In this document: positions 1 through 64,000 of the stretch, in pieces
How the letters are laid out: each line of letters begins with the position of its first letter
How positions within the stretch are numbered: position 1 is the first letter of the stretch
NCBI GenBank assembly: GCA_018368455.1
Contig: JAGZEG010000005.1
Coordinates: 104,654-168,653, forward strand
Source of the DNA: Coriobacteriia bacterium
Lineage (GTDB): Bacteria > Actinomycetota > Coriobacteriia > Coriobacteriales > UMGS124
Length of the DNA: 64,000 bases
Direction: 5' to 3'
Notes under the pieces: generated by a model
What the model saw: the letters and a program-made list of their open reading frames with translations, nothing else
Databases searched by the model: none
Told to the model about the DNA's origin: nothing
Translations under genes and position numbers: made by a program

Positions 1-1613
1 TTTGCGAAGTCGGGCATGTGAGCGGCGAGGATGCGGCCGAACGAGTCGGTGAGCGCCCCGCGCGCGCCGTCGTCCAGCGCGTAGCCCTCCTTGGTGGCCA
101 TCCCCTCGAGGATCTGCGTGAGCTCGGGCGCTGTGTAGTCGGGGAAGTCGAGGTAGAAGCCGATGCGGTCGCGCAGGCCTGGGTTCTTCGAAATCATCTG
201 GTCCATCGGCTTTGTGTAGCCCGCCATGATGATGACGAGCTCGTCGCGGCTGTCTTCCATGGCTTTGATGAGCGTGGCGAGCGCCTCCTCGCCGAAGTCA
301 TGTCCGCCCTCGTACATTCCCAGCGCATAGGCCTCATCGATAAACAGCACGCCGCCGCGGGCCTCCTCGACGACGAGCTTTGTCTTGACGGCCGTCTGTC
401 CCACGTATTGGCCGACGAGCGACTCGCGGTCAGTCTCGACGAACGGGGCGTCCTTCTTGATGACGCCGCGCTCGCGCAGCAGGTCGGCGAAGATGCGCGC
501 CATCGTTGTCTTGCCGGTGCCGGGGTTGCCGCGGAATGCCATGTGCAGGCAGGGGCGCTGGTCGGTGGGGCAGCCTGCGGCGTATGCGGCTATCTCCTCA
601 AGCTGGCGCCTGACCTCTCCCATTCCCACGAGGCTGTCGAACCTTGCCTGACCTTGCGTGCTGTTCGCATCGATCAGGCGCTCGAGGCCTTCCTTGGTGA
701 TGGGTTCTGGGCCAAAGAACCTGCGCCTGGGGCGCTTTTGGATTAGCTTCATGTTCTCGGGCTTGTCGGGAGACACCTCAAGCGGGCTGAGCTGGCAGGC
801 GCATTTGAAGAAGTCGCTTACGCGCTCTTCCGTCTTGGCAATCCAGGACGTGGCTACGGCTTCCGACCTGCGAAAGCGATAATCGCCAAACCGGGGCCTG
901 ATGCTGCCCACGAAGTTTATCCACAGCGAACCGTCATCTTCGCGCGATGCGTCATACGGCCCGATGAGAAAGCCGTTGCCCCAAACGGCGTTCGCGTAGC
1001 TGAGACACGTTGCGAGCGTGTCAAGGTCTGGTCCCTTATCGAAGAGCATGTCGAGCGTGAAGTAGGCGGTGTCGGTGTCGGTCGTGAGGAAGGCGTCTGC
1101 GTCGGTGTGTCGACGTCCAAGGCGGAGCTCTTCTGCGCTGATCCTCCCTCCGTAGCTGTTGCGCTGCCAGTCGTTCAATATCGAGCAGAGTTCGACATCG
1201 GCGAGGTTTGCGAGTCCTGGATGCAGCGACGTGACAACGACGGGCTGTGCGAAGGTCTCCTCAAGGTATGTTTTGAGGCGTTCGTTGAGCAGCTCTTGCT
1301 CGCTGGGCTGCTCAACGGGGGTTTCTCCAGAGCCGTCTTTCTTCTCGTCGTCGCCATCTTTCGCTGCGTCGCTGGGCTTGCGCTCCAGGCTTGTCGACTG
1401 CCTGCCGACAAACGAGAGGTCCCAAGAGCCATCGGGCAGCTGCTCGGTGCCGGATGGATAGATTGATTGGACAGTGCCGCTTATCATGTTGACGGCACAT
1501 ATGATCTGCGACATGTGCTCCCAGTTCGGCTCGATTGTGAAGTGCAGTGTCGCGTGAAACTCGCTGACAGGGCGCTCTGGCGCGGATACGACCGTTCCTG
1601 GTTGTGTGGACAT
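1..1613 (-). CDS. AAA+ ATPase of the SpoVK/CbxX/EccA-like clade with a ~290-aa uncharacterised N-terminal region. Partial: the 3' end leaves the window.
   Basis: Own minus-strand translation. The ORF is missing from the track because it has no stop inside the window. ATG at 1613 is preceded by GAAAGGAG. An in-frame open reading runs to nt 1. Walker A GNPGTGKTT at ~504-530, Walker B VLFIDEAY, then ELVIIMAGY...LRDRIGFYLDFPDY. The 18..746 + ORF is its antisense shadow. Confidence 0.8.
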   Translation of the reverse strand, partial: MSTQPGTVVSAPERPVSEFHATLHFTIEPNWEHMSQIICAVNMISGTVQSIYPSGTEQLPDGSWDLSFVGRQSTSLERKPSDAAKDGDDEKKDGSGETPVEQPSEQELLNERLKTYLEETFAQPVVVTSLHPGLANLADVELCSILNDWQRNSYGGRISAEELRLGRRHTDADAFLTTDTDTAYFTLDMLFDKGPDLDTLATCLSYANAVWGNGFLIGPYDASREDDGSLWINFVGSIRPRFGDYRFRRSEAVATSWIAKTEERVSDFFKCACQLSPLEVSPDKPENMKLIQKRPRRRFFGPEPITKEGLERLIDANSTQGQARFDSLVGMGEVRRQLEEIAAYAAGCPTDQRPCLHMAFRGNPGTGKTTMARIFADLLRERGVIKKDAPFVETDRESLVGQYVGQTAVKTKLVVEEARGGVLFIDEAYALGMYEGGHDFGEEALATLIKAMEDSRDELVIIMAGYTKPMDQMISKNPGLRDRIGFYLDFPDYTAPELTQILEGMATKEGYALDDGARGALTDSFGRILAAHMPDFA

Positions 1614-1757
1614 GTGCGCTCCTTTCTCGTTTTTCCTTCTTCAAGAATGAGGTAACCGGAAACCACAGTTGCATACGCTATCCTAACCGTGCGACAGAAA
1701 CCCTGCAAGACATTATAGGCTTACAAGTTATGACGTCTATGTGAGCAGTAGAGACTA

Positions 1758-1787
1758 TTGACATCAAGTTTGCGCGAGTGATATATT
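1758..1787 (+). promoter_or_regulatory. Sigma-70-like promoter for the 1861 gene
   Basis: TTGACA (1758-1763), 18-nt spacer, extended -10 TGaTATATT (1779-1787). It sits in the AT-rich divergent intergenic region ~75 nt upstream of the ATG. Confidence 0.5.
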
Positions 1788-1860
1788 TGGACTAACAACA
1801 TAGTAATAACTAGAGAATGCACAACAGAAGAAACGCAAGCTATTCGGCAAAGGAGGAGCA

Positions 1861-2304
1861 ATGAACATTTCTATTCAGGAGTGGATGTATGAGACGCCGG
1901 CATCAGGGATGGGGCTGGCAGTCCTCGCCTATGTGGCCAGCGAGGCTCGCCCCGTCACCGCGTTCGATGTCTCACGCGCCTTCAGGCTCGGCAGACCCGA
2001 GGCGGGCTGGGAGCTGGAGGGCCTTGCGCGGGCGGGTTTGTTGGAGGCGACGCTGGACGAGGACGGCGCTGCTGGGTACGTGCTGCGTCCCGGTCTTGGG
2101 GAGGGCCCCTCGGGCGGGGCTCGGGTGAGTGGTCCCAGCCTGTCTCTCGTGGAGGGTGGTGCAGGTGATCCCGGGTCCGAACCCACCTACGGCGGGCTGT
2201 TTATCGCATCCGGAGGGTCATCACGCGAAGCTCCTCGTCGCAAGGGACTCCGCCTTGTGGCGCCGGCTGGGGATTCGGACGCCCTTGGAAGCTGGTGTGC
2301 GTAG
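1861..2304 (+). CDS. Small winged-helix (MarR/wHTH-like) protein with a G/S/P-rich tail
   Basis: Strong RBS AAAGGAGG 5 nt before the ATG. The segment LAVLAYVASEARPVTAFDVSRAFRLGRPEAGWELEGLARAGLLEA...GYVL has a helix-turn-helix plus wing pattern. Confidence 0.6.
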   Translation: MNISIQEWMYETPASGMGLAVLAYVASEARPVTAFDVSRAFRLGRPEAGWELEGLARAGLLEATLDEDGAAGYVLRPGLGEGPSGGARVSGPSLSLVEGGAGDPGSEPTYGGLFIASGGSSREAPRRKGLRLVAPAGDSDALGSWCA

Positions 2305-2394
2305 CGGTTCTGTTTTGCGGAGCCACATTTCGACCCACCTGGGGCGGACCGACGCCCTGCGAGTATTGACCTATTTCTCGAAGGGAGATTTCTT

Positions 2395-3474
2395 ATGAGT
2401 CACTACGTATTGCCGGATCCTTCCCTGCTGGAAAAGGGCGGGGCGGGACCGCACCTGCTCTCCACCGTGTCGAGCTTGTATGCGCCACGGGACCTCAGTT
2501 TATCCGGGAAACTGTCGCCTGTCCGACTTGGTGACGTGCTGCCCTTTGTTGACGGCGGTCCGCTCGACGTCGCCGTGGGCTTTGACTTTGACGGCAAGCC
2601 CGTTCACATTGATCTTGCTGAGCTGGGCAGTCTCCTGGTGTCTGGCACGACTGCCGCGGGGAAAACCACTATGCTCAGGTCGATTATCACGTCCATACTT
2701 ATGCGGGCGACCCCTGATGAGGTGCGCCTCATCTTGGTGGACCCTAAGAAGGTCGAGCTTGGGGATTATGACGGCATCCCCCACCTTCTCGCGCCCCGGA
2801 TTACCGACGCGCGTTGGGCCGTCTCTGTGCTGAGGTGGTGTGTCGCCGAGATGGATCGGCGCCTCAAGGTATTCGCCGACGCTGGCGTACGCGACTTGAG
2901 AGGCTACAACGATCTCGTGGACCGCGGCTCTCTCGGGGAGCGGGATTCCCCTCTGGAGCGCCTGCCCAGCATCGTTATGGTCGTTGACGAGCTGACCGAC
3001 CTGATAATGTCGGCTCAGGAAGACGCCGAGACCTCAATTGTGCGGATTGCCCGGCTGGGTCGTACCGCCGGCGTACATCTGGTGCTGTCCAGCCAATCGG
3101 CACGCCCTGACATCGTTACGGAACCCATACTCGCTGGCTTCAGCTGCCACGTCGCCCTCAAGCGGCATAACAGTGTCGAATCTAAGCGCCTCATCGGACG
3201 TTCTGGTGCGGAGCTTCTGCGGATGCTCGGGGACATGCTGCTCTTGCTCCCAGGCCCAGACGAGGAACCGCGGCATGTCCAGGGGTGCTACCAATCTCAG
3301 GGGGAGATCCAAGCCGTCGTGGAACACTGGAGAGGACAGCCTGCCCCATGCTGCGATGCAGGAATGGCTCCATTGGATGAGCCAGATGTCTCTGGCGAGG
3401 AGGAACCGAGCAAGACGTGGCCCGGAAGATGGTCGGGTATTTGGAAGACTAGAGAGGAGACGACGTGCCGATGA
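2395..3474 (+). CDS. FtsK/SpoIIIE-family DNA-translocase ATPase, motor domain only (359 aa)
   Basis: Walker A GTTAAGKTT, LILVDPKKVELGDYDGIPHLL, Walker B VMVVDELTDL, and GVHLVLSSQSARPDIVT. No hydrophobic N-terminal segments. RBS GAAGGGAG. Confidence 0.85.
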   Translation: MSHYVLPDPSLLEKGGAGPHLLSTVSSLYAPRDLSLSGKLSPVRLGDVLPFVDGGPLDVAVGFDFDGKPVHIDLAELGSLLVSGTTAAGKTTMLRSIITSILMRATPDEVRLILVDPKKVELGDYDGIPHLLAPRITDARWAVSVLRWCVAEMDRRLKVFADAGVRDLRGYNDLVDRGSLGERDSPLERLPSIVMVVDELTDLIMSAQEDAETSIVRIARLGRTAGVHLVLSSQSARPDIVTEPILAGFSCHVALKRHNSVESKRLIGRSGAELLRMLGDMLLLLPGPDEEPRHVQGCYQSQGEIQAVVEHWRGQPAPCCDAGMAPLDEPDVSGEEEPSKTWPGRWSGIWKTREETTCR

Positions 3475-5237
3475 AAGACGAACACCCAGAGGTTGTAGGC
3501 TCCGTGGACCCGGCAAGCCCGGTGTCGGACTCGAAAGCGCCCGATGCGTCGCAAGATGTGCAGCCGGATGCCGCCCAAGATCCTAGCGAGCATGCACCGA
3601 GCCCTCGGGCTCGTAAGCATCGCATGAGGGACTTCACGTGGGGCCTCGGATACTGGCTGCCTGACGTGCAGAAGGCGGTGCTCCCGGAAGAGCTGCGCTT
3701 TCCTGATATGCTCGAAGCGGCGGGGGCAACGCGCGGGGAGGGCATGGTGCCGCTCTCGTCTGCGATGCCGACCGCGCAGCTGCGCATCGACGCGTTTCTG
3801 CCTGGTCTCGACGCTCTGACCCGGAGGCGCTACCTGAGGTCGCGTGCGAATGCGTTTCGCGTGTACCCCGACGGGACGCTGCATCTTCTGACGCTCAAGC
3901 GGGGCGTGCTGAGGGTGCACGATGACGCAAGCGCTGAGGAGATGCTGGCGGTCTGTCGCGAGTTCGGGCTGCTCCCGGAGCTAGGCACACTCGGCGCTGG
4001 CGTCGAGATCCGTACGAATCAGGAGGCGCTTGCTTATGCGTGCATCGTGAGCATGGAGTTCCTGCACGAGTGGGATTACGACGAGATCGCTGCCTCCCTC
4101 TGGCCCGATGTCGCCGAGCTGCTGCGGGCCGGGCGCATTAGTCCGAGCGACGTTGTGGCGACCGAAGGGTATACCGACACCATGCGTTACCGCAACCGGG
4201 CGTCTGAGTGCCTGGCATATCGCGTGCTCATGGGCGCAGAGGCCGCGGAGCCTAAGGTTTGCCGGAGGCTTGTCGAGTGTCTTGCGGCTCTACACCGATT
4301 TGCGTGCGACGAGAACTTTGACATGGAGGGAGAGATGCTCGCTTGGAAGGACCTACTGATCGCTGCCTACGCGAAGCATCCGCTCATCTTCCGTGACACG
4401 ATCTTGGCTCCCAACGAAATCCTCGGCTTCCACGACTACGGCGAGGATTACCAGAAGTCGTTCGATCGCTTCTACGGAGACCCCGCTCGCGCGATATTCG
4501 CGGCGCTTGAGGCGGGGAGCGAGCAAGCCGTGGAGGACGCGCTCGTGGCGTACGATCGCACCATGTTTCCGTGGAACTACGACATGGGCGGCCACCTGTT
4601 CCCCGGGGCGGGTGATGCAGGCAAGTGGGAGGATGGGTTCCGCCCTGACTATGACGAGTATTGGGAACACCCCGCAGACTCTTCGGAAGACGATGACGAG
4701 TGTTCGGATGAGGACGATGGGGACGCTGCCGAGGGCCCGAATGACGAACCTCCTGAGAAGGAGGAGGGGGCGAGACGTGCCGCTCCACCTCGCAGGAAGC
4801 TGGATCGCGATGAGATGGTGTTCCTTGCGCGGTGCCGTCTGATGACCGCTCGTCCTAACGGCTATGCTCTGTCGGAGGAAGATCCTTCCTGCGACCCACA
4901 ATGGCTCACCGACTGCCGGCGCAGCATCGAGGCGCTGCACCAGCTGGCGGGTGAGGTCCTGCCGGCCTCGGCCACCGTCGACGCTGAGCTTCGTGCGTGG
5001 TGCAAGCCCCTCTTCCTGATGCTTGCCGAGCACGAGGACACGGTGATCGACGTGTGCTTCGACGAGGCGGAAGCGATCTCCCGTGGCCAGGAGGATGACA
5101 TGCCTGGTGGGCTCGATTGCCGGCCCGCTGCCCAGGCGGTACTCGTGGCCCTGCGCTCCGGCGACCTGGATGCGCTGAGTACGGCCCTTGACGACTTGGA
5201 GGAGGCCGCCTATCCGCTGCCCCGCCGAGACGACTGA
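3471..5237 (+). CDS. Hypothetical 589-aa acidic protein with no recognisable motif
   Basis: ATGA start/stop overlap with the FtsK ORF (3471-3474), with GGAG upstream. A GTG at 3465 is an alternative start. Codon usage is GC3-rich like its neighbours. Contains an acidic run SSEDDDECSDEDDGDAAEG. Confidence 0.6.
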   Translation: MKDEHPEVVGSVDPASPVSDSKAPDASQDVQPDAAQDPSEHAPSPRARKHRMRDFTWGLGYWLPDVQKAVLPEELRFPDMLEAAGATRGEGMVPLSSAMPTAQLRIDAFLPGLDALTRRRYLRSRANAFRVYPDGTLHLLTLKRGVLRVHDDASAEEMLAVCREFGLLPELGTLGAGVEIRTNQEALAYACIVSMEFLHEWDYDEIAASLWPDVAELLRAGRISPSDVVATEGYTDTMRYRNRASECLAYRVLMGAEAAEPKVCRRLVECLAALHRFACDENFDMEGEMLAWKDLLIAAYAKHPLIFRDTILAPNEILGFHDYGEDYQKSFDRFYGDPARAIFAALEAGSEQAVEDALVAYDRTMFPWNYDMGGHLFPGAGDAGKWEDGFRPDYDEYWEHPADSSEDDDECSDEDDGDAAEGPNDEPPEKEEGARRAAPPRRKLDRDEMVFLARCRLMTARPNGYALSEEDPSCDPQWLTDCRRSIEALHQLAGEVLPASATVDAELRAWCKPLFLMLAEHEDTVIDVCFDEAEAISRGQEDDMPGGLDCRPAAQAVLVALRSGDLDALSTALDDLEEAAYPLPRRDD

Positions 5238-5313
5238 CGGCGTTTGGCCGGCGCGGCTGCGTTCCTGGGAGGGCGCTCAAGGATGGCTGGCCTGATGCCC
5301 TGCATGGGCCCTC

Positions 5314-5355
5314 CATCCCCGGGTGCCATCAAGATTGGGATGGTACCCGGGGATG
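5314..5355. terminator. Hairpin between convergent genes, a possible bidirectional terminator or module junction
   Basis: catccccgggtgccatc / ggatggtacccggggatg gives a ~17-bp stem with one G:U and a 6-7 nt loop. There is no flanking U-run on either strand. Confidence 0.35.
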
Positions 5356-5421
5356 CGCGGGGCGGCATCTGACGATGCTCAGAAGAAGGTCCCACTCGAG
5401 ATCATGCTCGTGGCGGATTTG

Positions 5422-6753
5422 TTATACCAAGAACTCCCCCTCGCTTTCCCGCATACGCTTCGCGAACTCTTTGAAGTCGCAATCGCCCGACGGTATCTGC
5501 AGCCCGCGCTTCTTGACGACAATGTCCTTCCGGGCTTCGACGTTCTCCTCGAAGGTGCTTCCCCTGTTCAGATGCAGGGTCACGTCTTGTGCTTTCTCTT
5601 TTTCCGGCGCGAATGGGTAGAGATAGTAGCCCGTCTTCGCGTCGAAGCGGAACATATAAGCCAGTAGCTGCTGGTAGTCGCGGCCTGATATGTTGCTGGC
5701 CGGTTTGTACTTCGCATCAGCGATCACCCGGACTTCACTGTCTCTGCCGATGAAGTCCGGGAAGATTAGCCCCTTCTCTCTGCTTTCTTCGCCCCAGAAG
5801 AGCTGCTGGCCGTTCCTCTCTTTCCCACGTCCCTTGTTTTTTGGGTGATAGAAGGCGTCTCTCATTAGAGTCGCCACGTACTCTTCCCAGAGCCACGCGC
5901 CGTCGAACAGCACGCCATATATCTGCTGGTCGCTCGTCCCGACCAGGTGCTTTCTATTTTGCAAGATCAGAAGACAGAGACGCTGTAGTGATCGATAGTC
6001 CCGGTAGTAGGCGTGGCGCACGGGATGTTTTCTGTTGGCCTCGATGACGCGTCGGGTATCGCGGGGAGAGAAGCCGGGTGTCAGCTTTTTGACAAGGGCC
6101 ACTTCATCTCTGGCTCTGGAGAGCAAAGCCTCGCCATAGGTCCTTCCCCTGACAACCTCTATGGTGTGCCTCACGAGCTCCATCAGGTCATTGTCGTAGG
6201 ACAGCTCCCTTTGGCTATAGGCGATCTTGCCGACGAAGGGAGTATTGCTTGCGATGTGCCTGGCAATGTCTATCGCACCGCGTACGTTGGCGTCGTTGTG
6301 CAGCCGTCTAACATACTCCTTGTAGGGGCCCTTTCGCATCGCTCGCTTCAGATAGCGGGGGAGCAACAGGGCTAGGTAGTCAAACAGGTTTCCGCTCAGG
6401 CTGGCGTCGGTTGGCAGGTCAATGATATTGGGAAGATCGAACACCCTGGCAATCATGTACTGCAGGAAGCTGTCGCGCCCGTCTTTGCCACTGAAGCGCG
6501 ACGATATGACGAGACGTTCCTCCCCTAGGCCGAGGAATCCCATCACGTTTCCTGTGCGATAGTTGCCGTCTATGCTTTGGAGAACCTCTGCATTCCCCTC
6601 AAGATCTTCGGCGTTCCTTATCGCCTCCGGAAGTACAAAAACGCCGTCCTTCTCAAGCTGGCTGAGGGTTCTGTCCGCGACTGCTTGCGCAAGGTGAGGG
6701 ATGCTGTCTAGGAACTCCTCCTTCTTTTTGCTGGAGTTGTCCTCAGTTCTCAT
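5422..6753 (-). CDS. mcrC: McrC-family nuclease subunit (system 1)
   Basis: C-terminal PD-(D/E)xK core: IFPDFIG...VIADAKYK. It overlaps the stop of the upstream McrB-like gene. Start is ATG 6753, with GTG 6771 as an alternative. Confidence 0.8.
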   Translation of the reverse strand: MRTEDNSSKKKEEFLDSIPHLAQAVADRTLSQLEKDGVFVLPEAIRNAEDLEGNAEVLQSIDGNYRTGNVMGFLGLGEERLVISSRFSGKDGRDSFLQYMIARVFDLPNIIDLPTDASLSGNLFDYLALLLPRYLKRAMRKGPYKEYVRRLHNDANVRGAIDIARHIASNTPFVGKIAYSQRELSYDNDLMELVRHTIEVVRGRTYGEALLSRARDEVALVKKLTPGFSPRDTRRVIEANRKHPVRHAYYRDYRSLQRLCLLILQNRKHLVGTSDQQIYGVLFDGAWLWEEYVATLMRDAFYHPKNKGRGKERNGQQLFWGEESREKGLIFPDFIGRDSEVRVIADAKYKPASNISGRDYQQLLAYMFRFDAKTGYYLYPFAPEKEKAQDVTLHLNRGSTFEENVEARKDIVVKKRGLQIPSGDCDFKEFAKRMRESEGEFLV

Positions 6754-8062
6754 TGGATGCACCGCTGTCACCTGTGGTGGGCTTCTTCTGTTTGGAGGAG
6801 AATGCCGCCTTGAATCCCTCCACGGCTTCTTCCGCGTCGGGCATTCCCTGGACGTAGTCCCTCAACAGCGGCTCGAGGTAGTCCTCCCAGAGCTCATTGG
6901 GCTTGAGTTCCTGCAACTTCTTGAAGTATGCTGCGCCTATCTGGTAGTTCCGACCCAGCTCACTGGTGTCTTTTATCGCCTTATTCAGGGATTTCATGCG
7001 ATCAATGGCATCCTGATATTCCTTTGCATCCAAGCCCTTTAGTGCATCCAGGCAGCTGTCAGCTTCGAGCTCTATGAAGCGGAACCTGCGGCGCATGGCG
7101 AAGTCGAAGCTGTCCACGGAGCGGTCGATGTCGTTCATCGTGCCGATGATGTACACGTTCTCTGGGATGTAGAAGCGCTCGCTCAAGTCATCGTGCAGGT
7201 TGGAGTACTGGGTCGACACCGCGCCCGACTCACCGCGATAGCCCGGGTCGATCGAGAAGAACAGCTCGCCGAAGATCTTCGAGATCTCCCCGCGGTTAAT
7301 CTCGTCGATGATGAAGACATAGGACTCGAGTTGAGGGATCGTGCCGGATGAGGTGCTCGCGGCGTGTTGCCGCTTCACGCGGCGCTTGCATATCTCATGG
7401 TACACGCCCCAATAATATGACCAACTGCTGTTCTGACGGTTTTTCCCAAAGAAGAGGGCAACTTCTCCGGGTCCTTCGAAATCCTTACCAGACTCGAGCA
7501 TCCTGGGAATGTAAGATGTGAATAGAGTTTTTCGATTGGATGATGCGTTGTTAGGGATAAATACATGGATGAGTCGTTCGCCTACGTCAGTGATAACGAA
7601 TTCTTTTCCCGTCTTTATCTTGAAAGGCGTTGATCCCAGCTCAATGCTTGAAAAGAACGAGCTCATCTCCTCCTGCGCGGACCGCTCTTTTGCCAGTTCG
7701 TTCGCGTCTTTGTGCGAGTCTTCCCAGTTCTTTCGGGCGCGATCGACAAAGCTCTTGAAGATGCCGTCACGCAGCTCGAAGCCCATAGACCCGTCGTCGT
7801 TCACCATCGGGCGCAGGCCCTCGACGAAGTCGGTGTAGTCATAGCTCGGGTGAAACTGCACGAACTCGATTCTTTCTTTTTGCTCGCTTGTGAGGTCCTC
7901 GTATTTCTCGCACGTGCCGTCGCTGACGATGTCTGCAGCTATCTGTTTTGCGAGATAGGACTTCCCGGTGCCGGGTGCCCCGTGAAAGATGACGTTCTTT
8001 GATTTACGTACTATAGTTGAGTAGTCATTAATAGTTTTTGGTTTATCCATAGGACTCTCCAT
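6743..8062 (-). CDS. mcrB: McrB-family AAA+ GTPase (system 1). It has no N-terminal DNA-binding domain but a large insertion inside the AAA+ core.
   Basis: FHGAPGTGKSY, FVQFHPSYDYTDFVEGLRP, FIIDEINRGEISKIFGELFFSID, and NVYIIGTMNDIDRSVDSFDFAMRRRFRFIEL. ATG 8050 has the better RBS (GGAGAG); ATG 8062 is the track start. Confidence 0.9.
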   Translation of the reverse strand: MESPMDKPKTINDYSTIVRKSKNVIFHGAPGTGKSYLAKQIAADIVSDGTCEKYEDLTSEQKERIEFVQFHPSYDYTDFVEGLRPMVNDDGSMGFELRDGIFKSFVDRARKNWEDSHKDANELAKERSAQEEMSSFFSSIELGSTPFKIKTGKEFVITDVGERLIHVFIPNNASSNRKTLFTSYIPRMLESGKDFEGPGEVALFFGKNRQNSSWSYYWGVYHEICKRRVKRQHAASTSSGTIPQLESYVFIIDEINRGEISKIFGELFFSIDPGYRGESGAVSTQYSNLHDDLSERFYIPENVYIIGTMNDIDRSVDSFDFAMRRRFRFIELEADSCLDALKGLDAKEYQDAIDRMKSLNKAIKDTSELGRNYQIGAAYFKKLQELKPNELWEDYLEPLLRDYVQGMPDAEEAVEGFKAAFSSKQKKPTTGDSGASNEN

Positions 8063-8113
8063 TTTATTTCAATTCTGGGGGTATATATACGAGCCTTTTT
8101 GCCGGTACCCGTG

Positions 8114-8152
8114 CTCGCCTGGGGCTACCACAATGGCAAAGTCCCAGGCGAG
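8114..8152 (-). terminator. Weak hairpin after the nuclease gene
   Basis: ctcgcctggg / cccaggcgag gives a 10-bp stem with a 19-nt loop. No U-run follows. Confidence 0.3.
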
Positions 8153-8159
8153 TCCACCC

Positions 8160-9425
8160 CTAGAAGGTGATTCCGGCGACGCGGGCTGCGTACTCCTCGG
8201 GGAGCTTCGAGAACAAGTCGCGCTCGAAAGCTTTGAGCTGACTCAGGGCTTTGTCCAGGGAGGCGAAAACCTCGCCGTCCGTAAAGCCCTCTTCAAAGGA
8301 CTTGTTCTGGGAGTAGTTCCAGTGCACCCTCCAAAGCCAGTTAGCCCCTTTCTTCGCCGACCCCTTCGTGGGGTAAAGGTCATTGATGGCCTCTGCAATT
8401 GCCTCCTGGTCCGATGGTAGCCCTTGATGATTGAGGGCCAATTTAATGCGCATCTTGGCGTTTCCCCGAGCACTGCCTCTCCCGCGCTCTATTTCGAAGA
8501 AGTAATGGTTGGCCGTTGACCAGCCGCTGTTTGCTTCCGGGCCATCGGGCAACAGCAGGGACATCTCGGGTGTGGTGAAGCGGGTGCAGGTCTTCACACA
8601 TTTGTCCTCATTCAAGATGAGCTCGCCGGAGCGCTGCTTCTCCCGGGCCCACCTAACGCAGGCATCTGCAAGCTCGGAGATCGCGTCGGGCAGGTTCTCG
8701 TAGATCAGGTCAAGTGCCCGTCGGTGCCTCGCGTATATGTCCCTGCAGACCCTCGCAAGCTCCTCGTCCTCCAAGACATCCCTCCTTATCGTGTCGACGT
8801 AGTCGTCGATGAGCATGCGCGGTCCCTCGGCAAGCTCGGCCCCGTCGGTTGCCGATCCGATGATTCTCAGCACGTCCTCGTAGCTCATCGGGAACCACGT
8901 GTCGGGGTCTGAAGCTTCGGCACCCTCCGGGGAGAGATAGACGAAGCGTCGGCGGAAGCCTGGGTAGGCGTGCTCGATTGTCTTTCGATACCTATCAAGC
9001 TGGTTGTCGTGCTCCCCGGTGCCGATCTTGTTTTCGATGCACAGGACGTATTTTTGGGTTTCTGAGACGGCTAGGATGTCGATGCTCTGCCATTCGCGCA
9101 GTACCGCGAAGTCGCGACAGTCCATGAGCAGGTCATCGAAGGCCTCCGCGTCGGGCAGGGACTCTGCCACGTGGCGCACGAAGCCCTGCATGACCCGGTC
9201 ACCCAGGCCGTGGTTCCCTTCGGGGTCCATGAGCCAGGCAAGGGCATTGCTGTGCCTGATCTCCACCCGGGAGATGCCGAGGACGTCGAACGTGTTGAAG
9301 CGCCTCGTCCATTTCGAAAGGCGATCGAGGCAGCCGATGTCCAGCAGGAAACGCCGGATACACTCCTCGTCCGTTCCCTGGGGATCGAGAGAAGCTGGGG
9401 CAGATTGATTGCCGCTTTCTAGCAT
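8160..9425 (-). CDS. PD-(D/E)XK nuclease family protein. The N-terminus is PDDEXK_4-like and the C-terminal part is DUF4268-like.
   Basis: FNTFDVLGISRVEIRHSNALAWLMDPEGNHGLG, followed by DILAVSETQKYVLCIENKIGTGEH (a D...E-x-K core). Family names are recalled from memory, not searched. Confidence 0.75.
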   Translation of the reverse strand: MLESGNQSAPASLDPQGTDEECIRRFLLDIGCLDRLSKWTRRFNTFDVLGISRVEIRHSNALAWLMDPEGNHGLGDRVMQGFVRHVAESLPDAEAFDDLLMDCRDFAVLREWQSIDILAVSETQKYVLCIENKIGTGEHDNQLDRYRKTIEHAYPGFRRRFVYLSPEGAEASDPDTWFPMSYEDVLRIIGSATDGAELAEGPRMLIDDYVDTIRRDVLEDEELARVCRDIYARHRRALDLIYENLPDAISELADACVRWAREKQRSGELILNEDKCVKTCTRFTTPEMSLLLPDGPEANSGWSTANHYFFEIERGRGSARGNAKMRIKLALNHQGLPSDQEAIAEAINDLYPTKGSAKKGANWLWRVHWNYSQNKSFEEGFTDGEVFASLDKALSQLKAFERDLFSKLPEEYAARVAGITF

Positions 9426-9443
9426 AAGCCGCAGCCCTCTCTT

Positions 9444-10370
9444 CTAGGATTTATCCTTCGTCTGCTCCCCAAGAAGACGGTCGTACTCGTTGACGAGGTC
9501 GTGCAGGAACGCAGCTCCTGCCTCGGGATCGCTCGTGACGAAGGAATCGAACGGATAGGCGGTTTTGTCGCCATTATAATAAGTCGAGAGGAGCGCTCTG
9601 GGCTCCGAGTCGTCGGCCTCGGGGCTGCCCGGGGCTGCAGGTGCAACGCCTGGATGAGAGGGGAGCACGGCGCTGGTGGCCCGGATGCCGAGGTCTCGCG
9701 CGATGTCTGGTGGCGTTGGCTGGACCTGATCACTGAGCCCGAATTTTAACTCGTCAAATGCATTCAGCTGCCAGACGTTTCCCTCTCTGACTGTTATGGC
9801 TGCCGGATAGTACGAGTTGTGACGGCCCTTCAGGGCCCCGATGTCGAAAGGCGCCGGTCCTAACTTCTTCCCTATGGGCCGGGGATCGCCAGGGAAGAAA
9901 CGGCGCAAGGCCTCGTGGGCGCGCTCCAACTGCGGGGCGTACCGGGCGATGGCCTCCATGACCTGTTCGCCCATCAGAGTATTTCCCGGGGTCCAGCCAA
10001 GGGAGCCATCTGCGTAGCGAAGCACGGGGGTCGGAAGATAGAGATAACTCTGGAGAGAATAGCTGTCCAAATCATCAAGATCATCGAGGGTGGCCTGATC
10101 GATCAAATCCGAAGCCTCGAATCTCATCTCGATGCAGCAGTCTGTTCCTTTGATTGGGGCCTGCAGGAGGAGATCCCCGTGGAGTCCGGTATCTCCTTTT
10201 CCCACGTCGAGATCACACTGCGAGACGTGCCAACCATCGTATTCGCTTTCTCCGAGGCGCGTCTCCAGTTCATCGACCTGTTGCCAGAGCTCTTCAATGT
10301 AGGAATTTACCTCATCGAGGGACTGCCGGATGGTGCTGAGCGCGCTCATTAGCGTCGACATGTATTGCAT
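9444..10370 (-). CDS. Hypothetical 308-aa protein with an N-terminal coiled-coil-like segment
   Basis: ATG 10370 has RBS GAAGGAGGGGG; the upstream extension in the track lacks one. The stop lies 18 nt before the nuclease gene start. N-terminal segment reads LDEVNSYIEELWQQVDELETRL. No motif recognised. Confidence 0.65.
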   Translation of the reverse strand: MQYMSTLMSALSTIRQSLDEVNSYIEELWQQVDELETRLGESEYDGWHVSQCDLDVGKGDTGLHGDLLLQAPIKGTDCCIEMRFEASDLIDQATLDDLDDLDSYSLQSYLYLPTPVLRYADGSLGWTPGNTLMGEQVMEAIARYAPQLERAHEALRRFFPGDPRPIGKKLGPAPFDIGALKGRHNSYYPAAITVREGNVWQLNAFDELKFGLSDQVQPTPPDIARDLGIRATSAVLPSHPGVAPAAPGSPEADDSEPRALLSTYYNGDKTAYPFDSFVTSDPEAGAAFLHDLVNEYDRLLGEQTKDKS

Positions 10371-10676
10371 GGATACCCCCTCCTTCTCTGGTGTGATTAT
10401 CCTCGCTCGTCGGCAGCGGGTGGATGGCTTTCGTATCAAGAAATACGTCTTTGATGACGGCGGCGCCTCTCCGACCGTAGCCTCGTGACGAGGCCTTCTG
10501 ATATGGTGCGGGGCCGCCTACCCACAGCCCCGCGAGTTGGCTGACGGCACCTGGTCGACGCGACCGTGGCCCCAGGAGAGCACTCGCGACGCTCGTGATC
10601 CGCGGCATCCAAACTCGCTCGATAATCGAGTCCAAAATGCCTCGAAAATCGAGTGTGAATTACCTCGAAAATCTAG

Positions 10677-10952
10677 TATGAGCAGATAGTTGATGCTGAC
10701 GGGCTTGAAGTCGACGCCATTATCGAGCTGAGGGATGGGCGTTGGGCGGGCATCGAGATCAAGCTGGGGGAGGAGAAAGTGCCGGATGGCATCGCAAATC
10801 TCAACCGGCTACGCAAGAAGGTCGCCGCGAACCCGGCGGCGCGCAATCCCCGCCCTGAGTTCATGGCCGTGGTGACGGCGACCTCCCCCTTCTGTCGCTA
10901 TGATGCCGAGAATGACGTGTATGTGTTTCCGATTACCGCCCTGAGGGCATAG
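10677..10952 (+). pseudogene. 3' fragment of a DUF4143-type AAA ATPase gene (about the last 90 codons only)
   Basis: An open frame without a start codon reads YEQIVDADGLEVDAIIELRDGRWAGIEIKLGEEKV...VYVFPITALRA*. This matches the C-terminal restriction-endonuclease-like DUF4143 module. An in-frame TAG lies at 10674. Confidence 0.6.
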
Positions 10953-10961
10953 GGGAATCCG

Positions 10962-12404
10962 CTATGCCCTCAGCGAGTCTCTAATCCCTTCCAGGAGCTC
11001 CCCGATCGTTCCCCTTTGGTTACCTGGGCCACCTTTGGGTGCTGTCCCCGGCAGTATGGAGCTCTCGCTGTGGAGGGACAGGTCGAGCATGAAGACTCTA
11101 ACGCGGAGCCCTCTGCCATCCGCCCCATCGCTGACGAACTTCTTCTGCCAGCCCGCCATAAGCCCTTGCGACTTTGGATATACCAGCACGACGTCGCTGA
11201 CCTTGTAGCGCTTGCCATAGGCGTACATCTGATAGAGGTCGTTTCGCGACGGTTGCGGGTTGCTACCGTCTAGCCGCTTCCACTTGGTGTCAAGGACGAC
11301 AGCAGGCTTCGGCTGGCCTCCCGCCTCTCGCTTCAGTATGACGATGTCAGGCGTCATCCTGATCCCGGCCCCGTCGCCTTCTTTTTTGTCGAAGAGATCC
11401 CGGACGGGCCCCTGTGTGCGGATCTCGATTGCCGACCCGTCGAGCGCCCCATTTTGCAAGGCCCGCCTCATGAGGTAGGGCACGTAGTCCTCGAAGACGC
11501 GCTCCATCGGGAAGAGTAGGGCTTCGCTGACTGTGGGGCCACTGAAAGCGGTGAATGAGCTACCCTCCAGGAAGATGCGCGCCCACTCAAGGGCCTGAGC
11601 GTAGTCGTCGAGGTTGCGATCTCGAACGCAGAGTGACGCCGCCTTGCGCCAGTCGGGCGTATCGTCCACGCCATCGAACATCGCCAGGAGCCTGCGGATA
11701 CGCGTGCGGTTCTCGGAGCTCGTGCTCCTGTTGAGCAGCCGTGCGAGCGCCGCCTTGATGACGCGGTTCTCCGGGCGGTTGAGCCCAAACACGGCGTGGC
11801 GCACGAAACACCGCGACCGGTCGATGGGATTGGCCCGCAGGTCTTGCGCCACGAGGAGCCGACCGCGCAGAAAGCGCTCGTTAGAATCGCGCGGGGTGTA
11901 CCCGGAGCGCAGGCCGCGCTGGGCGAGTCGTTCGACCTCCTCGACGAACATGCGGATGAACAGCTCGTAGAGCGGCATGCGATGGGAGAACAGCGACGAG
12001 CGCCCCAAGTGCTTGAACGAGGTGCCGCGCAGAGCTGCGAGCATGCGGATGAAGGCCTCTTTCGTTTGCTCGAGGCCGTCGCTTGAAGGGCGCTCGTTGC
12101 TGGCGGTTTCCAGGTCGAGCCCCGCTATCTTTGGCAGAATCTCGACGGTGAATCCGTTCTTTGTGGTGAGGACGCCCACGTAATTGCGCGCTTGGATCGA
12201 GCGCTGGCGTTCTGCCATGCCCAGGCGCATGATCTCGATGGGGTCCTCCGAGTCGACGTCTCGCTCTGCCGCTCGAAGGATGAAGTCATAGAGCTGGTTG
12301 AAGGCGTCTTCTTCCATGGACGTGCAGCCAGGACTCGGGCTGTCCTGGCTGCCGTCACTTACGAGCTTGTCGAACTCGCGGATTTGAATGAGGTTGCGAG
12401 GCAT
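10962..12404 (-). CDS. mcrC: McrC-family nuclease subunit (system 2)
   Basis: MPRNLIQIREFD... N-terminus and C-terminal core TPDIVILK...VVLDTKWK...LYQMYAY. ATG 12404 lies 1 nt after the mcrB stop (TAAcATG). The 141-aa upstream extension in the track overlaps mcrB and is rejected. Confidence 0.85.
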   Translation of the reverse strand: MPRNLIQIREFDKLVSDGSQDSPSPGCTSMEEDAFNQLYDFILRAAERDVDSEDPIEIMRLGMAERQRSIQARNYVGVLTTKNGFTVEILPKIAGLDLETASNERPSSDGLEQTKEAFIRMLAALRGTSFKHLGRSSLFSHRMPLYELFIRMFVEEVERLAQRGLRSGYTPRDSNERFLRGRLLVAQDLRANPIDRSRCFVRHAVFGLNRPENRVIKAALARLLNRSTSSENRTRIRRLLAMFDGVDDTPDWRKAASLCVRDRNLDDYAQALEWARIFLEGSSFTAFSGPTVSEALLFPMERVFEDYVPYLMRRALQNGALDGSAIEIRTQGPVRDLFDKKEGDGAGIRMTPDIVILKREAGGQPKPAVVLDTKWKRLDGSNPQPSRNDLYQMYAYGKRYKVSDVVLVYPKSQGLMAGWQKKFVSDGADGRGLRVRVFMLDLSLHSESSILPGTAPKGGPGNQRGTIGELLEGIRDSLRA

Positions 12405-12405
12405 G

Positions 12406-14670
12406 TTATGCGTCCGCATCCTCGTCGCTGGCTTGGTTGCTCTCGTCGGCGGCTGCCTCGGGCTGGCGAGACCTATAGGGACCGAAGCTCTCGTAGATGC
12501 GCCGGAAGTCGCTTGCGGACCACGCATTGCCGTCCGTCCTGTCGATGACCTCGAAGCGCGCTCCGACGGTATCTGCCATGTTGTCGAGAATTCCGAGGTC
12601 GATCCCGAGGGACTCGCTCTCGTCATCTCCGATCTTGTGCACGAACTTCCCGTCCCTGTCGTTGAGTACGGCGCGGATGAGGTCGTAGTCCTCAAAGAAA
12701 TAGTCCTGCAGCAGCGGGATGATCTTGCCTGCGAACGCCTGCCTGATGTCGCCGAGCGAGGCGACCTTCCAGAATAGGGAGTGGCCGAGCACGTGGTCGC
12801 GGTCGAGCAGCGCCTCGATGCGCGCATTCATTGCCTGGAGCATCCAGGGGACATCGACGCCATCGACAATGCCTTCGTTTCCGAGATGGTTGCGCAGGGC
12901 GTCATAGTCTGGGCCGACCTCCTCGAACGAGAAGCGCCGCCTGAACGCCGCGTCGAGCTTGGTGAGCGAACGGTCGGCCGTGTTCATCGTCGCGATGATG
13001 TGGACGTTGCCCGGGATGCCCCACCTCTGCTTGGAGTAGGGGAGCAGGACCGTGCGCTCGTCTTCGCCACCGAGCCGCTTGTCTTCTTCGAGCAGCGTAA
13101 TAAGCTCGCCAAAGATGGCCGCCACATTTCCGCGATTCAGCTCGTCGATGATGAACACGTAGGCGTCGCTGGGGTGGTTGGCGGCTTTTTCACAGAAGGA
13201 TTTGAAGACGCCGTCTTCTACTGCGTACGCGAGTGAATGGCTGTCGTCCGGGCTGGTACGTTCCCCGTCCGTAAGAACGGGGCGAATGCCTTCGACGAAG
13301 TCCTCATACGAGAACGATTGGTGGAACGACACAAAGCCGATGCGGCCTTCATCTTCGAGAGCTTTGTAGCGATCGGAAATCTCATCCCAGTCATCGGGCA
13401 CGTCGCTGCCGATGATGCCGACGGCACGCCGTTTCGTTTGATACGTCTTTCCCGTCCCCGGCGCACCGAAAAGGACGGTGTTCAATGCAACGCTCGCATT
13501 GTTCTGGCGCATAGGCCGATCGATGACACTTGACTCTGGAGCGAGCCCTCCTCCTAGCTCATTCTGGATATGGAAAAACTGCTGCTCACTAATCTCGTCA
13601 AGAGTTATCCCTCGTCGGCCGAGATTGCCCATCGTTGAAACCTGAGAGTCATCCTTCAAGGTATTGAAAGGTACGGGATTGTTGAAATTTGCCAATCGCC
13701 TAAAATATAACGCGGATCCATCATACGGTTTGGTGGCTTGTAATACGGAACAGGCTGCCTTAATAGGCGTTGCCATATATGCAATAAAATAGTCACCTGT
13801 ATTTATATGCTTAAAACAATCTATTTTTTTCAGGCTTTTTCCATTTTGTCTTTTGGTGTGAAAAATCATTTCCTCGTCAGTGGGGGACTGGCGGGGATCC
13901 CATTCTCTCGGGGAGAGGTTCAGGAACATATAACGAGGTGCGGAAGATACGTTGTTGCCGTCTTGCCTGGCGGCAGCATAAGCCCGCTCCGAGAGGTGGG
14001 GGATGTCGTCCTCAGCTAGTTTGTTTGACAAAAGAGCTTCTTGAATGCGATCTAGAGCATCAAGATACCGAGCGCCGCTGGATGAACTCCACTCGATATC
14101 AGGTATCAATGTTCTGAGCGGGCCGTACTCTTTGAGATTTCTATCAAGAGGAGGAAAAAAGTCGGGGCAAATATAGAACAAGCATTGCGGGAGATTGCTG
14201 TCCGCTACGCCCTTTATTTCAAGTGCGCGATCGTAATCTTTGTAAAAAGAATTCTTTTCTGAATCACCCTGGTTTTTACTCAGTCTCCGGGCAGACTTGA
14301 AAAGTTGCCAGAGGGCAGGGACGCTTTCCTCCTGGGAATCTGCATCTGCGAAGAGCCACCACGCATTGGCTGTGGGGAATCCGGGATAGGCGGATGGAAT
14401 GTCTCCAGAAAGATTAAGTCTTGATTTTAGCTCTAGTAGTATACTTCTTCTTGTTCTATCATTATACCTAAATATCTGAATATAAAAAGAGAACGGATCC
14501 ATGAGCGAAGGAAATAAACCGTTGTTTGTTTTTGGCCTCGCAGAGTCGGGGACAATGTTCGTCTTTATCTGTTCAAGTAATTCGATTAGCTTATCACTGC
14601 AGAATTCAAATTGAGTTAGTGATTCATTAATACTGCTAATTATATGGTAATTATGGTAATCAGGGCTCAT
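12406..14670 (-). CDS. mcrB: Long McrB-family AAA+ GTPase (system 2, 754 aa) with a ~400-aa N-terminal sensor region that includes an EVE/PUA-like module
   Basis: FGAPGTGKTY, VSFHQSFSYEDFVEGIRP, FIIDELNRGNVAAIFGELITLLE, and NVHIIATMNTADRSLTKLDAAFRRRFSFEEV. EVE-like stretch at ~13555-13941: YMFLNLSPREW...TGDYFIAYMATPIKAACSVLQAT...NPVPFNTLKD...ITLDEISEQQF. ATG 14670 has RBS GGGAGGGTGG. Confidence 0.9.
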   Translation of the reverse strand: MSPDYHNYHIISSINESLTQFEFCSDKLIELLEQIKTNIVPDSARPKTNNGLFPSLMDPFSFYIQIFRYNDRTRRSILLELKSRLNLSGDIPSAYPGFPTANAWWLFADADSQEESVPALWQLFKSARRLSKNQGDSEKNSFYKDYDRALEIKGVADSNLPQCLFYICPDFFPPLDRNLKEYGPLRTLIPDIEWSSSSGARYLDALDRIQEALLSNKLAEDDIPHLSERAYAAARQDGNNVSSAPRYMFLNLSPREWDPRQSPTDEEMIFHTKRQNGKSLKKIDCFKHINTGDYFIAYMATPIKAACSVLQATKPYDGSALYFRRLANFNNPVPFNTLKDDSQVSTMGNLGRRGITLDEISEQQFFHIQNELGGGLAPESSVIDRPMRQNNASVALNTVLFGAPGTGKTYQTKRRAVGIIGSDVPDDWDEISDRYKALEDEGRIGFVSFHQSFSYEDFVEGIRPVLTDGERTSPDDSHSLAYAVEDGVFKSFCEKAANHPSDAYVFIIDELNRGNVAAIFGELITLLEEDKRLGGEDERTVLLPYSKQRWGIPGNVHIIATMNTADRSLTKLDAAFRRRFSFEEVGPDYDALRNHLGNEGIVDGVDVPWMLQAMNARIEALLDRDHVLGHSLFWKVASLGDIRQAFAGKIIPLLQDYFFEDYDLIRAVLNDRDGKFVHKIGDDESESLGIDLGILDNMADTVGARFEVIDRTDGNAWSASDFRRIYESFGPYRSRQPEAAADESNQASDEDADA

Positions 14671-14704
14671 TTGATGCCACCCTCCCGGGCTATTAAAAAT
14701 ACTC

Positions 14705-14989
14705 CTACAGCCTATGCTGGTACGGATTGCCGGTAACCCAACCGGTGTCGTAGTTGTCGGTTGTAAAGCAAACTTTGAGATCAGCGTCGTACTGGCTGTC
14801 GACCCAGCACACGGTGGATGTGGGGCTGTCGTACTGGCTGTCGACGTAGTACCAGCGTTCGTCCCCGTTTGCGTCGCACTGATCATTGGTGACGAACGCT
14901 TTGAGGTCGGCCTGATACCGGTCGTCCGTAACAAACACCTTAATGGCGTTGCTGTCGTACTGATTGTCCGTGACCCAGATGCGTGCCAT
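14705..14989 (-). CDS. 94-aa internally repetitive protein. It resembles the DUF6150 / 7(1)-septoil-knot small-protein family as I recall it.
   Basis: RBS GAGGAGG 6 nt before the ATG. Four degenerate repeats: VTDNQYDSNAIKVF / VTDDRYQADLKAF / VDSQYDSPTSTVC / VDSQYDADLKVC, ending in TGW. It lies 34 nt upstream of mcrB system 2 on the same strand. Confidence 0.7.
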   Translation of the reverse strand: MARIWVTDNQYDSNAIKVFVTDDRYQADLKAFVTNDQCDANGDERWYYVDSQYDSPTSTVCWVDSQYDADLKVCFTTDNYDTGWVTGNPYQHRL

Positions 14990-15078
14990 TCTCAGCCTCC
15001 TCTGTGGGCCAATACCTTAGAAAAGCGAAGCAAGAACTGAGTTTGAGTTTAGCCGTATGCAAGGAAGGCCAAATAGTC

Positions 15079-15088
15079 GGGGGGGGGG
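15079..15088. repeat. G10 homopolymer (C10 on the operon strand)
   Basis: Ten consecutive G, 90-99 nt upstream of the 14989 ATG. An AT-rich TTAAT-N6-ATTAA palindrome is adjacent. Confidence 0.95.
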
Positions 15089-15324
15089 TTAATTATTACA
15101 TTAATATCGTTGTTCACGCATGAGTGTTGACCAGGCGAGTGCTCTTCCTTCCTGGGAGTAATTTGAGGCAGGCTTGCATCGAGGACCACCCCTTCCGTAT
15201 CGCATCAATTTTTACGTTGACCCTTCACATCGTCTCCAAATGCGTCATGATAGGGGCACGATGTTTCGCGAGGCTCTTCCCGGGCTCTGGGCAGACGTCT
15301 CGCCTGGCAGAAAGGGAGCGTGCC

Positions 15325-15633
15325 ATGGGAAAGAAGGCTCAAGATCCGATCGTGCTCGAGGGCGAGGCTCTGGCTGGCCACCTGCGTGCAGACCACGCGG
15401 TGTACATGGATTATGCGGGCGCCTCGTACTACCTCACCGACGTCAACGATCACTTCTGGCGCGTCCAGGACACGGCCGAGCTCAACGACAAGGGCCACTT
15501 CGTTGACGCGTCCGAGCCCGTCGCCACGCTGGCGGAGTTCCTCGACATGCCGTTGCCGGTCCTCGGCGACAAGTCCATCGCCGATGTCCAGGCCGACGCG
15601 ACGTTCTACGCTTCCGAGAAGCCCGAAGCGTAG
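15325..15633 (+). CDS. Hypothetical 102-aa protein
   Basis: ATG 15325 has RBS AAGGGAG. GC3-rich codon usage. Followed by a strong terminator. Confidence 0.6.
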   Translation: MGKKAQDPIVLEGEALAGHLRADHAVYMDYAGASYYLTDVNDHFWRVQDTAELNDKGHFVDASEPVATLAEFLDMPLPVLGDKSIADVQADATFYASEKPEA

Positions 15634-15663
15634 CCTGTCCTGACTGCTGCTCTGTTCTTTGGC

Positions 15664-15702
15664 GCGCGGTGCCGCCCAAACGGGTGGCGCCGCGCGTTTT
15701 TT
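15664..15702 (+). terminator. Rho-independent terminator
   Basis: gcgcggtgccgccc / gggtggcgccgcgc gives a 14-bp stem with two G:U pairs, loop AAAC, then a TTTTTT run. Confidence 0.7.
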
Positions 15703-15742
15703 GTGCGCCTGCCACTCGTAGTCTGGCATCCCGTGGGGTCTG

Positions 15743-15885
15743 TGGCCAAAAGTGGCATGCTTTGCGAGTCGCTATCTCGATACACGGCGCCTGATCCGAA
15801 GCGGGGTGCTCGTTCGGGCAGGTGGGAGCTGCTCGGACCGCGACCACGCAGGCTGCGGACTCGCAAAGCGGCATAGTTTTGGCCA
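15743..15885. repeat. Imperfect inverted repeat (28-nt arms, 87-nt spacer) at the island/core junction
   Basis: tggccaaaagtggcatgctttgcgagtc (15743-15770) pairs with gactcgcaaagcggcatagttttggcca (15858-15885), with about 6 mismatches. Confidence 0.6.
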
Positions 15886-16070
15886 TCGGGCGGTCTTTGG
15901 GCTGGGCTATATTTCCTCGTGGCGCACTATCATCCATCCAACTGCATATTCAGCTCAAAAGAAGCAAAACTACGCATCCAAGCCAAATCCGGCGCCAGTC
16001 CCAGAGCGCTACCCACCCCCGCGTCCCGTATGGAGGTCTTTCACTTCCTGCCGACTCGAGAGATTTCTCG

Positions 16071-16100
16071 TTGACAGCCCTCCGGGTACGCCCCTACAAT
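16071..16100 (+). promoter_or_regulatory. Sigma-70-like promoter of rplM-rpsI
   Basis: TTGACA (16071-16076), 18-nt spacer, TACAAT (16095-16100), ~80 nt upstream of the rplM start. Confidence 0.55.
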
Positions 16101-16179
16101 CCAAAGGTTCACTTTCGCAGAGCCCCGTGAAACCTCTGTATTGGTGACAACTGTTCGTATTGAGTTGGAGGAGTTTTAC

Positions 16180-16617
16180 GTGAAGACCACGTACTACGCT
16201 AAGCCCGGCGAGGTTAAGCGCGAGTGGGTGCTCATCGACGCCGAGGGCAAGGTCCTTGGTCGTCTGGCTGCCCAGATCGCCTCGATCCTGCGCGGCAAGA
16301 ACAAGCCTCAGTTCACGCCCCACATCGACACCGGCGACTTCGTGATCGTTGTCAACGCTGACAAGATCCGCGTCACTGGCAACAAGGCGGAGGACAAGGC
16401 CTGGTACTCCTACAGCGGTTACCCGGGCGGCCTCAAGAAGGAGACCTACCGGCAGGCCATGGAGAAGCACCCCGAGCGCATCCTCGAGCGCGCCGTCAAG
16501 GGCATGCTCCCCAAGACGACGCTCGGCCGTGCCCAGTTCACCAAGCTCAAGGTGTACGCCGGCCCGGACCATCCCCACATGGCCCAGAATCCCCGCAAGA
16601 TCGACCTGGAGGCGTAA
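16180..16617 (+). CDS. rplM: 50S ribosomal protein L13
   Basis: [29 protein letters not shown]...[19 protein letters not shown] 16180 lies 6 nt after GGAGGAG. Confidence 0.95.
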
Positions 16618-16620
16618 CCC

Positions 16621-17019
<399 letters not shown>

Positions 17020-17260
17020 GGCTTTCTCGCTCTACCTTTGTGCTATCGACGGGATCTTCGCTCTGTGCGGGGGTCCCGTCTTTTCGTTTCCGGGGTGCCT
17101 TCGCCTGGTGGCAGTCGACCCATCGAGGGCCGCCGGGCGAAGACGCCCGCCCAGTCCGGGGAAGAATGGCGGCACGCCCCCGCGGGGGCGCACAACCGTG
17201 ATCGCCTGCGCGCGTCCGAACGCCGGTCACAGGACCCTCCCCGCGTCGAAGGAGGTTGCT

Positions 17261-18595
17261 ATGCCCAACAGCCTGTTCGGAACGGACGGCGCCCGCGGCG
17301 TCGCCAACGACGACCTTACGTGCGAGCTCGCCTATCGCCTTGGCATGGGCGCCGTGTCGTGCCTGGGCCCGCACATCGTCGTGGGTCGAGACACGCGCCG
17401 CTCGGGCACGATGCTCGAGAGCGCCCTGGTCGCCGGCATCATGGCGGCCGGTGGCGAGCCTGCGTGCTGCGGCGTCATCCCTACGCCCGCCGTGGCGCTC
17501 ATCACGCGCGAAGAGGGCGCGGACGGCGGCGTCGTTATCTCGGCAAGCCACAACCCGCCCGAGTACAACGGCATCAAGTTTTTCGGCCCCGACGGCATGA
17601 AGGCCACTGACGACGTCGAGGACGCCCTGGCCGCCTTCGCCGCCGACGGCTGGCGCACCCAGCAGTTCGGCACGGGCGAGCAGGTCGGCGCCCTGCGCAA
17701 GCTCAAGCTCGCGCGCGAGACGTACATCAACCACGCCATCGCGACGATCGACTGCGACCTCACGGGCCTGACGATCGCCGTGGACTGTGCGCACGGTGCC
17801 TCGTGCCGCACGACTCCGGCTGCCCTCGAGCGCCTCGGCGCGCGCGTGCACGTCATCAACACGGACTACAACGGCATGGACATCAACGTGGGCTGTGGCT
17901 CCACGCACCTGGACGCCGTGCGCGAGCTTGTCGCTAAGACGGGTGCCGACGTCGGCATCGCCCACGACGGAGACGCCGACCGCGTGCTGTTCGTGGACGC
18001 CGCCGGCGAGGAGGTCGACGGCGACAAGGTGCTCGCCATCTGCGCTCGCGACCTGTCCGAGCGCGGCGAGCTCGAGGCGGGCGAGGTCGTCTCGACCGTC
18101 ATGTGCAACATGGGCCTGACGCGCGCCATGGACGAGCTCGGCGTCTCCGTGGCCCAGACGCCCGTGGGCGACCGCTTCGTGCTGCAGCGCATGCTGGCCG
18201 ACGGCGCCGTCCTGGGTGGCGAGCAGTCCGGCCACATCATCTTCCTGCGCCACAACACGACGGGCGACGGCCTCGTGACGGCCCTGCAGTTGCTCGCTGT
18301 CATGAAGCGCACCGGGCGCTCTCTGGCTGACCTCGCGCGCGTCATGCGCCGCTACCCGCAGTCGCTCGTCAACGTGCGCACGCCGCGCAAGGCTGAGTGG
18401 CAGGACAACGAGTTCGTCACGCGCGCCATCGACGAGGCCAACGCGGCGCTCGCCGGCGACGGGCGCATCCTTGTGCGCGCGTCAGGCACCGAGCCGCTCG
18501 TGCGCGTCATGGTCGAGGCTGCCAGCGAGCAGATCGCCGGCGACGTGGCCGAGGGCATTGCGGCTGTCGTGCGCGAGCAGCTCGACGGCGAGTAG
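17261..18595 (+). CDS. glmM: Phosphoglucosamine mutase
   Basis: LFGTDGARGVAN and the active-site loop ISASHNPPEYNGIKF. ATG 17261 follows GAAGGAGG. Confidence 0.95.
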   Translation: MPNSLFGTDGARGVANDDLTCELAYRLGMGAVSCLGPHIVVGRDTRRSGTMLESALVAGIMAAGGEPACCGVIPTPAVALITREEGADGGVVISASHNPPEYNGIKFFGPDGMKATDDVEDALAAFAADGWRTQQFGTGEQVGALRKLKLARETYINHAIATIDCDLTGLTIAVDCAHGASCRTTPAALERLGARVHVINTDYNGMDINVGCGSTHLDAVRELVAKTGADVGIAHDGDADRVLFVDAAGEEVDGDKVLAICARDLSERGELEAGEVVSTVMCNMGLTRAMDELGVSVAQTPVGDRFVLQRMLADGAVLGGEQSGHIIFLRHNTTGDGLVTALQLLAVMKRTGRSLADLARVMRRYPQSLVNVRTPRKAEWQDNEFVTRAIDEANAALAGDGRILVRASGTEPLVRVMVEAASEQIAGDVAEGIAAVVREQLDGE

Positions 18596-18628
18596 GTAGG
18601 CGCTTCGACGGTGCGGATGGCGTCGTAG

Positions 18629-18685
18629 GCAGGCCGGGCGATGGGGTGACGTTGTGAAGCCCCGCCGCCCGGCCTGCTCGTTTTT
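18629..18685 (+). terminator. Rho-independent terminator after glmM
   Basis: gcaggccgggcg / cgcccggcctgc gives a 12-bp stem enclosing a smaller gggg/cccc hairpin, followed by tcgttttt. Confidence 0.65.
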
Positions 18686-18831
18686 GCCGCCGATCCGGTG
18701 CGGCGCGCCCCGAAACCGCACATACACCAGCGCGGCGCTAGCATTCGTCGGATGCAGGCGTTGCGAAAGCAAACGCGGCGCTTCGCATGCAAAAGCGAGC
18801 ACTCCTTCACACCCTCACTCGGGAGGCGTCT

Positions 18832-20661
18832 ATGTGCGGCATCGTGGGATATACGGGACGCGAGCAGGCGGAGCCCATCCTGCTCAAGGGCCTGCAGTCA
18901 CTTGAGTATCGCGGCTATGACTCGGCGGGCATGGCTGTCATCGACAGGGCAGGTGCGCTGCACCTCATGAAGCGCAAGGGCAAGGTGCAGATGCTGGCCG
19001 ACGCCCTGGCCGAACACCCGCTCGACGGTACGTGCGGCATCGCGCACACCCGCTGGGCGACGCACGGTGTGCCTTCCGAGCGCAATGCCCACCCGTTCGC
19101 CGACTGCACCGGCACGATCTCGCTGCTGCACAACGGCATCATCGAGAACTACGCCGAGCTGCGCGCCGAGCTCGTCGCCGCGGGCCACACGTTTACGTCC
19201 GAGACAGACTCCGAGGTCGTTGTCCATCTTGTCGAGAGCCTGTACGACGGCGACCTCGCCGCTGCCCTGCGCGCCGCCTGCCAGCGCCTCGACGGAGCGT
19301 GGGCCCTCGTTGCCGTGTCCGCCCGCGAGCCGGGCGTCATCGTGGCCGCCCGCAAGGGCTCGCCGCTCGTCGTCGCCTCGACGCCCAAGGGCGCCCTGGC
19401 CGCAAGCGACCTCACGGCGCTGGCCCCCTACACGCGCGACGTCGTGGCGCTGGAGGACAACGAGTTCGCCGTGCTGCGCGCCGACGGCTCCGTCGAAGTC
19501 ACCGACGCGCAGGGCCAGCGTGTGGACGTCGAGACGCTGCACATCGACTGGGACGTGTCCTCGGCCACGCTCGGCGGCTACCCCGACTTCATGATGAAGG
19601 AGATCTCCGAGCAGCCGCAGGCCCTCGAACGGCTGCTGCACGACCGCGTGCGCTCTGGTCGCGTCGAGCTGGACGAGCTCGACCTCACCGACGACGAGCT
19701 GCGCGCCATCGACCGCATCTACGTCGTCGCCTGCGGCACGAGCTACCATGCGGGCCTCGTGGCCAAGGCGCTCATCGAGAGCTGGGCGCGCGTGCCCGTC
19801 GAGGTCGACGTCGCTTCTGAGCTCATGTATCGCGACGCGCTCGTGACGCCGCACACGCTGTGCCTCGTCATCACTCAGTCGGGCGAGACGGCCGAGACGC
19901 TGCTGTGCGCCCGCCGCCTCAAGGACATGGGGGCGCGCCTGCTCGCCGTGACGAACGTGCTGGGTTCCACGGCCGCGCGTGACGCCGACGGCGTGCTCTA
20001 CCTGCAGTCGGGCCCCGAGGTCTCCGTGGCCTCCACCAAGGCGTATACCTCGATGCTCGTGGCGATGGTCCTCATCGCGCTGTTCCTCGCGTCCAAGCGC
20101 GGCCGCATGGACGCCGGCGAGGTCGCCGAGCACCTGGCGACGCTCGAGCGCCTGCCTGCCGTCGTGCGCACGGCCCTCGACCGCCAGGGCTTGGCCGCCG
20201 AGGCGGCAACGGCGTTCGAAGGGGCGCACTCGGCGCTGTTCCTCGGGCGCGGCCTGAACTCCGCGAGCGCGCGAGAGGGCGCTCTCAAGCTCAAGGAGGT
20301 CAGCTACCTGCACGCCGAGGCCTATCCGGCCGGCGAGATGAAGCATGGCCCCATCGCCCTCATCGACCTGGGCTTCCCCGTGGTCGTCGTCGTGCCGCGC
20401 GACGCCCTGCGCGCCAAGACCGTCTCGAACATCGCCGAGATCAAGGCTCGCGGCGCCGTCGTCATCGCCGTGGCGACGCAGGGCGACGATGAGGTGGCGG
20501 CTCTTGCGGATCACGTGCTGTGGCTGCCCCCGCTGCCTGACTGGTGCACGCCGGTCGTCGTGGCTGTCTACCTGCAGCTCATGGCGCGCGACGTCGCGCT
20601 CGACCGCGGCTGCGACGTCGACAGGCCGCGCAACCTGGCAAAGTCCGTCACGACGGAGTAG
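18832..20661 (+). CDS. glmS: Glutamine--fructose-6-phosphate aminotransferase
   Basis: MCGIVGY N-terminal nucleophile and two SIS domains (ACGTSYHAG, ITQSGETAET). C-terminus ...NLAKSVTTE. ATG 18832 follows GGGAGG. Confidence 0.97.
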   Translation: MCGIVGYTGREQAEPILLKGLQSLEYRGYDSAGMAVIDRAGALHLMKRKGKVQMLADALAEHPLDGTCGIAHTRWATHGVPSERNAHPFADCTGTISLLHNGIIENYAELRAELVAAGHTFTSETDSEVVVHLVESLYDGDLAAALRAACQRLDGAWALVAVSAREPGVIVAARKGSPLVVASTPKGALAASDLTALAPYTRDVVALEDNEFAVLRADGSVEVTDAQGQRVDVETLHIDWDVSSATLGGYPDFMMKEISEQPQALERLLHDRVRSGRVELDELDLTDDELRAIDRIYVVACGTSYHAGLVAKALIESWARVPVEVDVASELMYRDALVTPHTLCLVITQSGETAETLLCARRLKDMGARLLAVTNVLGSTAARDADGVLYLQSGPEVSVASTKAYTSMLVAMVLIALFLASKRGRMDAGEVAEHLATLERLPAVVRTALDRQGLAAEAATAFEGAHSALFLGRGLNSASAREGALKLKEVSYLHAEAYPAGEMKHGPIALIDLGFPVVVVVPRDALRAKTVSNIAEIKARGAVVIAVATQGDDEVAALADHVLWLPPLPDWCTPVVVAVYLQLMARDVALDRGCDVDRPRNLAKSVTTE

Positions 20662-20809
20662 GGGCGCGCGACCCGGCGGCGCGGGGCTGGGGCACGCGGG
20701 AGATATTGCGCGAGAGGCGGGGCTCGACGGGCGAAGGCGTCCCGGCGGGCCCCGCACGGGTATCATGGGGCGCATGAGGACGGGATGAGGCTCGCTCAAG
20801 ACATCGGAG

Positions 20810-21385
20810 GTGACGAGCGTGGCGCGCGTGGGCATGGACATCGTCGAGACGGGTCGGATGCGCGACACGCTGTTTCGCACGTCGCGCTTCAAGTATCGCG
20901 TGTTCACCGACGCCGAGCGCGCCTGGTGCGACGCGCGCCCCGACCCGGCGAGCGCGTACGCGGGCTGCTTTGCCGCGCGCCAGGCGACGCTCAAAGCCCT
21001 GGGCTGCGGGTGGTTCGGCCAGGGCGTCCGCTTCTCCGACGTCTCGGTGAGCCACGACGCCAAGGGCCGTCCCTTCATGGTGCTCGCGGGCGCGGCGGAG
21101 CGCATCGCGCGCGGCCAGGGCATCACGGACGTGTTCGTGTCCATCGCGCACACCCGCGGGCTGGCCGTGGCGAATGCCGTTGCCGCGACGCCCGACTCGG
21201 TCCCCCGGCGCGACGAGAAGGTCGACGAGCGCGCCGTCATCGCCGAGCAGTTCAAGCAGGCGCGGGCTCTGCTCGACGAGCTCGATCGTCCCGCAGACGC
21301 AGGGACGTCCAGGGGCGGAACCTCGGGCCCCTCAGCAAGACATGCCGCGGGCGGAGTGGACGCGCCCGATACGACGGAAGGATGA
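20810..21385 (+). CDS. acpS: Holo-ACP synthase with a ~60-aa C-terminal extension
   Basis: VGMDIVE...FTDAERAWC...FAARQATLKALG...VSHDAKGRPF...VSIAHTRGLAVA. Start is GTG 20810 or GTG 20819; GGAGG is at 20805-20809. Confidence 0.85.
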   Translation: MTSVARVGMDIVETGRMRDTLFRTSRFKYRVFTDAERAWCDARPDPASAYAGCFAARQATLKALGCGWFGQGVRFSDVSVSHDAKGRPFMVLAGAAERIARGQGITDVFVSIAHTRGLAVANAVAATPDSVPRRDEKVDERAVIAEQFKQARALLDELDRPADAGTSRGGTSGPSARHAAGGVDAPDTTEG

Positions 21386-21391
21386 TGCATC

Positions 21392-24322
21392 GTGCAGCCA
21401 GTCATGAGCGTAGCCGACGTGCGGGAGTTCGAGCGGGCGCTCGTCGAGAAGGGGACGCCCCTCGCCGAGCTCATGCGCCGCGCCGGCGCCGTCGTCGCCG
21501 TGCAGGCGGCTCGGTTCGTGCAGCACGGCTCCGTCGTCGTGCTGTGCGGTATGGGCAACAACGGTGGTGACGGCTGGGTCGCGGCGGACAACCTCGCGCG
21601 CCACGGCTACGAGGTCAGCGTCGTCGCGCCTGCTACGCCTGCCGTCATGAAGAGCGAGCTTGCCCGCCGCATGGCCACGCGCGCGACCGACATGGGCGTG
21701 CCGGTGCACGTCGCGCCGACGCCCGAAGAGCTCGAGGAGCTGCTCCTGCCGGCCGATGTTGTCATCGACGCGTGCTTTGGCATCGGGTTCCACGGCGCGC
21801 TGCCTGAGCCCTACGAGACGTGGGTGCAGGTCGTCGACGAGATATTCGACGGCCACCTCGTATCCGTGGACGTGCCGAGCGGCATCGACGCGACGAGCGG
21901 CATGGCGGATGGCGCCCACTTCGACGCCGACGTCACCGTGACGATGTTTGCGGCCAAGCCCGGCCTCGTGAGCGGAAGGGGCCGCGCCGCGAGTGGCCGC
22001 GTTGTCGTGGCGAGCCTTACGGACGACGACGAGGGGCTGCAGGACATCTCTGACGCCGCGGCCGCCTTCGTCATGGAGGAGCGCGACTACCTCGACGTAC
22101 TGCCCGAGCCCGACCCGCTGCAGGACAAGTACACGCGCGGCCGCGTCGTCGTCGTGGCGGGCTCGTCGCGCTATCCCGGCGCCGCCATCATGGCTGCGAC
22201 GGCCGCCGCGCGCAGCGGTGCGGGCTACGTGACGCTTGTCGTGCCGGCCCCCGTCGTGCCCGTCGCCCAGATGCACCTGCTCTCCGTGCCCGTCATCGGC
22301 CTGCCGGCCGACCCGGAGGGTGCATTCTCCGTCGAGGCCGCCGACCGGGTCGCTGCGCTCGTGGAGCGGGCCGACGCCGTGCTGGCGGGCCCGGGCATGA
22401 CGACATCGCTCGGCGCCTGCGAGGTCGTGCGCAACCTTCTGCGCACGGATCGCCCGCTCGTGCTCGACGCCGACGCGCTCAACGCCGCCGTGCGCATCTG
22501 CGCCGGCTCGGCCGCGGCGCATCCCGACGCGCTGCGCCGCGAGGCCCCGCTCGTGCTGACGCCGCACCGCCGCGAGCTGGCGCGCCTCATGGGCGGCGAG
22601 CTCGAGCGCACGCAGACGCTGGCCGGCGCTATGGAGGCGGCTCAGGACCTTGCGTGGGCCGTGGGCTCGGCCAACTTCTGCGTCATCGCGAAGGGGCCCG
22701 TCAGCGCCGTCGCGACGATCGACTCGACGCTCATCCCCCAGCCCGGCCCCGTCGCGCTGGCGACGGCCGGCACGGGCGACGTGCTTGCCGGCATGACGGC
22801 GAGCCTGCTGGCGCAGTTCTTTGCGACGATGGACGAAGAGGAGCGCGCCGAGGGCATCGACTCGTCCGACCTGCTCATGCTCATGGCGGGGGCAGATCGC
22901 GTGCACGCCGTGGCCGGCGAGCTCGCCTGCCGCGCGCACGGCTCCCGCGGCGTCATGGCACCCGACGTCGCCGACGTGGCGGGGAAGGCCATCGACGAGC
23001 TGCTGCGGCGCGCCGAGCGCGACTTCGACGAGGCATCGGACGACCCGGGAACTGTGCTCGAGGGCGACGCGACCCTCGCGGACGAGGAACCGGCGGTAAA
23101 GGCCGCAGCTCCGGAGCTGCAGGGGGCTTCCGAGGAGACACCTGCTGCTGCGAGCAAGCCCGAGGCCGAGCCCGAGCGGCAGGCCGGGGCCCCCGCCCCC
23201 ACGCGACGCGAGCTGCTGGCGGCGGCCGCGCGCCGGCGCACGGAAAACGTGCTGGCCATGGAGTCGGCGCTTGTCGAGGACGTCGAGGCGGGCGATCTCG
23301 AGGAGCCGACGCCCGAGCACGAGCGCCTCGAGCGGCGTCCCAAGCCTGAGGCACAGGCGAGCGACGGGGCGCAGGCCCCGGTTGCTGGCGAGAGCGTCCC
23401 ACCGGAGGATGCCGGCGCTGCCGAGGATGCCTCCGCGCAGGCTGTGACACCCGACGAGCCGGACGACTCCGACGAGAAGGCCGCTCCCGCTGCGGCCGCA
23501 GGAGACATCGCCGATGAGCCCGCTGACGTCCCGGCTCCCGAGGAGGATCCCGTCCCGGCTCCGGCGGGCGCGACGACTGTGATGGCGCCCGTCAGCGCGC
23601 AGAGCACTCCCGACGCCCCGGCTGCCCCCGACGTTCCTGCGCCCGCTGCGCCCCTGGGCGCGACTGGCGAGCTGCCCACTGCCGTGCCTGCATCGGAGAC
23701 GGGCGCGCTGCCTGCCCAGGACGCCTCCTCGACTGGCCAGCTCCCGGCGCCGGCAGGCCCCGCCGAGGATGTGGCCACCGACGCGAGCGGCGTCCCGCCG
23801 TTCCTCGCGAAGATGGCGGCGTTCGTCGCCGAGGGGAGCGTCCCCAACGGCGAGACAGGCGCGTTCGAGGCGGTGGCCGCTGCCGTCGAGGCACGCGAGC
23901 CCGAGAGCGAGCCCGCCACGCCCCCGGCACCCGCGTCGACGGCCTCCCGCCTCCCGGCGTTTCTGAGCGCCGCCCTGAGCGCGCGCCCGACAGGCCGCTC
24001 TGTGGACCCGCAGGCTGCATCGGAGGCTCCGGCGACGTTTGACGCGTCCATCAGGATTGCTCCTCCGCCGATGGCCGCGCCCACCCAGGATGGGGACGCC
24101 GACGCCACAGGCGAGCGCCCCGCGTCCGGCCGGGCGCTCAAGCGCGGGCGCTCGACGGCGTCGGGCCTTCCTAAGAAGAAGCCGAACCCCGTCGAGGCGT
24201 TCCACGAGCGCGCGACGCTGCGCATCGGCGAGAAGCCGGCCATCCCACCCGACCAGCGTCCCTCGGCCGCGAGCAAGACTGCCAAGCCCAAACCCCGCCC
24301 CAAGCGCGGCAAGCGCTCGTAG
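21392..24322 (+). CDS. nnr: Bifunctional NAD(P)H-hydrate epimerase/dehydratase (YjeF_N + YjeF_C) with a ~430-aa low-complexity A/P/E/D-rich C-terminal tail
   Basis: N-terminal motif VLCGMGNNGGDGWV. C-terminal domain KYTRGRVVVVAGSSRYPGAAIMA...LATAGTGDVLAGM. From ~23020 the sequence is compositionally biased, ending in the K/R-rich KPKPRPKRGKRS. Confidence 0.85.
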   Translation: MQPVMSVADVREFERALVEKGTPLAELMRRAGAVVAVQAARFVQHGSVVVLCGMGNNGGDGWVAADNLARHGYEVSVVAPATPAVMKSELARRMATRATDMGVPVHVAPTPEELEELLLPADVVIDACFGIGFHGALPEPYETWVQVVDEIFDGHLVSVDVPSGIDATSGMADGAHFDADVTVTMFAAKPGLVSGRGRAASGRVVVASLTDDDEGLQDISDAAAAFVMEERDYLDVLPEPDPLQDKYTRGRVVVVAGSSRYPGAAIMAATAAARSGAGYVTLVVPAPVVPVAQMHLLSVPVIGLPADPEGAFSVEAADRVAALVERADAVLAGPGMTTSLGACEVVRNLLRTDRPLVLDADALNAAVRICAGSAAAHPDALRREAPLVLTPHRRELARLMGGELERTQTLAGAMEAAQDLAWAVGSANFCVIAKGPVSAVATIDSTLIPQPGPVALATAGTGDVLAGMTASLLAQFFATMDEEERAEGIDSSDLLMLMAGADRVHAVAGELACRAHGSRGVMAPDVADVAGKAIDELLRRAERDFDEASDDPGTVLEGDATLADEEPAVKAAAPELQGASEETPAAASKPEAEPERQAGAPAPTRRELLAAAARRRTENVLAMESALVEDVEAGDLEEPTPEHERLERRPKPEAQASDGAQAPVAGESVPPEDAGAAEDASAQAVTPDEPDDSDEKAAPAAAAGDIADEPADVPAPEEDPVPAPAGATTVMAPVSAQSTPDAPAAPDVPAPAAPLGATGELPTAVPASETGALPAQDASSTGQLPAPAGPAEDVATDASGVPPFLAKMAAFVAEGSVPNGETGAFEAVAAAVEAREPESEPATPPAPASTASRLPAFLSAALSARPTGRSVDPQAASEAPATFDASIRIAPPPMAAPTQDGDADATGERPASGRALKRGRSTASGLPKKKPNPVEAFHERATLRIGEKPAIPPDQRPSAASKTAKPKPRPKRGKRS

Positions 24323-24337
24323 GGGGTATCCCGCAGA

Positions 24338-24392
24338 GCTGGAGCCGGCTTCCGTGCGCGTTCGGCGGGAGCCGGCTCCAGCCTGCGCTTTT
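24338..24392 (+). terminator. Rho-independent terminator after nnr
   Basis: gctggagccggc / gccggctccagc gives a perfect 12-bp stem, with ctgcgctttt downstream. Confidence 0.6.
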
Positions 24393-24556
24393 GTGGCGCA
24401 GACGCGCTAGAATGGTGCGCGCTGCACTTCGGCGGGCAGCCTGGGGCATGCCCGAGAGCGGCTGACGGGGCTGGCCCGGGACGCGCGGCCTCCGACCGGA
24501 AGCGCGCCGCACATCCGCCGCTGTACGTTCGTGATCGCCTGCAAGAAGGAGGGCTC

Positions 24557-25744
24557 GTGCCCGAGCAACGAGAGCTACCGAAGACGCGCTGGGCCTGGGT
24601 CGAGGTCGACCTCGAGGCCATCCGCAGTAACGTTCGTGCATACCGCAGCATCATCAAGCCGCCGACGCGCCTCATGGCCGTCGTCAAGGCCGACGCGTAC
24701 GGCCATGGCGCCGTGCCCGTCGCGCAGGCGTGCCGGGCTGCCGGTGCGGACGCCTTTGCGGTTGCGACGGTCGACGAGGGCCTCCAGCTGCGCGAGGGTG
24801 GCATCGACGAGCCGGTTCTCATCCTATCCCAGCCTCCGCTTGAGTCCATTCCGCTGCTCGTTGAGCACAACGTCATGCCGTCGGTCTACGACCTCGAGTT
24901 CGCGGCGCGCCTGGGCGAGGAGGGGCGCCGGCGCGGCGTCGAGGCCAAGTACCACCTCGCCGTCGACACGGGCATGGACCGCATCGGCGTGCCGTTTGCC
25001 GAGGTGGGGGAGTTCGTGCAGGTGGCCGAGCACCTCCAGGGGCTGCGCCTCGCCGGTACGTTCACGCACTTCGCCACGGCTGACAAGACGTCGGACTGGG
25101 ACTTCACGCTGCAGCTCAAGCGCTTCCGTGACGCGGTGGCGCTCATCCGCAAGATGGGCTTCAACCCCGGTACCGTCCACTGCGCCAACACGCCGGCTAC
25201 GATGCTGCACCCCGAGACGCACTTCGACATGGTGCGCGTGGGCATCGGGTTGTACGGCCTGCACCCTGCGGAGACGACGGTCGGCGCGCTGCGGCTGCGC
25301 CCCGCCATGAGCGTGAAGGCGCGAGCGGTGCGCGTCGAGCGGCCTCGCGTGGGCGAGGGCGTCGGCTACGGCATGACGTATCGGGTGGCGCGGCCTTCCA
25401 TCCAGATCGCGACGCTGCCGCTGGGCTATGCCGACGGCCTGTCCCGAAGGCTCTCCAACGACATGGAGGTCATCTACGGCGGGCTGCGCTGGCGCCAGGT
25501 GGGCAACATCTGCATGGACCAGTGCATGATCGAAGTCGAGCCCGAGCTGGCACTGGCGCGCGGCTACCAGGCCAAGCCCATCGAGGTGGGTGACGAGGTC
25601 ACGGTTGTGGGGCGCCAGGGCGGCGAGGTCATCACGATCGACGACCTGGCGCTGCGCCTGGGCACGATCAACTACGAGGTGGCCTGCGGCTTTGGCATGC
25701 GGCTGCCCAAGGTGTACGTCAACCGCAACGGCGTGGGGCTGTAA
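24557..25744 (+). CDS. alr: Alanine racemase
   Basis: PLP-lysine motif AVVKADAYGHGA. GIGLYG and GYADG motifs. GTG 24557 follows AAGGAGGG. Confidence 0.95.
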   Translation: MPEQRELPKTRWAWVEVDLEAIRSNVRAYRSIIKPPTRLMAVVKADAYGHGAVPVAQACRAAGADAFAVATVDEGLQLREGGIDEPVLILSQPPLESIPLLVEHNVMPSVYDLEFAARLGEEGRRRGVEAKYHLAVDTGMDRIGVPFAEVGEFVQVAEHLQGLRLAGTFTHFATADKTSDWDFTLQLKRFRDAVALIRKMGFNPGTVHCANTPATMLHPETHFDMVRVGIGLYGLHPAETTVGALRLRPAMSVKARAVRVERPRVGEGVGYGMTYRVARPSIQIATLPLGYADGLSRRLSNDMEVIYGGLRWRQVGNICMDQCMIEVEPELALARGYQAKPIEVGDEVTVVGRQGGEVITIDDLALRLGTINYEVACGFGMRLPKVYVNRNGVGL

Positions 25745-25776
25745 AAGCGCCTCGTGCCACGAGATGAGCGAGTGAG

Positions 25777-26451
25777 GTGATGCGCGCCATGGCCATGCTG
25801 AAGATCCCGGGACACGAGCACCAGCGCGCCGGCGAGGTCACGCTCGACGAGATCCGCGCCGTGCTGGGAGACTGTCGGCTGTGCCCGCTGTGCGAGACGC
25901 GGACGAACATCGTGTTTGGCGTCGGCAACCCCCACGCGCGCGTCGTGTTCGTCGGCGAGGCGCCGGGTGCCAACGAAGACGCCCAGGGCGAGCCGTTCGT
26001 GGGCCAGGCGGGACATCTGCTCGACCGTATGCTCGCGGAGCAGACGGGCATCGCGCGCGAGGAGGTCTATATCGCCAACGTGCTCAAGTGCCGACCGCCG
26101 GGCAACCGCGACCCTCGCCCCGAGGAGGTCGAGGTGTGCTCGCCGTTCTTGCGCGAGCAGATCCGTAGCATCTGGCCCGACGTCATCATGACGATGGGCA
26201 ATCCCGCCACGCGTTTCATCCTGCGCACGGAGGTCGGCATCACGCGCCTGCGCGGCAAGGTGTTCCACGAGGGCCACTTCGCTGTGTTGCCGACGTTCCA
26301 CCCGGCAGCCGTGCTGCGCGACGCGAGCAAGCTGCCCGACCTCGAGAGTGACTTCCATCTGCTCGGCCAGCTGCTGCGCGGCGAGGTCGGCTTCAGCGAT
26401 CCGACGGCCGGTGCTGTGCCTGCCGCTGGGACGCCGGGGGTGCGGCGATGA
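25777..26451 (+). CDS. Uracil-DNA glycosylase, family 4
   Basis: CRLCPLC...VFGVGNPHARVVFVGEAPGANEDAQGEPFVGQAG...ANVLKCRPPGNRDP...LPTFHPAAVLR. Start is uncertain (GTG 25777 or ATG 25789). Confidence 0.85.
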   Translation: MMRAMAMLKIPGHEHQRAGEVTLDEIRAVLGDCRLCPLCETRTNIVFGVGNPHARVVFVGEAPGANEDAQGEPFVGQAGHLLDRMLAEQTGIAREEVYIANVLKCRPPGNRDPRPEEVEVCSPFLREQIRSIWPDVIMTMGNPATRFILRTEVGITRLRGKVFHEGHFAVLPTFHPAAVLRDASKLPDLESDFHLLGQLLRGEVGFSDPTAGAVPAAGTPGVRR

Positions 26452-26963
26452 GCGCGGAAGGCCTGACGCGCCTGGGCGCGGGCGCGTGGCGCGTGGCGTC
26501 GCCCGATGCGATGCGCGAGCTGGGCGTGGGGCTGGGACGCGCGCTGCAGGCGGGAGATGTCGTCGTGCTGACGGGCGATCTGGGCGCCGGCAAGACGTGC
26601 TTGACGGGAGGCGTGGCGGCAGGGCTGGGCGACGGGTCCGCCGTGACGAGCCCCACGTTCACGATCATGTCCGTGCACGACGAGGGACGTATCCCGCTGT
26701 ACCACTTCGACCTCTATCGACTCGAGGGACCCGAGCAGCTTGACGACGTGGGCATCTACGACGTGCTCGAGGCCGACGGCGCCTGCCTCATCGAGTGGGG
26801 CGAGGCCTACGTCAACGAGCTGGGCGACGAGCGCCTCGACGTGACGGTCATGCGCGAGCCCGTCGCTCCCGAGGGTGGTGAGCCGGCCCGCATCGTGCGC
26901 ACCGCCCCCCACGGCAAGCGCGCCGAAGCCCTGCTCGCGGCGTGGGACGGGGAGACGCGCTAG
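26448..26963 (+). CDS. tsaE: tRNA t6A37 biosynthesis ATPase TsaE
   Basis: GDLGAGKTCLTGG...SPTFTIM...LYHFDLYRLE...IEWGE. ATGA overlap with the UDG gene. Confidence 0.85.
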   Translation: MSAEGLTRLGAGAWRVASPDAMRELGVGLGRALQAGDVVVLTGDLGAGKTCLTGGVAAGLGDGSAVTSPTFTIMSVHDEGRIPLYHFDLYRLEGPEQLDDVGIYDVLEADGACLIEWGEAYVNELGDERLDVTVMREPVAPEGGEPARIVRTAPHGKRAEALLAAWDGETR

Positions 26964-27062
26964 GCGGTATGACGCCCGGGGCAGCCAGGTGAGTGGGCTT
27001 GCTGTTTACTGCTGTGCTACAATTAACGACGATAGTAAACAGCGAGAGGCAGGGGGTGTGTC

Positions 27063-27332
27063 ATGACCGTTTCATATGCGTTGCGCGTCGACGAGGACGT
27101 CAAGCAGCGGGCTTCCGAAGTCTGCAAGTCCTACGGGCTCGATCTTGCGACGGCTACTCGTGCCTTTTACGCCCAGATTGCTCGAACGAAGAGCATTCCT
27201 CTGACGTTTGCCGTCGAGGAGCCCAACGAGGAGACGAAGGCTGCACTTGCGGAGGCGAAAGAATTTGCCGCCTCGGGCCGAGAGGGGTCCTACGCATCTG
27301 CAGACGAGCTGTTCGCGGCGCTGGATCTGTAG
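27063..27332 (+). CDS. dinJ: Type II antitoxin, RelB/DinJ family
   Basis: LRVDEDVKQRASEVCKSYGLDLATATRAFYAQIARTKSIPLTF (ribbon-helix-helix pattern). 89 aa, directly upstream of the toxin. Confidence 0.8.
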   Translation: MTVSYALRVDEDVKQRASEVCKSYGLDLATATRAFYAQIARTKSIPLTFAVEEPNEETKAALAEAKEFAASGREGSYASADELFAALDL

Positions 27333-27335
27333 CCC

Positions 27336-27626
27336 ATGCTGCGAATCGAGCCTTCTCGAGCATTCTGCCGCGACGCCAAAAAGCTCAAGGCGAAGCACGC
27401 CGATCTGTCCAAACTTCGTGAGGTTGTCGAGCTTATCAGTCAAAACACCACCGAGTCGCGGGCGGAGCTGCGTCGCCATCACAAGATGCACGTTCTCTCG
27501 GGTGCCTGGGAGGGCGCCAATGAGTGCCACGTGTGCAATGTGGGGGACTGGCTACTCATCTGGACTGTCGAAGGGAACACTGCCTTCCTGGCCAGAACGG
27601 GCTCGCATGACGAGCTGCTGCGATAA
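27336..27626 (+). CDS. yafQ: Type II toxin, YafQ/RelE family mRNA interferase
   Basis: FCRDAKKLKAKH...HHKMHVLSGAWEGANECHVCNVGDWLLIW...ARTGSHDELL. Starts 3 nt after the antitoxin stop. Confidence 0.8.
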   Translation: MLRIEPSRAFCRDAKKLKAKHADLSKLREVVELISQNTTESRAELRRHHKMHVLSGAWEGANECHVCNVGDWLLIWTVEGNTAFLARTGSHDELLR

Positions 27627-27706
27627 GCTTGCCGGCGCTCGGGTTAAGGTTTAAGCGGTTCCATTCAAGTATGAGCGCGTGTCGTTTTGGAGTCCTGAGA
27701 GTGAGC

Positions 27707-30370
27707 ATGATGACGAAAGCTGACGAAACGCTTCCCGTTGCCAAGCGGGTTGTCCTCGCGGTGGACACGTCCACCGACATGCTGGCGTGCGCGTTGGGGC
27801 GGACGGGAGACGGCGCCTCGCTCGAGATCGTCGCTGCAGCCGATCACCTGTGCCGCCGCCAGGCCAACGTCGAGCTTGTGCCGACCGTCGACGCGCTGTT
27901 GGCTGGCGCCGGCCTGACGCGCGTTGACGTCGACGCCGTCGTGTGCGGCACGGGACCTGGCTCGTTCACGGGCGTGCGCATCGGCGTGGCGGCGGCCAAG
28001 GGTCTGGCCTGCGGCCTGTGCGTCCCGCTGTACGGGGCGTCGACGCTTGACGCCGTGGCGTGGGTCGCCTGGGACGCCGGCGTGCGCGGGCTGGTAGGCG
28101 TCGTGGGCGACGCCATGCGCAAGGAGGTCTACCCCGGGCTGTATCGGCTGGGCGACGAGGGTGTCGAGCGCCTGTTTGCCAGCGAGATCGTCTGCAAGGT
28201 GCCCGTGGCCGTCGAGGCATGGGCTGCCCGCTCCGATCGCGAGGCCATCCAGCTCACGGGCGACGGCCTCAAGAAGTACCGCGCCGCTTTCGAGGAAGCG
28301 GGCTTCGCAAACTTCGTCGACGAGAGCCTGTGGTATCCGACCGGCGAAGGCCTCCTGCGCGCGGCGGTGACCACGGCGCCGCAGCTGCTGCGTTCCCCGA
28401 TGCCTCGCGTATCTCAATACGCGTCGGCATCGGGCGCCTTGCATCTGCAGCACCGTGGCACCGCCGAGGATGATTGCGAACTCGCATCCGCCTCGGCGGC
28501 TACGTGCCGAGAAGAAGACACCCCGACGGCGCCCACGGTGCAGCAGATGCAAGGCGCGGAAGAGCGCCGCGTGGTAAGCCACGCAAGCTCTCCCGCAACG
28601 CCGCAGATGCTGTGCTGTGGTGCGCCGTCGGGGGATCCGGCGCTGGTGCTCCCGATCTACACCCGCCTCTCGGACGCCGAGGAGAACGAGCGCGTGCGCC
28701 TGGGTATCGCTGAGCCGGCGAGCGTGCGCGTGACGGGCGTCGACGACGACCTCGGCGACATCCACGTGCAGCAGCGCCCCATGTCCGTCAACGACCTTGC
28801 CGCCGTCGCCGACCTCGAGGCGCGCGCGTTTGACCCGGCGAGCGGCCACAAGGCGTGGACGCAGGCCATGTTTGCCGACGAGTACGCACAGCCCAGTCGC
28901 ACGTGGTGGGTCATCCATGACCAGGGCACGATCGTCGGCTTTGCCGGCGGCCTCATCGTCGACGGCAATCTCGAGGTGCTCGACGTCGCCGTCGACCCCG
29001 ATCGCCGCCGCCAGGGCCTCGCGAAGCGCCTGCTGTCGCGCATCGCCTATGACGCGCAGATGCTCGGCGCGCGCACGTCGACACTCGAGGTCGCGCGCGA
29101 CAACGTGGCGGCGCGGGCGCTGTACGAGCAGGTGGGTTTCGAGGTCGTCGGCGTGCGCAAGGCCTACTACGGGCGGACGGCCGACGGCACGCCCCGCGAC
29201 GCGCTCACGATGAAGGCGAGCCTGCCGCTGGCTATCGACGTCGAGGCCGACGAGCCCGAGCCTCGTCCTGCCGAGCGCGTCTGGCCGCCGGTCGAGCCGG
29301 AGCGCACGGTGGAGGAGCGGCAGGCCTTGCAGGCCGCGGGCGACCTCGTCCTGGCTATCGAGAGCAGCTGCGACGAGACGGCCATCGCCATCATCGACGC
29401 TGCGGGCGAGCTGCGCGCCAACGTCGTCTCGACGCAGATCGACTTCCACGCTCGCTTCGGCGGCGTTGTGCCAGAGATCGCGAGCCGCAAGCACACGGAG
29501 GCTATCGTCGGTGTCTACGAGGAGGCCATGGCGCAGGCGGGGGCCTCGCTGGGCCTTGCGACGGGCCCGCTGCGTCCCGAGGAGCTGGCGGCCGTGGGCG
29601 TCACGCAGGGGCCGGGCCTCGTGGGTGCGCTCGTCGTGGGCGTCGCGTTCGCCAAGGGGCTTGCGTGGGCGGCCGACAAACCGCTCGTGTGCGTGAACCA
29701 CCTCGAGGGGCATCTGTTTGCCAACCTGTTCGAGACGCCCGACCTCGAGCCGCCGTTCGTGGCGAGCCTGCTGTCGGGCGGGCACACGATGCTTGTGCAT
29801 GTGAGGGCGTGGGGCGACTACGAGGTGCTGGGGCAAACACTCGACGACGCAGTGGGCGAGGCGTTTGACAAGGTAGCCAAGGCGCTGGGCCTGGGCTATC
29901 CTGGCGGCCCGGTCATCTCGAGGCTGGCGGCCAAGGGTAATCCGAAGGCGATTGACTTCCCCCGGGCCATGCTGCACAGCCACGACTACCGCTTCTCGCT
30001 CAGCGGGCTCAAGACGGCCGTCATCACGTACATCCAGCAGGAGAACGCGGCAGGGCGGCCCATCAACCTGCCAGACCTCGCGGCGAGCTTCCAGGCTGCC
30101 GTCATTGACGTGCAGGTGTCCAAAGCGTTGACTGCATGCAAGCAGTTTGGCGTGCGCGAGTTCTGCGCCGGGGGTGGCGTGACGGCTAACCCCGCACTGC
30201 GCGAGGCGTTCGCCCGCGAGCTCGGTAAGCGCCGCATTCGCGTGACGCTGCCCCCGCGCTCGACGTGCACGGACAACGCGGCCATGATCGCCCTGGTGGC
30301 GAAGCGCAAGCTCGAGCGCGGCGAGACGAGCCCGCTTACCGCCGACGCCGATCCGAACATGGGGCTGTAG
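27707..30370 (+). CDS. tsaB/rimI/tsaD: Single-ORF fusion TsaB - RimI (GNAT acetyltransferase) - TsaD
   Basis: TsaB: LAVDTSTD...GTGPGSFTGVRIG...PIYTRLSDAEE. RimI (~28760-29230): LEVLDVAVDPDRRRQGLAKRLL...LEVARDNVAARALYEQVGF. TsaD (from ~29341): LAIESSCDETA...GGVVPEIASRKH...LSGGHT...GGVTAN. No stop codon between the modules. The start (ATG 27707, 27710 or 27671) is uncertain. Confidence 0.85.
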   Translation: MMTKADETLPVAKRVVLAVDTSTDMLACALGRTGDGASLEIVAAADHLCRRQANVELVPTVDALLAGAGLTRVDVDAVVCGTGPGSFTGVRIGVAAAKGLACGLCVPLYGASTLDAVAWVAWDAGVRGLVGVVGDAMRKEVYPGLYRLGDEGVERLFASEIVCKVPVAVEAWAARSDREAIQLTGDGLKKYRAAFEEAGFANFVDESLWYPTGEGLLRAAVTTAPQLLRSPMPRVSQYASASGALHLQHRGTAEDDCELASASAATCREEDTPTAPTVQQMQGAEERRVVSHASSPATPQMLCCGAPSGDPALVLPIYTRLSDAEENERVRLGIAEPASVRVTGVDDDLGDIHVQQRPMSVNDLAAVADLEARAFDPASGHKAWTQAMFADEYAQPSRTWWVIHDQGTIVGFAGGLIVDGNLEVLDVAVDPDRRRQGLAKRLLSRIAYDAQMLGARTSTLEVARDNVAARALYEQVGFEVVGVRKAYYGRTADGTPRDALTMKASLPLAIDVEADEPEPRPAERVWPPVEPERTVEERQALQAAGDLVLAIESSCDETAIAIIDAAGELRANVVSTQIDFHARFGGVVPEIASRKHTEAIVGVYEEAMAQAGASLGLATGPLRPEELAAVGVTQGPGLVGALVVGVAFAKGLAWAADKPLVCVNHLEGHLFANLFETPDLEPPFVASLLSGGHTMLVHVRAWGDYEVLGQTLDDAVGEAFDKVAKALGLGYPGGPVISRLAAKGNPKAIDFPRAMLHSHDYRFSLSGLKTAVITYIQQENAAGRPINLPDLAASFQAAVIDVQVSKALTACKQFGVREFCAGGGVTANPALREAFARELGKRRIRVTLPPRSTCTDNAAMIALVAKRKLERGETSPLTADADPNMGL

Positions 30371-30544
30371 GATGGCGGCTCCGTGTTTCACGGGGGTTTA
30401 GCTTTCCGGCCTTTCGCCCGACGGCTCGGACAGGGACGTCGTGGGCGTGGATTCCTGCGGTTCGGGTGGGGGCACGATCGAAGGGCGACACGGGGCCAGA
30501 GGGGCGATCGGGCACAGCGACATTGGCGATGGGGAAGGGCTGCG

Positions 30545-31639
30545 ATGGGTGGCGAACAGGCGATGCCGAGCAAGACGGCTCCTCGGGGCCGTATCGCCTA
30601 TTTTGACATTGCCAGGGGCGTCGCGATGCTCGCGGTCATCGTGGGCCACTCTTCGGCACAGGGCATCCCCTGGCCCATCGTTAACTTCTGCTACTCGTTT
30701 GACATGCCGCTGTTCTTCTTTATAAGCGGCTACTTCTGCAGGCCAGATGTACGCCTCGACGCTCGCTACGTCGCCAAGAACGCCCGCGCCTTGTTACTGC
30801 CGTATTTGTGGACGAGCATCATCCTTCTCGCCTTGTTTGCCGTGCGCGGCCTGCTTATTCCCGAGCAGGGCGGCGGAGTCCTCGAGCTTCTCCAACGCTG
30901 GTCTCTGGCTTGCTTGTACGGGGCGGGAGGGCAGTTCGCGGGACTGCCGGCGGGCATTATCGGCATTGGCGCTCTTTGGTACCTGCTTGCCCTGTTTTGG
31001 GCCAAATTGCTGCTTGCGCTTGCGAACCGGCTGCCGGGGACACCCGTTATCGTTGCGGCCCTGTTCGTGTTGGGATACGCGTCCACGAACTGGGTGACGT
31101 GGCTGCCTTGGCTCCCGTGGAGCATCCAGCCCGCCCTGTGCGCAACCCTTTTTCTCTACCTCGGCCAGCTTGCCCATGCGAGGGGTTTGTTTGAGCGGGG
31201 CGCGCTCCATCCTGCCGCCTGGGTTGCCATGCTCCTCATCTGGCTGGTAGACGGCATATGGGGAGGGCCCATCTATCTGGTGAGCAACGAGTACGGGCAT
31301 GGAGTGTTTGACCTGGTCGGAGGCGTGTTCGGTGCTTTGTGCGTCATCAAAGGCTGCCAGCTGTTCGAGCGTCGTTTCCCGAGACTGGTGTCCGTGCCCC
31401 AGGCGTTCGGCTCCATCACGCTACCGGTGTTTTGCATGCACCTGGTCGAGATGAATGTCCTGCCTTGGGATCTCATGTTCGAGATGCTGGTCGACTTGCC
31501 GGGGCCCGTTGTCCTGGAGGCCGTTCTGCTGCGCTGCGCTATTATCGCGCTTCTCACGGGCGCGCTCTGGCTTCTTCCGCGCCCTATCTCCGGGGCGTTC
31601 TTCGCGGCTCGTCGGGATTCCGTGCAAGCGCCGCACTAG
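30545..31639 (+). CDS. Membrane acyltransferase family 3 protein (OatA-like)
   Basis: YFDIARGVAMLAVIVGHS followed by about 10 hydrophobic segments. Start is ATG 30545 or 30563. Confidence 0.75.
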   Translation: MGGEQAMPSKTAPRGRIAYFDIARGVAMLAVIVGHSSAQGIPWPIVNFCYSFDMPLFFFISGYFCRPDVRLDARYVAKNARALLLPYLWTSIILLALFAVRGLLIPEQGGGVLELLQRWSLACLYGAGGQFAGLPAGIIGIGALWYLLALFWAKLLLALANRLPGTPVIVAALFVLGYASTNWVTWLPWLPWSIQPALCATLFLYLGQLAHARGLFERGALHPAAWVAMLLIWLVDGIWGGPIYLVSNEYGHGVFDLVGGVFGALCVIKGCQLFERRFPRLVSVPQAFGSITLPVFCMHLVEMNVLPWDLMFEMLVDLPGPVVLEAVLLRCAIIALLTGALWLLPRPISGAFFAARRDSVQAPH

Positions 31640-31711
31640 AGCGTTTCATCCTCTATCCTGTCAGGGATGCAGAAAACGGGTCTGTTGTCCCAGATAAGGA
31701 TTGTTGGTGCC

Positions 31712-33838
31712 ATGGCAGAGAAGCGCGCGTTGTCCGTTGAAAAAAGCTTGGGCGTCACGCCTCGTGCGCCGCGCGTCACCGTCATCGTACCGGTCTACAA
31801 CACCGAGCGATATCTCGAAGCCTGTCTTGACAGCCTTGTGAACCAGACGTTTTCTGACATAGAAATCCTCTGCGTAGACGATGGCTCCACCGATAGCTCC
31901 GGCGCGATGCTCGACGCCCGCGCGGCTCGGGATGCGCGCATCCGTGTCATTCATCAGAGTAACGCCGGCGTTTCTCACGCGCGCAACGTGGCGCTGGACG
32001 CAGCGTGTGGAGAGTACATCCTCTTCGTGGACTCCGACGACTTCATTGACCTCGATACCTGCGAGAAGCTGTTGAACATCGCAGATCGCGACGGGGCGGA
32101 CATCGTCGTGTTCGGCGGAGTGTCCTTCCCCTCGGTTGGCTGGATTGACGCCTGCTTCGATACGCACGACGCCGTTTATCGAAACGACAGCTTTGGCGCA
32201 TTGTTCTACGAAAACGGCTCTCATCCGTTGATGTGCAACAAGATGTACCGGCGCTCGCTGCTCAACGACAACGGCCTGCGCTTCAACGAGACCTTCACGC
32301 TGGGCGAGGACAACGCGTTCCAGTTCTGCACGTTCCCGCGCGCTCGGGTGATCTCGTACTGCCGGGACACGTTCTACCACTACCGCTGTGAGCGAGAGGG
32401 CTCTGCTGTCAACGCCGCCGAGGACGATCGCGTGGCGCGGTTGGTCAAGCACGTGGCCATCGTCGAGTACGTTGTCAACCAGTGGGCTCAGGCGGGCTTT
32501 TTGCCGGGGCAGGAAGAGCGCCTTCTCTCGTGGTCGTCCGAGTTTCTCTCGAGAGACATCCTGTATATTTCGCAAGCCGATCGTATGCGCTTTGCGCAAG
32601 AGTACCGGCGCATCGCTGACGAGCATGGCCTGATGGTGGGACATTCTAGCCAGGCTCCCTATCTGCACGACCTCACCGATTTTGTACGCGCCGAGCTGTC
32701 CGTTTCGCCCGAGACCCCAACGGTCAGCGTCATAGCGGTGTCGTGCTACGATGAGACGTGCCTTGACCAGGGCTTTGTCTCGCTGGCCAACCAGTACCTG
32801 CAGGACGTCGAACTGCTCTGCGTTGATGCCTATCCGGACCGGCCTTCGTCGGTCGAGCTGAAACGCCTCGTCGCGAGCGACGAGCGGGCTCGTCTTGTCG
32901 GTACGGTTGGCGAGGCGCTGAGGCTGGCGCGGGGCTCGTTCGTTATCTGCGCTCACCTGAGGGATCACTACGATTGGTATGCGCTGCGCGACATGGTGCA
33001 GGCGGCCCGGGGAGTTACCCCGGCTGCCGACGTGGTGACGGTGCGCGACTGGTTCAACCATCTGCGCACGCAGGATCTAACCCGCTCCCTTCACATGCTT
33101 TCGAACGACGGAACCAAGCCTCTCGGCCAGGCCGATCGCGCATCGCTCGCTCCCGCAGAGCTGGGCGACGACCTCCTCTCGTTCTCGTCCCTTGACGCCT
33201 CCAACAAGCTGTGGCGCACCGACTTTGCACGTAGCGTCGAGCTGGACTTCACAAGTGCCGCCTCTGTCGCCCTTGCCCTCATGCAGGCACGGACTATCGT
33301 GCCCTTGCCCGCGCACCTGATGCGTCGCGGCTCGTACAAGGGGATTACGGTGGACGGTGCCCGCAACCTGGCGCGGAAGCTGGGCGATGACATGGCACAG
33401 CTGTACCGTGCGCTCGAAGAGGGGGGACTGCTGCCCGTCCACGAGAAAGGCTACGTGAACGCCTATCTCTCGGGGGGCATGTGCCTGCGCGAGCTTATGC
33501 GCAGCGATGACATCGAACAGGCGTTTCTTGAGTCTTTTGCGGGCTTGCTGAGGGAGTCTCGCCTGCTTGACGGGCACGATAAGTGGTGGTTTGTGAATGC
33601 TCGCGACTACGAGTGCGCCCAAAAGATCCTGTCAGAGGGTGTACGCAGCTTCCTCAACCTCGACCGGTACGACAGCATCGAGGACCTCTCCTCCTACATC
33701 AACGTGCTGGAGTCTCAGCTTTCTGACGCCCGCCGGGAGATCGGCTGCCTTCGTGGCTCGATGAGCTTTAGGGTGGGTCGCGCCGCGACGAAGATTCCTC
33801 GTAGGCTTGTCGATCTGCTCCATCGCTTACGTCGCTAG
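31712..33838 (+). CDS. Glycosyltransferase family 2 with a second degenerate GT2-like domain and a C-terminal coiled-coil/basic tail
   Basis: VTVIVPVYNTERYLEACLDSL...DDGSTDSS...FVDSDD. Second module VSVIAVSCYDETCLDQ. ATG 31667 is an alternative start. Confidence 0.8.
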   Translation: MAEKRALSVEKSLGVTPRAPRVTVIVPVYNTERYLEACLDSLVNQTFSDIEILCVDDGSTDSSGAMLDARAARDARIRVIHQSNAGVSHARNVALDAACGEYILFVDSDDFIDLDTCEKLLNIADRDGADIVVFGGVSFPSVGWIDACFDTHDAVYRNDSFGALFYENGSHPLMCNKMYRRSLLNDNGLRFNETFTLGEDNAFQFCTFPRARVISYCRDTFYHYRCEREGSAVNAAEDDRVARLVKHVAIVEYVVNQWAQAGFLPGQEERLLSWSSEFLSRDILYISQADRMRFAQEYRRIADEHGLMVGHSSQAPYLHDLTDFVRAELSVSPETPTVSVIAVSCYDETCLDQGFVSLANQYLQDVELLCVDAYPDRPSSVELKRLVASDERARLVGTVGEALRLARGSFVICAHLRDHYDWYALRDMVQAARGVTPAADVVTVRDWFNHLRTQDLTRSLHMLSNDGTKPLGQADRASLAPAELGDDLLSFSSLDASNKLWRTDFARSVELDFTSAASVALALMQARTIVPLPAHLMRRGSYKGITVDGARNLARKLGDDMAQLYRALEEGGLLPVHEKGYVNAYLSGGMCLRELMRSDDIEQAFLESFAGLLRESRLLDGHDKWWFVNARDYECAQKILSEGVRSFLNLDRYDSIEDLSSYINVLESQLSDARREIGCLRGSMSFRVGRAATKIPRRLVDLLHRLRR

Positions 33839-33864
33839 CCGCCTCTCACCCGGAAGGGAATGCC

Positions 33865-35130
33865 ATGAAGGTCAGCGTTCTTGTCCCCGTGCACAATTCG
33901 GCTCCCTATCTTGAGGCGTGCCTTGACTCGATTCTCGCCCAGTCCATGGGCGACATCGAGGTGATTTGCGTTGACGACGGCTCGTCCGACGAGTCCCCTG
34001 ACATCCTGAGGCGCTATGCGGAGTCCGACGGGCGCGTACGTGTTATCACGCAGGGTTGCGGAGGCGTGAGCGCTGCCCGTAACGTCGCGCTCGGGCACGC
34101 GCGGGGCGAGTACGTCCAGTTCGTCGATTCCGATGATGCGATCGAGCCCGGCCTGCTCGCGGGGGTCCTGGAGGTCGCCGAGCCGCTCGACGCTCAGATG
34201 GCCTCCTTTGGCTTTTCGGAGTGGTACGCAAAGGACGACGTGCTCATAGCTCGCGAGCTCTGCGCTGACGAGTCTCTATACGGCCGTGCCTTCTCGCTTG
34301 CCGACATACAGGGGCCGGCAACGGGCCTCATGACCCCTGCCGTGTGGCACACGCTGTTTCGGCGGGACTTCTTGGACGGGCATGGGATCCGCTTCCATGA
34401 GGAGCTGCGCACCTCGGAGGACCTTGCTTTTACCTACGAGGCGCTGTCCTGTGCCGAACGCATCTGTCTTGTGGGAAGCCGCTACTATCGCTATCGCCGT
34501 GATGCCTCCGCCGCAACGCTAACCCGTGTCGACCGGGGCCTCGACGGATATCGCGCCCTCGAGCACATCGGGGCGTTCAACGATGGGGCGTACCTCAAGG
34601 GCGGGCTGGTGGCCCACTACGTCAACCTCGTTCTGGATACGGTGCGCTACGACCTGTACTCCGCGGCGACCGCGTCGGAATATCTCGAGCTCTATCGCGG
34701 CCTACTTGATCACTGGCTTCCGCTGGCCAGGAGCCATGAGGAGCTGATTGATGAGCGTTACCGGGCGTTCTATCAGAAGGTCCGCGACAAGGACGCTCAG
34801 CAGTTCCTGTTCGACGAATATGCCGAATATCGCGATGCCCTAGAGTTCCAGAACGCGCGGATACGGGGCTTCTACGAGCGGGAGCTCTCGACGCTGCGCG
34901 ACAGGCTGGGCGAGCAGGAGCGGGCGCTCGATGAGTCCCGCCAGGAAGTGACTCGTCGCGATGACCGTGTGGTCTATCTCGAGAATCTTCTTTCCGAGAC
35001 GCGAGGGGCGCTCGATTCTGCGCAACGGGGCGAGCAGGAGGTGCGTGCCTCGTATGCCTTCCGCATCGGGCGGGTGCTGACCTGGCTTCCCTCTCGGTTC
35101 AAGGCGCTCGTCAGGCGCGTACGGAGATGA
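33865..35130 (+). CDS. Glycosyltransferase family 2 with a C-terminal coiled-coil/basic tail
   Basis: VSVLVPVHNSAPYLEACLDSIL...CVDDGSSDES...FVDSDD. RBS GGAAGGGA. Confidence 0.85.
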   Translation: MKVSVLVPVHNSAPYLEACLDSILAQSMGDIEVICVDDGSSDESPDILRRYAESDGRVRVITQGCGGVSAARNVALGHARGEYVQFVDSDDAIEPGLLAGVLEVAEPLDAQMASFGFSEWYAKDDVLIARELCADESLYGRAFSLADIQGPATGLMTPAVWHTLFRRDFLDGHGIRFHEELRTSEDLAFTYEALSCAERICLVGSRYYRYRRDASAATLTRVDRGLDGYRALEHIGAFNDGAYLKGGLVAHYVNLVLDTVRYDLYSAATASEYLELYRGLLDHWLPLARSHEELIDERYRAFYQKVRDKDAQQFLFDEYAEYRDALEFQNARIRGFYERELSTLRDRLGEQERALDESRQEVTRRDDRVVYLENLLSETRGALDSAQRGEQEVRASYAFRIGRVLTWLPSRFKALVRRVRR

Positions 35131-35235
35131 TGGGCTAAATAACCTGCATGTGTACGGTGTAAGATCGACGCAGTGAGACCAGGCGTCTCACGGAGCGGCG
35201 AGGAAGAGAACGACGGAGCGCTCGGGGGTTTGGCG

Positions 35236-36234
35236 ATGGGACTGTTTAGCAAGAAGCACGATGGCGGTAGCGAGATCGCGGTTTCGGTTCTCACGCCAAT
35301 CTACAACGTTGAGAAGTATCTGCCCGAGTGCCTCGACAGCCTCAAGGCGCAGAAGCTCAAGAACATTGAGTTCATCTGCATCAATGACGGCTCGACGGAC
35401 GGCTCGCTCGACATCCTCAGGCGCTACGCTGCCGATGATCCGCGCTTCGTCATCATCGACAAGCCCAATTCAGGCTACGGCGCGTCGATGAACTGCGGCC
35501 TCGACAAGGCGCGCGGCGAGTATATAGGCATCGTCGAGTCCGACGACGTCGCTTCTCCTAAGATGTTCAAGAAACTGTATTCATTTGCAAAGAAGAATGA
35601 TTGCGACATCGTAAAGTCAAACTACTTTGAGTATGACGGCACCAACGACGTATTCCAGGACGTTTTTGGCAACTTCCGGCTTGGCAAGCCGTTTGACGTC
35701 CGTGACGACCTCGAGGTCATGAAGGCGCTGCCCATCATCTGGGCAGCCATCTACCGTCGCTCGATGCTTGTCGACAATAACGTCCGCTTCAACGAGACGC
35801 CGGGCGCATCGTTCCAGGACACGTCGTTCGTATTCCAAGCATGGGTTGCCTCTCGCCGCATCGCCCTGCTCAAGGACGCCTTCCTACACTATCGCGTGAG
35901 CCGCGCCGAGTCGTCGGTCAAGAGCGACTCCAAGGTGTTCGAGGTGTGCAAGGAGTACGAGCTGAGCTATGAGTTCATGCATCGCGACCCGCGCCGCGTC
36001 GAGGACTTTGGTAAGCTCGTCAACGTCATCAAGCTGGGCACGTATCGCTGGAACTACAACCGCATTGCCGAACAGCATCGCCCTGCCTTTTGCGATCGCT
36101 GGTCTCAGGAGCTGAGGCGCGACGATGCCGAGGGACTTCTGGATGCCACGCTGTTCACGCCCCAGGACTGGCGGGTCATCTGCGCTATCCGGGATGACCC
36201 CGCTGCATTTGTGGCCTCGCATCCCGAAATGTAG
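35236..36234 (+). CDS. Glycosyltransferase family 2
   Basis: VSVLTPIYNVEKYLPECLDSL...INDGSTDGS...IVESDD. Confidence 0.85.
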   Translation: MGLFSKKHDGGSEIAVSVLTPIYNVEKYLPECLDSLKAQKLKNIEFICINDGSTDGSLDILRRYAADDPRFVIIDKPNSGYGASMNCGLDKARGEYIGIVESDDVASPKMFKKLYSFAKKNDCDIVKSNYFEYDGTNDVFQDVFGNFRLGKPFDVRDDLEVMKALPIIWAAIYRRSMLVDNNVRFNETPGASFQDTSFVFQAWVASRRIALLKDAFLHYRVSRAESSVKSDSKVFEVCKEYELSYEFMHRDPRRVEDFGKLVNVIKLGTYRWNYNRIAEQHRPAFCDRWSQELRRDDAEGLLDATLFTPQDWRVICAIRDDPAAFVASHPEM

Positions 36235-36248
36235 CGCAGGGGGGCTGT

Positions 36249-38685
36249 ATGTTCGCACGAATTCTCTTTGTGGGCGCGATGCCCTTGGCGGAAGCGGACC
36301 CCTCGTTTCGCCTCTGTGCGGAGCTGCGTTGCGCGGGCCATGCCGTGCAGCTCTGCGACCATCTGCTTGAAGATGGGGACGCCGCCCGAGAGCTTGCGTC
36401 TATGTGCGATACATTCCGCCCCAGCCTCATCCTGTGGGATGCGGACGCTCTTTCGATCGACGAAGCCTGTGTCTCGGTTCTCTCCCGCATGGCCTGTTGT
36501 CTGGCGGTCCTCACGGCCCGATCCGTCGGGGATGAGCTGGATAGGGGTGGGCTCTGTGCCGTGTTCGGCCCGGGGCTGCCTGACGACGCGGTTTTCGTGA
36601 CGCGTGGCAAGGCAAATTGTCTGGCGCGCGGTGCTTTCGATGCAGCGCTTTCCTGCGCGCCCGACGAGACGTATATGGAGGCGCGCGCGGCGACGGAGGG
36701 CCTGACTGGGCGCTCGGGCATCGCTTTTCTGCAAAAGCGAACCGAAGAGCGTGCCCAGCTGCTGGCCCGTGTCTTTGATTCGACGGGTTTACCGGCGGCG
36801 TTTTTCGACCCGTCGTGGGGGACGTTGGGAAACGCCTTGGCCCCAGGCGAGCGCCCTGCTTTTAGCCTACGCTCGGTGCGTTTTGCCGTGTACTGCTCCG
36901 GTGTTGACGATGGACCGACGTATGCCCAGGTTGCTATGCGAATTGCAGAAGGCTGTCTTGTGCTCGTGGAGCGCGGGGCCCTGCCTTCGGCGGGATGCGA
37001 TGCTTTGACCGGCGCCCTGGTCCTGTTCGAGCCCAGTGAGCTCCCTTCCGTCGTCGCGTCCTACGAAGTCGACCCCGCCAGCTACGAGCGCGACCTGAAC
37101 CGCCAGCGGGATGCTGTCACGTCCCTGCCCAACCTCGGAGAAAGCCTTGCGCGTCTGCTGGACTCTCTTGATCGCAGGCAGTCCGCAGCGGGCGGCACGG
37201 CGCTTCTCGCGATGGAGAAACCAGCGCGGGTGTTCGTGCTCAATGGGTGGATCGGTGCTCGAAACTACGGCGACGATTTGCTTGCGCGTTTTACGATGGC
37301 ACGCGTCGCGCAGCGCTATCCAGAAGCCGTATTCCGCGTATTGGGTGCATCCCTGCCGCATGCCCGCCTCGATTTCGGGGTCGAAGCATTCGAGCCGACG
37401 GGAGGTGCCCCTGTCGAACGCGCGCTGGAGGGCGCGACTGCCCTTCTGTATCTCGGGGGCCTTCTCTTCGACGATCCGTCGGCGGTGACCGGGGGCGTTT
37501 CCGAGTTCATGCTCGACCCCTACATGGAGCCCTCTTTTCAGGCGAGTCTCGCTCTGTTCGCGCGTGCTCAAGGCATCCCCGCGATTGGCTTGGGCATTGG
37601 CGCCGGCCCGCTGTCCCGACCCGCCGCGCAGATGGCGGTGCGCCTCATGTCGCTGGCGCGCATGACGTTTCTGGTGCGGGACGCCCATACGTCCGACCTG
37701 CTTCTGGGAGCTGGGGTACCGGCTGAGTTCGTGAGCTTGAAGGCGGATCTCGTGTTGGGATCTGGAGACTACATTCGCTCTCATGCCTCTCGGAAGCTTC
37801 CCGGCGGCCTCGTGGCAGATGGTTACATTTGTCATATCCCTGCGCGACTGTGCGCTCAATCCTCCGAGCTTTGCCGATGACATGGCGCACATCGTGAGGT
37901 GTCTTGTCGGGCGAACGGGACTCTGCGCGGCGTTTGTCCCCTTTGATGTGGGAGACGTGGCCGTTCATGCCCGCGTGATTGACATCCTAAGGGAGCAGGG
38001 CGTGCAGTCGCGCTCCATCGTGTCGTTTGAGGAGCGCTTATCTGGACCGGATATCCTTGCGGTCATCGCGGGTTCACGCATGACGCTAGGCATGAGGTTG
38101 CACTGCTCGATTCTCCACCACGTTTTGGGCAAGCTCGCACTCGGCATCGACTATAACGACAAGGTTCATGCCCATTATGAGAGCATGGGGCAGCTTGACG
38201 TGCTGCTGGCGCTCGGCTCTTCTGCAGAGGACGCAGATGCCGCGATTGAGAGGGTGTTGGCGGACCAAGACCAGAGGTTATCCGTTATATCCGGGCACGT
38301 TGCCAGGGCCTCTCGCCTCGTCGACGAGGCGTTCGACGAGCTGTTCTCTCTGATAGACGCCACGGCAGAAGGCGACGCGAGCTCTCAGGAGATATGTGAA
38401 TGGAAGGCTCTTTCTGGTAGGGATGGCCTTTTCTTCTACCCGCGCACGGTTTCGCGCAGCAGGCGGGAAGAAATGCAGCAACGGTGCCACGTCGACGAGC
38501 TTGAGCGACGGGTCGCGCAGCTGAGCGACCAGCTCGAGCGAAGTGCGTCGGAGGCGGGCCGGCTGACTCGGGAGGTTGCCGATGTGCGCGCGTCTCACAG
38601 CTATCGGCTGGGCAACGCCCTCATGCGCATACCGGCCTACATCAAGCGCCGTTTTCGGGGCGAGGGCTCGGCGCCTCGGGGCTAA
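36249..38685 (+). pseudogene. CgeB-like N-terminal domain plus a CsaB-like polysaccharide pyruvyl transferase, interrupted by a 1-nt frameshift near 37815-37825. This may instead be an assembly error.
   Basis: ORF 36249..37880 carries VFVLNGWIGARNYGDDLL...LYLGGLLFDD...GIGAGPL...VRD...ADLVL. ORF 37783..38685, in the +1 frame, continues with VTFVISLRD...FVPFDVGD...GMRLHCSILH...GIDYNDKVHAHYESMG. Together they are collinear with a complete pyruvyl-transferase fold. Confidence 0.6.
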
Positions 38686-38883
38686 CACCTCAGGGTGAGG
38701 CACGAGACTGCACGCTGATGACACGCTCGATGCCACCCTGACTACAATCGATCCGCACGCAGTCGGCCTACATTTGTATAATGGAAGAAAAGCGCTTGGT
38801 GATGGGCCCCGCTGCGACGCTCGGTTGTGGGCGCGGCGGGGCCCATATGGTTGGCCCTGGGGCGCGCTGTCCAAGGAGGTCGT

Positions 38884-40572
38884 ATGCTCTCACGTAGTGG
38901 AATGCGCGTGTTCGCGTCTCTTGCTCTTTCCGCGCTCATCTCGGGGGGCGCAGGCGCTGCTGCGCTTGCCGAAGAGCCGCCGATCTTGTCCCTGGGAAGT
39001 TCGGCCGATCCTGCTCTTGTGGAGCCGTACGGCGAGGCCGAGGCTCCGGATTCCTTGGTCGGCGACGCTGCGCTTCCCTGTGAGGATGAGGAGGCCGGCC
39101 TCGGGTTCGATGCGGCGCCCGAAGGCGTGACCAAAGGCTCCGACAGCTGGCAAGCCGACGAAGGCGATACAGGCGAGGCCTACGATGAGGACGGCGCTGT
39201 CGATGGTGCCGCCGACCCCAGCGAGCAGGGCAATGGAGCAGGACCCGTCGAGGAGGAAGACGGCGTTCCTGTGGACGGGGACGCGCCTGCTGATTTGGAC
39301 GATACCATCGACGATGCCATAGATGGCGCCTCCCAGGTTCAGCCGACAAGCCCGGAGGCTGGGCTGCCTCAGGCGGGCGAATCTACCTCGCAGGACTCAT
39401 CTTCCGACGGGACTGCTGGCGGACGTTTGGGGGAGACAGGCCAGGCAGACTCTTCCGATGAGGCGGCCTCGTCTAACGAGGGCGGGGCGGATGCGCCGAT
39501 GTCGGGGGCATCTCTTCCCGTCCAGGGCGATGAGGCACCGGACGCTGAGGCCGATGCCGCTAAGAATGTGCCTGCGCGAACGGCCGGATGGCACACCGAA
39601 GGGGGCAAGACCTACTACGACGACGCGACTGGCGAGAGACTTGTTGGGGAGCACCGAATTGATGGTGCGTGGTATTACTTCGACCCTGACAACAATGGCG
39701 CCATGGCTACGGGGTTCGTGCGCCAGCCTATCTCGTCGGGCCCCGGCTCGTTCAAGGTCGCCTATTACGGCGACGACGGCAGGCGTTTGTCGGGCGTTCA
39801 GAGCGTTGACGGCAACACGTTCTTCTTCGATGACGTGTCCGGTGCCCTGTCGACGGGCTTCATTCGCCAAGACGCGAACGCGTTCAACTTCTACGACCTT
39901 GGCAGCGGGACTCGGCTGTACGGTCAGCAGGTCATTCACGACCAGCTGCGCCATTTCGACGAAGCGACGGGAGCTCTCTCGACGGGGCTCACGACGCTTA
40001 CGGGAGAAGACGCAAAGACGGTCTACTACGACCCCTTTGACGGCTCTATGCAGTATGGCCAGCAGTATGTCGATGGTCGATGGCACTTCTTCGATGAGGA
40101 TACAGGCCGCATGTATACGGCCGAGGAGGAGCGGGATCGCGTCCTGGCGGTTGCCTATGACTCTGTCGGGCAGTCTGAGGGACAGGCGTGGGGATACCAG
40201 AATGACGTCGTTGCCGCAGGTGGGCGCTACTGCATTGAGGGTCCCTGTATGAGCTTCGTGTGGCACTGCTTCAAAGCGGCGGGCATGGATCGGTTCCTCG
40301 CTGACGGGTTCGTGTCTGGCTGGCCGCATGAAGTGTATGACTACATGTGGTGGCATGGGCAGGCGTCTTCAACGCCCCGAGTCGGAGACGTCGTTTTCTT
40401 CAAGTATCCCGGCACGTTTGCCGAAAGGGACGACCTGTCAGCAAGTCATGCCGAGATTGTCGTCGAAGTAAACGATACTTATATTCTATCAATAGGCGCT
40501 CTCGAAGGGGGTATCCAGGTGCATTATTTCCCCTATGACTATATCGTTGGGTATGGCGTGCCGAGCTACTGA
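38884..40572 (+). CDS. Secreted wall hydrolase: signal peptide, acidic linker, cell-wall-binding (CW_binding_1-type) repeats, then a C-terminal CHAP / papain-like amidase
   Basis: ATG 38884 follows AAGGAGG. Signal peptide MRVFASLALSALISGGAGAAALA. Repeats GWHTEGGKTYYDD...IDGAWYYFD. C-terminal domain CMSFVWHCFKAAG...GDVVFF...SHAEIVV. Confidence 0.8.
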   Translation: MLSRSGMRVFASLALSALISGGAGAAALAEEPPILSLGSSADPALVEPYGEAEAPDSLVGDAALPCEDEEAGLGFDAAPEGVTKGSDSWQADEGDTGEAYDEDGAVDGAADPSEQGNGAGPVEEEDGVPVDGDAPADLDDTIDDAIDGASQVQPTSPEAGLPQAGESTSQDSSSDGTAGGRLGETGQADSSDEAASSNEGGADAPMSGASLPVQGDEAPDAEADAAKNVPARTAGWHTEGGKTYYDDATGERLVGEHRIDGAWYYFDPDNNGAMATGFVRQPISSGPGSFKVAYYGDDGRRLSGVQSVDGNTFFFDDVSGALSTGFIRQDANAFNFYDLGSGTRLYGQQVIHDQLRHFDEATGALSTGLTTLTGEDAKTVYYDPFDGSMQYGQQYVDGRWHFFDEDTGRMYTAEEERDRVLAVAYDSVGQSEGQAWGYQNDVVAAGGRYCIEGPCMSFVWHCFKAAGMDRFLADGFVSGWPHEVYDYMWWHGQASSTPRVGDVVFFKYPGTFAERDDLSASHAEIVVEVNDTYILSIGALEGGIQVHYFPYDYIVGYGVPSY

Positions 40573-40626
40573 CACTGAGGGTGCACTCGTGTTGTGGGAA
40601 CGAGACTCTGGAAAGGAGTTGGCCGA

Positions 40627-42744
40627 ATGCTTTTCAGGATGGGAGCGCGCACGTTCGCGTCGTTGTCCCTGACGGCGGTTGTTGCATGCTCGGCGATGGG
40701 ATCCGTAGCGCTGGCAAGCGAGAGCGCGACGGTTGAACCAAGCGGGCAGGAAGTGGCTGTTCCGGAGTTCTTCACGAGCGGCTCTGGCGACGACGTCGCA
40801 GGGGTGCTCATTGACGAGTCGTCTCTGTTGACGCCCGACTCTGCTGCACCGAGCGATATGCCGGGTGATGTGTCGGAGGGCTCCGTCGCGACGCCTGAGG
40901 ATACGGCATCTTCTGGCGACCTGGTTGCCGAGCCTCCGGCCGGCGGCGCGGGGAACTCCGGGGATGTTATCCCGCCGCAGGGGGATCCTGCTGCTCCAGA
41001 GGATGCTCCGGCGTCCGAGGGCACCGGGGAGTTTGGGACTGACGAGGCCCCGGCGTCCGGGACTGACGCTGCCCCCGGCGACGACGTGCCGCCCGTAGAG
41101 AATGATGCAGCTCTTGATGAGGCTGCTCCCGACGTGCCGGATATCGATGCCGGCGCTGCCGAAGGCGCAACCGAGCCGGGGATCGAGGAGGGGGTTCCTG
41201 CCGATCCCAAGCCCTCTTCACCCACCGCTCCCGAGGCCAGCGCGCCTGAGACGGATCCCTCTCCGGAAGGGGGGCAGGATCCAGACGTCTCGTCTCCGGA
41301 CGTCGCTGTGGATTCATCTGCCGACAAGGGGGAGGCTGACTCCGGGGTGGCTAGCGCTCCCGAAGAGGACACTGCGGACAAGGCAACCGCGCAGACCGGC
41401 TGGGTTGTCGATAAGCAGACCGGCAAGCGCTACTACTACGGCGAAGATGGCCAAAAGGCGTCCGGCGAGCTGAAGATCGATGGCAAGTGGTACTACTTCG
41501 ATCCCACTTCGGACAATGCCATGACGACCGGCTTCGCGCGCGTCGCGGTGTCCTCGGGGTCCGGCTCGTTTAAGGTGACGTATTACGGCAAGGATGGCGT
41601 TCGCGTCTCCGGCTCGCGCACCATTGACGGCGACTCGTACTACTTCGACAAGACGACGGGAGCCATGACGACGGGTTTCCTGCGCGATCCTAGCGGCAAG
41701 GGCTACTCGTTCCACGCGCTGGACGATGGCCGCAAACTCACCGGCGAGCAGCCCCTCCACGGCGGCTGGCGCGATTTCGGTGCCGACGGCTTCATGGAGG
41801 TCGGGTTCGGCACGGCGGAGCAGGGAGGCCCCTCAAGGAAAGTCTACTATGACGAGTACGACGGCGCCCGGGCGAGTGGCGAGACGAACGTCAAAGGCAG
41901 TTGGTACTATTTCAACCCCACCAATGGCGCCATGGCGACGGGGCTGACTGAGGTCACCACCCAGCAGGGCGGCGTGAAGACCGCCCTGTACGGCAGCGAC
42001 GGCAAGAGGAAGTACGGCGAGCAGTACCTCAATGGCGGCTGGTACTACTTCGACGAGGCCGACGGCCATATGCTCACCGGCTGGAAGTGGCTCAACAACG
42101 GCGATCGCATGGTCTACTACGGTGCCGACGGACGCATGCTGCACGGCACGCACGTCATCGACGGGTATCGTCGCGTCTTCGACAACGAGACCGGCGCCGT
42201 CAACAAGTACGGGTACCAGAACCCTCTCGGGTACTACCAGGTGAGCACCTGGAACGTATGGGTCCCCAACTACTCGGGTAACCCGGCCTTTTCGTACGTC
42301 TCGCCGTCGCAGATTGGTCTTGCCGCCGATCGCTGGGACTGCATCGAGACGTTTATCAGCCGCGCCTATGATTACATGTATACGCCGTACGTGTGGGATT
42401 ACGCGCTGGCACCTGGCGTTGGCATCGACTGCGCTGGCCTGGTCATGCAGGCGCTCTATGCGACGGGCATGGACCTCGGCAGCGGCTACACGCCTTACGA
42501 CCATTACTTCACGCCCGGTCACGACCACTACGCCAACGACATGGCGGCCGACCCGGGTTTCATGACGGTGCCGTTCTCCGATCGCCAGCGTGGTGACCTG
42601 ATCTTCTATCCGGGCCATGTTGCCATCTATCTGGGGGACGATCTGGTTATCGACTCGTTCCCCGGCAACGGGTACTACGGCGTTGCCGTTCGCAGCATGT
42701 GGCACTACGACGTCAACTACATCGTAAAGAGGCCGTTTGTGTAA
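40627..42744 (+). CDS. Secreted wall hydrolase: signal peptide, acidic linker, cell-wall-binding repeats, then a C-terminal NlpC/P60 domain
   Basis: RBS GAAAGGAG. Repeats GWVVDKQTGKRYYYGEDG...IDGKWYYFD. NlpC/P60 motif GIDCAGLVMQALY...GDLIFYPGHVAIYLG. Confidence 0.85.
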   Translation: MLFRMGARTFASLSLTAVVACSAMGSVALASESATVEPSGQEVAVPEFFTSGSGDDVAGVLIDESSLLTPDSAAPSDMPGDVSEGSVATPEDTASSGDLVAEPPAGGAGNSGDVIPPQGDPAAPEDAPASEGTGEFGTDEAPASGTDAAPGDDVPPVENDAALDEAAPDVPDIDAGAAEGATEPGIEEGVPADPKPSSPTAPEASAPETDPSPEGGQDPDVSSPDVAVDSSADKGEADSGVASAPEEDTADKATAQTGWVVDKQTGKRYYYGEDGQKASGELKIDGKWYYFDPTSDNAMTTGFARVAVSSGSGSFKVTYYGKDGVRVSGSRTIDGDSYYFDKTTGAMTTGFLRDPSGKGYSFHALDDGRKLTGEQPLHGGWRDFGADGFMEVGFGTAEQGGPSRKVYYDEYDGARASGETNVKGSWYYFNPTNGAMATGLTEVTTQQGGVKTALYGSDGKRKYGEQYLNGGWYYFDEADGHMLTGWKWLNNGDRMVYYGADGRMLHGTHVIDGYRRVFDNETGAVNKYGYQNPLGYYQVSTWNVWVPNYSGNPAFSYVSPSQIGLAADRWDCIETFISRAYDYMYTPYVWDYALAPGVGIDCAGLVMQALYATGMDLGSGYTPYDHYFTPGHDHYANDMAADPGFMTVPFSDRQRGDLIFYPGHVAIYLGDDLVIDSFPGNGYYGVAVRSMWHYDVNYIVKRPFV

Positions 42745-42870
42745 GGAGTTGCGGATGCCGGGCGGTCTTTCTGGATGCGTGCTGTCCTGATTGGCTGTAC
42801 CGAAATCCGAAGGGGCCAAGCGAGGCAGAACTCGAGTTCCGCCCGAGGAATTGAGTGAAGGGATAGTCCT

Positions 42871-44253
42871 GTGACTGAACGACTGAGAAGAACTGCGTCA
42901 CGTGCCCTTGCCGTGATGCTGGCCATCTTGTTGGTGTGCGCGTGCGTGCTGCCTGGGACCGCGCAGGCTGCTCCGTCGCGCTTCCCTGATGTGGACAGCA
43001 CGCACTGGGCAGTGGACGAGGGGTGGATCGACTACGTTGCGGACAACCGGATCATGACCGGCGATTCTGCAACTGGTAACTTCCTCCCCGAGAGCGGTAT
43101 CACGCGAGGACAGTTCGCCACCGTTCTCTATCGCATCGCGAACCCCGGGAGCGATGCGACGACGAATCCCTCCCACTTCGAGCAAGCCTCGAAATTCCCG
43201 GATGTCGCGGGCGGGGTGTACTACACGGCCGCGATCAATTGGTGCCGCGATAACGGCATCACGACGGGAGACTCTGCGACTGGTAACTTCCTCCCTGAGG
43301 ACAACATCACGCGTGCGCAGCTGGCTACGATGGCATACCGGTTCGCACGGGTCATGGGTGCCGACGTGGACAATATCGACTACAGCGCGTTTAACGCAAC
43401 GCCTGACGGGGATCTCGTTCCCGGCTCGATGTTCGACTATGCGTATGTGCCCCTGGCATGGGCGGCTGATCGCGGCGTGCTGACGGGTACGATCGATGAC
43501 GGCGTTGCCTGGCTCGACGTCCGCGCGACGGCGACGCGTGCGCAGGCGGCGAAGGTCCTCACCGTTCTCAAGCGCGACGTCGTCGAGATGAGCGGCGTCT
43601 ACACGGTCGCCTTCAACTCCAACGGCGGATCTATCGTTCCTTCCCAGACGGTGACGTCGGGCAACAAGGCTCAGCGCGCCTATCCGACGCGCAATGGATA
43701 TGTCTTCTGGGACTGGTATGCCGATAAAGAGCTGACGCGGGTCTACGGTTTCGACTCCAACGTGACTGGCAACATCACGCTGTATGCGAAGTGGGTGACC
43801 AAGCAAGAGGCCCTGGCCATGGGCGAGGAAGCCGAGGCGCGCGGCATCGACATCGTGGCGCTTGCCGCAGAGGTCGAGGCCGAGGAGAGGGCTGCCCAGC
43901 CCGAGGAACCGGTTGCTGATGTGCCTGTGACGGATGAGACCGGTGACCCCTCCGTTTCGGCTGACGAGGATCCCTCCATGCCGGATGAGCCTGTCGACCA
44001 GCCGGTTGTTTCCGAGCCCGATGAGGTGCCTGGCGATAGCGATGAACCCGTCATCGATGGCCCCGCGGTGCAGCCCGGCACGGACGATGGCTCGACGGAC
44101 GAGCCCACGTCGCCTGACTCCTCTGGGGCCGGCGATGGAGCGGCTGATTCCGATGCCGCTACCGATGTCGACGGGGCTTCCGAGCCATCCGAGCCTGCCG
44201 TGGCGAATGGGGCCGACGCTGATGCCCCCGGGGAGTATGTCCCCGCTGCATAG
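42871..44253 (+). CDS. Secreted protein with 3 SLH domains, a Listeria-Bacteroides-type (Flg_new) repeat and an acidic tail
   Basis: Signal peptide ...LPGTAQA. SLH motifs FPDVDSTHWA...ITRGQFATVLYR, FPDVAGGVYY...ITRAQLATMAYR, and TRAQAAKVLTVL. Flg_new repeat YTVAFNSNGGS...NGYVFWDWYADKELT. GTG start. Confidence 0.8.
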   Translation: MTERLRRTASRALAVMLAILLVCACVLPGTAQAAPSRFPDVDSTHWAVDEGWIDYVADNRIMTGDSATGNFLPESGITRGQFATVLYRIANPGSDATTNPSHFEQASKFPDVAGGVYYTAAINWCRDNGITTGDSATGNFLPEDNITRAQLATMAYRFARVMGADVDNIDYSAFNATPDGDLVPGSMFDYAYVPLAWAADRGVLTGTIDDGVAWLDVRATATRAQAAKVLTVLKRDVVEMSGVYTVAFNSNGGSIVPSQTVTSGNKAQRAYPTRNGYVFWDWYADKELTRVYGFDSNVTGNITLYAKWVTKQEALAMGEEAEARGIDIVALAAEVEAEERAAQPEEPVADVPVTDETGDPSVSADEDPSMPDEPVDQPVVSEPDEVPGDSDEPVIDGPAVQPGTDDGSTDEPTSPDSSGAGDGAADSDAATDVDGASEPSEPAVANGADADAPGEYVPAA

Positions 44254-44267
44254 CGCGTTTTGATATC

Positions 44268-44309
44268 TCGCGCGTCGCTTTCGAACAGGAGGCGACGCGC
44301 GATGTCTTT
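44268..44309 (+). terminator. Probable terminator
   Basis: tcgcgcgtcgc / gcgacgcgcga gives an 11-bp stem, then tgtcttt. Confidence 0.5.
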
Positions 44310-44321
44310 GAAAGGACGATT

Positions 44322-46658
44322 ATGCGACATAAAGAACGGGGAGCTTGCAGCTCAAGTGCCGGGGCGGGTCTGTGGGGCTGCCATTCTGCGGTCATGCTCG
44401 CGCTCGGGCTTTTGGTGGCGGTGTCGCTGGCGGGTTTTGCTCCGGCCGACAATGCCTGGGCTGGTGAGGCGGGGGAGGCTCCCGTTGGTGCTGTCCTGAC
44501 CGAGATGGCCGGCGCTGTCCCTCAACCTGCAGAGAGCGACGTCGCGGATCCGGATGCGTCACTCGCTGACGGTGCGACCTCCGATGGTGTTCTGGCGGAC
44601 GAAGCGGGAGCCTCGGGTCTTGATGGCTCAGACAGCGAGGACGCGTTCGTGTCCGACAGCGCAGAGGATGCTTCGGGATCTGAGGCTGGGCAGGGGACTG
44701 GCTCTGCTTCTCCTGATGAGGGCGGGGATCCTGCGGTGCCTGGCGCGGCTACAGATGGGTCTGCGGTGTCCGATGGCGACGAGACGCTTGCCGATTCGGT
44801 TTCGCCAGAGGTCTCGGCCACCCTCGATGCTTCCGATGGCGAGGGATCCGCGTCCCTTCTTGGTGACGAGGAGTCGGCTCCCGTTTCTTCGACGGGAGTC
44901 GGCTTCGTCTATGTCGACGAGATGGCTCCAACCCTTGGGAGCACGCAGAGCGTTGCCGTTGTCCTCGACGATGACCAGCTCGTGCTGACCGGGGCGCGCC
45001 TCGCCTACGCTGATGGTACGGGCACCACCCGAGAGATCGATGCCTCGGCTCTGGCTGGCAACGCGGCCCTCTTCCAGTTCTCTCTGGATGCCCTTGGCAC
45101 ATACCAGCTTACGGGGCTGAAGTACGATGCCATCTCCGCTGAGGGAACGACAATCTCCGGCGCGGTTCTCGACTTCGCGGGCATCGCCGACTCGGCGTGG
45201 TCATTCACGGTATCCGATGGCACTAGCGTCGCTTCTATCGAAGACGGCGCGGAAGAGCTGGGCGCTGCCTCAATGTACGGGATTGCCAGCGATGGTTCTC
45301 TGTGCGAAGTCGGCTCCTTGGCTGAAGCGGCGTCGCTTTCGGGTCTGGACGCCACGTTTCGCACGATTGGCCGTGATGCGAGCTCCGGCGAGTTCGTTAT
45401 CGCGCTTGACCCCGGCCACGGCGGCTACGATTCCGGTGCGATTGGATATGGCCTGCAAGAAAAAGACCTCACGTGGGCTATCACGCTTTACTGCAAAGAG
45501 GCTCTCGAGCAGTATCCCGGGGTTCGCGTCGTGCTCACTCGTTCCGAGGACGAATGCCCGTCTATTTGGGATCGCGTGCAGCGTGCCTACGATGCCGGGG
45601 CCAACGTGCTCGTGAGCATCCACATCAATTCCGATCCCAGCGGCTCGGCCTCGGGCGCAGAGATCTGGTTTCCCAACGGCAGCTCTTGGAAGTACGCACA
45701 GACGCATGTTCCGGGCGAACAGCTTGCGCAAAACGTGCTGGACAAACTGGTGGCGCTGGGCTTGAACGACCGCGGCATAAGGGTCCGCACGATGCTGATC
45801 AGCGAGATCGAGGGCCCGTCCGACATCAACCCTGATGGATCTGCGGCGGACTATTACGGCATCCTGCGCTATGCGCGTCGCCTTGGTTTCACGGGCGTCA
45901 TTGTCGAGCACGCCTACATCTCCAGCTGGAGTGACGCTCAGCTTATGGGGTCTGATGCCATGCTGCGCCAAATGGGCTATGCCGATGCCGAGGGAATCGC
46001 CCAAACGTATGGCATAGGGACGGATCTTGCCTCCCCGTTTGGTGATACCCTGCCGGGCTCGTGGTACATGGCGCAGGGGTGGATCCCCTATGTCGTGGAG
46101 AACGGTTTGATGACCGGTGCGAAGGACGACGACGGCGTAGCGCGCAACTTTTATCCTGATGATTATCTGACACGTGGCCAGGTCGCCACAATTCTCTACC
46201 GTGCCGCAAATCCGAACTCGACGGACACGACTGACCCCGCCGCCTATGCCCAGTACTCGGGCTTCCCCGACACCGGGGAGTACCTCTACTACAACGCGGC
46301 CATCTCCTGGTGCGCCGAACAGGGCATTGTGACCGGTTACAACGGCAACGACGGAAATGCCGGCAAGTTCCTGGCCGACCGACCTATCACGCGCGAAGAG
46401 CTCGCCACGATGGTCTGGCGTTTTGCCGAGAAATGGGCGGGCGTCGACGTCTCCAACCCGGACCCCACCAACTTTAACAAGTTCACCGACAAGGAAGAAA
46501 TGTGGGCGTATGGCATAGACGCCATCAGGTGGTGCGCGTCCGAGGGCATCATCACGGGTGACGACCTTACCAAGCGGATGCTGCCAAACGAGTCGGCGAC
46601 GCGCGCCCAGGCCGCCAAGGTAATCACCGTTCTTCACCGCGACGTGCTCGGCGCATAA
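44322..46658 (+). CDS. N-acetylmuramoyl-L-alanine amidase (Amidase_3) with an acidic N-terminal region and C-terminal SLH domains
   Basis: IALDPGHGGYDSGA...VSIHINS...GAEIW. C-terminal SLH motifs FGDTLPGSWY...LTRGQVATILYR, FPDTGEYLYY...ITREELATMVWR, and ATRAQAAKVITVL. Confidence 0.85.
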   Translation: MRHKERGACSSSAGAGLWGCHSAVMLALGLLVAVSLAGFAPADNAWAGEAGEAPVGAVLTEMAGAVPQPAESDVADPDASLADGATSDGVLADEAGASGLDGSDSEDAFVSDSAEDASGSEAGQGTGSASPDEGGDPAVPGAATDGSAVSDGDETLADSVSPEVSATLDASDGEGSASLLGDEESAPVSSTGVGFVYVDEMAPTLGSTQSVAVVLDDDQLVLTGARLAYADGTGTTREIDASALAGNAALFQFSLDALGTYQLTGLKYDAISAEGTTISGAVLDFAGIADSAWSFTVSDGTSVASIEDGAEELGAASMYGIASDGSLCEVGSLAEAASLSGLDATFRTIGRDASSGEFVIALDPGHGGYDSGAIGYGLQEKDLTWAITLYCKEALEQYPGVRVVLTRSEDECPSIWDRVQRAYDAGANVLVSIHINSDPSGSASGAEIWFPNGSSWKYAQTHVPGEQLAQNVLDKLVALGLNDRGIRVRTMLISEIEGPSDINPDGSAADYYGILRYARRLGFTGVIVEHAYISSWSDAQLMGSDAMLRQMGYADAEGIAQTYGIGTDLASPFGDTLPGSWYMAQGWIPYVVENGLMTGAKDDDGVARNFYPDDYLTRGQVATILYRAANPNSTDTTDPAAYAQYSGFPDTGEYLYYNAAISWCAEQGIVTGYNGNDGNAGKFLADRPITREELATMVWRFAEKWAGVDVSNPDPTNFNKFTDKEEMWAYGIDAIRWCASEGIITGDDLTKRMLPNESATRAQAAKVITVLHRDVLGA

Positions 46659-46667
46659 AACCCTTTC

Positions 46668-46706
46668 GGGCCGGCCGGGATGCTCTGCTTGAATCCCGGC
46701 CGGCCC
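46668..46706. terminator. Bidirectional terminator between convergent genes
   Basis: gggccggccggga / tcccggccggccc gives a perfect 13-bp stem with a 13-nt loop. Confidence 0.65.
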
Positions 46707-46731
46707 TTGCGTGCTGCGGGTTTGTGTCCGC

Positions 46732-48222
46732 TTACAGGCACGCCTTCTCGACGATCCTCACCAGCATGCGGATGCCCTGCAGGTAGCCACGCTTCGTGAC
46801 GCGCTCGTCGGTGCCGTGCACGCCGCGATGCTGCTCGTCGGCGTCGACGACCATGGGGCCGAGGCGCAGGCACGCGTCGCAGATGCCCTCGTACATGTGC
46901 GCGTCCGTGCCGCCCGTCGCCAGCGCCGGCACGCAGCTGAGGCCGGAGCCCGTCGAGGGATCGTGCAGGAAGTGCGCCACGGCCTCCGAGACGACCTGCA
47001 TGCCCAGACCCTCGGTCGCGCCCGTCCCCGCGTCGGCGGGCGTGGGCTCGCTCGGCGTCTGGTACATGTCGAGCTCGACGCCCAGATCGGCCGTGAGCTC
47101 GCGGCAGCGTTCCATAACGTCGGCGCTCGTCACGTAGGGGTCGAGTCGGAAGTTGATGACGGCCCACATGTCCTGCGGCATGACGTTGGAGCCCTTCGAG
47201 CCTCCTTCGATCATGTCGGGCGCGATTGTCGTCGTCACGAGCGGGTAGAGCGCGCGACGCTGGGCGCATTCGGCGGCAAGGTGGCTGGCGTTGAGGGACA
47301 CGGCCTCGGCCGCAGACAACCCCTCAGCGCTCACGAGGCTCGCAAACGGCTCCTCAGTGATGCGCGGCGCTAGCGCGGAAAACGTTGCCTGCGCCGGCGG
47401 GGAGAGGCGCAGCGGGTAGGGGTTGTTGACGATGCGCGAGATGGCGCGTGCCAGCGTGGCCAGCGACGTGCCGCCGAACGGGTTGGACGAGTGGCCGCCG
47501 GCGCTGCGCACGGTGATGCGCACGTCGCAGTAGCCCTTCTCCCCGAGCTCAACGAGCTTGAACGGCACGCCGGGCGCCCCGTAGTTGGCACCGTCCGCTA
47601 TGGCATAGTCGCCCTCGTCCACGAGAAACTCTAGCCGCACGCCGCGCTCGGCCAGCACCTTTGCGATGGCGCGCGAACCCTGCTGCAAGCACTCCTCGTC
47701 CTCGCCGAACGCAAGGATGAGCGTTCGCTTGAGCTGACGACCTTCTGCTTCGAGCTGCGCGAGCAGGTACTCGACGGCCTCAAGCTCGCCGATGAGCATC
47801 TCCTTAATGTCCATGGCGCCGCGGCCCCAGATGAACTCGTCGTCCACGTGACCCGAGAACGCGTCGTGTGTCCAGTCCGCCTCTGTGCCGGGGACGACGG
47901 GCACGACGTCCTGGTGCGCCATGAGCTGAACGGGGCGCAGAGAGGGGTCGGTGCCGGGAATCGTGATGAGCAGGCTGTGGCCGATCTCCTCGTACGTGCC
48001 GGCAGCCATGACGTGCGGGTAGCTTGCGCGGATGAGATCGTGGAGCTTGTCGAGCTCGCCGTAGTCGATCTCGCTGACGTCGACAGAGCTAACCGTGCGG
48101 CACTGCAGCGCGCGGGAGAGGTGCTCGATGGCGGCGTCGGCGGGCAGGCCTGGGTAGTCCTGCTCGTTGGCGAGGTAGCGATAGACGTCGGTGCCCTGGC
48201 CGGGTTGGGCGCTTGTGCTCAT
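46732..48222 (-). CDS. M20-family metallopeptidase
   Basis: LMAHQDVVPV, GRGAMDIKE and AFGEDEE motifs. ATG 48222 follows AAGGAGG. Confidence 0.8.
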   Translation of the reverse strand: MSTSAQPGQGTDVYRYLANEQDYPGLPADAAIEHLSRALQCRTVSSVDVSEIDYGELDKLHDLIRASYPHVMAAGTYEEIGHSLLITIPGTDPSLRPVQLMAHQDVVPVVPGTEADWTHDAFSGHVDDEFIWGRGAMDIKEMLIGELEAVEYLLAQLEAEGRQLKRTLILAFGEDEECLQQGSRAIAKVLAERGVRLEFLVDEGDYAIADGANYGAPGVPFKLVELGEKGYCDVRITVRSAGGHSSNPFGGTSLATLARAISRIVNNPYPLRLSPPAQATFSALAPRITEEPFASLVSAEGLSAAEAVSLNASHLAAECAQRRALYPLVTTTIAPDMIEGGSKGSNVMPQDMWAVINFRLDPYVTSADVMERCRELTADLGVELDMYQTPSEPTPADAGTGATEGLGMQVVSEAVAHFLHDPSTGSGLSCVPALATGGTDAHMYEGICDACLRLGPMVVDADEQHRGVHGTDERVTKRGYLQGIRMLVRIVEKACL

Positions 48223-48441
48223 GGGTGGGAACCTCCTTGGGGTCGAAAACGCCCACATAATACTTGGCGCAAATATCCGTGACGTGAACAGGGCAGGCTT
48301 GTTGACGAGCTCCCTTGGAACGGCGGGCCCGCCGCGGCCGTGAGGCGATCCGTCGCGCTGCTCCTATCCGGCGGGGTGGATGCTTTGTAAAGGGGGATAA
48401 TGAACGAGAAGCGCGCGTCTTGGTAGGTGAGGGGGCTGGAG

Positions 48442-50664
48442 ATGTGGTCGAGAAAGCGCCATTCAACGGTGTTCGCGCTTGCCGCGGGCGTCGTTTTGTC
48501 GTCGTGCATCCTTGTACCGACCGCGCTGGCAGCTGAGGCGCTCGATGCGGATGCCTCTCTCGCCGTCGCACAAGAGGACGCTGCTGTTCCGGACGGTCCT
48601 TTGGCCACTTCGACTCCTGATGCCGAGCCTGCCGAGGTTCTGGCTCCCGAGGCTGGGCAGACGCCTGTTTCTCCGGCCGAACTATTGCCTGCTGTTTCCG
48701 ATGAGCCGTCCGACGCTGCTGCGGAGGCTGCTGACGCCCAGCCCGAAACGCCCCCGCTAGATGACGCGGCGGCTTCCCTTCCTTCAGGCGGAGACCTGCC
48801 TGCCAAGACGGAGCACGACCCTGTGGTCGAAGGATCCGCAGACGGTACGCTCGATGCCGATGCCGATGCCGATGCCGATGCCGATGCCGATGCCGATAGC
48901 CCTACTGTGCCTGACCTTGCGGCTGATCGTCCCGCAGGCGATGTCGCTGCTGGCGACGCCGAGGCTGACCCTGCCATGTCGGATCAGCCTCCTTCGGCTG
49001 AGGCCGACGCAACGTTGGATGATTCACGCGATCCCGTCGCGGACCCTTCGGATGCGATTGTTCCCGCCGATTCTGCGGCTAATGACGGGGGCGCCGCGCT
49101 TCCTGGCAACGATCTCGTGCGCTTAGACAGCCAGGCACCCGGCGCCGAGGGAGCCCCTGGGGACTCTGCCGTCCTCTCTCCGTCCGAGGCCGATGGCGCA
49201 GCTATTTCCGGATGGCTCACCGATGACGCCACGGGCCAGACGTTCTACTACGAGCCCGATGGGGAGCGAGCTGTTGGCGAGCGCTCCATCGATGGCTTCT
49301 GGTACTACTTCGACCCCGTAGGGGACCGCGCGATGGCGACAGGGTTTGTTCGCCAGCCCATATCTACAGGCTCCGGATCTTTCAAGACGGTGTACTACGA
49401 CAAGGATGGCAAGCGGGTCACCGGGCTGGCTGAGATTGACGGCCGGACGTACTATTTCGACCCCTCCACGGGTGCGATGACAACGGGCTTCGCCGTTCTC
49501 GACACGGCTCAGAAGGCCGTGGACTCCGGGACGTTCTTCTTCGATCTCGACTCGGGGCAGATGCTGACGGGCGAGCAGCGGCTTCACGGCGGACAGCGCT
49601 GCTTTGATGATGACACCGGAGCCATGGCTACCGGATTCATGTCTGACGGAGGCTCAACATCCGGCAAAACCGTCTATTACGACGGCTTCGATGGCGCCAT
49701 GGTGACGGGCGAGCGGCTCATCGACGGCGGGTGGTACTACTTCGACACCTACGACGGCCATATGGCTCGCGGCTGGACGTATCTGAGCGCTTTTCCCAAG
49801 TGGGTCTACTACGGCGCCGACGGCAAGATGCGCTATGGCGAGCAGTGGATCGATGGCGATCGGTATTGGCTTGACCCGCGCGATGGTTCTTCCAACTATG
49901 CGCAGGTGCTTCGCTGGCGGCTCAACCACGCGACGAGCTCGGGAGGGCTCTCCCTGTTTGGCGGCGCCCATGCGTCCTCGGATTCCATGACGCAGCTCGC
50001 CCGAGCGGTTGGCTCGTTTACGGGCCAGGGGCTTTCGGTGGGTTTCGTGATGATGGACCTGGCCACGGGCCAGGGCGTTTCGTCCAATGCTGACCAGACG
50101 TTCTACTCGGCGAGCACAGTGAAGGCTCCCTACGTCGCGAGCCTGTACGAGAACGCGTTCCATGATGATGCCTCTGCGGCAGCTGCGTGGTATCAGACAC
50201 TGAGTGATGCGTGCGTCTGGTCTGACAATGACGCTTACTATGCGCTGCGCAACGCGTTCGGATCCGCCCCGTTCGCGCAGTGGCTTGGCGACAACGGCGT
50301 CGACCCCAACAAGGCGGCGACCAACTACACGTGGTTTACCCCTCGTGAGCTTGGCAAGCTTTGGGTGCGCATGTTCGACTATTTCGGCACGGCAGGGGAC
50401 GCCGGCCATCAGATGTCGGGGCTGTTCTCCCATGGCTACTATTCCAGCATCTACTACGAGCTCGGCGATCAGTACACCGTTCGCTCGAAGCCTGGTTGGT
50501 ACCCCTACGACCCGGGATATACTGCCACGAACGACGCCGGCATTGTGTATGCGGGGGACCGCCCGTACCTGGTGGCCGTGATGTCCGATGCGCCGGTGCG
50601 CCTTGACCTCACGCAGGCGCTCGTGCGCGCCCTCGAAAACGTGCACGCCAGCATGGTCGGTTAA
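48442..50664 (+). CDS. Secreted protein: signal peptide, acidic linker with a (DA)7 run, cell-wall-binding repeats, then a C-terminal class-A beta-lactamase-like serine hydrolase domain
   Basis: Signal peptide ...LVPTALAAEA. Repeats IDGFWYYFD and IDGRTYYFD. S-x-x-K as SASTVK, SDN as WSDNDAY, and KPG in place of KTG. Confidence 0.75.
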   Translation: MWSRKRHSTVFALAAGVVLSSCILVPTALAAEALDADASLAVAQEDAAVPDGPLATSTPDAEPAEVLAPEAGQTPVSPAELLPAVSDEPSDAAAEAADAQPETPPLDDAAASLPSGGDLPAKTEHDPVVEGSADGTLDADADADADADADADSPTVPDLAADRPAGDVAAGDAEADPAMSDQPPSAEADATLDDSRDPVADPSDAIVPADSAANDGGAALPGNDLVRLDSQAPGAEGAPGDSAVLSPSEADGAAISGWLTDDATGQTFYYEPDGERAVGERSIDGFWYYFDPVGDRAMATGFVRQPISTGSGSFKTVYYDKDGKRVTGLAEIDGRTYYFDPSTGAMTTGFAVLDTAQKAVDSGTFFFDLDSGQMLTGEQRLHGGQRCFDDDTGAMATGFMSDGGSTSGKTVYYDGFDGAMVTGERLIDGGWYYFDTYDGHMARGWTYLSAFPKWVYYGADGKMRYGEQWIDGDRYWLDPRDGSSNYAQVLRWRLNHATSSGGLSLFGGAHASSDSMTQLARAVGSFTGQGLSVGFVMMDLATGQGVSSNADQTFYSASTVKAPYVASLYENAFHDDASAAAAWYQTLSDACVWSDNDAYYALRNAFGSAPFAQWLGDNGVDPNKAATNYTWFTPRELGKLWVRMFDYFGTAGDAGHQMSGLFSHGYYSSIYYELGDQYTVRSKPGWYPYDPGYTATNDAGIVYAGDRPYLVAVMSDAPVRLDLTQALVRALENVHASMVG
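48853..48894 (+). repeat. Perfect in-frame hexanucleotide microsatellite (GATGCC)x7
   Basis: Seven tandem GATGCC units encode DADADADADADADA inside the 48442 gene. Confidence 0.95.
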
Positions 50665-50966
50665 GCCGACTGGCGGGGAACGGTGTGCGGGGTGCCTGTC
50701 GCGTGGGCCGCGGGCGCCCCCGCGCCCTTCCTTCCCCCTGTGCGCGCACGCGCAAGAAAAGCCCAGCTCACACGACCCATAAAATCTAAGCGTTGAAATG
50801 TGAGATTTTTTCTTATCGCAGCGTTAGGCCCCGCCCATGTGGGTACTATTCTCCCCGACAAGATAGCGCCCCGAGCCTCGCGGCCACACCGCGAACAGCC
50901 TGGGGACGGCCGGGCGCCTTCAAGGGGGCGCTGCGGTCGGTAGATTTCGACGAGGAGGTCCTACAC

Positions 50967-51257
50967 ATGCAGTTGAGGCCACTGGGTGATCGCGTCCTGG
51001 TTAAGCCCGACAAGGCGGAGGAGAAGACGGCCTCGGGCCTGTACATCTCCAGCGGTGCGCAGGAGAAGCCGCAGCGCGGCACGGTCGTGGCCGTGGGCGC
51101 CGGCAAGCTCGATGACGACGGCGATCGTATCCCCATGGACGTCAAGGTCGGCGACGTCGTCATCTACGGCAAGTACGGCGGCAACGAGGTCAAGGTCGAC
51201 GGCGAGGACTACCTCCTCATGCGCGACTCTGACATCTACGCCATCGTCGAGGAGTAG
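50967..51257 (+). CDS. groES: Co-chaperonin GroES
   Basis: LRPLGDRVLVKP...EEKTASGLYI...GTVVAVG. ATG follows GAGGAGG. Confidence 0.97.
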   Translation: MQLRPLGDRVLVKPDKAEEKTASGLYISSGAQEKPQRGTVVAVGAGKLDDDGDRIPMDVKVGDVVIYGKYGGNEVKVDGEDYLLMRDSDIYAIVEE

Positions 51258-51336
51258 CGCGCGCCGGGGCCACGGCCCCTTGCCAAGAACCGCTTCTCCG
51301 CTTGCTTGCACTCGTATCTAGGAGGTCACCATACCT

Positions 51337-52977
51337 ATGGCTAAGCAGATTGCTTTCAACGCCGAGGCTCGCGCCAAGCTGGCCAAGGGCGTCAACACCC
51401 TGGCTGACGCTGTCACCGTCACGATGGGCCCCAAGGGCCGCTACGTCGCCCTGCAGCGCTCCTACGGCGCCCCGACCATCACGAACGATGGCGTGTCGGT
51501 CGCCAAGGAGATCGAGCTCCAGGACAACATCGAGAACATGGGTGCCCAGCTCGTGAAGGAGGTCGCCACCAAGACGAACGACATCGTCGGTGACGGCACC
51601 ACCACGGCCACGCTGCTCGCCCAGGTCATCGTGAACCAGGGCCTGCGCAACGTCACGGCCGGCGCCAACCCGCTCGCCATCCGTCGCGGCATCGACAAGG
51701 CCGTCAACGCCGTCGTCGAGCACATGAAGAAGGAGGCCAAGCCTGTCTCCACAAAGGAGCAGATCGCCTCTGTCGGCACCATTTCCGCCGGCGACGCTAC
51801 GGTCGGCAACAAGATCGCCGAGGCCATGGAGGTCGTGGGCAAGGACGGCGTCATCACGGTCGAGGAGTCCCAGACGTTCGGCATCGACATCGATGCTGTC
51901 GAGGGCATGCAGTTCGACAAGGGCTACATCTCGCCCTACTTCGCGACGGACAACGAGCGCATGGTCGCCGACTTCAAGGATCCCTACATCCTCGTCACCG
52001 ACCAGAAGGTCAGCAACATCCAGGACATCCTGCCGCTGCTCGAGGGCGTCATGAAGTCCGGCAAGGCGCTGCTCATCATCGCTGAGGACGTCGACGGCGA
52101 GGCTCTGGCCACGCTGATCCTCAACAAGCTCCGCGGCACGCTGAACGTCGTTGCCGTCAAGGCCCCCGGCTACGGCGACCGTCGTAAGCGCATGCTCGAG
52201 GACATCGCCATCGTGACGGGCGCCGAGCCTGCCATGAGCGACCTGGGCATCAAGCTCGACGCCGTGACGATCGACATGCTCGGTCGCGCCAAGTCCGTCA
52301 AGGTCACGAAGGACAACACGACCATCGTTGACGGCGCTGGCGAGAAGGCCAAGATCGACGAGCGCATCGAGCAGATCAAGGGCGAGATCGAGAACACGAA
52401 GAGCGACTTCGACCGCGAGAAGCTCCAGGAGCGCATGGCCAAGCTGTCTGGCGGTGTTGCCGTCATCAAGGTCGGTGCTGCTACCGAGTCCGAGATGAAG
52501 GAGATCAAGCACCGCATCGAGGACGCGCTGCAGGCCACGCGCGCTGCTGTCGAGGAGGGCATCGTCGCCGGCGGTGGCGTCGCCTTCATGGACGCCCTGC
52601 CCGCGCTCGACGAGCTCAAGGTCTGCGATGCCGACGAGAAGATCGGCGTCGAGATCGTGAAGAAGGCCCTGACGGCTCCTGTGGCCACCATCGCCTCCAA
52701 CGCCGGCTACGAGGGCCAGGTCATCGTCGAGAAGGTCAAGAACATGGAGGCCGGCCACGGTCTGGACTCCGCGTCTGGCCAGTGGGGCGACATGATCGAG
52801 ATGGGCGTGCTCGACCCGGTCAAGGTCACGCGCACGACGCTGCAGAACGCCGCGTCCATCGCCGGCCTTATCCTCATCACCGAGGCCACGGTCACCGATG
52901 TTCCCAAGGACACGACGATCGAGGACGCCATCGCTGCGGCTGCTGCTCAGGGCGGCCAGGGCGGCGGCATGTACTAA
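51337..52977 (+). CDS. groEL: Chaperonin GroEL
   Basis: [11 protein letters not shown]...TVTMGPKGR...[11 protein letters not shown]...C-terminal GGQGGGMY. Confidence 0.98.
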
Positions 52978-53340
52978 GGCATGACGTCTGCTGAGCCCCT
53001 TGCGGGTTCGGGACGGCTATATAGCCTGCGGGGCTGACAACGACTCGGCCGGTCCCGCTCTCAGGGCCTCGCGCTGGCGCATGCCGGTGCGGGGCCCTTT
53101 TGCGTGCGCAGCTCCTGCTTTCGCACAAGGTTTCCGAGGCAGAAAATCTTCCGCCTGAAAACCCACTGAAACGATATGTGTCAGTCTTGAGGGGAAAGAG
53201 GCCTCCTGCCAGAGCTCGAGCAGATTTCAGGTACTTTCAGCACCCGCCGGGTACCATGCCTTTCAGTAAGCAAGAACAAGCCCCGTCTGACACACCTCAA
53301 ACGCGGACCTGACGGGGCCCTTACCGGAAGGGAGCACATC

Positions 53341-54804
53341 ATGAAGCGCACGAATACCGGCGTCGAAGGCGCCCTGATGACCTCTCGCCGCAAGATGCTT
53401 GGCTTTGCCGGCACGTTTGCCGCGGCGGCCCTCTCGCTGGGTCTTGCCGTCGGCGTTCCCGCACTGGCGGCCAATGCCAACTCCTCCGCCAACGATGATG
53501 CGGCTGCCACTGCTACGACGGGCGGCACTGGTTCGGCCACGAACACTGACACGGATTCTGTTTCGCTCGCCCAAGACGTCGCAGCCAAGGCAAGCCCGTC
53601 GGTCGGCACCGTCACGGCGGCCATCTCGACGCCCGAGACGCAGGGCATGGCCATGGGCAGCTGCGTGCTTATCGATGACCAGGGCAACATCCTGACGAAC
53701 TACCACGTCATCGAGGGCTCCACGCAGATCCAGGTCAACCTCAACGGTGCGGACTACGATGCGACGGTCGTTGGGTCCGATCCTTCGAGCGACTTGGCTG
53801 TTCTCAACATCACGCCCGACGAGAACACGCCGGCGCCCATCGAGGTCGGCTCCTCGTCAAATCTGGCGCTGGGAGAGTGGGTCATGACGATCGGCGCCCC
53901 TAAGGGTGAGTCCCAGAGCGTCTCGCAGGGCATCGTCTCCGGCCTGTCGCGCACGGCCTCCTATGAGCTCGGCACGGCGGAGGCCATCTACACCGGCCTC
54001 ATTCAGACGGATGCCATGATCAACGAGGGCAGTTCGGGCGGTGCGCTCGTCAATGCCGATGGCGCACTCGTGGGCATCACGACGCTGTCTGCAACAACGT
54101 CGGGCGACTGGGCCGGCATGTCCTACGCCATCCCGTCTGACTATGCCATGAGCGTCGCGCAGCAGATCATCGAGGACGGTTCCGTCGAGCACCCGTTCGT
54201 GGGCGTGACCCTTGGCGATGTGACGCCGTACAACTATCAGGCAACCGGCTCTGACGCGTATTGGGGCGCTTACATTGGAGAAGTCGTGAGCGGCAGCCCT
54301 GCTGAGGAGGCTGGCCTCCAGTCGGGTGACATCATCACGGCTATCGACGGCGACGACGTGAGCTCTGCCGATGCCGCTATCATCGCCGTGCGCTCTCACG
54401 CGATCGGCGATACGGTGACGTTTACGGTCAATCGCAACGGCAAGAGCGTTGACGTCGACGTGACGCTGGGCTCGGACTCTGAGAGCACGACGGGCTCCGA
54501 GAGCGAGGCGGCTGCCGAGGACACCGGTTCGAACGGTGGCGGCTTCTCGTTCTTCGGCGGGAATGACGGCTCTAACGGCGGCTCCAACGGCTCCGGTGGC
54601 GACACGTGGGGCTGGGGCTGGGGCGGCAACGGCTCTAACGGCGGCTCGTGGGGCTTCTGGAGCAATCCTGGTTCGGGCTACGGCTCGGGTAGCGGCTATG
54701 GCTCGGGGTATGGGTATGACAACGGCTATAGCGAAGGCAGCTATGGCTACGGTTACGGCTACGGAGATAGCGGGCTCCCTGCCTCCGAGCGTACGAGCGC
54801 ATAA
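53341..54804 (+). CDS. htrA: HtrA/DegP-like trypsin-fold serine protease with a PDZ domain and a G/S/N/Y/W-rich C-terminal tail
   Basis: Triad contexts TNYHVIEG, SDLAVLNI and NEGSSGGALV. PDZ motif GSPAEEAGLQSGDIITAIDG. The tail reads GWGWGGNGSNGGSWGFW...GYGSGSGYGSGYGY. Confidence 0.9.
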   Translation: MKRTNTGVEGALMTSRRKMLGFAGTFAAAALSLGLAVGVPALAANANSSANDDAAATATTGGTGSATNTDTDSVSLAQDVAAKASPSVGTVTAAISTPETQGMAMGSCVLIDDQGNILTNYHVIEGSTQIQVNLNGADYDATVVGSDPSSDLAVLNITPDENTPAPIEVGSSSNLALGEWVMTIGAPKGESQSVSQGIVSGLSRTASYELGTAEAIYTGLIQTDAMINEGSSGGALVNADGALVGITTLSATTSGDWAGMSYAIPSDYAMSVAQQIIEDGSVEHPFVGVTLGDVTPYNYQATGSDAYWGAYIGEVVSGSPAEEAGLQSGDIITAIDGDDVSSADAAIIAVRSHAIGDTVTFTVNRNGKSVDVDVTLGSDSESTTGSESEAAAEDTGSNGGGFSFFGGNDGSNGGSNGSGGDTWGWGWGGNGSNGGSWGFWSNPGSGYGSGSGYGSGYGYDNGYSEGSYGYGYGYGDSGLPASERTSA

Positions 54805-54881
54805 CGACTGATCGATAGGCACGCCTGCCCGGCCCGAGCTTCGTGGCCGGGCATCCACATACGTGCACCACTCCTCCTTTG

Positions 54882-54937
54882 GGGCAGGGCCGCCGCTCGG
54901 GTTTTCGACATCCCGACGGTGGCCCTGCCCTTTTCTT
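54882..54937 (+). terminator. Rho-independent terminator downstream of htrA
   Basis: gggcagggccgccg / cggtggccctgccc gives a 14-bp stem with one G:U, then ttttctt. Confidence 0.7.
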
Positions 54938-55491
54938 GGCTGGTGCTGTCTCCCCGGATGGTTCGAAGGCCTCAAGCGGCACGCCCCGTGCGGGGATAGC
55001 CGATTTTTGGCCAGGAATGCCGCCCATGAACATGCCCTCTCCTGAGGTTGTCTCGCGGGATCACATCAGCTTGCACATCGACAATCGCAGGTTCAACATC
55101 CAGTAGCAATAACGCCGCATGTCGTAGAGTGTCTTGCCGTCATAGCGGCAGGATGGCGCCTCCCCTCGAACGAGGGACATACACGAGCTCCGCTCCTGTC
55201 CACGGATCGACTTCCGGCGCGCAGGTTCGGGCCATAACGGAGCACGTACTGCCCGACGCCCCGCTCTCTGTCGCAAGAAGCCATGTGAGTAGGCTATTCC
55301 CCGCCGCACATATTTCTCGCGAGTTTCCGTCGCGCGTCCCCCTCGTTAGCACTTCGCTTCCGCTTGCGTACATCTGCCTGCGGAAACGCTGGTGTAACGT
55401 GTCGAGTTCACCCTTCATCTCGATAGGTAAGAGATGGCCGATCTTGCGCCCACAAGGTGCAGGACGCGACGAAAAGGCGAGGTGAGAGAGC

Positions 55492-56769
55492 ATGTCCGAA
55501 ATCAGTGCCGGCGACACCGCGTTTATCATCATCTGCGCGTTTCTGGTGTTCGTCATGACGCTCGGCATTGCCTTCTTCTACGGAGGAATGGTCCGGCGCA
55601 AGAACGTGGGTAACACGATGCTCATGTGCACGAGCGTCGCGGGCCTCATCAGCGTGCTGTGGGTGGCCGTGGGCTACTCCCTGGCGTTTGGTAGCGGCTT
55701 CGCGACGACTGATGCTGCGGGCGAGTCGGTTGCCAACCCGATTCTGGGCGGCCTTGATCGCCTGTTTCTTTCGGGCATCACGATCGACACGGCGTGGGGC
55801 ACGATCCCCGAGTTTGTGTTCGCGCTGTTCCAGTGCATGTTCGCTCTCATCACGATCGCCATCATCTCCGGCGGCATCGTCGAGCGTATGCGCTTCAGCC
55901 GCTTCCTCATCTTCATCGCGTGCTGGTTGTTGCTCGTATACGCACCGCTGGCTCACATGGTGTGGGGCGGCGGCTGGATCGCGACGACGCTCGGCGCGTA
56001 CGACTTTGCCGGCGGCGACGTCGTGCATATCTCCTCGGGTGTCACGGCGCTCGTGCTTGCGCTTGTCATCGGGCCGCGCAAGGGCAACGGCAAGCTGACG
56101 TATCAGCCACACAACATCCCGTTTGTGCTGCTGGGCACGCTGTTCCTGTGGTTCGGCTGGTTCGGCTTCAACCCGGGCTCGGCTTTGGCGGCTAACGGTC
56201 AGGCTGGCCTGGCATTCGCGACGACGAACACCGCAGCTGCCACGGCGATGCTGGCATGGATGTCCGTCGAGCGCCTGTGCACGGGCAAGGTGACGCTGCT
56301 CGGCGCGTGCTCCGGTGCGGTTGCGGGCCTCGTGGCCATTACGCCCGGCGCGGGCTACGTCGATGTGTGGGCGTCGGTCGTCATGGGCGCGATCGTGGGT
56401 GTCGTCTGCTACTTCGCGGTATCCAAGCTCAAGAAGCACTTCGGCTACGACGACGCGCTCGACGCGTTCGGCGTGCATGGCATCGGCGGCATGTGCGGCA
56501 CGGTGCTGACTGGCATCTTCGCGAATCCCGCCAACTACAGCGACCTGACGGGCCTGCTGTACGGCAACCCGATGCAGGTCGTGGCGCAGCTCGAGTCCGT
56601 GCTGTTCGTCATCGTGTTTGCGGGTGTGATGGCGTTCGCCATCGCGAAGGTCATCCAGCTGGTTGGCGGCCCGCTGCGCGTCACGGAGCGTCAGGAGGCC
56701 GTGGGCCTGGACGTGTCCGAGCACGGTGAGCCTGCGTACCCTGCGTTCAGCGGTATGGATCTCAACTAA
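55492..56769 (+). CDS. amt: Ammonium transporter
   Basis: About 11 TM segments, with DFAGGDVVHISSG and AFGVHGIGGMCG signatures. Confidence 0.95.
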   Translation: MSEISAGDTAFIIICAFLVFVMTLGIAFFYGGMVRRKNVGNTMLMCTSVAGLISVLWVAVGYSLAFGSGFATTDAAGESVANPILGGLDRLFLSGITIDTAWGTIPEFVFALFQCMFALITIAIISGGIVERMRFSRFLIFIACWLLLVYAPLAHMVWGGGWIATTLGAYDFAGGDVVHISSGVTALVLALVIGPRKGNGKLTYQPHNIPFVLLGTLFLWFGWFGFNPGSALAANGQAGLAFATTNTAAATAMLAWMSVERLCTGKVTLLGACSGAVAGLVAITPGAGYVDVWASVVMGAIVGVVCYFAVSKLKKHFGYDDALDAFGVHGIGGMCGTVLTGIFANPANYSDLTGLLYGNPMQVVAQLESVLFVIVFAGVMAFAIAKVIQLVGGPLRVTERQEAVGLDVSEHGEPAYPAFSGMDLN

Positions 56770-56806
56770 GGTGCGAGTGCCCTAGGCACGAGGAAGGAGA
56801 TTCGAC

Positions 56807-57187
56807 ATGAAGAAGATCGAGGCGATCGTCCGTCCCGAGGTCATCGAGGACATCAAGAACGCGCTGTTCGCGGCTGATATCGAGGGCATGACGATCTCGC
56901 AGGCACTGGGCGCGGGCAACCAGCACGGGTGGACGGAGTACTACCGCGGCACCGAGGTGCTCGTGCAGATGCGCGCCAAGGTGAAGATCGAGATCGTGCT
57001 GCCTGACGACGAGGTCGACACCGTCGTGGATACGATCATCGGCTCGGCGAAGACCGGGACGGATGGCGAGGTCGGTGACGGTAAGATCTTTATCTACCCG
57101 GTCGAGGAGGCCATCCGTATCCGTACGGGCGAACGTGGCGACGCGGCCATCCTGACGAGCAAGAAGGTCGCGGCCGGCGCGGCGTAA
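56807..57187 (+). CDS. glnK: P-II nitrogen regulatory protein (amt-linked)
   Basis: MKKIEAIVRP. T-loop GNQHGWTEYYRGTE. GDGKIFIYPVEEAIRIRTGE. Confidence 0.95.
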   Translation: MKKIEAIVRPEVIEDIKNALFAADIEGMTISQALGAGNQHGWTEYYRGTEVLVQMRAKVKIEIVLPDDEVDTVVDTIIGSAKTGTDGEVGDGKIFIYPVEEAIRIRTGERGDAAILTSKKVAAGAA

Positions 57188-57218
57188 GGGACGTCCGAGG
57201 CATAGCGAGCTCCGTCTG

Positions 57219-57257
57219 GGTCCCGCGCCTCTCGAGAGGGAGGCGCGGGACCTTTTG
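57219..57257 (+). terminator. Rho-independent terminator after glnK
   Basis: ggtcccgcgcctc / gaggcgcgggacc gives a perfect 13-bp stem, then ttttg. Confidence 0.75.
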
Positions 57258-57331
57258 CGTCACATGGCCGATGATGTGGGCGAAGGGGTGTCTGCGCGGG
57301 GGGACCGTCCCCGGTGCGCCTTCGTTTACTG

Positions 57332-57591
57332 GGCGCGATTTTCGGTTGTGCCAGGTTTTGCAAACGGAGCTCCCAAAAATGGCCTCGAATTGCGGACGTG
57401 CTAGGTTTGTAGGCTCGATGTCACTGCCTGTGTGCTATGCGCCTAGAGAAACCTGCAGGTAGAAGAGCTGTATGTCTTGAGGTGCCCTCGTCTTGCGCGA
57501 AAAAGGACGGCGCAAACCTAGCACTACCGTAATTCGCGCCCATTTCTAGCCCCGCATTTTGCAAGACCTGGCATAACCGTAGAATTCGGCC
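57332..57591. repeat. ~260-bp imperfect inverted repeat (arms ~78 nt, spacer ~103 nt), MITE-like or a long hairpin
   Basis: The left arm (57332-57409) reads ggcgcgattttcggttgtgccaggttttgcaaacggagctcccaaaaatggcctcgaattgcggacgtgctaggtttg. The reverse complement of 57513-57591 reads ggccgaattctacggttatgccaggtcttgcaaaatgcggggctagaaatgggcgcgaattacggtagtgctaggtttg. By-eye identity is roughly three quarters. Confidence 0.7.
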
Positions 57592-58303
57592 AAGTCTCTC
57601 TGCCTCGGTTTCTTGGGCTAGCCGAAGATCCAGGCGATGCTTTCGACTACAAGTCTATCGCTGCCCGTTGCGTCGGTTTGCTGGACGGCTGGGTGCCGGT
57701 CTCATCTCGGGTGCTGCCTCTCGGCGGGCCACTTTCAAGCAGTTGGGTGGAAGAACCGCCTGAACGGCGTCGCGCACCGGCACCTGTGCGGTGTTGCAGG
57801 GGCCAGTTTGCACGAAATCGGCCCGTGATGGCCTGGAAAGCCGTCTGTGTATGGCGCATACCGATATGCCCTGCTGGTGCGGCTCCCTTTTGAGGCCGTC
57901 GGCCTGGCTTTAGGGTGTCGTGCATGTACATGATCGACTTTTTTGCCCAAAAATCGAGCCTTCGCCTGCAGAAGCCCAAGTCGCCGGCTCTGATCGCTTC
58001 ATTGTTGCGGCGCTTAGGCTGTTTCGGGGCGAATCGATCCACGCTGGCCTTGCGGATCGTGGATGGCGTGCTTTTCGATGGCTTGCTAGGCGATTGGAAA
58101 CAGACGGCGTGATGTTTCCGACGCCTGCGGCCCGTTGGGGTCATTCTGTCGGGCGAGCTCTGGCCAAATGAGGCCCGTCTGCGCGAGGAATCCCGAATCT
58201 CTTTTCTGCTGGTTGCAGGCGGAATGGCTTGTCCATGCGTCACAATGGGACGCGTTGCTTTCGTTGGTTTGCGGTATCGTGGGCCGTAGGGGGAGGGATG
58301 TGC

Positions 58304-60445
58304 ATGCGTCGCGTTCTGTGCTTTTGCGAAAAGTGGGAGTCTGGCGGTATCGAGGCATTCCTCACGAGTGTCTACGAACGCATGGATCTTTCTGACCTCC
58401 GTATCGATATCGTGACGTGCCAGTACGCGCCGGGCATCTATGACGAGCGTCTTGCGCGGGTGGGCCTGAGCGTGCGCGTTCTATCTGGTAGCGTGCGCAA
58501 GCTGGGTCGTAATCTCAGGCTGTATCGAGAGCTGCTCGCCAAAGAACGCTATGACGTAGCGCACCTGAACCTGTATGAGGGCGCGGGCCTGCTCTTCGCA
58601 GCAGAGGCACGTCGCGCGGGCGTTCCCAAGATTATCGTCCACAGCCATAACACCGACCTGCATCCCGGTATGCTTCGTTCCCTTAAGCTGGCGGTGCACC
58701 GCAGTTTTGTGCGGCGGTATGCGGGGCAGTCCGATGTGCGCTGGGCGCCGTCGGAGGTGGCAGCGCGCTTCTTGTTCGGCGACCTGCCCTGGACGCTTTT
58801 GCTGAATGGCATCGAGCCGGGGCGATTCGCGTTTGACGCTGAGGCACGCACCAAAGAGCGCGCGGCGCTGGGTGTTTCCGAGGATCAGCTGCTCTTGGGC
58901 TGCGTGGGACGCTTGTGCGCCCAGAAGAATCAGGCTTTCTTGATAGATCTGCTCGCGGAGATCCCCCGCGCAGCTTTGCTCCTTGTGGGTAAAGGCGAGG
59001 ACGAGTCGATGCTACGGGTCCTCGTTGCCGAGAGGGGCGTGGTGGACCGCGTGATATTCGCGGGGACGATCTCGGATGTGGCCCCGCTCTACAGCGCGAT
59101 GGACGTCCTGTGCGTCCCCTCGCTTTTTGAGGGGCTCGGTATCGTGGCGATCGAGGGCCAGGCGGCTTGCTTGCCGGTTCTTTGCTCACCAGCGGTTCCT
59201 CCCGAGGCTCACGTGACCGAGCTCTGCGAGTACCACGAGCTCGGACATAACGCGTGGGGAGAGCGCTTGGCTAAGATGACGGCTGATCCCGGTGCGCGCG
59301 AACGGCTCTCAAAGGACGTGCGGAGCCGTCTCGCCCTGGCGGGGTACGACATCCAGGATACGGCGAGAAAGATCTGGACGTCGTACTGCAACGACGGGGG
59401 CATCGGCAAGGAGCATGGGGAATCTCGTTTGGACGCAATACCTGGCAGGACGCGCATGGATTCTGATGACACGGGCGGCTGTTTGGCAGATGCCCTCGTC
59501 AGCATCATCGTTCCCGTCTACCAGGTTGAGCCCTATCTTGCGGACTGCCTTGATAGTCTGCTAGCGCAAACATACAGCAATCTGGAGATCATCCTGGTGG
59601 ATGACGGCTCAACTGACGGAAGCGGTAAGCTGTGCGATGCCTATGCAGAGCGTGACGGGCGCGTTAGAGTCATACATCAGAAGAACGCCGGTCTCTCTGC
59701 CGCCCGCAATGCGGGCTTGGACATCGCTCGGGGAGATTATTACGCTTTCGTGGACAGCGACGACGTCGTAAGCCCGTTCTTTGTCGAGACGCTGCTGGGC
59801 CTGGATGCCGATATCGCCCAGTGTGGTTTCTCTACCGAGGAAGAGGGGCTGGCGCCTGACGACCAGTGCTTGCCTGACAGCGTAGAAAGGCTGTCTGGCC
59901 GTGACGCGTGTGAGGCTCTCGCGCGAGACCGAACGGGCTCATACACCGTCGTTTGGAACAAGCTGTTTAGGCGGCGCGTGTTCGATGACCTGAGGTTTCC
60001 CCAGGGCAAACAGCACGAGGACGAGTTTGTGAGCTGGCAGGCCTTCTGGAGCGCGTCTCGCGTCGCCATAACGGAGGCTCCGCTTTACTTCTATCGCCAG
60101 CGGCCTGAGAGCATCATGGGCCGAGGAGTGAGTGAGAAGAGCTTTGATGCAATCGATGCGTTGAAGGAGCGCAAGGAGTTCTATCATCTTCAAGGGGACA
60201 AGCAGCTAGAAGACCTGACAGCCGCGACGCTGTGCCATCGCATCCAGGCTATTGCCCTGGATTATCGGGATGCCGACGGGAAGCAGCGCGGTCTTACGGC
60301 GGTTCTTCGACTCTCGTTCGGTGAAGCACTTCGCTCTCCCTATGTGTCCCTGCGCTCTAAGTTGATTTTAGCTATTCGTATGTTCAGGCTGTCTTTAACG
60401 CAAAGGCTTGCTTGTGATAATCGTAGCAACGCGACGAATAGATGA
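58304..60445 (+). CDS. Bifunctional glycosyltransferase: GT4 (GT-B, family-1-type) fused to GT2
   Basis: N-terminal half: RVLCFCEKWESGGIEAF...VPSLFEGLGIVAIEGQA. C-terminal half: VSIIVPVYQVEPYLADCLDSL...VDDGSTDGS...FVDSDD. ATG 58304 lies 6 nt after GGGAGGG. Confidence 0.8.
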   Translation: MRRVLCFCEKWESGGIEAFLTSVYERMDLSDLRIDIVTCQYAPGIYDERLARVGLSVRVLSGSVRKLGRNLRLYRELLAKERYDVAHLNLYEGAGLLFAAEARRAGVPKIIVHSHNTDLHPGMLRSLKLAVHRSFVRRYAGQSDVRWAPSEVAARFLFGDLPWTLLLNGIEPGRFAFDAEARTKERAALGVSEDQLLLGCVGRLCAQKNQAFLIDLLAEIPRAALLLVGKGEDESMLRVLVAERGVVDRVIFAGTISDVAPLYSAMDVLCVPSLFEGLGIVAIEGQAACLPVLCSPAVPPEAHVTELCEYHELGHNAWGERLAKMTADPGARERLSKDVRSRLALAGYDIQDTARKIWTSYCNDGGIGKEHGESRLDAIPGRTRMDSDDTGGCLADALVSIIVPVYQVEPYLADCLDSLLAQTYSNLEIILVDDGSTDGSGKLCDAYAERDGRVRVIHQKNAGLSAARNAGLDIARGDYYAFVDSDDVVSPFFVETLLGLDADIAQCGFSTEEEGLAPDDQCLPDSVERLSGRDACEALARDRTGSYTVVWNKLFRRRVFDDLRFPQGKQHEDEFVSWQAFWSASRVAITEAPLYFYRQRPESIMGRGVSEKSFDAIDALKERKEFYHLQGDKQLEDLTAATLCHRIQAIALDYRDADGKQRGLTAVLRLSFGEALRSPYVSLRSKLILAIRMFRLSLTQRLACDNRSNATNR

Positions 60446-60653
60446 TTCAGAGTATGCAACGCTTTTGGTGTTTCGCTTACTAAACCGAAAAGCTTTGAAT
60501 GCATTTTGGCGGTCTACATTCCGTGAAGTGAATAGTTGTCGGGTAATCTAGATGAGTTGAATTTTGCCTAATACATATAATTCAACTGGAGAATTCTTGC
60601 GCGATGGGGCGCTCTTGTTTTTTGTGAACGCCTTGGTTGGATGGGAGATGTGT

Positions 60654-61835
60654 ATGTCACTGAAGATTGCAGTTGCTGGCGCGGGCTATGTGGGCCTTGC
60701 GAATGCCGTCATGCTGGCACGCCATCACGAAGTTCGCCTCGTTGATGTTGTCCCGGAGAAAGTCGAGCTCATCAACCAGGGGACTTCTCCCATTATTGAC
60801 CGTGAAATCTCGGAATATCTAGGCAAAAGCGATCTGAACTTAACGGCGACGCTAGATGCGCCCTCCGCATATACCGGAGCCGATATAGCTTTCATTGCTA
60901 CACCTACAAATTACGACGAGGAAACTCACGCTTTTGATACCTCTTCTGTCGAAGCGGCATATCGCGCAATTCGCGCGGTGAACATCGCATGCCCGATCGT
61001 TATCAAGTCGACCGTTCCGATTGGGTATACCCAACGCCTGCGCGAAGAGGCGTCCGATGACGCGATTCTGTTTTCTCCCGAATTCTTGCGGGAGGGCAAG
61101 GCCCTGTATGACTGTCTGCACCCCTCGCGTGTCATTGTCGGCGCGGCCGACAAGAATGATCCTCGTGCCCGACAAGCGGCCGATCTTCTTGTTGAAGGAG
61201 CGCTTGACGAGAATGTTCCCGAGCTGGTTATGCAGTCCACCGAGGCGGAGGCTGTCAAACTTTTTGCCAACACGTATCTCGCCCTGCGCGTAAGCTACTT
61301 CAACGAGCTGGATACGTTTGCTGACGTGCGAGGGCTTGATGCACGGTCAATCATCGATGGCGTCTGCCTCGATCCACGCATTGGCGGCCACTACAACAAT
61401 CCGTCCTTTGGCTATGGCGGCTACTGCTTGCCCAAGGACACGAAGCAGCTGCTGGCCAACTACGACAACGTTCCGCAGAACCTCATGCAGGCCATTGTTG
61501 ACTCGAACCAAACGAGGATGGCATACATCGCTGAGACCATATTGCGAAACAATCCGAAGGTTGTCGGCATCTATCGACTCACAATGAAGTCAAATTCCGA
61601 CAACTTCCGCCAGTCTTCGATTCAGGGCGTCATCAAGGAGCTGCGCAGGCGTGGTGCGACGATTCTGATCTACGAGCCTATGGCCCAGGGGGCGGAGTTC
61701 ATGGGTCTCGAGGTTACGAAGGATCTGGAGGACTTTAAGCGCCGTAGCGATGCGATTGCAGCAAATCGCATGTCGCCCGAGCTGTGCGACGTTGCAGATA
61801 AGGTGGTCACGCGCGACCTGTTCAAACGGGACTAA
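60654..61835 (+). CDS. ugd: UDP-glucose 6-dehydrogenase
   Basis: [16 protein letters not shown] and catalytic [14 protein letters not shown]. 393 aa. Confidence 0.9.
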
Positions 61836-61971
61836 GGGCGGAGCGCTGAAGCGAGGCCGAGATCCAGGCAACTGCGAGCCCTTCTGGGGAAGAGACGATT
61901 TACTGGCTTCTTGGCGCAGCATGTAGAACGTCAGACCAGGCGTGTTTTGCGCGAGCGGCAAAGGAGAGTGC

Positions 61972-63399
61972 GTGAACGTGATACAGGGTATCAAGAAGAT
62001 GCTCAAACATATTCTTCCCCCTCCCACAGCCTCGTTTATGCGTGAGGTCACAAGGCTTGATCAGTCTATCGGGCAGACAGAAGAGTACCTTTCCAATACA
62101 CTGGGACGCATATCCAAGCAGGTCGAACGCATGAATGCCCGATCAATTCAAGACAATCTTGCGATAAGGAATTTACTTTCGCGAGATGACTCCTCGGTTG
62201 GGCGACTATTCGATCTGTTCGAATCGATGAATCGCGAAGACTTGCGCCAATATGCCAGCAATAAAGAATCGATGGAGTGGATTGCGGGATCAATCGATTC
62301 TCTCGTGGATCTGTGCAAAGAGGGCAATCTACAGGCAAATAACATACCAGAGCTTATTACTGCAGTTCGTTCTCTGCAAAAAGAGAATAGTGAATTGATT
62401 TCTCAACAAAAAAGGAATAACGAACTTCTCCAAGATCTTAAAGACAGCATTGAATCGACGCAGCTCATCATAAGTTCTGATTACCGACGACTCAAAGATG
62501 AGATTAATGGTTTAGGCCGTCGAGCATTCATTAGGCAAGATGAGCTCCTCGATCCGAGCTTATATGCACATGCTTTGAGAATGTGGTATCAGAATAAAAC
62601 TGGTTGCACATTGGATTTATATAATCCAACAACATATAATGAAAAAATACAATGGCTTAAGGTATTCGATCACGATCCTAGAAAGACGGAACTTGCAGAT
62701 AAACTAAAAGTGCGCGATTGGGTTGCGCGCAAAATCGGAGAGGAATATCTTATTCCCTTGTGCGCCGTCTATGACCGAGCGGAAGAAATTGCGTTCGACA
62801 CGCTGCCTGAGAGCTTCGTAATGAAGGCGACGCATGGGAGTGGGTGGAATCTGCTTGTGCCGTCCAAATCAGACATTACAGCCAATCTGTTGCTTAGCAA
62901 AGCTCGATCATGGCTTAACACGAATTTTGCTTTTGTAAATGGATATGAAATGCAATATAATGATATACCTAGAAAAATAATTATCGAAAAGTATTTGTCT
63001 AACAAAGATGGAAATTTAAATGATTATAAATTTTGGTGTTTTAACGGAAAAGTAGAATATATCCAGTACATCGCTGAACGTCGTACGGGCATGAAAATGC
63101 TATTTCTGGACACAGATTGGCGCCCAATGCCTTTTGTCTATGATCATCCGCTTTTGGAAGATGTCGTAGAGCGTCCTGACAACCTATCTGAGATGCTGGA
63201 GCTGGCGGAGAAGCTCTCAAAGGGGTTCTGCCACGTTCGCGTGGACCTGTATCGGCTGGATGACGGTACAATCAAGTTTGGTGAGATGACTTTTTCGAGC
63301 GCCTCGGGCGTGGGAAGATGGCTACCTTCTGAAGCTGACACGCTTATGGGGAAATATCTGTGCCTTCCGAAGGAGCAGCGCGATGCGGAATATTGCTAA
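61972..63399 (+). CDS. TupA-like ATP-grasp amidoligase with a ~200-aa coiled-coil N-terminal region
   Basis: YNEKIQWLKVFD...FVMKATHGSGWNLLV...DYKFWCFNGKVEYIQ...VRVDLYRLDDGTIKFGEMTF. The start is uncertain (GTG 61972, GTG 61978 or ATG 61998) after AAGGAGAG. Confidence 0.8.
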   Translation: MNVIQGIKKMLKHILPPPTASFMREVTRLDQSIGQTEEYLSNTLGRISKQVERMNARSIQDNLAIRNLLSRDDSSVGRLFDLFESMNREDLRQYASNKESMEWIAGSIDSLVDLCKEGNLQANNIPELITAVRSLQKENSELISQQKRNNELLQDLKDSIESTQLIISSDYRRLKDEINGLGRRAFIRQDELLDPSLYAHALRMWYQNKTGCTLDLYNPTTYNEKIQWLKVFDHDPRKTELADKLKVRDWVARKIGEEYLIPLCAVYDRAEEIAFDTLPESFVMKATHGSGWNLLVPSKSDITANLLLSKARSWLNTNFAFVNGYEMQYNDIPRKIIIEKYLSNKDGNLNDYKFWCFNGKVEYIQYIAERRTGMKMLFLDTDWRPMPFVYDHPLLEDVVERPDNLSEMLELAEKLSKGFCHVRVDLYRLDDGTIKFGEMTFSSASGVGRWLPSEADTLMGKYLCLPKEQRDAEYC

Positions 63400-64000
63400 A
63401 AACGGTGATGCAAAACTGGCCCCCTATGTCTCCATTGTCGTGCCTGTATACAATGCCGAGCAGCATTTAGACGAATGTATTAATACTATCATACATCAAA
63501 CATTAAAAAATATAGAAATATTACTTATCGATGATGGATCTGAGGATGGAAGTCTCTCTATCTGTAGAGCCTATGCCGAGCAGGACAAGAGAGTCAGAGT
63601 CATCCACCAAGAAAACTGCGGTGCGTATGCTGCCCGTAATCTAGGGATACAGCAGGCCCAAGGGGACTACATACTCTTTCTTGATTCAGATGATTTTTTT
63701 GAACTGGATTTGTGCGAAAGAACGTTTTGCTGTGCTCAAGAACGTAATCTTGATATTTTGCTTTTTATGGCAGATGTATATTTGGAAGATACGAATAAAT
63801 ATAAAGACTCTAGTTGGCTAATTAATAAAAGACTTCTCGCAGACGTACAAGAGGTTTTTTCTTCTAGGGATGTTGCTGAGAAGCTTTTTCTGATAGCTGC
63901 TGGTGGCCCGTGTAACAAGTTGTTCAAGCGCCGATTCCTAACTGAAAATGAGATCACTTTTCCTAAGATGAGAAGTCTGGAGGATGTTCCCTTTGTCTAT
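63383..64000 (+). CDS. Glycosyltransferase family 2. Partial: it runs off the window.
   Basis: Own translation: MRNIAKNGDAKLAPYVSIVVPVYNAEQHLDECINTI...IDDGSEDGS...FLDSDD. ATG 63383 lies 7 nt after AAGGAG and overlaps the ATP-grasp gene end by 17 nt. Confidence 0.85.
   Translation, partial: MRNIAKNGDAKLAPYVSIVVPVYNAEQHLDECINTIIHQTLKNIEILLIDDGSEDGSLSICRAYAEQDKRVRVIHQENCGAYAARNLGIQQAQGDYILFLDSDDFFELDLCERTFCCAQERNLDILLFMADVYLEDTNKYKDSSWLINKRLLADVQEVFSSRDVAEKLFLIAAGGPCNKLFKRRFLTENEITFPKMRSLEDVPFVY

Follow-up and report, generated by a model that had tools for sequence, protein, structure and literature searches.

A lineage-restricted gene and a PDC-S26 family nuclease between two McrBC systems in a Coriobacteriia defence island

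Described systems and the composition of the locus

In variable defence islands or hotspots, cassettes are exchanged between conserved flanks. The island analysed here, bordered by rplM-rpsI on one side and by an FtsK-like/AAA gene cluster on the other in the chromosome of a gut Coriobacteriia bacterium, was examined within a 64,000-nt stretch of DNA (henceforth the window) and compared with related islands. The window and one of these islands (L001) resemble described hotspots in having near-identical flanks around a swapped interior, and depart from the typical exchange in that no integrase or transposase was seen within the swapped segment. The features of the window are listed in Table 1; the described systems that it most closely recalls are canonical McrBC, the CoCoNuT systems and the candidate family PDC-S26.

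Matches to AAA_5 and PF10117 identify two McrBC pairs in the window. Like canonical E. coli McrBC, the pair McrB1-McrC1 combines a GTPase carrying a Walker A motif (GAPGTGKS, beginning at residue 28), the AAA_5 domain, the McrB lid and the NxxD signature with a PF10117 protein that has a D...DAK motif, and the two genes overlap in an operon-like manner. The start of McrB1 is probably the second ATG at 8050 (435 aa), which matches the database calls. Unlike canonical McrBC, McrB1 has no N-terminal DNA-binding domain: aligned with relatives of ~695 aa (~58% identity), it lacks their N-terminal domain of ~250 aa, which in some of them contains PF26345 (ScoMcrA_N) and which we take to be the specificity module. 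The McrB of another related island (L013) lacks this domain likewise. A further difference from canonical McrBC is the extra PD-(D/E)XK gene upstream, a feature that is not general to this McrB family.

As described by Bell et al. (eLife 2024, PMC11090510), CoCoNuT systems combine GTPases that carry an NxD signature, long coiled-coils usually fused to CnuB, and tandem nucleases of HEPN or another type. The window resembles them superficially, in that McrBC has beside it an extra nuclease and a protein whose helix is coiled-coil-like. However, the helix spans only ~40 residues and sits in an ORFan of its own, which shows no conserved association with McrB; the nuclease comes from a solitary family, and no HEPN domain is present at the locus. 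We rejected membership of CoCoNuT, as both McrB proteins carry NxxD (MNDID and MNTAD) in place of the NxD signature of that group (PMC11090510).

PDC-S26 is one of 145 candidates nominated by guilt-by-embedding, i.e., because their genes lie inside BREX, DISARM or Type I RM operons (bioRxiv 10.1101/2024.01.29.577857). The nuclease of the window agrees with this family in matching its model from end to end, in its invariant D-ExK residues and in having no conserved partner gene, and it differs from the nominated genes in sitting between an ORFan and an McrBC pair.

Table 1. Features of the locus, by position in the window
Feature	Position	Strand	Remarks
590-aa gene	3465-5237	plus	
75-nt imperfect direct repeat, copy A	5204-5278	.	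overlaps last 11 codons of 590-aa gene
17-bp inverted repeat	5314-5355	.	between convergent McrC1 and 590-aa gene; z -3.7
McrC1	5422-6771	minus	PF10117 (E 1.4e-50); intact D...DAK nuclease motif
McrB1, McrB-type AAA+ GTPase	6743-8062	minus	AAA_5; NxxD motif MNDID; partial PRK11331 match
G+C-rich stem-loop	8114-8152	minus	starts 10 nt past nuclease stop; terminator-like, no U-tract
PD-(D/E)XK nuclease, 421 aa	8160-9425	minus	PF14281 (PDDEXK_4) / PADLOC PDC-S26 family
18-nt spacer from 308-aa stop to nuclease start	9426-9443	minus	holds nuclease RBS AAGAGAGGG
308-aa protein gene	9444-10370	minus	ORF and RBS; acidic, pI 4.4; N-terminal helix of ~40 residues
308-aa upstream region	10371-10689	minus	conservation with L001 about 80-86% per 50-nt bin
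75-nt imperfect direct repeat, copy B	10512-10585	.	partner of 5204-5278
AAA_14/DUF4143 ATPase gene, 3' remnant (270 nt)	10692-10960	plus	intact (435 aa) in L001-L004
McrBC system 2	10962-14670	minus	McrC2 10962-12404 (480 aa); McrB2 12406-14670 (754 aa, NxxD MNTAD)

A reading of the DNA made from the sequence alone (hereafter the sequence-only reading) had described a 308-aa ORF with a strong ribosome-binding site and a 421-aa nuclease 18 nt downstream of it, and had placed this pair between two McrBC systems. The ORFs, the binding site and the spacing were borne out at the positions given in Table 1, and both McrBC systems are present; system 2, however, does not abut the pair, being separated from it by the 270-nt DUF4143 remnant and an upstream region of 320 nt. 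System 2 lies in the conserved part of the island, and its segment shares 95–96% identity with that of L001.

The 308-aa gene

The 308-aa ORF starts with an ATG at 10370, 7 nt downstream of AAGGAGG, and its product contains LDEVNSYIEELWQQVDELETRL; an alternative TTG start (331 aa) probably goes unused. Residues 2–41 form one helix in the AlphaFold prediction, at low confidence. We found two homologues, P0002 (301 aa, 69% identity) and P0003 (46% identity). These identities, together with dN/dS values of 0.33–0.37 against the homologues, show the predicted ORF to be a genuine gene under moderate purifying selection.

The family is small. In a search space of 5.8 billion clusters and 1.84 billion representatives it consisted of three clusters and one remnant, and both of the other clusters sit in homologous islands of related Coriobacteriia. 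A profile search of the 1.84 billion representatives added just the 52-aa remnant and a further candidate, P0125, which we rejected as a coiled-coil false positive, and no relatives were found among the JGI metagenome contigs, IMG/VR, plasmids and phages scanned. Judged by this distribution, the gene is lineage-restricted and nearly an ORFan.

The protein had no family match in Pfam, PADLOC, NCBIfam or PHROG, where it returned sub-threshold coiled-coil noise (UPF0184, DivIVA-related), and a profile search of PDB sequences gave no match. An AlphaFold (AF2) model built from the three sequences reached a pLDDT of 51, and Foldseek matches obtained with it (best E 0.35) were meaningless. We also considered whether the protein could be a detached McrB N-terminal domain and rejected this idea, as hhalign comparisons with 94 such domains gave a probability of 0.1%. 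One segment, DIARDLGIRATSAVLPSHP, is invariant in the family and looks like a helix-turn-helix (HTH) by eye; it falls within the best-predicted part of the model (residues ~221–250, pLDDT 74–89). Searched as isolated segments, this HTH-like stretch included, the protein had no match even at E 10.

Upstream of the gene, the three homologue loci share a GATAAT box. A 23-nt unit is repeated three times in tandem at 10608–10676; these repeats are missing from one related locus (L005). The 308-aa gene would probably have its own promoter.

The nuclease and the neighbourhoods of its homologues

The motifs that the sequence-only reading had picked out in the nuclease (FNTFDVLG, HSNALAWLMDP and HGLG, and the CIENK core) are all present, and D116, E131 and K133 (IDILA...CIENK) are invariant in an alignment of 36 sequences. 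Of the two families that it had suggested searching, the nuclease matches PF14281 well above the cut-off (E 1.7e-32; 113.3 bits against 22.3) and has no match to DUF4268 at E 0.1 or below. It also matches the PDC-S26 model PDLC04972 over profile positions 6–388 of 397 (E 1.4e-120, 401 bits). By these profile matches, the nuclease is no orphan: over its full length it belongs to the catalogued single-gene candidate family PDC-S26. In the searchable literature, PF14281 appeared only in the 2012 PD-(D/E)XK classification paper.

In the protein, the nuclease domain is N-terminal and an alpha/beta domain makes up the C-terminal part; the AF2 model (pLDDT 80.7) shows an alpha/beta core. Further matches comprised weak restriction-endonuclease-fold similarities in the PDB and one viral PD-(D/E)XK protein at E 1.2e-11. 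The dN/dS of the gene is 0.14–0.15. Its match to PDC-S26 makes it a plausible candidate defence gene, the defence role of PDC-S26 itself being a prediction.

To characterise the gene context of the family, we scanned genomes with the alignment as query (a single-sequence query gave no matches) and fetched 80 loci of nuclease homologues from many phyla, 75 of which could be analysed. None of the 80 encodes a relative of the 308-aa protein, and McrB occurs within 8 kb in only three. Neighbours across the 75 analysed loci were heterogeneous in size and family, the largest neighbour cluster having eight members (DUF6508 with or without a Macro domain). The 138 immediately flanking ORFs had Pfam matches spread over 138 families, the commonest of which was found in only five ORFs; few of these neighbours were defence-like (two C5 methyltransferases and some ATPases) and many were housekeeping genes. 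As far as gene context goes, these loci show a family without a conserved partner, i.e., a predicted single-gene unit. The pair had been put forward as an undescribed two-gene cassette, a proposal at odds with a nuclease that is already catalogued and that keeps no fixed company.

Comparison of related islands

Comparative genomics with just a few close relatives sufficed to take the locus apart into its pieces. In L001–L004, a 301-aa gene is followed by the identical 18-nt spacer and by the nuclease ATG; the nuclease is absent, and a 722-aa McrB and a 352-aa McrC stand in place of window positions 9422–5403 (nuclease-McrB-McrC). L013 has nuclease-McrB-McrC in synteny with the window (85% and 79% DNA identity), while just the final 25 codons of the 308-aa gene and 43 nt of its upstream sequence are left in the 21 kb of contig read; a 308-aa copy acting in trans from elsewhere in the L013 genome is a lesser possibility. 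On contig k141_151979, P0003 lies ~20 kb from a nuclease homologue. From these comparisons, the clade probably had the ancestral order 308 - nuclease - McrB - McrC, which was later broken in three different ways, so that the 308-aa gene and the nuclease would each have been maintained without the other. Both are under purifying selection in these contexts, and the series of reciprocal losses argues that the nuclease acts alone. The nuclease has three close relatives (at least 72% identity), each of them in an island with 308-family sequence. Statistics across these comparisons are weak, because only four lineages contribute, all of them related.

We therefore favour, as the probable reading of the site, a set of independent modules juxtaposed in a recombination-prone Coriobacteriia defence island. 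The first would be the 308-aa gene, which would not be an obligate partner of the nuclease. The second would be the nuclease, whose N-terminal domain is predicted to cleave DNA and whose conserved C-terminal alpha/beta domain may sense the target or regulate activity; it would act on its own as a restriction-like effector, the single-gene role that the authors of PADLOC proposed for PDC-S26. The third is McrB1-McrC1, a separate Type IV unit, with a strong hairpin between it and the nuclease. The premise that a novel gene lying between defence genes betrays a defence system flagged the island correctly and misjudged the functional unit. What the locus yields under this modular reading is a Coriobacteriia example of a candidate PDC-S26 nuclease and an McrB lacking its specificity domain.

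The junction between the 308-aa gene and the nuclease nevertheless bears on a different possibility, namely that the two form a new two-gene defence system, e.g., a sensor or inhibitor with a nuclease effector. Because the 18-nt gap is too small for a promoter or terminator, the two genes probably share one transcript, and in the window genome they are most likely co-transcribed; the spacing and the RBS within it suggest co-transcription or translational coupling. As a similar junction survives in L013 and the spacer with the ATG in L001, the adjacency is probably ancestral. A two-gene unit would also fit the hairpin that closes it directly after the nuclease and its location inside a defence island. 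Synteny of the two genes is not kept among their homologues: P0002 precedes a different McrBC pair and has no nuclease beside it, P0003 and the nuclease homologue are far apart, and L013 keeps only its 25-codon remnant. Together with a nuclease family that is widespread without such a partner, and with the lack of any PADLOC model matching the 308-aa protein, this unlinking makes a two-gene system very unlikely.

As an alternative, the sequence-only reading had suggested that the pair might be accessory to McrBC, in a variant of four genes. In such a unit, McrB1 would rely on the 308-aa protein, the nuclease or both for target recognition, or would gain a second effector from them. Four genes on one strand with short gaps, the nuclease-McrB-McrC synteny in L013 and the ~250-aa domain missing from McrB1 and from the McrB of L013 point in this direction. 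So do two features shared with L001: 75-nt direct repeats bracket the four genes in the window and the equivalent module there, and in both a 308-family gene heads an McrBC-containing cassette. The gap between the nuclease and McrB1 points the other way. Its 97 nt had been credited with only a weak hairpin; we found a 10-bp G+C-rich stem with an inner stem (-39.5 kcal/mol for the 100-nt region, z -3.2), conserved in L013 with a longer stem, and also an AT-rich stretch that is not conserved. In addition, an inverted three-gene AddAB-like block intervenes between nuclease and McrB in L011, and L094, L095 and L096 have McrB-McrC pairs of the same family, N-domain-less or split, without the nuclease. 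McrC1 has its own intact nuclease motif, the 308-aa protein showed no similarity to McrB N-terminal domains, and association with McrB is as rare among nuclease loci as noted above, the nuclease adjoining McrBC in the window and L013. With the L013 synteny in its favour, the accessory-subunit proposal is weakly supported, and we regard a four-gene variant as unlikely.

A bolder version of the same idea is that the ancestral order 308 - PDC-S26 nuclease - McrB(deltaN) - McrC made up a novel Type IV-like system of several components, confined to Coriobacteriia, with the ORFan (possibly DNA-binding) and/or the nuclease replacing the McrB specificity domain and the 308 family serving as an adaptor that leads different McrBC cassettes, as in L001. 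We give this little credence. Should the 308-aa protein turn out to act together with cassettes of the McrBC type, it would qualify as a novel accessory component; the present data do not require this.

Returning to the modular reading, a comparison of the window with L001 seems to show clearly how cassettes are exchanged, with the 3' end of the ORFan as the anchor. Their flanks are 95–96% identical around different McrBC cassettes, and the breakpoints are sharp, one at the nuclease start codon and the other 19 nt past the McrC1 stop codon. The last ~100 nt of the 308-aa gene and the spacer are 100% identical between the two islands, compared with 60–90% per 50-nt bin in the remainder of the gene, and the exchange appears to use this 3' end as a short stretch of homology.

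The same identity tract could be taken to mean that the 308-aa protein binds DNA as a regulator specific to the island, or assists recombination, and that its gene, chiefly in its last ~100 nt, supplies the conserved anchor for exchange of the downstream defence cassettes. L013 retains exactly the 3' piece of the gene; the gene has four times the dS of the neighbouring McrC2 (0.51 against 0.12), suggesting that it travels with the variable part; and the HTH-like DIARDLGIRATSAVLPSHP, in its well-predicted part of the model, and the 23-nt repeats upstream would suit a DNA-binding role. Against this, ordinary homologous recombination explains the tract without any function of the protein, the module contains no recombinase, the isolated segment matched no HTH or other family, and the repeats do not extend to L005. 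A regulator or recombination accessory is accordingly an explanation to which we assign a low probability.

Base composition and GC3 did not discriminate between the modules, and simple sigma-70 and terminator scans were uninformative in this high-GC organism. The two copies of the 75-nt repeat are 72% identical (E 2e-5 within the window), and an equivalent pair flanks the module of L001. Close to copy A, the 17-bp inverted repeat between the convergent McrC1 and 590-aa genes is likely a bidirectional terminator.

The nuclease and its genomic neighbourhoods

The six genes lie on the minus strand in the order McrB2, McrC2, 308-aa ORF, nuclease, McrB1, McrC1 (see table), and the genes and motifs described in the sequence-only reading held up, every quoted motif being found in the sequence. 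The 308-aa stop codon lies 18 nt from the nuclease start, which is preceded by AAGAGAGGG. For McrB1 the second ATG (435 aa, matching the public-data call) is the more likely start. The hairpin in the 97-nt gap between the nuclease and McrB1, previously called weak, proved strong (10-bp G+C-rich stem plus an inner stem; z -3.2 vs shuffles). Between the 308-aa gene and McrC2 are 590 nt that hold a conserved upstream region and the remnant of a DUF4143 ATPase gene, whose 5' part was removed by a clean deletion of ~1.05 kb.

Coordinates of features in the window and in related Coriobacteriia loci
Feature	Sequence	Coordinates	Strand	Remarks
McrB2	window	12406-14670	-	754 aa
McrC2	window	10962-12404	-	480 aa
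AAA_14/DUF4143 ATPase gene, 3' remnant	window	10692-10960	+	435-aa gene intact in L001-L004
308-aa ORF	window	9444-10370	-	ATG start, AAGGAGG in front
Nuclease	window	8160-9425	-	421 aa
McrB1	window	6743-8062	-	
McrC1	window	5422-6771	-	
75-nt direct repeats	window	5204-5278 (copy A), 10512-10585 (copy B)		
75-nt direct repeats	L001	12649-12723, 7428-7500		
100% identity tract	window	9422-9540		3' end of 308-aa gene, spacer, ATG
100% identity tract	L001	8480-8572		3' end of 308-aa gene, spacer, ATG
308-aa gene remnants	L013	8498-8540, 9824-9982		upstream of intact nuclease
AddAB-like block	L011	11459-18898		PDDEXK_1 480 aa, UvrD-like helicase 761 aa, PDDEXK_1 1152 aa

The nuclease had been presented as an orphan; instead, it matched Pfam PF14281 (PDDEXK_4; E 1.7e-32) and, over its full length, the PADLOC model PDC-S26 (E 1.4e-120), which by sequence places it as a new member of a catalogued, PADLOC-predicted candidate family. 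Nomination of such candidates was based on homologues lying inside BREX, DISARM or Type I RM operons (bioRxiv 10.1101/2024.01.29.577857). Homologues formed at least 638 clusters (E 1e-10 or better; identity mostly 45-54%) in Bacillota, Pseudomonadota, Spirochaetota, Bacteroidota and other phyla, and 24 plasmids carry family members, with ‘PD-(D/E)XK nuclease family protein’ as the sole annotation; a partial NCBI protein 100% identical to the nuclease is labelled Coriobacteriia. In a 36-sequence alignment D116, E131 and K133 (CIENK motif) are invariant, as is the H58-S59-N60 block, so the catalytic residues are intact. In the AlphaFold model (pLDDT 80.7) the alpha/beta nuclease core is N-terminal, and a distinct alpha/beta domain follows at the C terminus. 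Foldseek returned only weak restriction-endonuclease-fold matches in the PDB (HindIII, DdmD nuclease domain, Hjc, Can2), and one viral PD-(D/E)XK protein of 200 aa spanning the N-terminal domain (E 1.2e-11). We infer that the nuclease may cut invading DNA unaided, its C-terminal domain putatively serving in sensing.

We surveyed the neighbourhoods of nuclease homologues in 80 loci fetched from species-representative genomes. None of the 80 contained a relative of the 308-aa protein, and just 3 had a McrB-like gene within 8 kb. Flanking ORFs were highly variable in size and orientation, and the Pfam matches of the 138 immediate neighbours fell into 138 different families, with many housekeeping families among them. 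This heterogeneity, with no 308-aa relative at any of the loci, is consistent with the nuclease being a solitary gene. The biggest neighbour cluster (8 members) carries a DUF6508 domain, at times fused to a Macro domain, and this type of neighbour was the sole recurrent association observed for PDC-S26. The domain shared by these neighbours, found at 8 of 75 PDC-S26 loci (L016, L025, L027, L031, L032, L033, L047 and L050), measures ~145 aa, DUF6508 being recognised in at least 5.

The 308-aa protein and the exchange of its neighbours

The 308-aa ORF is a real gene, though close to being an ORFan. Searching 5.8 billion clusters with a word index brought up only two relatives, P0002 (301 aa, 69% identity) and P0003 (307 aa, 46%), and the sole additions from an exhaustive profile search across 1.84 billion representatives were a 52-aa fragment and a false positive due to coiled coil. 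Every homologue comes from a homologous island in related Coriobacteriia. With a pI of 4.4 the protein is acidic, and it had no match in Pfam, PADLOC, NCBIfam, PHROG or PDB sequences. Its dN/dS is 0.33-0.37, compared with 0.14-0.15 for the nuclease. The AlphaFold model, built from three sequences, is of poor quality (pLDDT 51), and no meaning attaches to its fold matches. The stretch with the best conservation and prediction, DIARDLGIRATSAVLPSHP, resembles a helix-turn-helix by eye, with no computational support; that the protein regulates the island by binding DNA, or serves as its recombination anchor, is improbable. Three tandem 23-nt repeats (ACTCGATTTTCGAGG...; window 10608-10676) lie 240-300 nt upstream of the gene; in L001 they are kept, lying between the 301-aa gene and the divergently oriented DUF4143 ATPase gene; L005 lacks them.

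Four contigs from different samples (L001-L004) encode P0002 in islands whose flanks are 95-96% identical to the window, while the 301-aa gene and its upstream region are 79.5% identical. There, an unrelated 722-aa McrB and 352-aa McrC stand in for the nuclease, McrB1 and McrC1 (window 9422-5403), and homology picks up again 19 nt past the McrC1 stop codon. In L001 the 18-nt spacer is identical and the nuclease ATG is retained in the absence of the nuclease, with divergence thereafter. Identity is likewise 100% over the final ~100 nt of the 308-aa gene, whereas the remainder ranges from 60 to 90% per 50-nt bin. This implies that a window-like arrangement was once present in the L001-L004 lineage; the identity tract is a trace of recombination at the left edge of the cassette, which was apparently swapped with the 3' end of the 308-aa gene as homology arm.

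The reciprocal loss is seen in L013, where synteny with the window extends over a nuclease 85% identical to ours, a 476-aa McrB and McrC, and the post-nuclease hairpin is kept. Upstream of this nuclease, the 308-aa gene is reduced to its last 25 codons, along with 43 nt of its upstream region; the codons form a 52-aa ORF (P0124) that ends in the C-terminal helix of the family and has the same junction as the window. The ~1.35 kb of unrelated DNA between these remnants includes an ORF of 83 aa whose match to HicA_toxin falls below threshold (E 1.5e-3). On contig k141_151979 (L011 and L005) a nuclease homologue (74% identical) and P0003 lie ~20 kb apart on the same strand, and the interval holds a McrBC pair, five genes with no assigned function and an AddAB-like block in inverted orientation; this block is inserted so that it parts the nuclease homologue from its McrBC pair. 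Together, these loci mean that each gene survives intact without the other adjoining. This was the outcome that the sequence-only reading had itself given as its refutation: the pair is not a conserved system, and we consider the two-gene system proposed there very unlikely.

We favour, with moderate confidence, a mosaic defence island in which the ORFan, a PDC-S26 nuclease that stands alone and a Type IV pair without its N-terminal domain are adjacent by chance. The ORFan has its own conserved upstream region and probably shares one transcript with the nuclease in the window, the post-nuclease hairpin acting as a putative terminator. In favour of the rival explanations, including the four-gene variant considered below, are the conserved 308-nuclease junction, the 75-nt direct repeats around the module in the window and L001, and a dS of the 308-aa gene four times that of adjoining McrC2, which indicates that the gene moves with the variable part of the island. 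The repeats, imperfect (72% identical, E 2e-5), bracket the block from the 308-aa gene to McrC1 and the equivalent block of L001. Copy A spans the last 11 codons of a 590-aa gene and copy B has the same AAYP(L/Q)PR in frame, so that copy B may have originated as the 3' end of that gene and been displaced.

The flanking McrBC systems

In the large family that includes McrB1, members are typically ~695 aa long and begin with a domain of ~250 aa, which in some is PF26345 (ScoMcrA_N). This N-terminal domain is missing from McrB1 and the L013 McrB, and ~100 residues of it are retained in the L011 McrB; the ~695-aa relatives of McrB1 are ~58% identical and most possess it. Across related islands McrB lengths are graded (435, 476 and 537 aa). 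The loss of the domain makes a surrogate specificity role for the upstream genes tempting, as in a Type IV variant of four genes. Elsewhere, however, short or split McrBs of this family occur without any nuclease, either directly after thrS (L094) or with a separate small N-domain ORF (L095, L096), McrC1 already has a nuclease motif of its own, and between the nuclease and McrB1 lie first a conserved hairpin and then an AT-rich stretch that is not conserved. We regard such a variant as unlikely, and a role of the 308-aa protein as a lineage-specific accessory to McrBC cassettes as scarcely probable.

What defines CoCoNuT systems is an NxD GTPase with long coiled-coils, accompanied by tandem nucleases that are often HEPN (PMC11090510). 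Both McrBs of the window instead carry the canonical NxxD signature (MNDID in McrB1, MNTAD in McrB2), which rules out this identity for the locus.

Other features of the islands and the window

The alternative cassette of L001 (8705-11955) encodes the 722-aa McrB with DUF8425/DUF8426 and a weak nSTAND3 match, its N-terminal part being similar to PADLOC PDC-S02. Downstream of McrBC in L005 (1565-9313) is a same-strand block of five genes (373/816/316/86/891 aa) with no Pfam or PADLOC match, and a similar block in L013 (15061-21260; 368/807/314/366/412 aa) had none in the precomputed table; this gene block may be an undescribed system in its own right.

The conserved flank at window 1-5237 holds an FtsK/SpoIIIE-family gene (2395-3474) and 590-aa and 147-aa genes without a Pfam match, adjoined in related loci by an AAA/AAA_lid_6 ATPase; no integrase was seen for this flank, which could be a piece of a conjugative or integrative element. 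At 58229-63399 the GC content falls to 43-54% (60-70% elsewhere), and genes for a fused GT4-GT2 glycosyltransferase, a UDP-glucose/GDP-mannose dehydrogenase and a TupA-like ATP-grasp protein probably represent a polysaccharide locus gained horizontally.

Follow-up and report, generated by a model that had tools for sequence, protein, structure and literature searches.

The operon studied here lies in a 64,000-nucleotide stretch of contig JAGZEG010000005.1 from a Coriobacteriia bacterium, the whole of which we call the window. It comprises a small open reading frame (ORF), mcrB and mcrC in that order, all on the minus strand (Table 1). The ORF coordinates agree with a first-pass annotation of the sequence as regards the three-gene order, the 34-nt gap before mcrB and the 1-nt spacing between mcrB and mcrC, where a single base (12405) separates the mcrB stop codon from the mcrC ATG. 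Upstream of the small ORF and of mcrB there are ribosome-binding sites of the GGAGG type, strong in the case of the small ORF, and a search for terminator-like sites on the minus strand of the operon region found none. Gene callers returned the same three genes in 16 metagenome contigs carrying an identical locus. For mcrB the ATG at 14670 was preferred over a longer ORF starting with TTG because homologues align from residue 1. The small gene is probably co-transcribed with mcrBC. The GC content of the surrounding island is below that of the host, and an FtsK-like gene is also present in the island.

Table 1. Features of the operon (positions in the window)
Feature	Position	Strand	Basis
Septknot/DUF6150 small-protein gene, 94 aa	14705..14989	-	ORF call, Pfam PF19647, AF2, periodicity/charge
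Ribosome-binding site GAGGAGG of the small gene	14996..15002	-	Read from sequence
C10 homopolymer, ~90 nt upstream of the small gene	15079..15088	.	Variable in length and sequence between contigs that are otherwise identical
34-nt spacer between small gene and mcrB, with mcrB ribosome-binding site GGGAGGG and no terminator	14671..14704	-	
mcrB, 754 aa	12406-14670	-	ORF call
Swappable cassette: 5' 1.2 kb of mcrB (reader domains), GC 0.449	13483..14688	-	blastn breakpoints against L047
DUF8425 (PF28527) N-terminal domain, McrB aa 1-240	13951..14670	-	Precomputed Pfam on identical protein; BLASTP to many McrB homologues
EVE/PUA-like putative modified-base reader, McrB aa 246-368	13567..13935	-	hhalign and BLASTP
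McrB AAA+ GTPase core	12688..13494	-	Pfam AAA_5, NCBIfam McrB, PDB 6ut3, motifs
McrB C-terminal tail and stop codon	12406..12687	-	ORF call
mcrC, 480 aa	10962..12404	-	Pfam PF10117, PD-(D/E)xK motif

Judged by its domain matches and motifs, the locus is almost certainly an McrBC system, which is predicted to cleave modified DNA in a GTP-dependent manner. McrB contains the Walker A motif GAPGTGKT (aa 402-409) and the signature MNTADRS (aa 562-568), and it matches AAA_5 (E=1.7e-14), the NCBIfam McrB model (aa 393-661) and the solved structures PDB 6ut3 (E=2.3e-50) and EcMcrB (E=7e-38). McrC belongs to the DUF2357/McrBC family (PF10117, E=9.7e-79) and its PD-(D/E)xK motif is D353...D372-T-K374. 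These results bear out the identities first given to both proteins.

The ~240-aa N-terminus of McrB, initially described as unknown, corresponds to DUF8425, a domain common among McrB homologues; no homologue of this region was found among solved structures. The next part of the protein had been annotated as an EVE/PUA-like module (aa 244-372). When compared by hhalign with the EVE regions of seven McrB homologues, aa 246-368 matched with a probability of 85.5% (E=5.7e-6, 112 columns), and BLASTP aligned the region to residues 378-502 of P0240, which form the Pfam EVE domain of that protein. However, the Pfam EVE model (PF01878) matched neither full-length McrB at E<=0.01 nor aa 1-420 at E<=1, EVE does not appear in the precomputed domain list of the identical McrB protein, and the AF2 single-sequence model of the region reached a pLDDT of 35.7. 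The region may thus be called EVE-like on profile support only. As had been stated at first pass, EVE-McrB fusions are known; no other EVE fusion is as common (Bell et al., PMC7641849, PMC11090510).

Family and predicted fold of the small protein

An HMM search places the small protein clearly in PF19647 (DUF6150; E=4.6e-20, 71.9 bits with the cutoff at 27, aa 3-85), which is labelled 'Septknot' in newer Pfam (precomputed annotation). A phmmer search retrieved 235 relatives at E<=1e-3 among 1.84 billion representative proteins. Instead of the four degenerate ~20-aa repeats originally read from the sequence, the protein has six units of 13-16 aa (~14 aa), with autocorrelation maxima at lags 14, 27 and 42 (z = 4.4, 4.1 and 6.6, respectively), and the AF2 model (pLDDT 94.7) is a compact, all-beta structure of six strands. 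Across 139 family sequences W46 is invariant and A27, D28, A69 and W84 are conserved in at least 90%. The protein is strongly acidic (pI 4.1, net charge -9), as are all members of its Coriobacteriia clade (pI 4.05-4.4, net charge -7 to -11). Many PF19647 proteins carry signal peptides.

The original assignment to DUF6150 and the septoil knot held for the family and is less secure for the knot. A Foldseek search against the PDB gave chains of Q9PR55, the solved and hyperstable 7_1 'septoil' knot protein of Ureaplasma (stability data in PMC10840475), as its top four matches (8iwa_A; E=4.9e-3, probability 0.93), yet TM-scores were 0.30-0.38 across these chains, with 0.32-0.38 for the top hit, and the rmsd was ~10 A, and the family profiles A1 and A4 gave no match to Q9PR55 among PDB sequences at E<=10. 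The modelled tie between the small protein and the solved knot is no more than suggestive.

Pfam, NCBIfam, PADLOC and PHROGs returned DUF6150 only, with no match to known anti-restriction or DNA-mimic families (ArdA, Ocr, KlcA and others). No anti-restriction or DNA-mimic protein was among the fold-search matches in the PDB or BFVD, and the BFVD search returned no viral structure resembling the small protein.

Genomic contexts and possible roles of the small protein

Lineages of the small protein's own Coriobacteriia clade were defined on an NJ tree. In four of seven, a small synteny sample, the small gene lies directly upstream of restriction-type nucleases on the same strand, with short, terminator-free spacers of 34-153 nt. 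The downstream families are McrBC in the window and, elsewhere, two GmrSD types and HSDR_N: the gene is followed by GmrSD_N+DUF7834 and then a second GmrSD_N in L001, by GmrSD_N+GmrSD_C in L019, L020 and L046, and by an HSDR_N nuclease in L021. A fifth lineage (L002) shares its island with an N6 methylase and McrBC. The closest relatives of our small gene precede GmrSD-type and HSDR_N nucleases, not McrBC. Outside the clade, phmmer found none of the tested restriction families in any of ~20 lineages; one member precedes an HNH homing-endonuclease-like gene, and another is two genes away from an Exo_endo_phos protein.

A sister allele of the operon (L047) is 96.8% identical in the small gene, 95% in McrC and 94% in the C-terminal half of McrB, and in its McrB (P0166) the reader cassette is replaced by Mrr_N+DUF8425, as assigned by Pfam. 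The small gene was kept with the McrBC scaffold across this swap of the reader region between them. It differs by three nonsynonymous and four synonymous changes, which is weak dN/dS evidence.

Our preferred reading, to which we assign a probability of about 0.4, is that a canonical type IV McrBC is accompanied by a co-transcribed, nuclease-family-independent modulator, probably inhibitory or DNA-mimic-like. The locus would be a horizontally acquired, modification-dependent restriction operon. From established McrBC biology, McrB would read foreign DNA via its N-terminal DUF8425 and EVE-like module, assemble as an AAA+ GTPase ring and drive the PD-(D/E)xK nuclease McrC to cut. The first cistron, co-transcribed with mcrBC, would supply the acidic, compact Septknot protein, a portable modulator moving with restriction-nuclease cassettes in Coriobacteriia and not a core subunit. 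In its most likely role it would be a 'safety catch', stable and inhibitory in the manner of immunity proteins or DNA mimics, that restrains the DNA-binding activity of the nuclease, for example while the cassette becomes established in a new host.

The elements of this reading differ in strength. Since its relatives precede unrelated restriction nucleases, the small protein may be an unnoticed helper or brake, and a functional link between the small gene and the nuclease is slightly favoured. The two proteins may interact physically. An inhibitory or mimic mechanism is tentative, and acidity is not a trait specific to DNA mimics. It is more speculative still that one Septknot clade forms a regulator class of a new kind, acidic, hyperstable and possibly knotted, whose members serve as built-in immunity proteins or DNA mimics for diverse modification-dependent restriction nucleases (McrBC, GmrSD, HSDR_N and perhaps HNH).

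Alternatively, the Septknot gene could be independent cargo of mobile elements, for instance an anti-restriction or anti-defence gene directed against the systems of a recipient host, that does not act on its neighbour and adjoins type IV nucleases only because the same integrative elements carry both as early or leading-region cargo. Several relatives occur in settings of this kind: P0009 is flanked by an FtsK/SpoIIIE gene and a DnaG/DnaB_C primase-helicase gene, P0155 shares its element with an integrase and a Prim-Pol gene, P0285 is near an LPD23 polyvalent protein, and P0289 belongs to a prophage-like block that also has a terminase and a ParB-methyltransferase. L019 and L020 are associated with an integrase, and in the matching IMG/VR contig L046 (55% identity) the same GmrSD gene adjoins Septknot; the FtsK-like gene and lowered GC of our island point the same way. 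However, searches of 72,556 plasmids and 50,697 phage genomes turned up no homologue, and PHROGs gave no match. A position tightly upstream, on the same strand, of four different nuclease families is hard to obtain from co-residence alone, and the gene was retained across the reader-cassette swap. We consider independent cargo rather unlikely.

We also judge it unlikely that the small protein has no functional tie to restriction, being for instance a stable beta protein that binds a metal or ligand and stands beside nucleases through chance and through hitchhiking at an insertion hotspot adjoining rplM. Several family members do have housekeeping-like or unrelated neighbours (Cupin_5, fructosamine kinase, ComEA-like), and these contexts, together with the signal peptides of secreted forms, indicate that no single defence role holds for the entire family. 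The acidic 'YDAD' loops are likewise conserved family-wide and are not specific to the clade. What this explanation leaves unaccounted for is the restriction-type nuclease immediately downstream in four of the seven clade lineages, differing in family and separated by short, terminator-free spacers.

Finally, a positive accessory subunit (an adaptor, an assembly or stability factor, or a sensor of phage proteins) required for full McrBC activity would suit the first-cistron position, the conservation together with the AAA+/McrC scaffold and the precedent of LlaI and BsuMI, but is improbable given that the first proteins of those systems are large DNA binders whereas here McrB keeps its readers, that a single adaptor for McrB, GmrSD and HSDR_N enzymes is implausible, and that a related McrBC lacks the gene. 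Because this nearest different McrBC (L050, 63-66% identical) is without the small gene, we conclude from the sequences compared that the gene does not belong to McrBC systems in general.

The dedicated third McrBC component proposed at first pass was therefore too narrow a notion, considering also the GmrSD and HSDR_N partners and the mobile or housekeeping settings of other relatives. The first-pass annotation knew of no such small repeat protein as a third component, and we found no published description of the association with restriction nucleases; DUF6150 goes unmentioned in the main text of the McrBC census paper.

If the small protein is indeed a portable modulator, it would be of interest in several respects. 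Type IV restriction enzymes have no partner methylase, and for this reason little is understood of how cells avoid or tune their self-toxicity when they are transferred horizontally; a small regulatory protein that is portable would offer an answer open to testing. If inhibitory, it would be the first 'brake' that a type IV restriction system has been described to encode for itself. It would also be the first functional context for Septknot/DUF6150, so far without an assigned function, and a first biological role for this family, whose tentative link to the 7_1 fold, the most complex protein knot known, is what interests folding researchers. The sister-allele pair is a clean natural example of McrB reader-cassette exchange between conserved flanks.

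Comparison with known systems

The locus shares with canonical McrBC systems, such as those of E. coli and Thermococcus gammatolerans and including EVE-McrB fusions, a McrB of the AAA+ GTPase kind that has Walker A and MNxxDRS motifs, a McrC of the DUF2357 + PD-(D/E)xK type, adjacent and nearly overlapping genes, and an N-terminal reader on McrB. It differs from them in the extra co-oriented first cistron, which encodes the Septknot protein, and in a reader that consists of DUF8425 and a divergent EVE-like domain missed by the Pfam model. McrBC and GmrSD systems in general are not known to have a Septknot-type partner.

LlaI and BsuMI are three-gene McrBC-like systems (R1-R2-R3) in which the DNA-binding function of McrB homologues is supplied by a separate R1 of ~330 aa, for which a positively charged DNA-binding surface has been shown in LlaI.R1. 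Like the three genes here, which are probably co-transcribed, their three co-transcribed genes end in a McrB-like motor and a McrC-like nuclease. In contrast to our operon they come with methyltransferases, and the short, acidic first protein and the McrB that retains its own DUF8425/EVE-like region do not fit a LlaI/BsuMI-type system. The LlaI/BsuMI layout is closer to a second system in the window (5422-9425), composed of PDDEXK_4/PDC-S26, a McrB2 without N-terminal domain and McrC2, than to the Septknot-led operon.

Like Q9PR55, its top PDB match, the small protein is small (~90 aa), all-beta and pseudo-repetitive, with six YDAD-type units against five SFPD loops. Small acidic nuclease inhibitors include Ocr, ArdA, T4 Arn (against McrBC), T4 IPI* (against GmrSD) and the colicin DNase immunity proteins. 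Our protein resembles these in size (~80-170 aa) and low pI and has no sequence or fold match to them. Arn and IPI* inhibit the very kinds of nuclease that it and its relatives adjoin. Unlike the phage-encoded inhibitors, the small protein, whose inhibitory action is hypothetical, is encoded in the nuclease's own operon.

Organization of the operon and its island

The first-pass annotation had placed three genes in the order small protein, McrB and McrC, and all three minus-strand ORFs were found exactly at the positions claimed. A spacer of 34 nt separates the small gene from mcrB, a single base lies between the mcrB stop and the mcrC ATG, and GGAGG-type ribosome-binding sites precede both the small gene and mcrB. 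The minus strand of the region showed no terminator-like site. The same three genes were called on 16 metagenome contigs carrying an identical small protein. An 842-aa ORF with a TTG start, which overlaps the small gene, was considered as the true McrB and rejected, since homologues align with the 754-aa form from its first residue; together with the gene callers this supports the ATG of the shorter ORF as the mcrB start.

Nothing in the McrBC core calls for a new explanation. McrC matched PF10117 (E=1e-78) and carries the D...D-T-K nuclease motif; its identity is unambiguous. The C-terminal half of McrB contains the Walker A GAPGTGKT and an MNTADRS signature, matched the Thermococcus McrB structure (E=2e-50) and is a standard McrB GTPase. 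Its first 240 aa, previously called unknown, are in fact DUF8425 (PF28527), common to many McrB homologues; the DUF8425 profile found no solved relative in the PDB, and a word-indexed homologue search with McrB residues 1-400 returned no match. The EVE module proposed to follow was partly borne out. Residues 246-368 were not recognised by the Pfam EVE model, but aligned with the EVE domain of P0240, a McrB homologue in which Pfam does assign that domain, and with a profile built on seven EVE regions of related McrBs (hhalign probability 85.5%, E=5.7e-6). As the AlphaFold2 model of residues 1-400, computed from the single sequence without an alignment, was unusable (pLDDT 35.7), the call of an EVE-like region, which appears reasonable, draws on these profile comparisons. 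EVE-McrB fusions are well known.

GC content is 0.45-0.62 across the island as against 0.68-0.70 in the flanking rplM-rpsI-glmM region, and the island is therefore probably foreign DNA. An FtsK/SpoIIIE-family gene and the 590-aa protein that follows it, the latter without a match in the family search, may be transfer/replication genes of an integrative element that delivered the defence island. Upstream of the small gene, a C10 homopolymer was the only position to vary (C9, C10, C11, C4GC6 and C4AC5) within a 150-nt stretch that is otherwise the same on 12 contigs; it may be either a tract subject to phase variation or an artefact of assembly. Site prediction and inspection gave no convincing sigma-70 promoter near it. 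The divergent gene beyond was without a match in the family search.

Features of the window and of related loci (window coordinates unless a locus is named)
Feature	Position	Strand	Remarks
Small gene (Septknot)	14705-14989	minus	ORF, 94 aa
mcrB	14670 (ATG) to 12406	minus	ORF, 754 aa
mcrC	12404-10962	minus	ORF, 480 aa
Reader cassette, window	13483-14688		DUF8425+EVE-like
Reader cassette, sister allele	L047 2251-3476		Mrr_N+DUF8425
AAA_14/DUF4143 ATPase gene	L047 6007-7314	opposite	inserted just past mcrC; missing from window
C10 homopolymer	15079-15088		~90 nt upstream of small gene, divergent intergenic region
Divergent gene	15325-15633	plus	102 aa; between small gene and rplM; 94.7% identical in sister allele
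Second McrBC-like system	5422-10439	minus	directly downstream
Protein of no known family	9444-10439	minus	331 aa
PDDEXK_4 / PADLOC PDC-S26 protein	8160-9425	minus	E=1e-120; no match in PDB
McrB2	6743-8062	minus	without N-terminal reader
McrC2	5422-6771	minus	
FtsK/SpoIIIE-family gene	2395-3474	plus	E=2e-51
FtsK/SpoIIIE gene and 590-aa protein	2395-5237	plus	
Polysaccharide-biosynthesis cluster	58229-63399		GC 0.43-0.56 (low); fused GT4-GT2 glycosyltransferase, UDP-glucose/GDP-mannose dehydrogenase, TupA-like ATP-grasp protein
HNH homing-endonuclease-like protein	L051 4307-4912		19 nt after Septknot gene; PADLOC HEase E=1.6e-5
Exo_endo_phos protein	L055 4565-5368		two genes 3' of Septknot gene, outside Coriobacteriia clade

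Family and predicted fold of the small protein

The small protein is firmly a member of PF19647 (DUF6150), which it matched far over threshold (E=4.6e-20). In precomputed annotation based on a newer Pfam release the family is named 'Septknot', so the septoil-knot link drawn at first reading reflects current naming. An exhaustive phmmer search of 1.84 billion representative proteins returned only 235 relatives at E<=1e-3. These comprise cytoplasmic proteins of about 92 aa with the C-terminal end ...GW..G[HN]..Q.RL, and longer proteins with signal-like N-terminal extensions. That the ORF is spurious was rejected on the Pfam match, these relatives and its conservation. A word-indexed homologue search, BFVD and PHROGs each gave no match for the small protein. 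In some database entries (P0019, P0004 and P0035 were noted) a shortened Septknot is fused to other sequence; on visual inspection one fusion partner resembles a NERD-like nuclease fragment and one a cytidylate kinase, and P0035 is a double Septknot in tandem. Such fusions are probably products of gene calling or deletion.

The tandem repeat noticed at first reading is real, although its proposed division into four units of ~20 aa was wrong: autocorrelation peaks at lags of 14, 27 and 42 (z up to 6.6) indicate six units of 13-16 aa. The AlphaFold2 model, built from a 30-sequence alignment, is very confident (pLDDT 94.7) and all-beta, with six strands. Its top PDB matches were the four entries of Q9PR55, a Ureaplasma 7_1 knot protein solved by experiment (PMC10840475), with a Foldseek probability of 0.93 and a TM-score of only 0.32-0.38. 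Septknot family HMMs did not detect Q9PR55 by sequence. A fold shared with this knot is plausible, at a lower certainty than the family membership.

Reader exchange and genomic neighbourhoods

A sister allele (L047-L049) occupies the same chromosomal site and retains the small gene at 96.8% identity. Identity to the window is 95% for McrC and 94% for McrB residues 396-754, but the 1.2 kb between the small gene and this part of mcrB is wholly replaced by a different reader, with breakpoints 16 nt past the stop of the small gene and at about codon 396 of mcrB. The cassette flanks are 95-96% identical, and the window cassette has a GC content of 0.449 compared with 0.604 in the rest of mcrB. The McrB reader region is exchanged as a cassette between strains. 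The small gene, kept while the reader was replaced, is therefore part of the conserved frame whichever reader is present.

Genomes and metagenomes were scanned with a closer subset of the family alignment, the broad alignment being too diverse for locus scanning, and representative proteins were placed by exact match; for about 27 distinct lineages this gave a genomic context that could be used. A neighbour-joining tree groups the window protein with Coriobacteriia in a clade of Eggerthellaceae and Atopobium MAGs, all members of which are strongly acidic (pI 4.05-4.4, net charge -7 to -11). Counting the immediate downstream gene on the same strand, 34-153 nt away, 4/7 clade lineages have a restriction-type nuclease, of several types: McrBC in the window and L047; a GmrSD_N+DUF7834 protein and then a second GmrSD_N protein in L001; a GmrSD_N+GmrSD_C protein in L019, L020 and the matching IMG/VR contig L046; and an HSDR_N nuclease in L021. 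Elsewhere in the clade, Septknot stands alone at an island edge in L002, L024 and L025 (N6 methylase in all three loci, McrBC in L002), a near-identical protein in L023 precedes a different gene without an assigned family, and P0009 lies between FtsK-like and DnaG/DnaB_C genes of a mobile element.

The suggestion of a dedicated third McrBC component therefore stood only in part: the gene is kept in the sister allele, but is missing from the next-closest McrBC, L050 (McrB 66%, McrC 63% identical), and also precedes GmrSD-type and HSDR_N nucleases. Screened by phmmer for these restriction families, no lineage outside the clade had a match adjoining the gene. Surroundings there are an integrase/Prim-Pol element, a polyvalent-protein element with an HNH homing-endonuclease-like +1 gene, a prophage-like block in which the second gene downstream is of the Exo_endo_phos family, a SHOCT protein context and plainly housekeeping genes; the HNH and Exo_endo_phos cases hint that the nuclease association may extend past the clade. 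The family was absent from plasmid and isolated-phage collections (tblastn) and from PHROGs, and further viral-contig scans gave no match.

The literature searched holds no mention of DUF6150, PF19647 or Septknot, and DUF6150 is not mentioned in the main text of a comprehensive McrBC census. The window system is a standard McrBC whose accessory gene is recurrent and undescribed.

Possible role of the small protein

The informative pattern is tight placement upstream of several unrelated restriction nucleases, retention through the reader swap, clade-wide acidity and a compact, probably very stable fold. Enzymes so different are unlikely to share one specific protein-protein adaptor; an agent acting generically, by competing for DNA-binding surfaces or masking them, would suit every partner. 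Taken together, these features lead us to favour, tentatively, a self-encoded modulator, probably inhibitory, that would temper type IV nucleases, for which no methylase shields the host; this mechanism is given a probability of only about 0.3. All of the evidence is comparative, and there is little of it.

Best placed among the alternatives, itself doubtful, is mobile-element cargo directed at other systems; mobile-element contexts such as that of P0009 speak for it, and the retention of the gene in the sister allele speaks against it. Next comes an unrelated neighbour of nuclease genes, again unlikely: housekeeping surroundings outside the clade speak for it, and the 4/7 count within the clade speaks against it. 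A positive subunit is improbable; the next-closest McrBC, L050, lacks the small gene.

LlaI and BsuMI are three-gene McrBC systems whose first gene encodes a DNA-binding protein some 330 aa long, and so provide no precedent for the small gene; an R1-like DNA-binding subunit was rejected, the size and charge of the small protein being wrong. The second McrBC-like system of the window does resemble their R1-R2-R3 arrangement, in that a putative DNA-binding or nuclease protein, encoded separately, is followed by a motor without an N-domain. Small acidic inhibitors include Arn (of McrBC), IPI* (of GmrSD), Ocr and ArdA. By analogy, a self-encoded modulator of the kind favoured here would recall these proteins, as well as nuclease immunity proteins.

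Follow-up and report, generated by a model that had tools for sequence, protein, structure and literature searches.

The locus at positions 36249 to 38685 of the window (the whole 64,000-nt stretch of Coriobacteriia DNA that was analysed) raises the question of whether two overlapping ORFs are the halves of one pyruvyltransferase gene and, if so, what the break means for the S-layer homology (SLH) proteins encoded nearby. All features described here lie on the + strand. ORF1 (36249..37880) comprises 543 codons for amino acids, the first 526 of which correspond to native residues 1–526, followed by 17 codons read out of frame (ICHIPARLCAQSSELCR) and the stop codon TGA. ORF2 (37783..38685) is read in frame +1 and carries native residues 527–811; it encodes 300 aa if translation begins at ATG 37783 and 288 aa if it begins at ATG 37819, the start chosen by gene callers. 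The two frames overlap by ~140 nt (37741–37880), and the third-position GC signal switches from frame 0 to frame +1 around 37750–37900. NCBI MAG records treat each half as a gene of its own, annotating one as a "pyruvyl transferase family protein" and the other as a "hypothetical protein".

The joined 812-aa product matched nearly the entire PS_pyruv_trans profile (PF04230, positions 1–279 of 280) with 38.3 bits and an E-value of 1.8e-9, above the gathering score of 25.3 bits. ORF1 alone matched only the first half of the profile (positions 1–157 of 280; 20.5 bits, below the gathering score), and ORF2 alone had no pyruvyltransferase match in Pfam. The PF04230 match is also present in the precomputed annotation of the intact syntenic orthologue (P0036), an 811-aa protein found at the same locus of a sister lineage with ~93–95% identity (L002–L004). 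Among NCBIfam models, the best match of the joined product was TIGR03609 (CsaB; positions 3–291 of 301, 69.7 bits, E=2.6e-19). This score does not reach the equivalog cutoff of 213.1 bits, and the protein is thus not a Bacillus-type CsaB equivalog. The first-pass annotation, which had called it CsaB-like, was right about the PS_pyruv_trans, CsaB-like family.

About 26 homologue clusters were found, consisting of single chains of 675–812 aa with E-values down to 3e-153, collinear across the junction. In an exhaustive search, the best 150 of 238 strong representatives were likewise single chains save a few fragments; P0123, P0130 and P0170 break at other points, and one of them comes from an error-prone assembly. 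The wider family was visible only by the exhaustive search, as a second profile search against a word-indexed protein database added nothing to the 28 proteins of the first. A scan of GTDB genomes recovered relatives, the window's own species not being among them, and a JGI metagenome scan with a degenerate pattern across the site gave 0 matches. The proposed comparison with orthologues showed a single-frame gene in the sister lineage and in all homologues, and a natural two-gene form split at this point, which had been named as a way for the frameshift reading to fail, occurred in none of the 26 clusters and in none of the best 150 of 238 representatives. With the full PF04230 match of the joined product and the collinear single-chain homologues, the view that both ORFs make up one collinear pyruvyltransferase was upheld. 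We predict from the sequence that one gene spans 36249–38685 and encodes a long-form polysaccharide ketal-pyruvyltransferase of the Eggerthellaceae (Coriobacteriia), and the explanation as a whole, including the inactivation discussed below, seems to us reasonably probable. The two gene entries in the NCBI MAGs should be read as one disrupted gene.

The intact 811-aa form is predicted to comprise three modules: a degenerate GT-B-like N-domain, the PS_pyruv_trans domain and a coiled-coil/basic tail. The N-terminal domain (36249..37214, approximately residues 1–322) is Rossmann-like in the structure model. In isolation it gave nothing significant against Pfam. More distant relatives have a Glyco_trans_1_2 (PF13524) region homologous to it (P0027, P0125 and P0138; relatives align from profile position 4), and it is therefore taken as a putative degenerate GT-B-like glycosyltransferase domain. 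The pyruvyltransferase N-terminal subdomain and the inter-subdomain loop (37227..37826) include the GWIGARNYGDD motif (37245–37277) and R477 (37677–37679), and the C-terminal subdomain (37828..38214) includes R533 (37843), R617 and H619 (38095–38103), and K639 (38161), numbered as in the joined model. At the C-terminus (38458..38682), a coiled coil leads into the basic motif RASHSYRLGNALMRIPAYIKRRFR; a tail of the same kind also terminates two glycosyltransferases of the cluster, GT2_a and GT2_b. A PDB sequence search with the family profile returned no match at E<=1, and Foldseek with the whole model returned only generic GT-B folds (UDP-GlcNAc 2-epimerases), which say little on the family.

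R477, R533, R617, H619 and K639 are invariant across the family, and in an alignment with a canonical CsaB-like protein of 369 aa, R477, R533, R617-x-H619 and K639 fall on its motifs LRD, VSVR, MRLH and YDPK. The PEP-binding residues of Paenibacillus alvei CsaB are R148, R207 (loop 1), R306, H308 and K328 (PMC10435577). The spacing of R-x-H followed by K at +20 is identical to that of R306/H308/K328, the mapping onto P. alvei numbering being by motif and spacing and not by direct alignment to K4ZGN3. ORF1 retains the N-domain, the acceptor-side GxxGxxNxGDD motif and R477, and ORF2 retains R533, R617, H619, K639 and the tail. The active-site cleft thus appears to be divided by the break, and since the PEP-binding residues are shared out between the two ORFs, neither half is predicted to catalyse the transfer alone.

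The 2,437-nt DNA alignment with the intact syntenic orthologue (94.6% nucleotide identity) contains a single gap column, produced by an additional A at 37827..37827 (GGT TAC [A] TTT GTC), which is the sole indel relative to the gene for the intact 811-aa protein. A single-nucleotide change had been expected near 37815–37825; its nature was correct, but the true site lies 2 nt beyond that interval, and the native junction is not ...ADG followed by VTFV but ...LVADGY followed by FV(I/V)SLRD. According to the structure model, the two Rossmann-like subdomains are joined by a loop (model residues 513–526), and the cut would fall in this loop, immediately ahead of the first strand of the C-terminal subdomain. 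The insertion costs the protein none of its native residues, and an in-frame ATG lies three codons upstream.

The first-pass annotation had also considered an assembly error, in which the real gene would be intact. Such errors classically show up as a single-base indel, and another broken family member (L023, from an assembly with "contig_"-type names and numerous short ORFs) resembles a long-read artefact. However, the insertion is identical in L001 and L005–L010 and was found on no fewer than 12 contigs in total, which come from at least 9 independent assemblies (SPAdes, Logan and others) of different studies and samples, and the same split occurs in the NCBI MAG proteins MBS5450480/81 and MBS5478121/22. 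The context, TACATTT, is not a homopolymer. Two sublineages, distinguished by the neighbouring SNP and the length of a poly-G tract (TAC-A with G6, TAT-A with G7), both carry the extra A, and no intact allele of >95% identity was found among ~15 billion proteins. Because the same A recurs in independent assemblies and in two sublineages, it was inherited, and an assembly or sequencing error has a close to negligible probability. The insertion is a genuine inherited mutation, present in every sampled member of a near-clonal lineage.

The sole SNP within the gene (three samples) adjoins the insertion, being a C-to-T change at 37826 that is synonymous in ORF1 and replaces Thr with Ile in ORF2 at a conserved hydrophobic position (Tyr or Phe in the family). 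The poly-G tract (G6, 36239..36244) forms the Shine-Dalgarno region of ORF1, 5 nt upstream of its ATG, and its duplex with the anti-Shine-Dalgarno sequence was calculated at -10.0 kcal/mol; the sister lineage with the intact gene has G5 here, and one of the frameshift sublineages has G7. Transcriptional slippage and phase variation were both considered and rejected, as the insertion site contains neither a homopolymer nor a repeat and the only variable tract is this poly-G of the ORF1 ribosome-binding region.

Ribosomal +1 frameshifting, programmed or leaky, would restore a full-length protein either at AUU-U (37827–37830), giving ...ADGYIVISLRD, or at CCC-G (37800–37803), a known error-prone +1 site. 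The ~140-nt frame overlap would allow a shift anywhere in the variable linker to yield a near-native protein, and the 0-frame codons past the insertion (AUU and UGU) are A/U-ending and hence rare in this GC3-rich genome. On the other hand, the site has no in-frame stop, no known hungry codon, no Shine-Dalgarno-like stimulator at the right spacing, no shifty site and no homopolymer on which transcription could slip; the RNA fold around it is unremarkable (z=-1.44), and tRNA-Ile re-pairs poorly on UUU. As the shift is absent from the sister lineage, where the gene is intact, and from all homologues, it is not an evolved recoding signal. The recoding explanation, one of three that had initially been put forward, is consequently very improbable.

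The gene closes a cluster that comprises one Acyl_transf_3 gene (30383–31639) and three GT2 glycosyltransferase genes, GT2_a (31667–33838), GT2_b (33865–35130) and GT2_c (35173–36234). A glycosyltransferase/acyltransferase cluster had been recognized in the first-pass annotation, with its start at 30545; the actual start is 30383. An orthologue of GT2_b immediately precedes the pyruvyltransferase in eight of nine related loci. The SLH genes lie 4.2 kb downstream of the pyruvyltransferase gene, and both are intact. SLH protein 1 (42871..44253) comprises a signal peptide, three SLH repeats (ITRGQ, ITRAQ and ATRAQ), a Flg_new repeat and an acidic tail, and SLH protein 2 (44322..46658) comprises an Amidase_3 domain (N-acetylmuramoyl-L-alanine amidase) and three C-terminal SLH repeats. 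Both had been predicted as SLH proteins, and both are real (PF00395, E=7e-16 and 2e-18).

The conserved neighbourhood in relatives strengthens the link to SLH proteins that had been suggested from the window. SLH-triplet proteins are encoded ~0.1–3.2 kb from the homologue in six of nine related loci, on both flanks in L012, and an orthologue of SLH protein 2 adjoins the pyruvyltransferase in L020. The intact enzyme would use PEP to pyruvylate a lipid-linked wall glycan that the adjacent GT2 enzymes assemble, and the anionic product would serve as the ligand of the SLH proteins encoded nearby.

Alternatively, the frameshift may be real but unrelated to SLH anchoring, the enzyme pyruvylating a capsule-like or EPS-like glycan while the SLH ligand comes from a different pyruvyltransferase encoded elsewhere or is unpyruvylated. 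The distance of the TIGR03609 score from its equivalog cutoff (69.7 vs 213.1 bits) is consistent with such a role, as are the Ile/Phe and invariant Ala at the positions equivalent to P. alvei CsaB Y14/F16, the extra GT-like domain, and the cluster itself, in which no TagA- or MnaA-type gene was seen. The view here covers 64 kb of the genome; a domain HMM search found no pyruvyltransferase paralogue in this window, and one relative (L012) carries a second paralogue. That paralogue, however, has neither the GDD nor the R-x-H motif and looks inactive. CsaB is nevertheless the best NCBIfam match, the SLH repeats keep their TRxQ/E motifs, and the family adjoins SLH-triplet proteins in the six of nine loci across genera, sometimes on both sides. 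We regard a function unrelated to SLH anchoring as doubtful.

We favour the explanation that an intact gene was broken by the inserted A and that pyruvylation in this lineage was lost or strongly reduced, which we consider somewhat probable. Of the initial proposals, loss of SLH anchoring is thus the one retained, as a loss or attenuation of function. With reduced pyruvylation, SLH-mediated retention of the amidase and of the Flg_new protein would be weakened. In Bacillus anthracis, csaB mutants are viable, yet SLH proteins are not retained (review PMC6801904). The gene contains no secondary lesions (further stops or indels) and keeps all family-invariant residues, which suggests that the event was recent; because the lineage is near-clonal, the retained residues say little either way about function. 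The dN/dS ratio relative to the intact allele was 0.086 upstream of the insertion and 0.28 downstream, a possible sign of some relaxation; the downstream rise comes from small counts (28 non-synonymous and 30 synonymous changes) and includes an intrinsically variable tail. The start signals of ORF2 are no better than average: a GGAG lies 16 nt before ATG 37783, and ATG 37819 lies within a 10-bp hairpin. The Shine-Dalgarno scores of the two starts, -6.4 and -5.0 kcal/mol, are non-discriminating against the gene median of -5.7 and the intragenic background of -3.2 kcal/mol. An ordinary recent gene inactivation is the most likely interpretation.

Some points speak against a loss of function: the cut falls in the inter-subdomain loop, where a split would be best tolerated; the SNP beside the insertion (Thr to Ile in ORF2) could be compensatory; both SLH genes are still intact; and a second pyruvyltransferase may be encoded outside the 64 kb.

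ORF1 and ORF2 may both be translated, ORF2 from ATG 37819 or 37783 and possibly coupled, with the subdomains reassembling non-covalently so that pyruvylation and SLH anchoring are kept, a reading absent from the first-pass annotation. Such a two-piece enzyme could work because every native residue is still encoded and the chain is interrupted in the loop that joins the subdomains; GT-B enzymes can act as two chains, as in Alg13/Alg14. In-frame ATGs precede the first strand by 3 and 15 codons, the invariant residues are complete in both halves without secondary lesions, and the lineage is widespread (at least 12 contigs) with intact SLH genes. The ORF2 tail, common to GT2_a and GT2_b, could bring the parts together, and the C-to-T change at 37826, silent in ORF1, brings ORF2 a hydrophobic residue where the family has Tyr or Phe. 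Against this, no family member is naturally split here (~26 clusters; best 150 of 238 representatives), ORF2 has no good Shine-Dalgarno sequence and one of its starts sits inside the hairpin, dN/dS is about three times higher downstream of the insertion, ~8% of gene positions would by chance look like clean domain boundaries, and residue retention is uninformative given near-clonality. We consider a functional two-chain enzyme unlikely on balance, and it is a decidedly tentative proposal that the insertion created a viable two-chain pyruvyltransferase in which Thr to Ile is compensatory in one sublineage. If the two-chain reading were true, it would represent a GT-B-type gene fission caught in progress in a natural gut population, within an uncharacterised SLH/pyruvyl-glycan anchoring system of Coriobacteriia.

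Under the favoured inactivation, and taken at face value, the result is a routine one: in an uncultured gut bacterium, a surface-glycan gene has acquired a real and recent frameshift. The conserved Eggerthellaceae module of GT2 glycosyltransferases, long-form pyruvyltransferase and SLH proteins suggests that anchoring through a pyruvylated glycan may also operate in Coriobacteriia. SLH anchoring via pyruvylated wall glycan has so far been studied in Bacillus and Paenibacillus, and our literature search found no report of it in Coriobacteriia. The two sister lineages with ~93–95% identity, one intact and one broken, provide a natural comparison for wall pyruvate, SLH retention, autolysin localisation, and phage and immune phenotypes.

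Compared with known systems, the window's protein shares with CsaB, the ketal-pyruvyltransferase acting on the SCWP of B. anthracis and P. alvei (K4ZGN3), the PS_pyruv_trans fold and the conserved set of PEP-binding residues (PMC10435577), and its wall-glycan cluster lies beside SLH-protein genes like csaB in these two species (PMC6801904). CsaB of this type catalyses the PEP-dependent 4,6-ketal pyruvylation of beta-D-ManNAc on a lipid-PP-linked disaccharide. CsaB is, however, a single-domain protein of ~370–400 aa from Firmicutes or Cyanobacteria, whereas the intact form here has 811 aa in three modules and its family belongs to Actinomycetota (Eggerthellaceae). It also differs in having I335 (family consensus Phe) and the invariant A337, in GW(I/F)GA, in place of the acceptor-side Y14/F16 of P. 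alvei CsaB (GYYGF), in a 12-residue insertion after the GGLLFDD motif, and in that the gene is broken by a frameshift. Schizosaccharomyces pombe Pvg1p (PDB 5AX7), Bacteroides fragilis WcfO and Escherichia coli WcaK are also PF04230 proteins with a two-subdomain GT-B-like architecture and a basic cleft between the halves (PMC10435577), but they act on N-glycans, capsule or colanic acid and have no link to SLH genes; WcaK models scored only ~12 bits against the joined product. Fusions of a glycosyltransferase and a pyruvyltransferase that JGI labels "CsaB" (P0027, P0028, P0037 and P0125) similarly place a Glyco_trans_1_2/GT domain before PS_pyruv_trans, although they share only 24–28% identity and their GT domains score in Pfam, whereas the N-domain here is too diverged. 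Alg13/Alg14 is a naturally two-chain GT-B glycosyltransferase cut between its Rossmann subdomains. The frameshift described here falls between Rossmann subdomains as well, but the Alg13/Alg14 split is ancient and conserved, whereas this one arose from a one-base insertion in one near-clonal lineage, and no homologue is split here. A prfB-type programmed frameshift likewise needs a +1 frame change inside the gene; unlike that system, the site here has no CUU-UGA-type shifty stop and no upstream Shine-Dalgarno stimulator, and its shift is not conserved in orthologues.

The pyruvyltransferase gene is read as two overlapping plus-strand ORFs, ORF1 (36249..37880, 543 aa) and ORF2 (37783..38685, 300 aa). 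Third-position GC passed from frame 0 to frame +1 between approximately 37750 and 37900, and the change of coding frame is therefore genuine. ORF1 alone matched only the first half of the Pfam PS_pyruv_trans profile (positions 1–157 of 280; 20.5 bits, below the gathering score of 25.3), and a Pfam search with ORF2 alone gave no pyruvyltransferase match. The 812-aa product obtained by joining both in silico spanned the whole profile (1–279 of 280; 38.3 bits, E=1.8e-9), and its best NCBIfam match was TIGR03609 (CsaB) with 69.7 bits (E=2.6e-19), far under the equivalog cutoff of 213.1 bits. A search of 5.8 billion proteins returned approximately 26 homologue clusters, all of single chains (675–812 aa) with 32–42% identity to the joined product and mostly 93–99% coverage. 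The first-pass annotation was thus right to see one collinear, CsaB-like pyruvyltransferase in the two ORFs.

The annotation had also proposed comparison with orthologues of relatives. The 90%-identity cluster containing ORF1 also contained an intact 811-aa orthologue (P0036), whose locus is syntenic with the window and lies on three contigs (L002–L004), one from NCBI assembly GCA_963556965.1. Nucleotide alignment with this orthologue gave 94.6% identity with a single gap among 2,437 columns, an extra A at 37827 (GGT TAC [A] TTT GTC vs GGC TAC TTC GTC). The frame change is a single nucleotide, as annotated, but not at 37815–37825; the native junction is therefore ...LVADGY-FV(I/V)SLRD and not ...LVADG followed by VTFVISLRD. 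No homopolymer or repeat was found at the insertion context. A 10-bp hairpin or quasi-palindrome at 37812–37835 (GUGGCAGAUG-GUUA-CAUUUGUCAU) spans both ATG 37819 and the inserted A; the latter pairs with the U of this start codon. The inverted repeat is better with the inserted base than without it, a hint that the mutation arose by a templated (quasi-palindrome) route.

The exact ORF1 protein was present on at least 12 contigs, and the same split occurred in two NCBI MAGs (“Coriobacteriia bacterium”). We read the locus in seven of the contigs (L001 and L005–L010), which come from differing ENA/Logan samples and assemblers. All seven had the extra A and differed from the window at no more than three positions (SNPs and single-base indels) over 4.6–9.5 kb. 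A sublineage of three, L006, L007 and L010, is set apart by C-to-T at 37826 and by a poly-G ribosome-binding tract (36239–36244) of G7 where the window has G6. Being common to two diverging sublineages and many assemblies, the insertion is inherited, and the assembly error considered in the annotation is practically ruled out by the same A across samples and assemblers. The frameshift is a genuine change, fixed in the lineage that carries it. Searches gave no intact allele more similar than the 94.6% sister allele; the frameshift and sister lineages share 93% identity over 12.7 kb and so are sisters at roughly the species level.

The C-to-T change at 37826 (L006 4480, L007 4433, L010 3025 region) turns TAC-A into TAT-A, directly abutting the inserted A, and is the sole intragenic SNP in these three of the seven contigs. 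It is silent in ORF1 and replaces Thr with Ile in ORF2, where the family residue is Tyr or Phe. With approximately four SNPs, the chance of one falling this close (within 1 nt) to the inserted base is ~1e-3; either an indel-associated mutation or compensation could account for the change. The length of the poly-G tract differs (G5 in the sister lineage with the intact gene, G6 in the window, G7 in the sublineage) and alters the Shine-Dalgarno-to-ATG spacing of ORF1; the tract could act as a hypermutable tuner of expression, or the variation could be no more than homopolymer noise. Identity to L002 across 26233–38972 is mosaic, ranging from 79% to 100% per 300 bp, with a single 300-bp segment at 77% (21 gap columns). 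The patch around the frameshift (37329–37928) is the gene's most diverged part (88–90%, dS 0.37, dN/dS 0.03), and the N-domain region has 97–98% identity. This mosaic pattern suggests recombination tracts in the glycan cluster.

In P. alvei CsaB, mutagenesis established that R148, R207, R306, H308 and K328 are required for PEP binding or activity (PMC10435577). Their equivalents in the joined model, R477, R533, R617, H619 and K639, were mapped through a canonical 369-aa CsaB-like representative and the identical R-x-H...K(+20) spacing, rather than against P. alvei CsaB directly; none of the five varies within the family. ORF1 carries R477 and the GxxGxxNxGDD motif, and ORF2 carries R533, R617, H619, K639 and the tail. 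With catalytic residues divided in this way, neither product is capable of activity alone. Candidate ORF2 starts have average or poor ribosome-binding signals, with ATG 37819 inside the 10-bp hairpin, and dN/dS relative to the intact allele rises from 0.086 before the insertion to 0.28 after it, the latter from small counts. No second pyruvyltransferase was found within the 64-kb window, the part of the genome that was analysed, but one may lie outside it. Leaky or programmed +1 shifting, a recoding that the annotation had entertained and that would restore the full-length protein, is very improbable, given that the site has no shifty stop or homopolymer, its RNA fold is unremarkable (z=-1.44) and the shift is not conserved in the sister lineage. 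Because the halves are inactive alone, recoding signals are lacking, ORF2 starts are poor to average and downstream dN/dS is 0.28, we favor recent loss or strong reduction of function of this gene, where the annotation had listed loss of SLH anchoring among three readings; the frameshift is most likely an ordinary recent inactivation. It is possible, though the less expected outcome, that both halves are made and work as a two-piece enzyme: in the predicted structure the insertion falls in loop 513–526, immediately before the first strand of the C-terminal subdomain, no native residue is lost (ORF1 keeps 1–526, ORF2 527–811), and a model-based estimate places so clean a cut at only ~8% of gene positions. 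ORF2 also retains every invariant residue, and the sublineage's only intragenic SNP, silent in ORF1 and Thr to Ile in ORF2 at a family Tyr/Phe position, abuts the insertion. However, none of the homologues examined is split at this point, and the few fragments found break elsewhere.

According to a GTDB scan, the intact family belongs to Eggerthellaceae, with members in Slackia, Ellagibacter and uncultured genera of the human, goat and rabbit gut. An exhaustive profile search yielded 238 representatives at E<=1e-30, mostly single chains of 750–830 aa, with a second group of 540–570 aa with a reduced N-terminus (e.g., L020) and larger multidomain fusions. In more remote relatives, which align from profile position 4, Pfam Glyco_trans_1_2 immediately precedes the pyruvyltransferase domain. 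The window's N-domain (residues 1 to ~322) matched no Pfam family, and these relatives make a degenerate GT-B-like glycosyltransferase domain its best reading. The AlphaFold model of the joined product (mean pLDDT 77.6, pTM 0.77) places this N-domain before two Rossmann-like subdomains (~327–512 and 527–655) and long helices. The protein ends in a coiled coil and then RASHSYRLGNALMRIPAYIKRRFR. Similar tails end GT2_a (33758–33835), GT2_b (~35030–35127) and the GT2_b orthologue of the related locus L012, so that, counting the pyruvyltransferase (38458–38682), three consecutive cluster enzymes share the pattern coiled coil, then R(A/G)S-x-(S/A)-(F/Y)-R-x-G...(I/L)P...basic residues (also L012 8906–10153 and L020 3755–5410). 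The tail matched no Pfam family and is probably a module targeting the enzymes to a common membrane or complex site. In L012, from a goat-rectum Eggerthellaceae MAG, a paralogous pyruvyltransferase-like gene adjoins the main one (7016–8875, minus strand); it has no GDD or R-x-H motif and is probably catalytically dead. Another member is frameshifted inside the N-domain (L022 395–1811, a Logan contig), and one lies in several ORFs (L023 2314–4888) in an assembly resembling the error-prone long-read type. With disruptions at these other positions, genes of this family may have been lost repeatedly.

Third-position GC of the wall-glycan/SLH cluster (30383–46658) is 0.68–0.78, compared with 0.86–0.91 in surrounding housekeeping genes (glmM, glmS, tsaBD, groEL, amt), which may mean that the cluster is an island that varies or is exchanged horizontally. 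Just 5' of it, 27629–30370 encodes a 913-aa TsaB-RimI-TsaD-like fusion, with a GNAT acetyltransferase between two TsaD-family matches, which is kept (81% aa) beside an SLH amidase in L020. A lower-GC3 region at 2395–14934 resembles a defence or mobile island (FtsK/SpoIIIE-like ATPase, McrBC at 5422–6771, two AAA_5 proteins, PDDEXK_4 nuclease). A second glycan cluster (58229–63399; GT4-GT2 fusion, UDP-sugar dehydrogenase, TupA-like ATP-grasp protein) has GC3 falling progressively from 0.69 to 0.46.

The annotated pair of SLH proteins near a glycosyltransferase/acyltransferase cluster was borne out: both (42871–44253 and 44322–46658) matched PF00395 (E=7e-16 and 2e-18), one with a Flg_new repeat and the other with an Amidase_3 domain, and one Acyl_transf_3 and three GT2 genes lie 5' of the pyruvyltransferase on the same strand. 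Beside both SLH proteins are three putative wall enzymes with choline-binding-type repeats (38827–40572, 40594–42744 and 48427–50664; CHAP, NlpC/P60 and beta-lactamase-like). The locus therefore has two different wall-targeting systems, and pyruvylation would matter to the SLH one only. Among nine related loci, a GT2_b orthologue was immediately 5' of the pyruvyltransferase in eight and an SLH-triplet protein lay within ~0.1–3.2 kb of it in six; L012 has SLH proteins on either side of the GT2-pyruvyltransferase pair. Clustering of csaB with SLH genes is likewise known from B. anthracis and P. alvei, and mutation of csaB leaves B. anthracis viable but unable to retain SLH proteins (PMC6801904). 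This parallel and the conserved neighborhood support the view that the long-form family makes the SLH ligand, and the frameshifted gene is that of a CsaB-like, SLH-associated pyruvyltransferase of this uncharacterised Eggerthellaceae family. The Eggerthellaceae protein is nevertheless not a CsaB equivalog: its score falls short of the TIGR03609 cutoff, and it contains two additional modules. At the positions matching Y14 and F16, which bind the acceptor in P. alvei CsaB, the family has Ile/Phe and an invariant Ala, and its acceptor may therefore differ from that of P. alvei CsaB.

Follow-up and report, generated by a model that had tools for sequence, protein, structure and literature searches.

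The junction between glnK and the glycopolymer locus

The window, the whole 64-kb stretch of DNA analysed here, comes from an uncultured gut Coriobacteriia bacterium. Toward the region of interest it carries, in order, groES-groEL, a HtrA-like protease, amtB (55492-56769) and glnK (56807-57187); the organism's name follows the NCBI label of its GlnK, under the MAG proteins MBS5450492 and MBS5478179. A plus-strand intrinsic terminator follows glnK at 57219-57256, with a perfect 13-bp stem (57219-57252), an 8-nt loop and then TTTT, and is kept in all contigs compared. On the far side lies a plus-strand gene for a 713-aa GT4-GT2 fusion glycosyltransferase (58304-60445), the first gene of a strain-variable glycopolymer locus. 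Downstream of it are a UDP-glucose dehydrogenase and then a TupA-like ATP-grasp enzyme, which makes the locus one for a cell-wall glycopolymer.

The gap between glnK and the glycosyltransferase gene is 1,116 bp (57188-58303). It contains an imperfect palindrome of 263 bp (57330-57592) that starts 143 nt downstream of the glnK stop codon and lies ~700 bp from the start of the glycosyltransferase gene. The palindrome sits where the conserved block of groESL, htrA, amtB and glnK meets a variable locus for a cell-wall glycopolymer.

The gap contains no credible ORF. An earlier note on this DNA had proposed as much, and its proposal is borne out over 57188-58303. A positional-GC filter recovers the flanking genes and picks no ORF within 57188-58228, and Pfam searches of the gap ORFs (at least 60 aa) and of all six frames with stops masked returned no family at E<=1. 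Some annotators call an arginine-rich ORF of 198 aa on the minus strand (57647-58243). It is judged spurious: it has no Pfam family; its sole match among 5.8 billion proteins is itself; and its frame is interrupted in the second strain group by an indel of 232 nt, a length that is not a multiple of 3. By hand count, the 25 inter-strain substitutions in 57595-57955 spread 7/8/10 over the three phases; this lacks a 3-nt periodicity, so the substitutions are not codon-like. A pseudogene of a known protein, which the earlier note had named beforehand as an outcome that would count against it, was also rejected, as no translated similarity was found in any of the six frames (Pfam).

The indel itself spans 57956-58187 (232 bp), a stretch carried by window-type strains and missing from strains of the L003/L004/L007 type; neither terminal repeats nor a target duplication were seen at it. 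Searches for tRNA genes and tandem repeats found none. The ~900 bp surrounding the palindrome is species-specific non-coding DNA in which a 232-bp indel is tolerated.

A palindrome of four related modules

The palindrome is evident from its repeat anatomy and folding, and GC content dips there to 0.53-0.57, as compared to 0.62-0.69 in the flanks. The inverted repeat described in the earlier note (57332-57409 and 57513-57591) is real, and its arms are refined here to 57330-57409 and 57513-57592. They are 80 nt each, 74% complementary and 103 nt apart, and nowhere match perfectly over more than 12 bp; their outer tips read 5'-TG...CA-3'. The predicted fold is far more stable than that of shuffled sequence on either strand, with energies of -128.5 kcal/mol for the plus and -114 kcal/mol for the minus strand (z -8.5 and -5.9, respectively).

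Each arm is built of two related modules of ~35 nt arranged head-to-tail with a 50-bp period, making the whole palindrome a 2+2 array. This pairing of modules inside the arms was revealed by a second inverted-repeat register and by alignment. On the plus strand, the left arm contains: the outer module A1 (57330-57364, TGGGCGCGATTTTCGGTTGTGCCAGGTTTTGCAAA), with its core at 57343-57358; and the inner module A2 (57380-57409, TGGCCTCGAATTGCGGACGTGCTAGGTTTG), with its core at 57393-57408. The right arm contains the inverted, minus-strand modules: B2, the inner (57513-57542, core 57514-57529); and B1, the outer (57558-57592, core 57564-57579). A unique centre of 103 nt (57410-57512) separates the arms.

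The core CGGNNRTGCYAGGTYT is common to A1, A2, B1 and B2, which agree without exception at 16 positions (TGG.C ... CGG...TGC.AGGT.T). When the 64 kb is searched with the core pattern CGGNNGTGCYAGGTYTTG at up to 3 mismatches, the four modules are found at 0-2 mismatches, and the two matches elsewhere, with 3 mismatches each, are at the level of chance. Local-alignment scores were also compared with those of random window segments. The score of A1-A2 has P=0.0025; those of B1-B2, A1-B1, A1-B2 and A2-B2 were never reached; and A2-B1 is the sole pair at chance (P=0.44). With all filtering disabled, a profile HMM built from the four modules recovers them at E values of 1e-9 to 7e-8. Readings of the module as a sigma-54 promoter, a DnaA box, a parS site or an integron attC site were dropped, as its order or consensus does not fit.

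One palindrome in place of a repeat family

The earlier note had described the gap as packed with degenerate copies of one repeat family. Its non-coding gap and its inverted repeat stand; the degenerate family across 1 kb does not, since the palindrome's own four modules are the only related units. The four-module HMM finds nothing else in the 64 kb, even at E<=100. This includes the three further stretches that had been proposed as copies. Against random segments, the supposed third unit (57795-57850) gives P=0.13 and the supposed fourth (57935-57975) a marginal P=0.05-0.10. The stretch at 10625-10660 gives P=0.004 when treated as a single pre-chosen segment, which is not significant because the stretch came from a search of the 64-kb window. 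For the proposed recurring core, AATYSGRGCC, 22 matches were counted where 34 are expected; it is, if anything, under-represented. Extra copies of the module are thus rejected by profile HMM, by Smith-Waterman comparison with random segments and by motif counts, and the supposed 1 kb of degenerate repeats reduces to one palindrome with 2+2 internal structure. This correction of the 1-kb region is the main practical result of the analysis.

Promoter-like sites in the palindrome and near the operon

The only sigma-70-like match in 1.3 kb, as compared to 0.3 expected from shuffles, is TTTGCA-16-TAGAAT on the plus strand at 57558-57585, inside B1. The start predicted from it (~57592) coincides with the right edge of the palindrome, and the site faces the glycosyltransferase operon. 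This single consensus match suggests that B1 may supply an outward promoter. A weaker promoter-like equivalent in A1 faces left, and all but one of the four modules have a poor -10 hexamer. No promoter-like site was found in the 103-nt centre or upstream of the left arm.

A second candidate lies closer to the operon. A plus-strand block of 34 nt (58229-58262) containing the -10-like hexamer CACAAT is 85% identical over its length to L030 2781-2814, which lies upstream of a glycosyltransferase homolog of 66% identity; L031 and L032 have TACAAT at the equivalent place. These hexamers stand ~60 nt before the start codon. The block is the only upstream sequence common to homologous glycosyltransferase operons, and probably represents the operon's proximal promoter or leader.

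Conservation between strains

An identical GlnK protein is encoded on contigs of many samples. The intergenic region is spanned by nine of the contigs, which sort into two haplotype groups, and in all nine the palindrome occupies the identical site in the identical orientation. A third haplotype, L047, was considered and rejected, as it matches the window except for one glnK base.

Comparison of the two haplotype groups, on which all of the following figures rest, gives 10 differences in the 267 nt of the palindrome (3.75%), distributed evenly over the left arm (3/82, 3.7%), the centre (4/103, 3.9%) and the right arm (3/82, 3.7%); the centre is thus conserved like the arms. The rest of the intergenic DNA differs at 50/615 positions (8.1%; Fisher's test against the palindrome, P=0.019), and the third codon positions of amtB, glnK and the glycosyltransferase and UDP-glucose dehydrogenase genes at 141/1691 (8.3%; P=0.006). 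The four 16-nt cores carry 0 inter-strain substitutions as compared to ~5 expected, with P=0.004 in a post hoc test. The palindrome therefore diverges at about half the rate of the neutral proxies and at about that of the neighbouring genes overall. That it evolves as slowly as those genes argues for some function.

Restriction to one species

In species with a GlnK 79-89% identical to that of the window, the order groEL-htrA-amtB-glnK is kept and the DNA after glnK is wholly different. There, glnK is followed by: polysaccharide loci of DegT/ATP-grasp or Wzz/CpsB/NusG-like type; LuxS; FAD oxidoreductases; or two tRNA genes. Neither the modules nor any long inverted repeat was found after glnK in those species examined. 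Glycosyltransferase homologs of 66% and ~50% identity head similar loci, and their upstream regions of 460-510 bp are without the palindrome. Among the species examined, the palindrome is restricted to one Coriobacteriia species.

Broader searches gave the same picture. A degenerate two-module pattern, scanned with exact cores required, gave: one match in 185,579 GTDB representative genomes, a Prevotellaceae tandem repeat attributed to chance, in a scan that returned nothing from the window's own species; eight matches in JGI metagenome contigs, all chance by HMM score; and none in IMG/VR. A blastn search against plasmids and phages returned no match. Neither the 64-kb window nor the fetched related loci yielded a second copy; within this species the copy-number search covered that window and a few short contigs. 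With no further copy in the window or the searched collections, a multi-copy MITE family is unsupported within that scope. The other two possibilities raised in the earlier note, decayed or non-autonomous mobile DNA and a structured RNA, both stay live for the palindrome itself.

A candidate protein-binding array, possibly from stranded transposon ends

Bacterial MITEs and intergenic palindromes include the Correia elements of Neisseria, the enterobacterial ERIC/IRU elements and the pneumococcal RUP. These form multi-copy families with target-site duplications, and some supply outward promoters. The palindrome shares with them a small size (100-300 bp), an intergenic location, the lack of coding sequence and terminal inverted repeats that form a long hairpin; as in MITEs, a short non-coding element of 263 bp is bounded by inverted arms of 80 nt, 74% alike. 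It differs in that one copy was found, with no duplication, and in its arms, which at 80 nt are unusually long and contain internal repeats. It can be classed with the intergenic palindromic elements, a known general type, and has no identifiable family.

A closer architectural parallel lies in multi-site transposon ends such as the TnsB sites of Tn7, L1-L3/R1-R3 of Mu and the multiple terminal repeats of IS21. Here, as there, sites of ~20-35 bp are repeated directly within each end, the ends are inverted relative to each other and the tips read 5'-TG...CA-3'. Like Tn7 at glmS, the palindrome lies just downstream of a conserved gene. Unlike these elements, it is accompanied by no transposase and no 5-bp target duplication, has only ~100 bp between its ends, and is without sequence similarity to any end in the plasmid and phage collections.

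On this evidence we lean, tentatively, toward a DNA-level protein-binding array: a defunct, non-autonomous pair of transposon ends retained in one species, likely as regulatory DNA. The four modules would be binding sites for a sequence-specific protein, laid out as two multi-site ends of the Tn7/Mu/IS21 type, with direct sites within each end, inverted ends and TG...CA tips. Loss of the transposon interior would have left a MITE-like, non-autonomous element. This may have landed at the glnK/glycopolymer junction, or come there with the neighbouring locus, and would then have been retained in the single Coriobacteriia species. The likely cause of retention would be a contribution of regulatory DNA through the outward promoter-like site in B1, from which transcription is predicted to start at the palindrome's edge.

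Protein binding, a mobile origin and promoter activity are all inferred. The array reading draws on the 2+2 layout, the regular 50-bp period, the four-fold conserved core, the TG...CA tips, a GC content below that of the flanks and a position at a junction rearranged between species. Here the similarity of the modules within each arm counts for a DNA array, because a pure RNA hairpin needs no such similarity. The absence from related species examined, slow divergence, lack of coding potential and lack of an Rfam family are also consistent with the reading.

Other observations weigh against it. Neither a cognate DDE transposase nor homology to known ends accompanies the multi-site architecture: a Pfam scan of 49 window ORFs found no transposase or recombinase, and blastn found no similarity to known transposon ends in the plasmid and phage collections. 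A target-site duplication, for which the earlier note had suggested looking, is missing from both plausible boundaries (flanks TTTAC and AGTCT in the window, TTTGC and GGTTT in the L003 type); an old duplication may possibly have eroded. No empty-site allele was seen, as the element is present in both strain groups at the same site. Purifying selection is unexpected for a dead element unless it was exapted, the promoter in B1 is a single consensus match, and a conserved proximal promoter-like block is already present at 58229-58262.

A stranded pair of transposon ends would mark a recombination junction where loci are swapped. If functional, the palindrome would offer a handle on the control of a strain-variable surface polymer, a trait relevant to host and phage interaction, in an uncultured gut Coriobacteriia lineage. 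With the evidence at hand it stands as a lone orphan, and its wider significance is modest.

Alternative explanations

The array need not have been mobile. The four modules could be a native cis-regulatory array of operator/promoter units under a regulator of the glycopolymer operon, perhaps divergent and in tandem, and perhaps also giving an antisense transcript into glnK. This is possible, if unlikely. Consistent with it are the core shared four ways without inter-strain substitution, the regular 50-bp spacing, the promoter-like site in B1 with its weaker left-facing equivalent in A1, and the position upstream of a surface-polymer operon. However, no regulator gene is adjacent, and homologous glycosyltransferase operons in other taxa are without the element, having in common only the block near -60. 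The poor -10 hexamers of three of the four modules also fit badly, as does a distance of ~700 bp to the gene start with a 232-bp indel tolerated in between.

The second alternative places function in RNA rather than DNA, and we consider it unlikely on balance. Transcription through the glnK terminator, or a long operon leader, would yield a plus-strand hairpin of ~265 nt that may act, for example, as an RNase III/processing site or as a regulatory leader element. The plus strand does fold better than the minus (-128.5 as compared to -114 kcal/mol), and five of the seven transition mismatches between the arms become G-U on that strand. Five of six inter-strain changes at paired positions keep plus-strand pairing by G-U, a weak trend (P ~0.04-0.11) that is drawn from two haplotypes and includes no double compensatory change. 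The whole block, centre included, is about twofold more conserved than the neutral proxies. Against this, any 80-nt inverted repeat yields a strongly negative z-score, and pairing leaves the similarity of modules within an arm and the invariant core unexplained. The arrangement of signals is also unfavourable: a strong terminator stands immediately upstream; no terminator follows the element; and the sole promoter-like site lies in the right arm, with none upstream of the left arm, so that its transcript would leave out the hairpin.

The Rfam scan proposed in the earlier note found no known structured RNA family at either stringency. The Rfam 15 covariance models gave no match in the window at gathering thresholds, and a lenient scan of the region gave only a gyrA RNA on the glnK terminator, at 19 bits where the gathering threshold is 45, plus a miRNA model with an E value of 2. 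For the palindrome itself there was no match even at E<=10.

Long-hairpin non-coding RNAs and leader elements of polysaccharide operons are known, for example the leaders that depend on LoaP or RfaH. The palindrome shares with these a long untranslated stretch before a glycopolymer operon and strong predicted folding, with G-U slightly favoured on the plus strand. The differences are that Rfam gives no match, that a NusG paralog is not in view, that no promoter precedes the hairpin and that homologous operons are without the element.

A third explanation, which we find doubtful, is that the palindrome is a relic without function. Local sequence would have been duplicated first in tandem and then in inverted orientation, at a junction prone to recombination, and the product would now be decaying. 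The single copy in all that was searched, the lack of a target-site duplication, a cognate enzyme and a known family, and arms that are merely 74% alike would all be expected of such a relic, as would its setting in ~900 bp of species-specific non-coding DNA that tolerates a 232-bp indel. It is opposed by an inter-strain divergence about half that of neutral proxies (P=0.006-0.019) with none in the cores, and by the preservation of the symmetry and of the regular 50-bp period.

We also consider it improbable that the palindrome represents something of a new kind. It might be a lineage-specific regulatory element, either a long-hairpin RNA of ~265 nt or a four-site nucleoprotein switch, controlling the strain-variable glycopolymer operon; or, together with a palindrome in tsaB (28370-28621), the product of some process, so far undescribed, by which long palindromes are seeded in the genome.

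In Bacteroides fragilis, Mpi controls invertible promoters of surface-polysaccharide loci. Invertible promoters of this kind resemble the present case in combining an inverted repeat with a variable surface-glycan operon downstream of it in a gut commensal, and invertons are reported across phyla, including Actinobacteria (PMC11602134). An invertible promoter for phase-variable expression of the surface glycopolymer is nonetheless very unlikely here, because the nine contigs, from different samples, all show one orientation, the long arms are degenerate (74% identical and perfectly matched over 12 bp at most, which gives no hint that recombination has homogenised them), the promoter-like site is in the arm module B1, outside the segment that would flip, and no recombinase was found among the 49 window ORFs scanned.

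Contig breaks at the two palindromes

The tsaB palindrome (28370-28621) is unrelated to the one after glnK and lies in frame inside the gene. A Logan contig from another sample, L009, touches the palindrome after glnK: it is identical to the window up to 57341, 12 nt into A1, and its last 26 nt, beyond that point, are AT-rich and unrelated. This tail was sought in the fetched loci, the window and IMG/VR and was not found. It could be an insertion into A1, the breakpoint of a locus replacement or an assembly artefact at the hairpin; a divergence inside A1 does not amount to an empty site. A contig from the same sample as L009 also breaks at the centre of the tsaB palindrome.

Sequence between the palindrome and the glycosyltransferase gene

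The 34-nt block at window 58229-58262, which contains the -10-like CACAATGG, is kept upstream of a 66%-identical glycosyltransferase from another lineage (locus L030, 2781-2814). An echo of the -10-like CACAATGG, TACAATGC, is found in two further fetched loci, L031 and L032. The glycopolymer operon, the cell-wall locus that starts with the GT4-GT2 fusion glycosyltransferase, probably has its proximal promoter or leader in this block. Comparison of the strain groups identifies a 232-bp indel at window 57956-58187; the segment is present in the window-type strains and absent from the second strain group (L003, L004 and L007), and the distal leader region is therefore dispensable. Both terminal repeats and a target duplication are absent from this indel.

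Variation downstream of glnK

The DNA that follows glnK is different in each lineage examined, making this position a rearrangement hot spot. Two tRNA genes directly follow glnK in relatives whose GlnK is 85-86% identical (L033 3900-4075; L035 1830-1967); the anticodons, GTG and CTT, were read from the sequence by eye.

One contig departs from the window within the first palindrome, the 263-bp imperfect inverted repeat at window 57330-57592. Contig L009 (sample SRR33398661) matches the window exactly through position 57341, which is 12 nt into module A1, the outer left copy of the ~35-nt palindrome modules. From the equivalent of window 57342 onward, L009 reads GTTGATGTGCAATAAGAAATGGTCCG (4542-4567) and then ends, and this tail has no match in any other sequence searched. 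The divergence may mark a breakpoint within the first palindrome where sequence was inserted or replaced, or it may be an assembly artefact.

A second palindrome within tsaB-rimI-tsaD

Window 28370-28621 holds another long imperfect palindrome, whose sequence is unrelated to that of the first. It comprises 89-nt arms with 72% complementarity, separated by a 74-nt spacer; each single arm also forms a hairpin, and the RNA fold has an energy of -184 kcal/mol (z -12.5). The fused tsaB-rimI-tsaD gene contains this palindrome in frame, as ~87 codons without a stop; it comes directly after the point where structural homology to TsaB/YeaZ stops, and ahead of the C-terminal PIYTR motif. Four further contigs carry an identical copy. 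This arrangement is reminiscent of the Rickettsia palindromic elements, which are in-frame palindromic insertions. Gene calls place a relB-yafQ toxin-antitoxin pair (window ~27063-27626) between tsaE and the fusion.

The island at window 2395-14934

The region at window 2395-14934 resembles a defence island that includes a translocase like those of conjugative elements. Its genes comprise an FtsK/SpoIIIE-family member, two McrB/McrC-like pairs (AAA_5 + McrBC) and a PD-(D/E)XK nuclease. Two direct repeats, CCTCGAAAATC[G/T]AGT[G/A]TGA, lie side by side at window 10639-10685. Unrelated to the modules of the first palindrome, they fill part of the gap between the minus-strand ORF at 9444-10439 and an McrBC-family gene.
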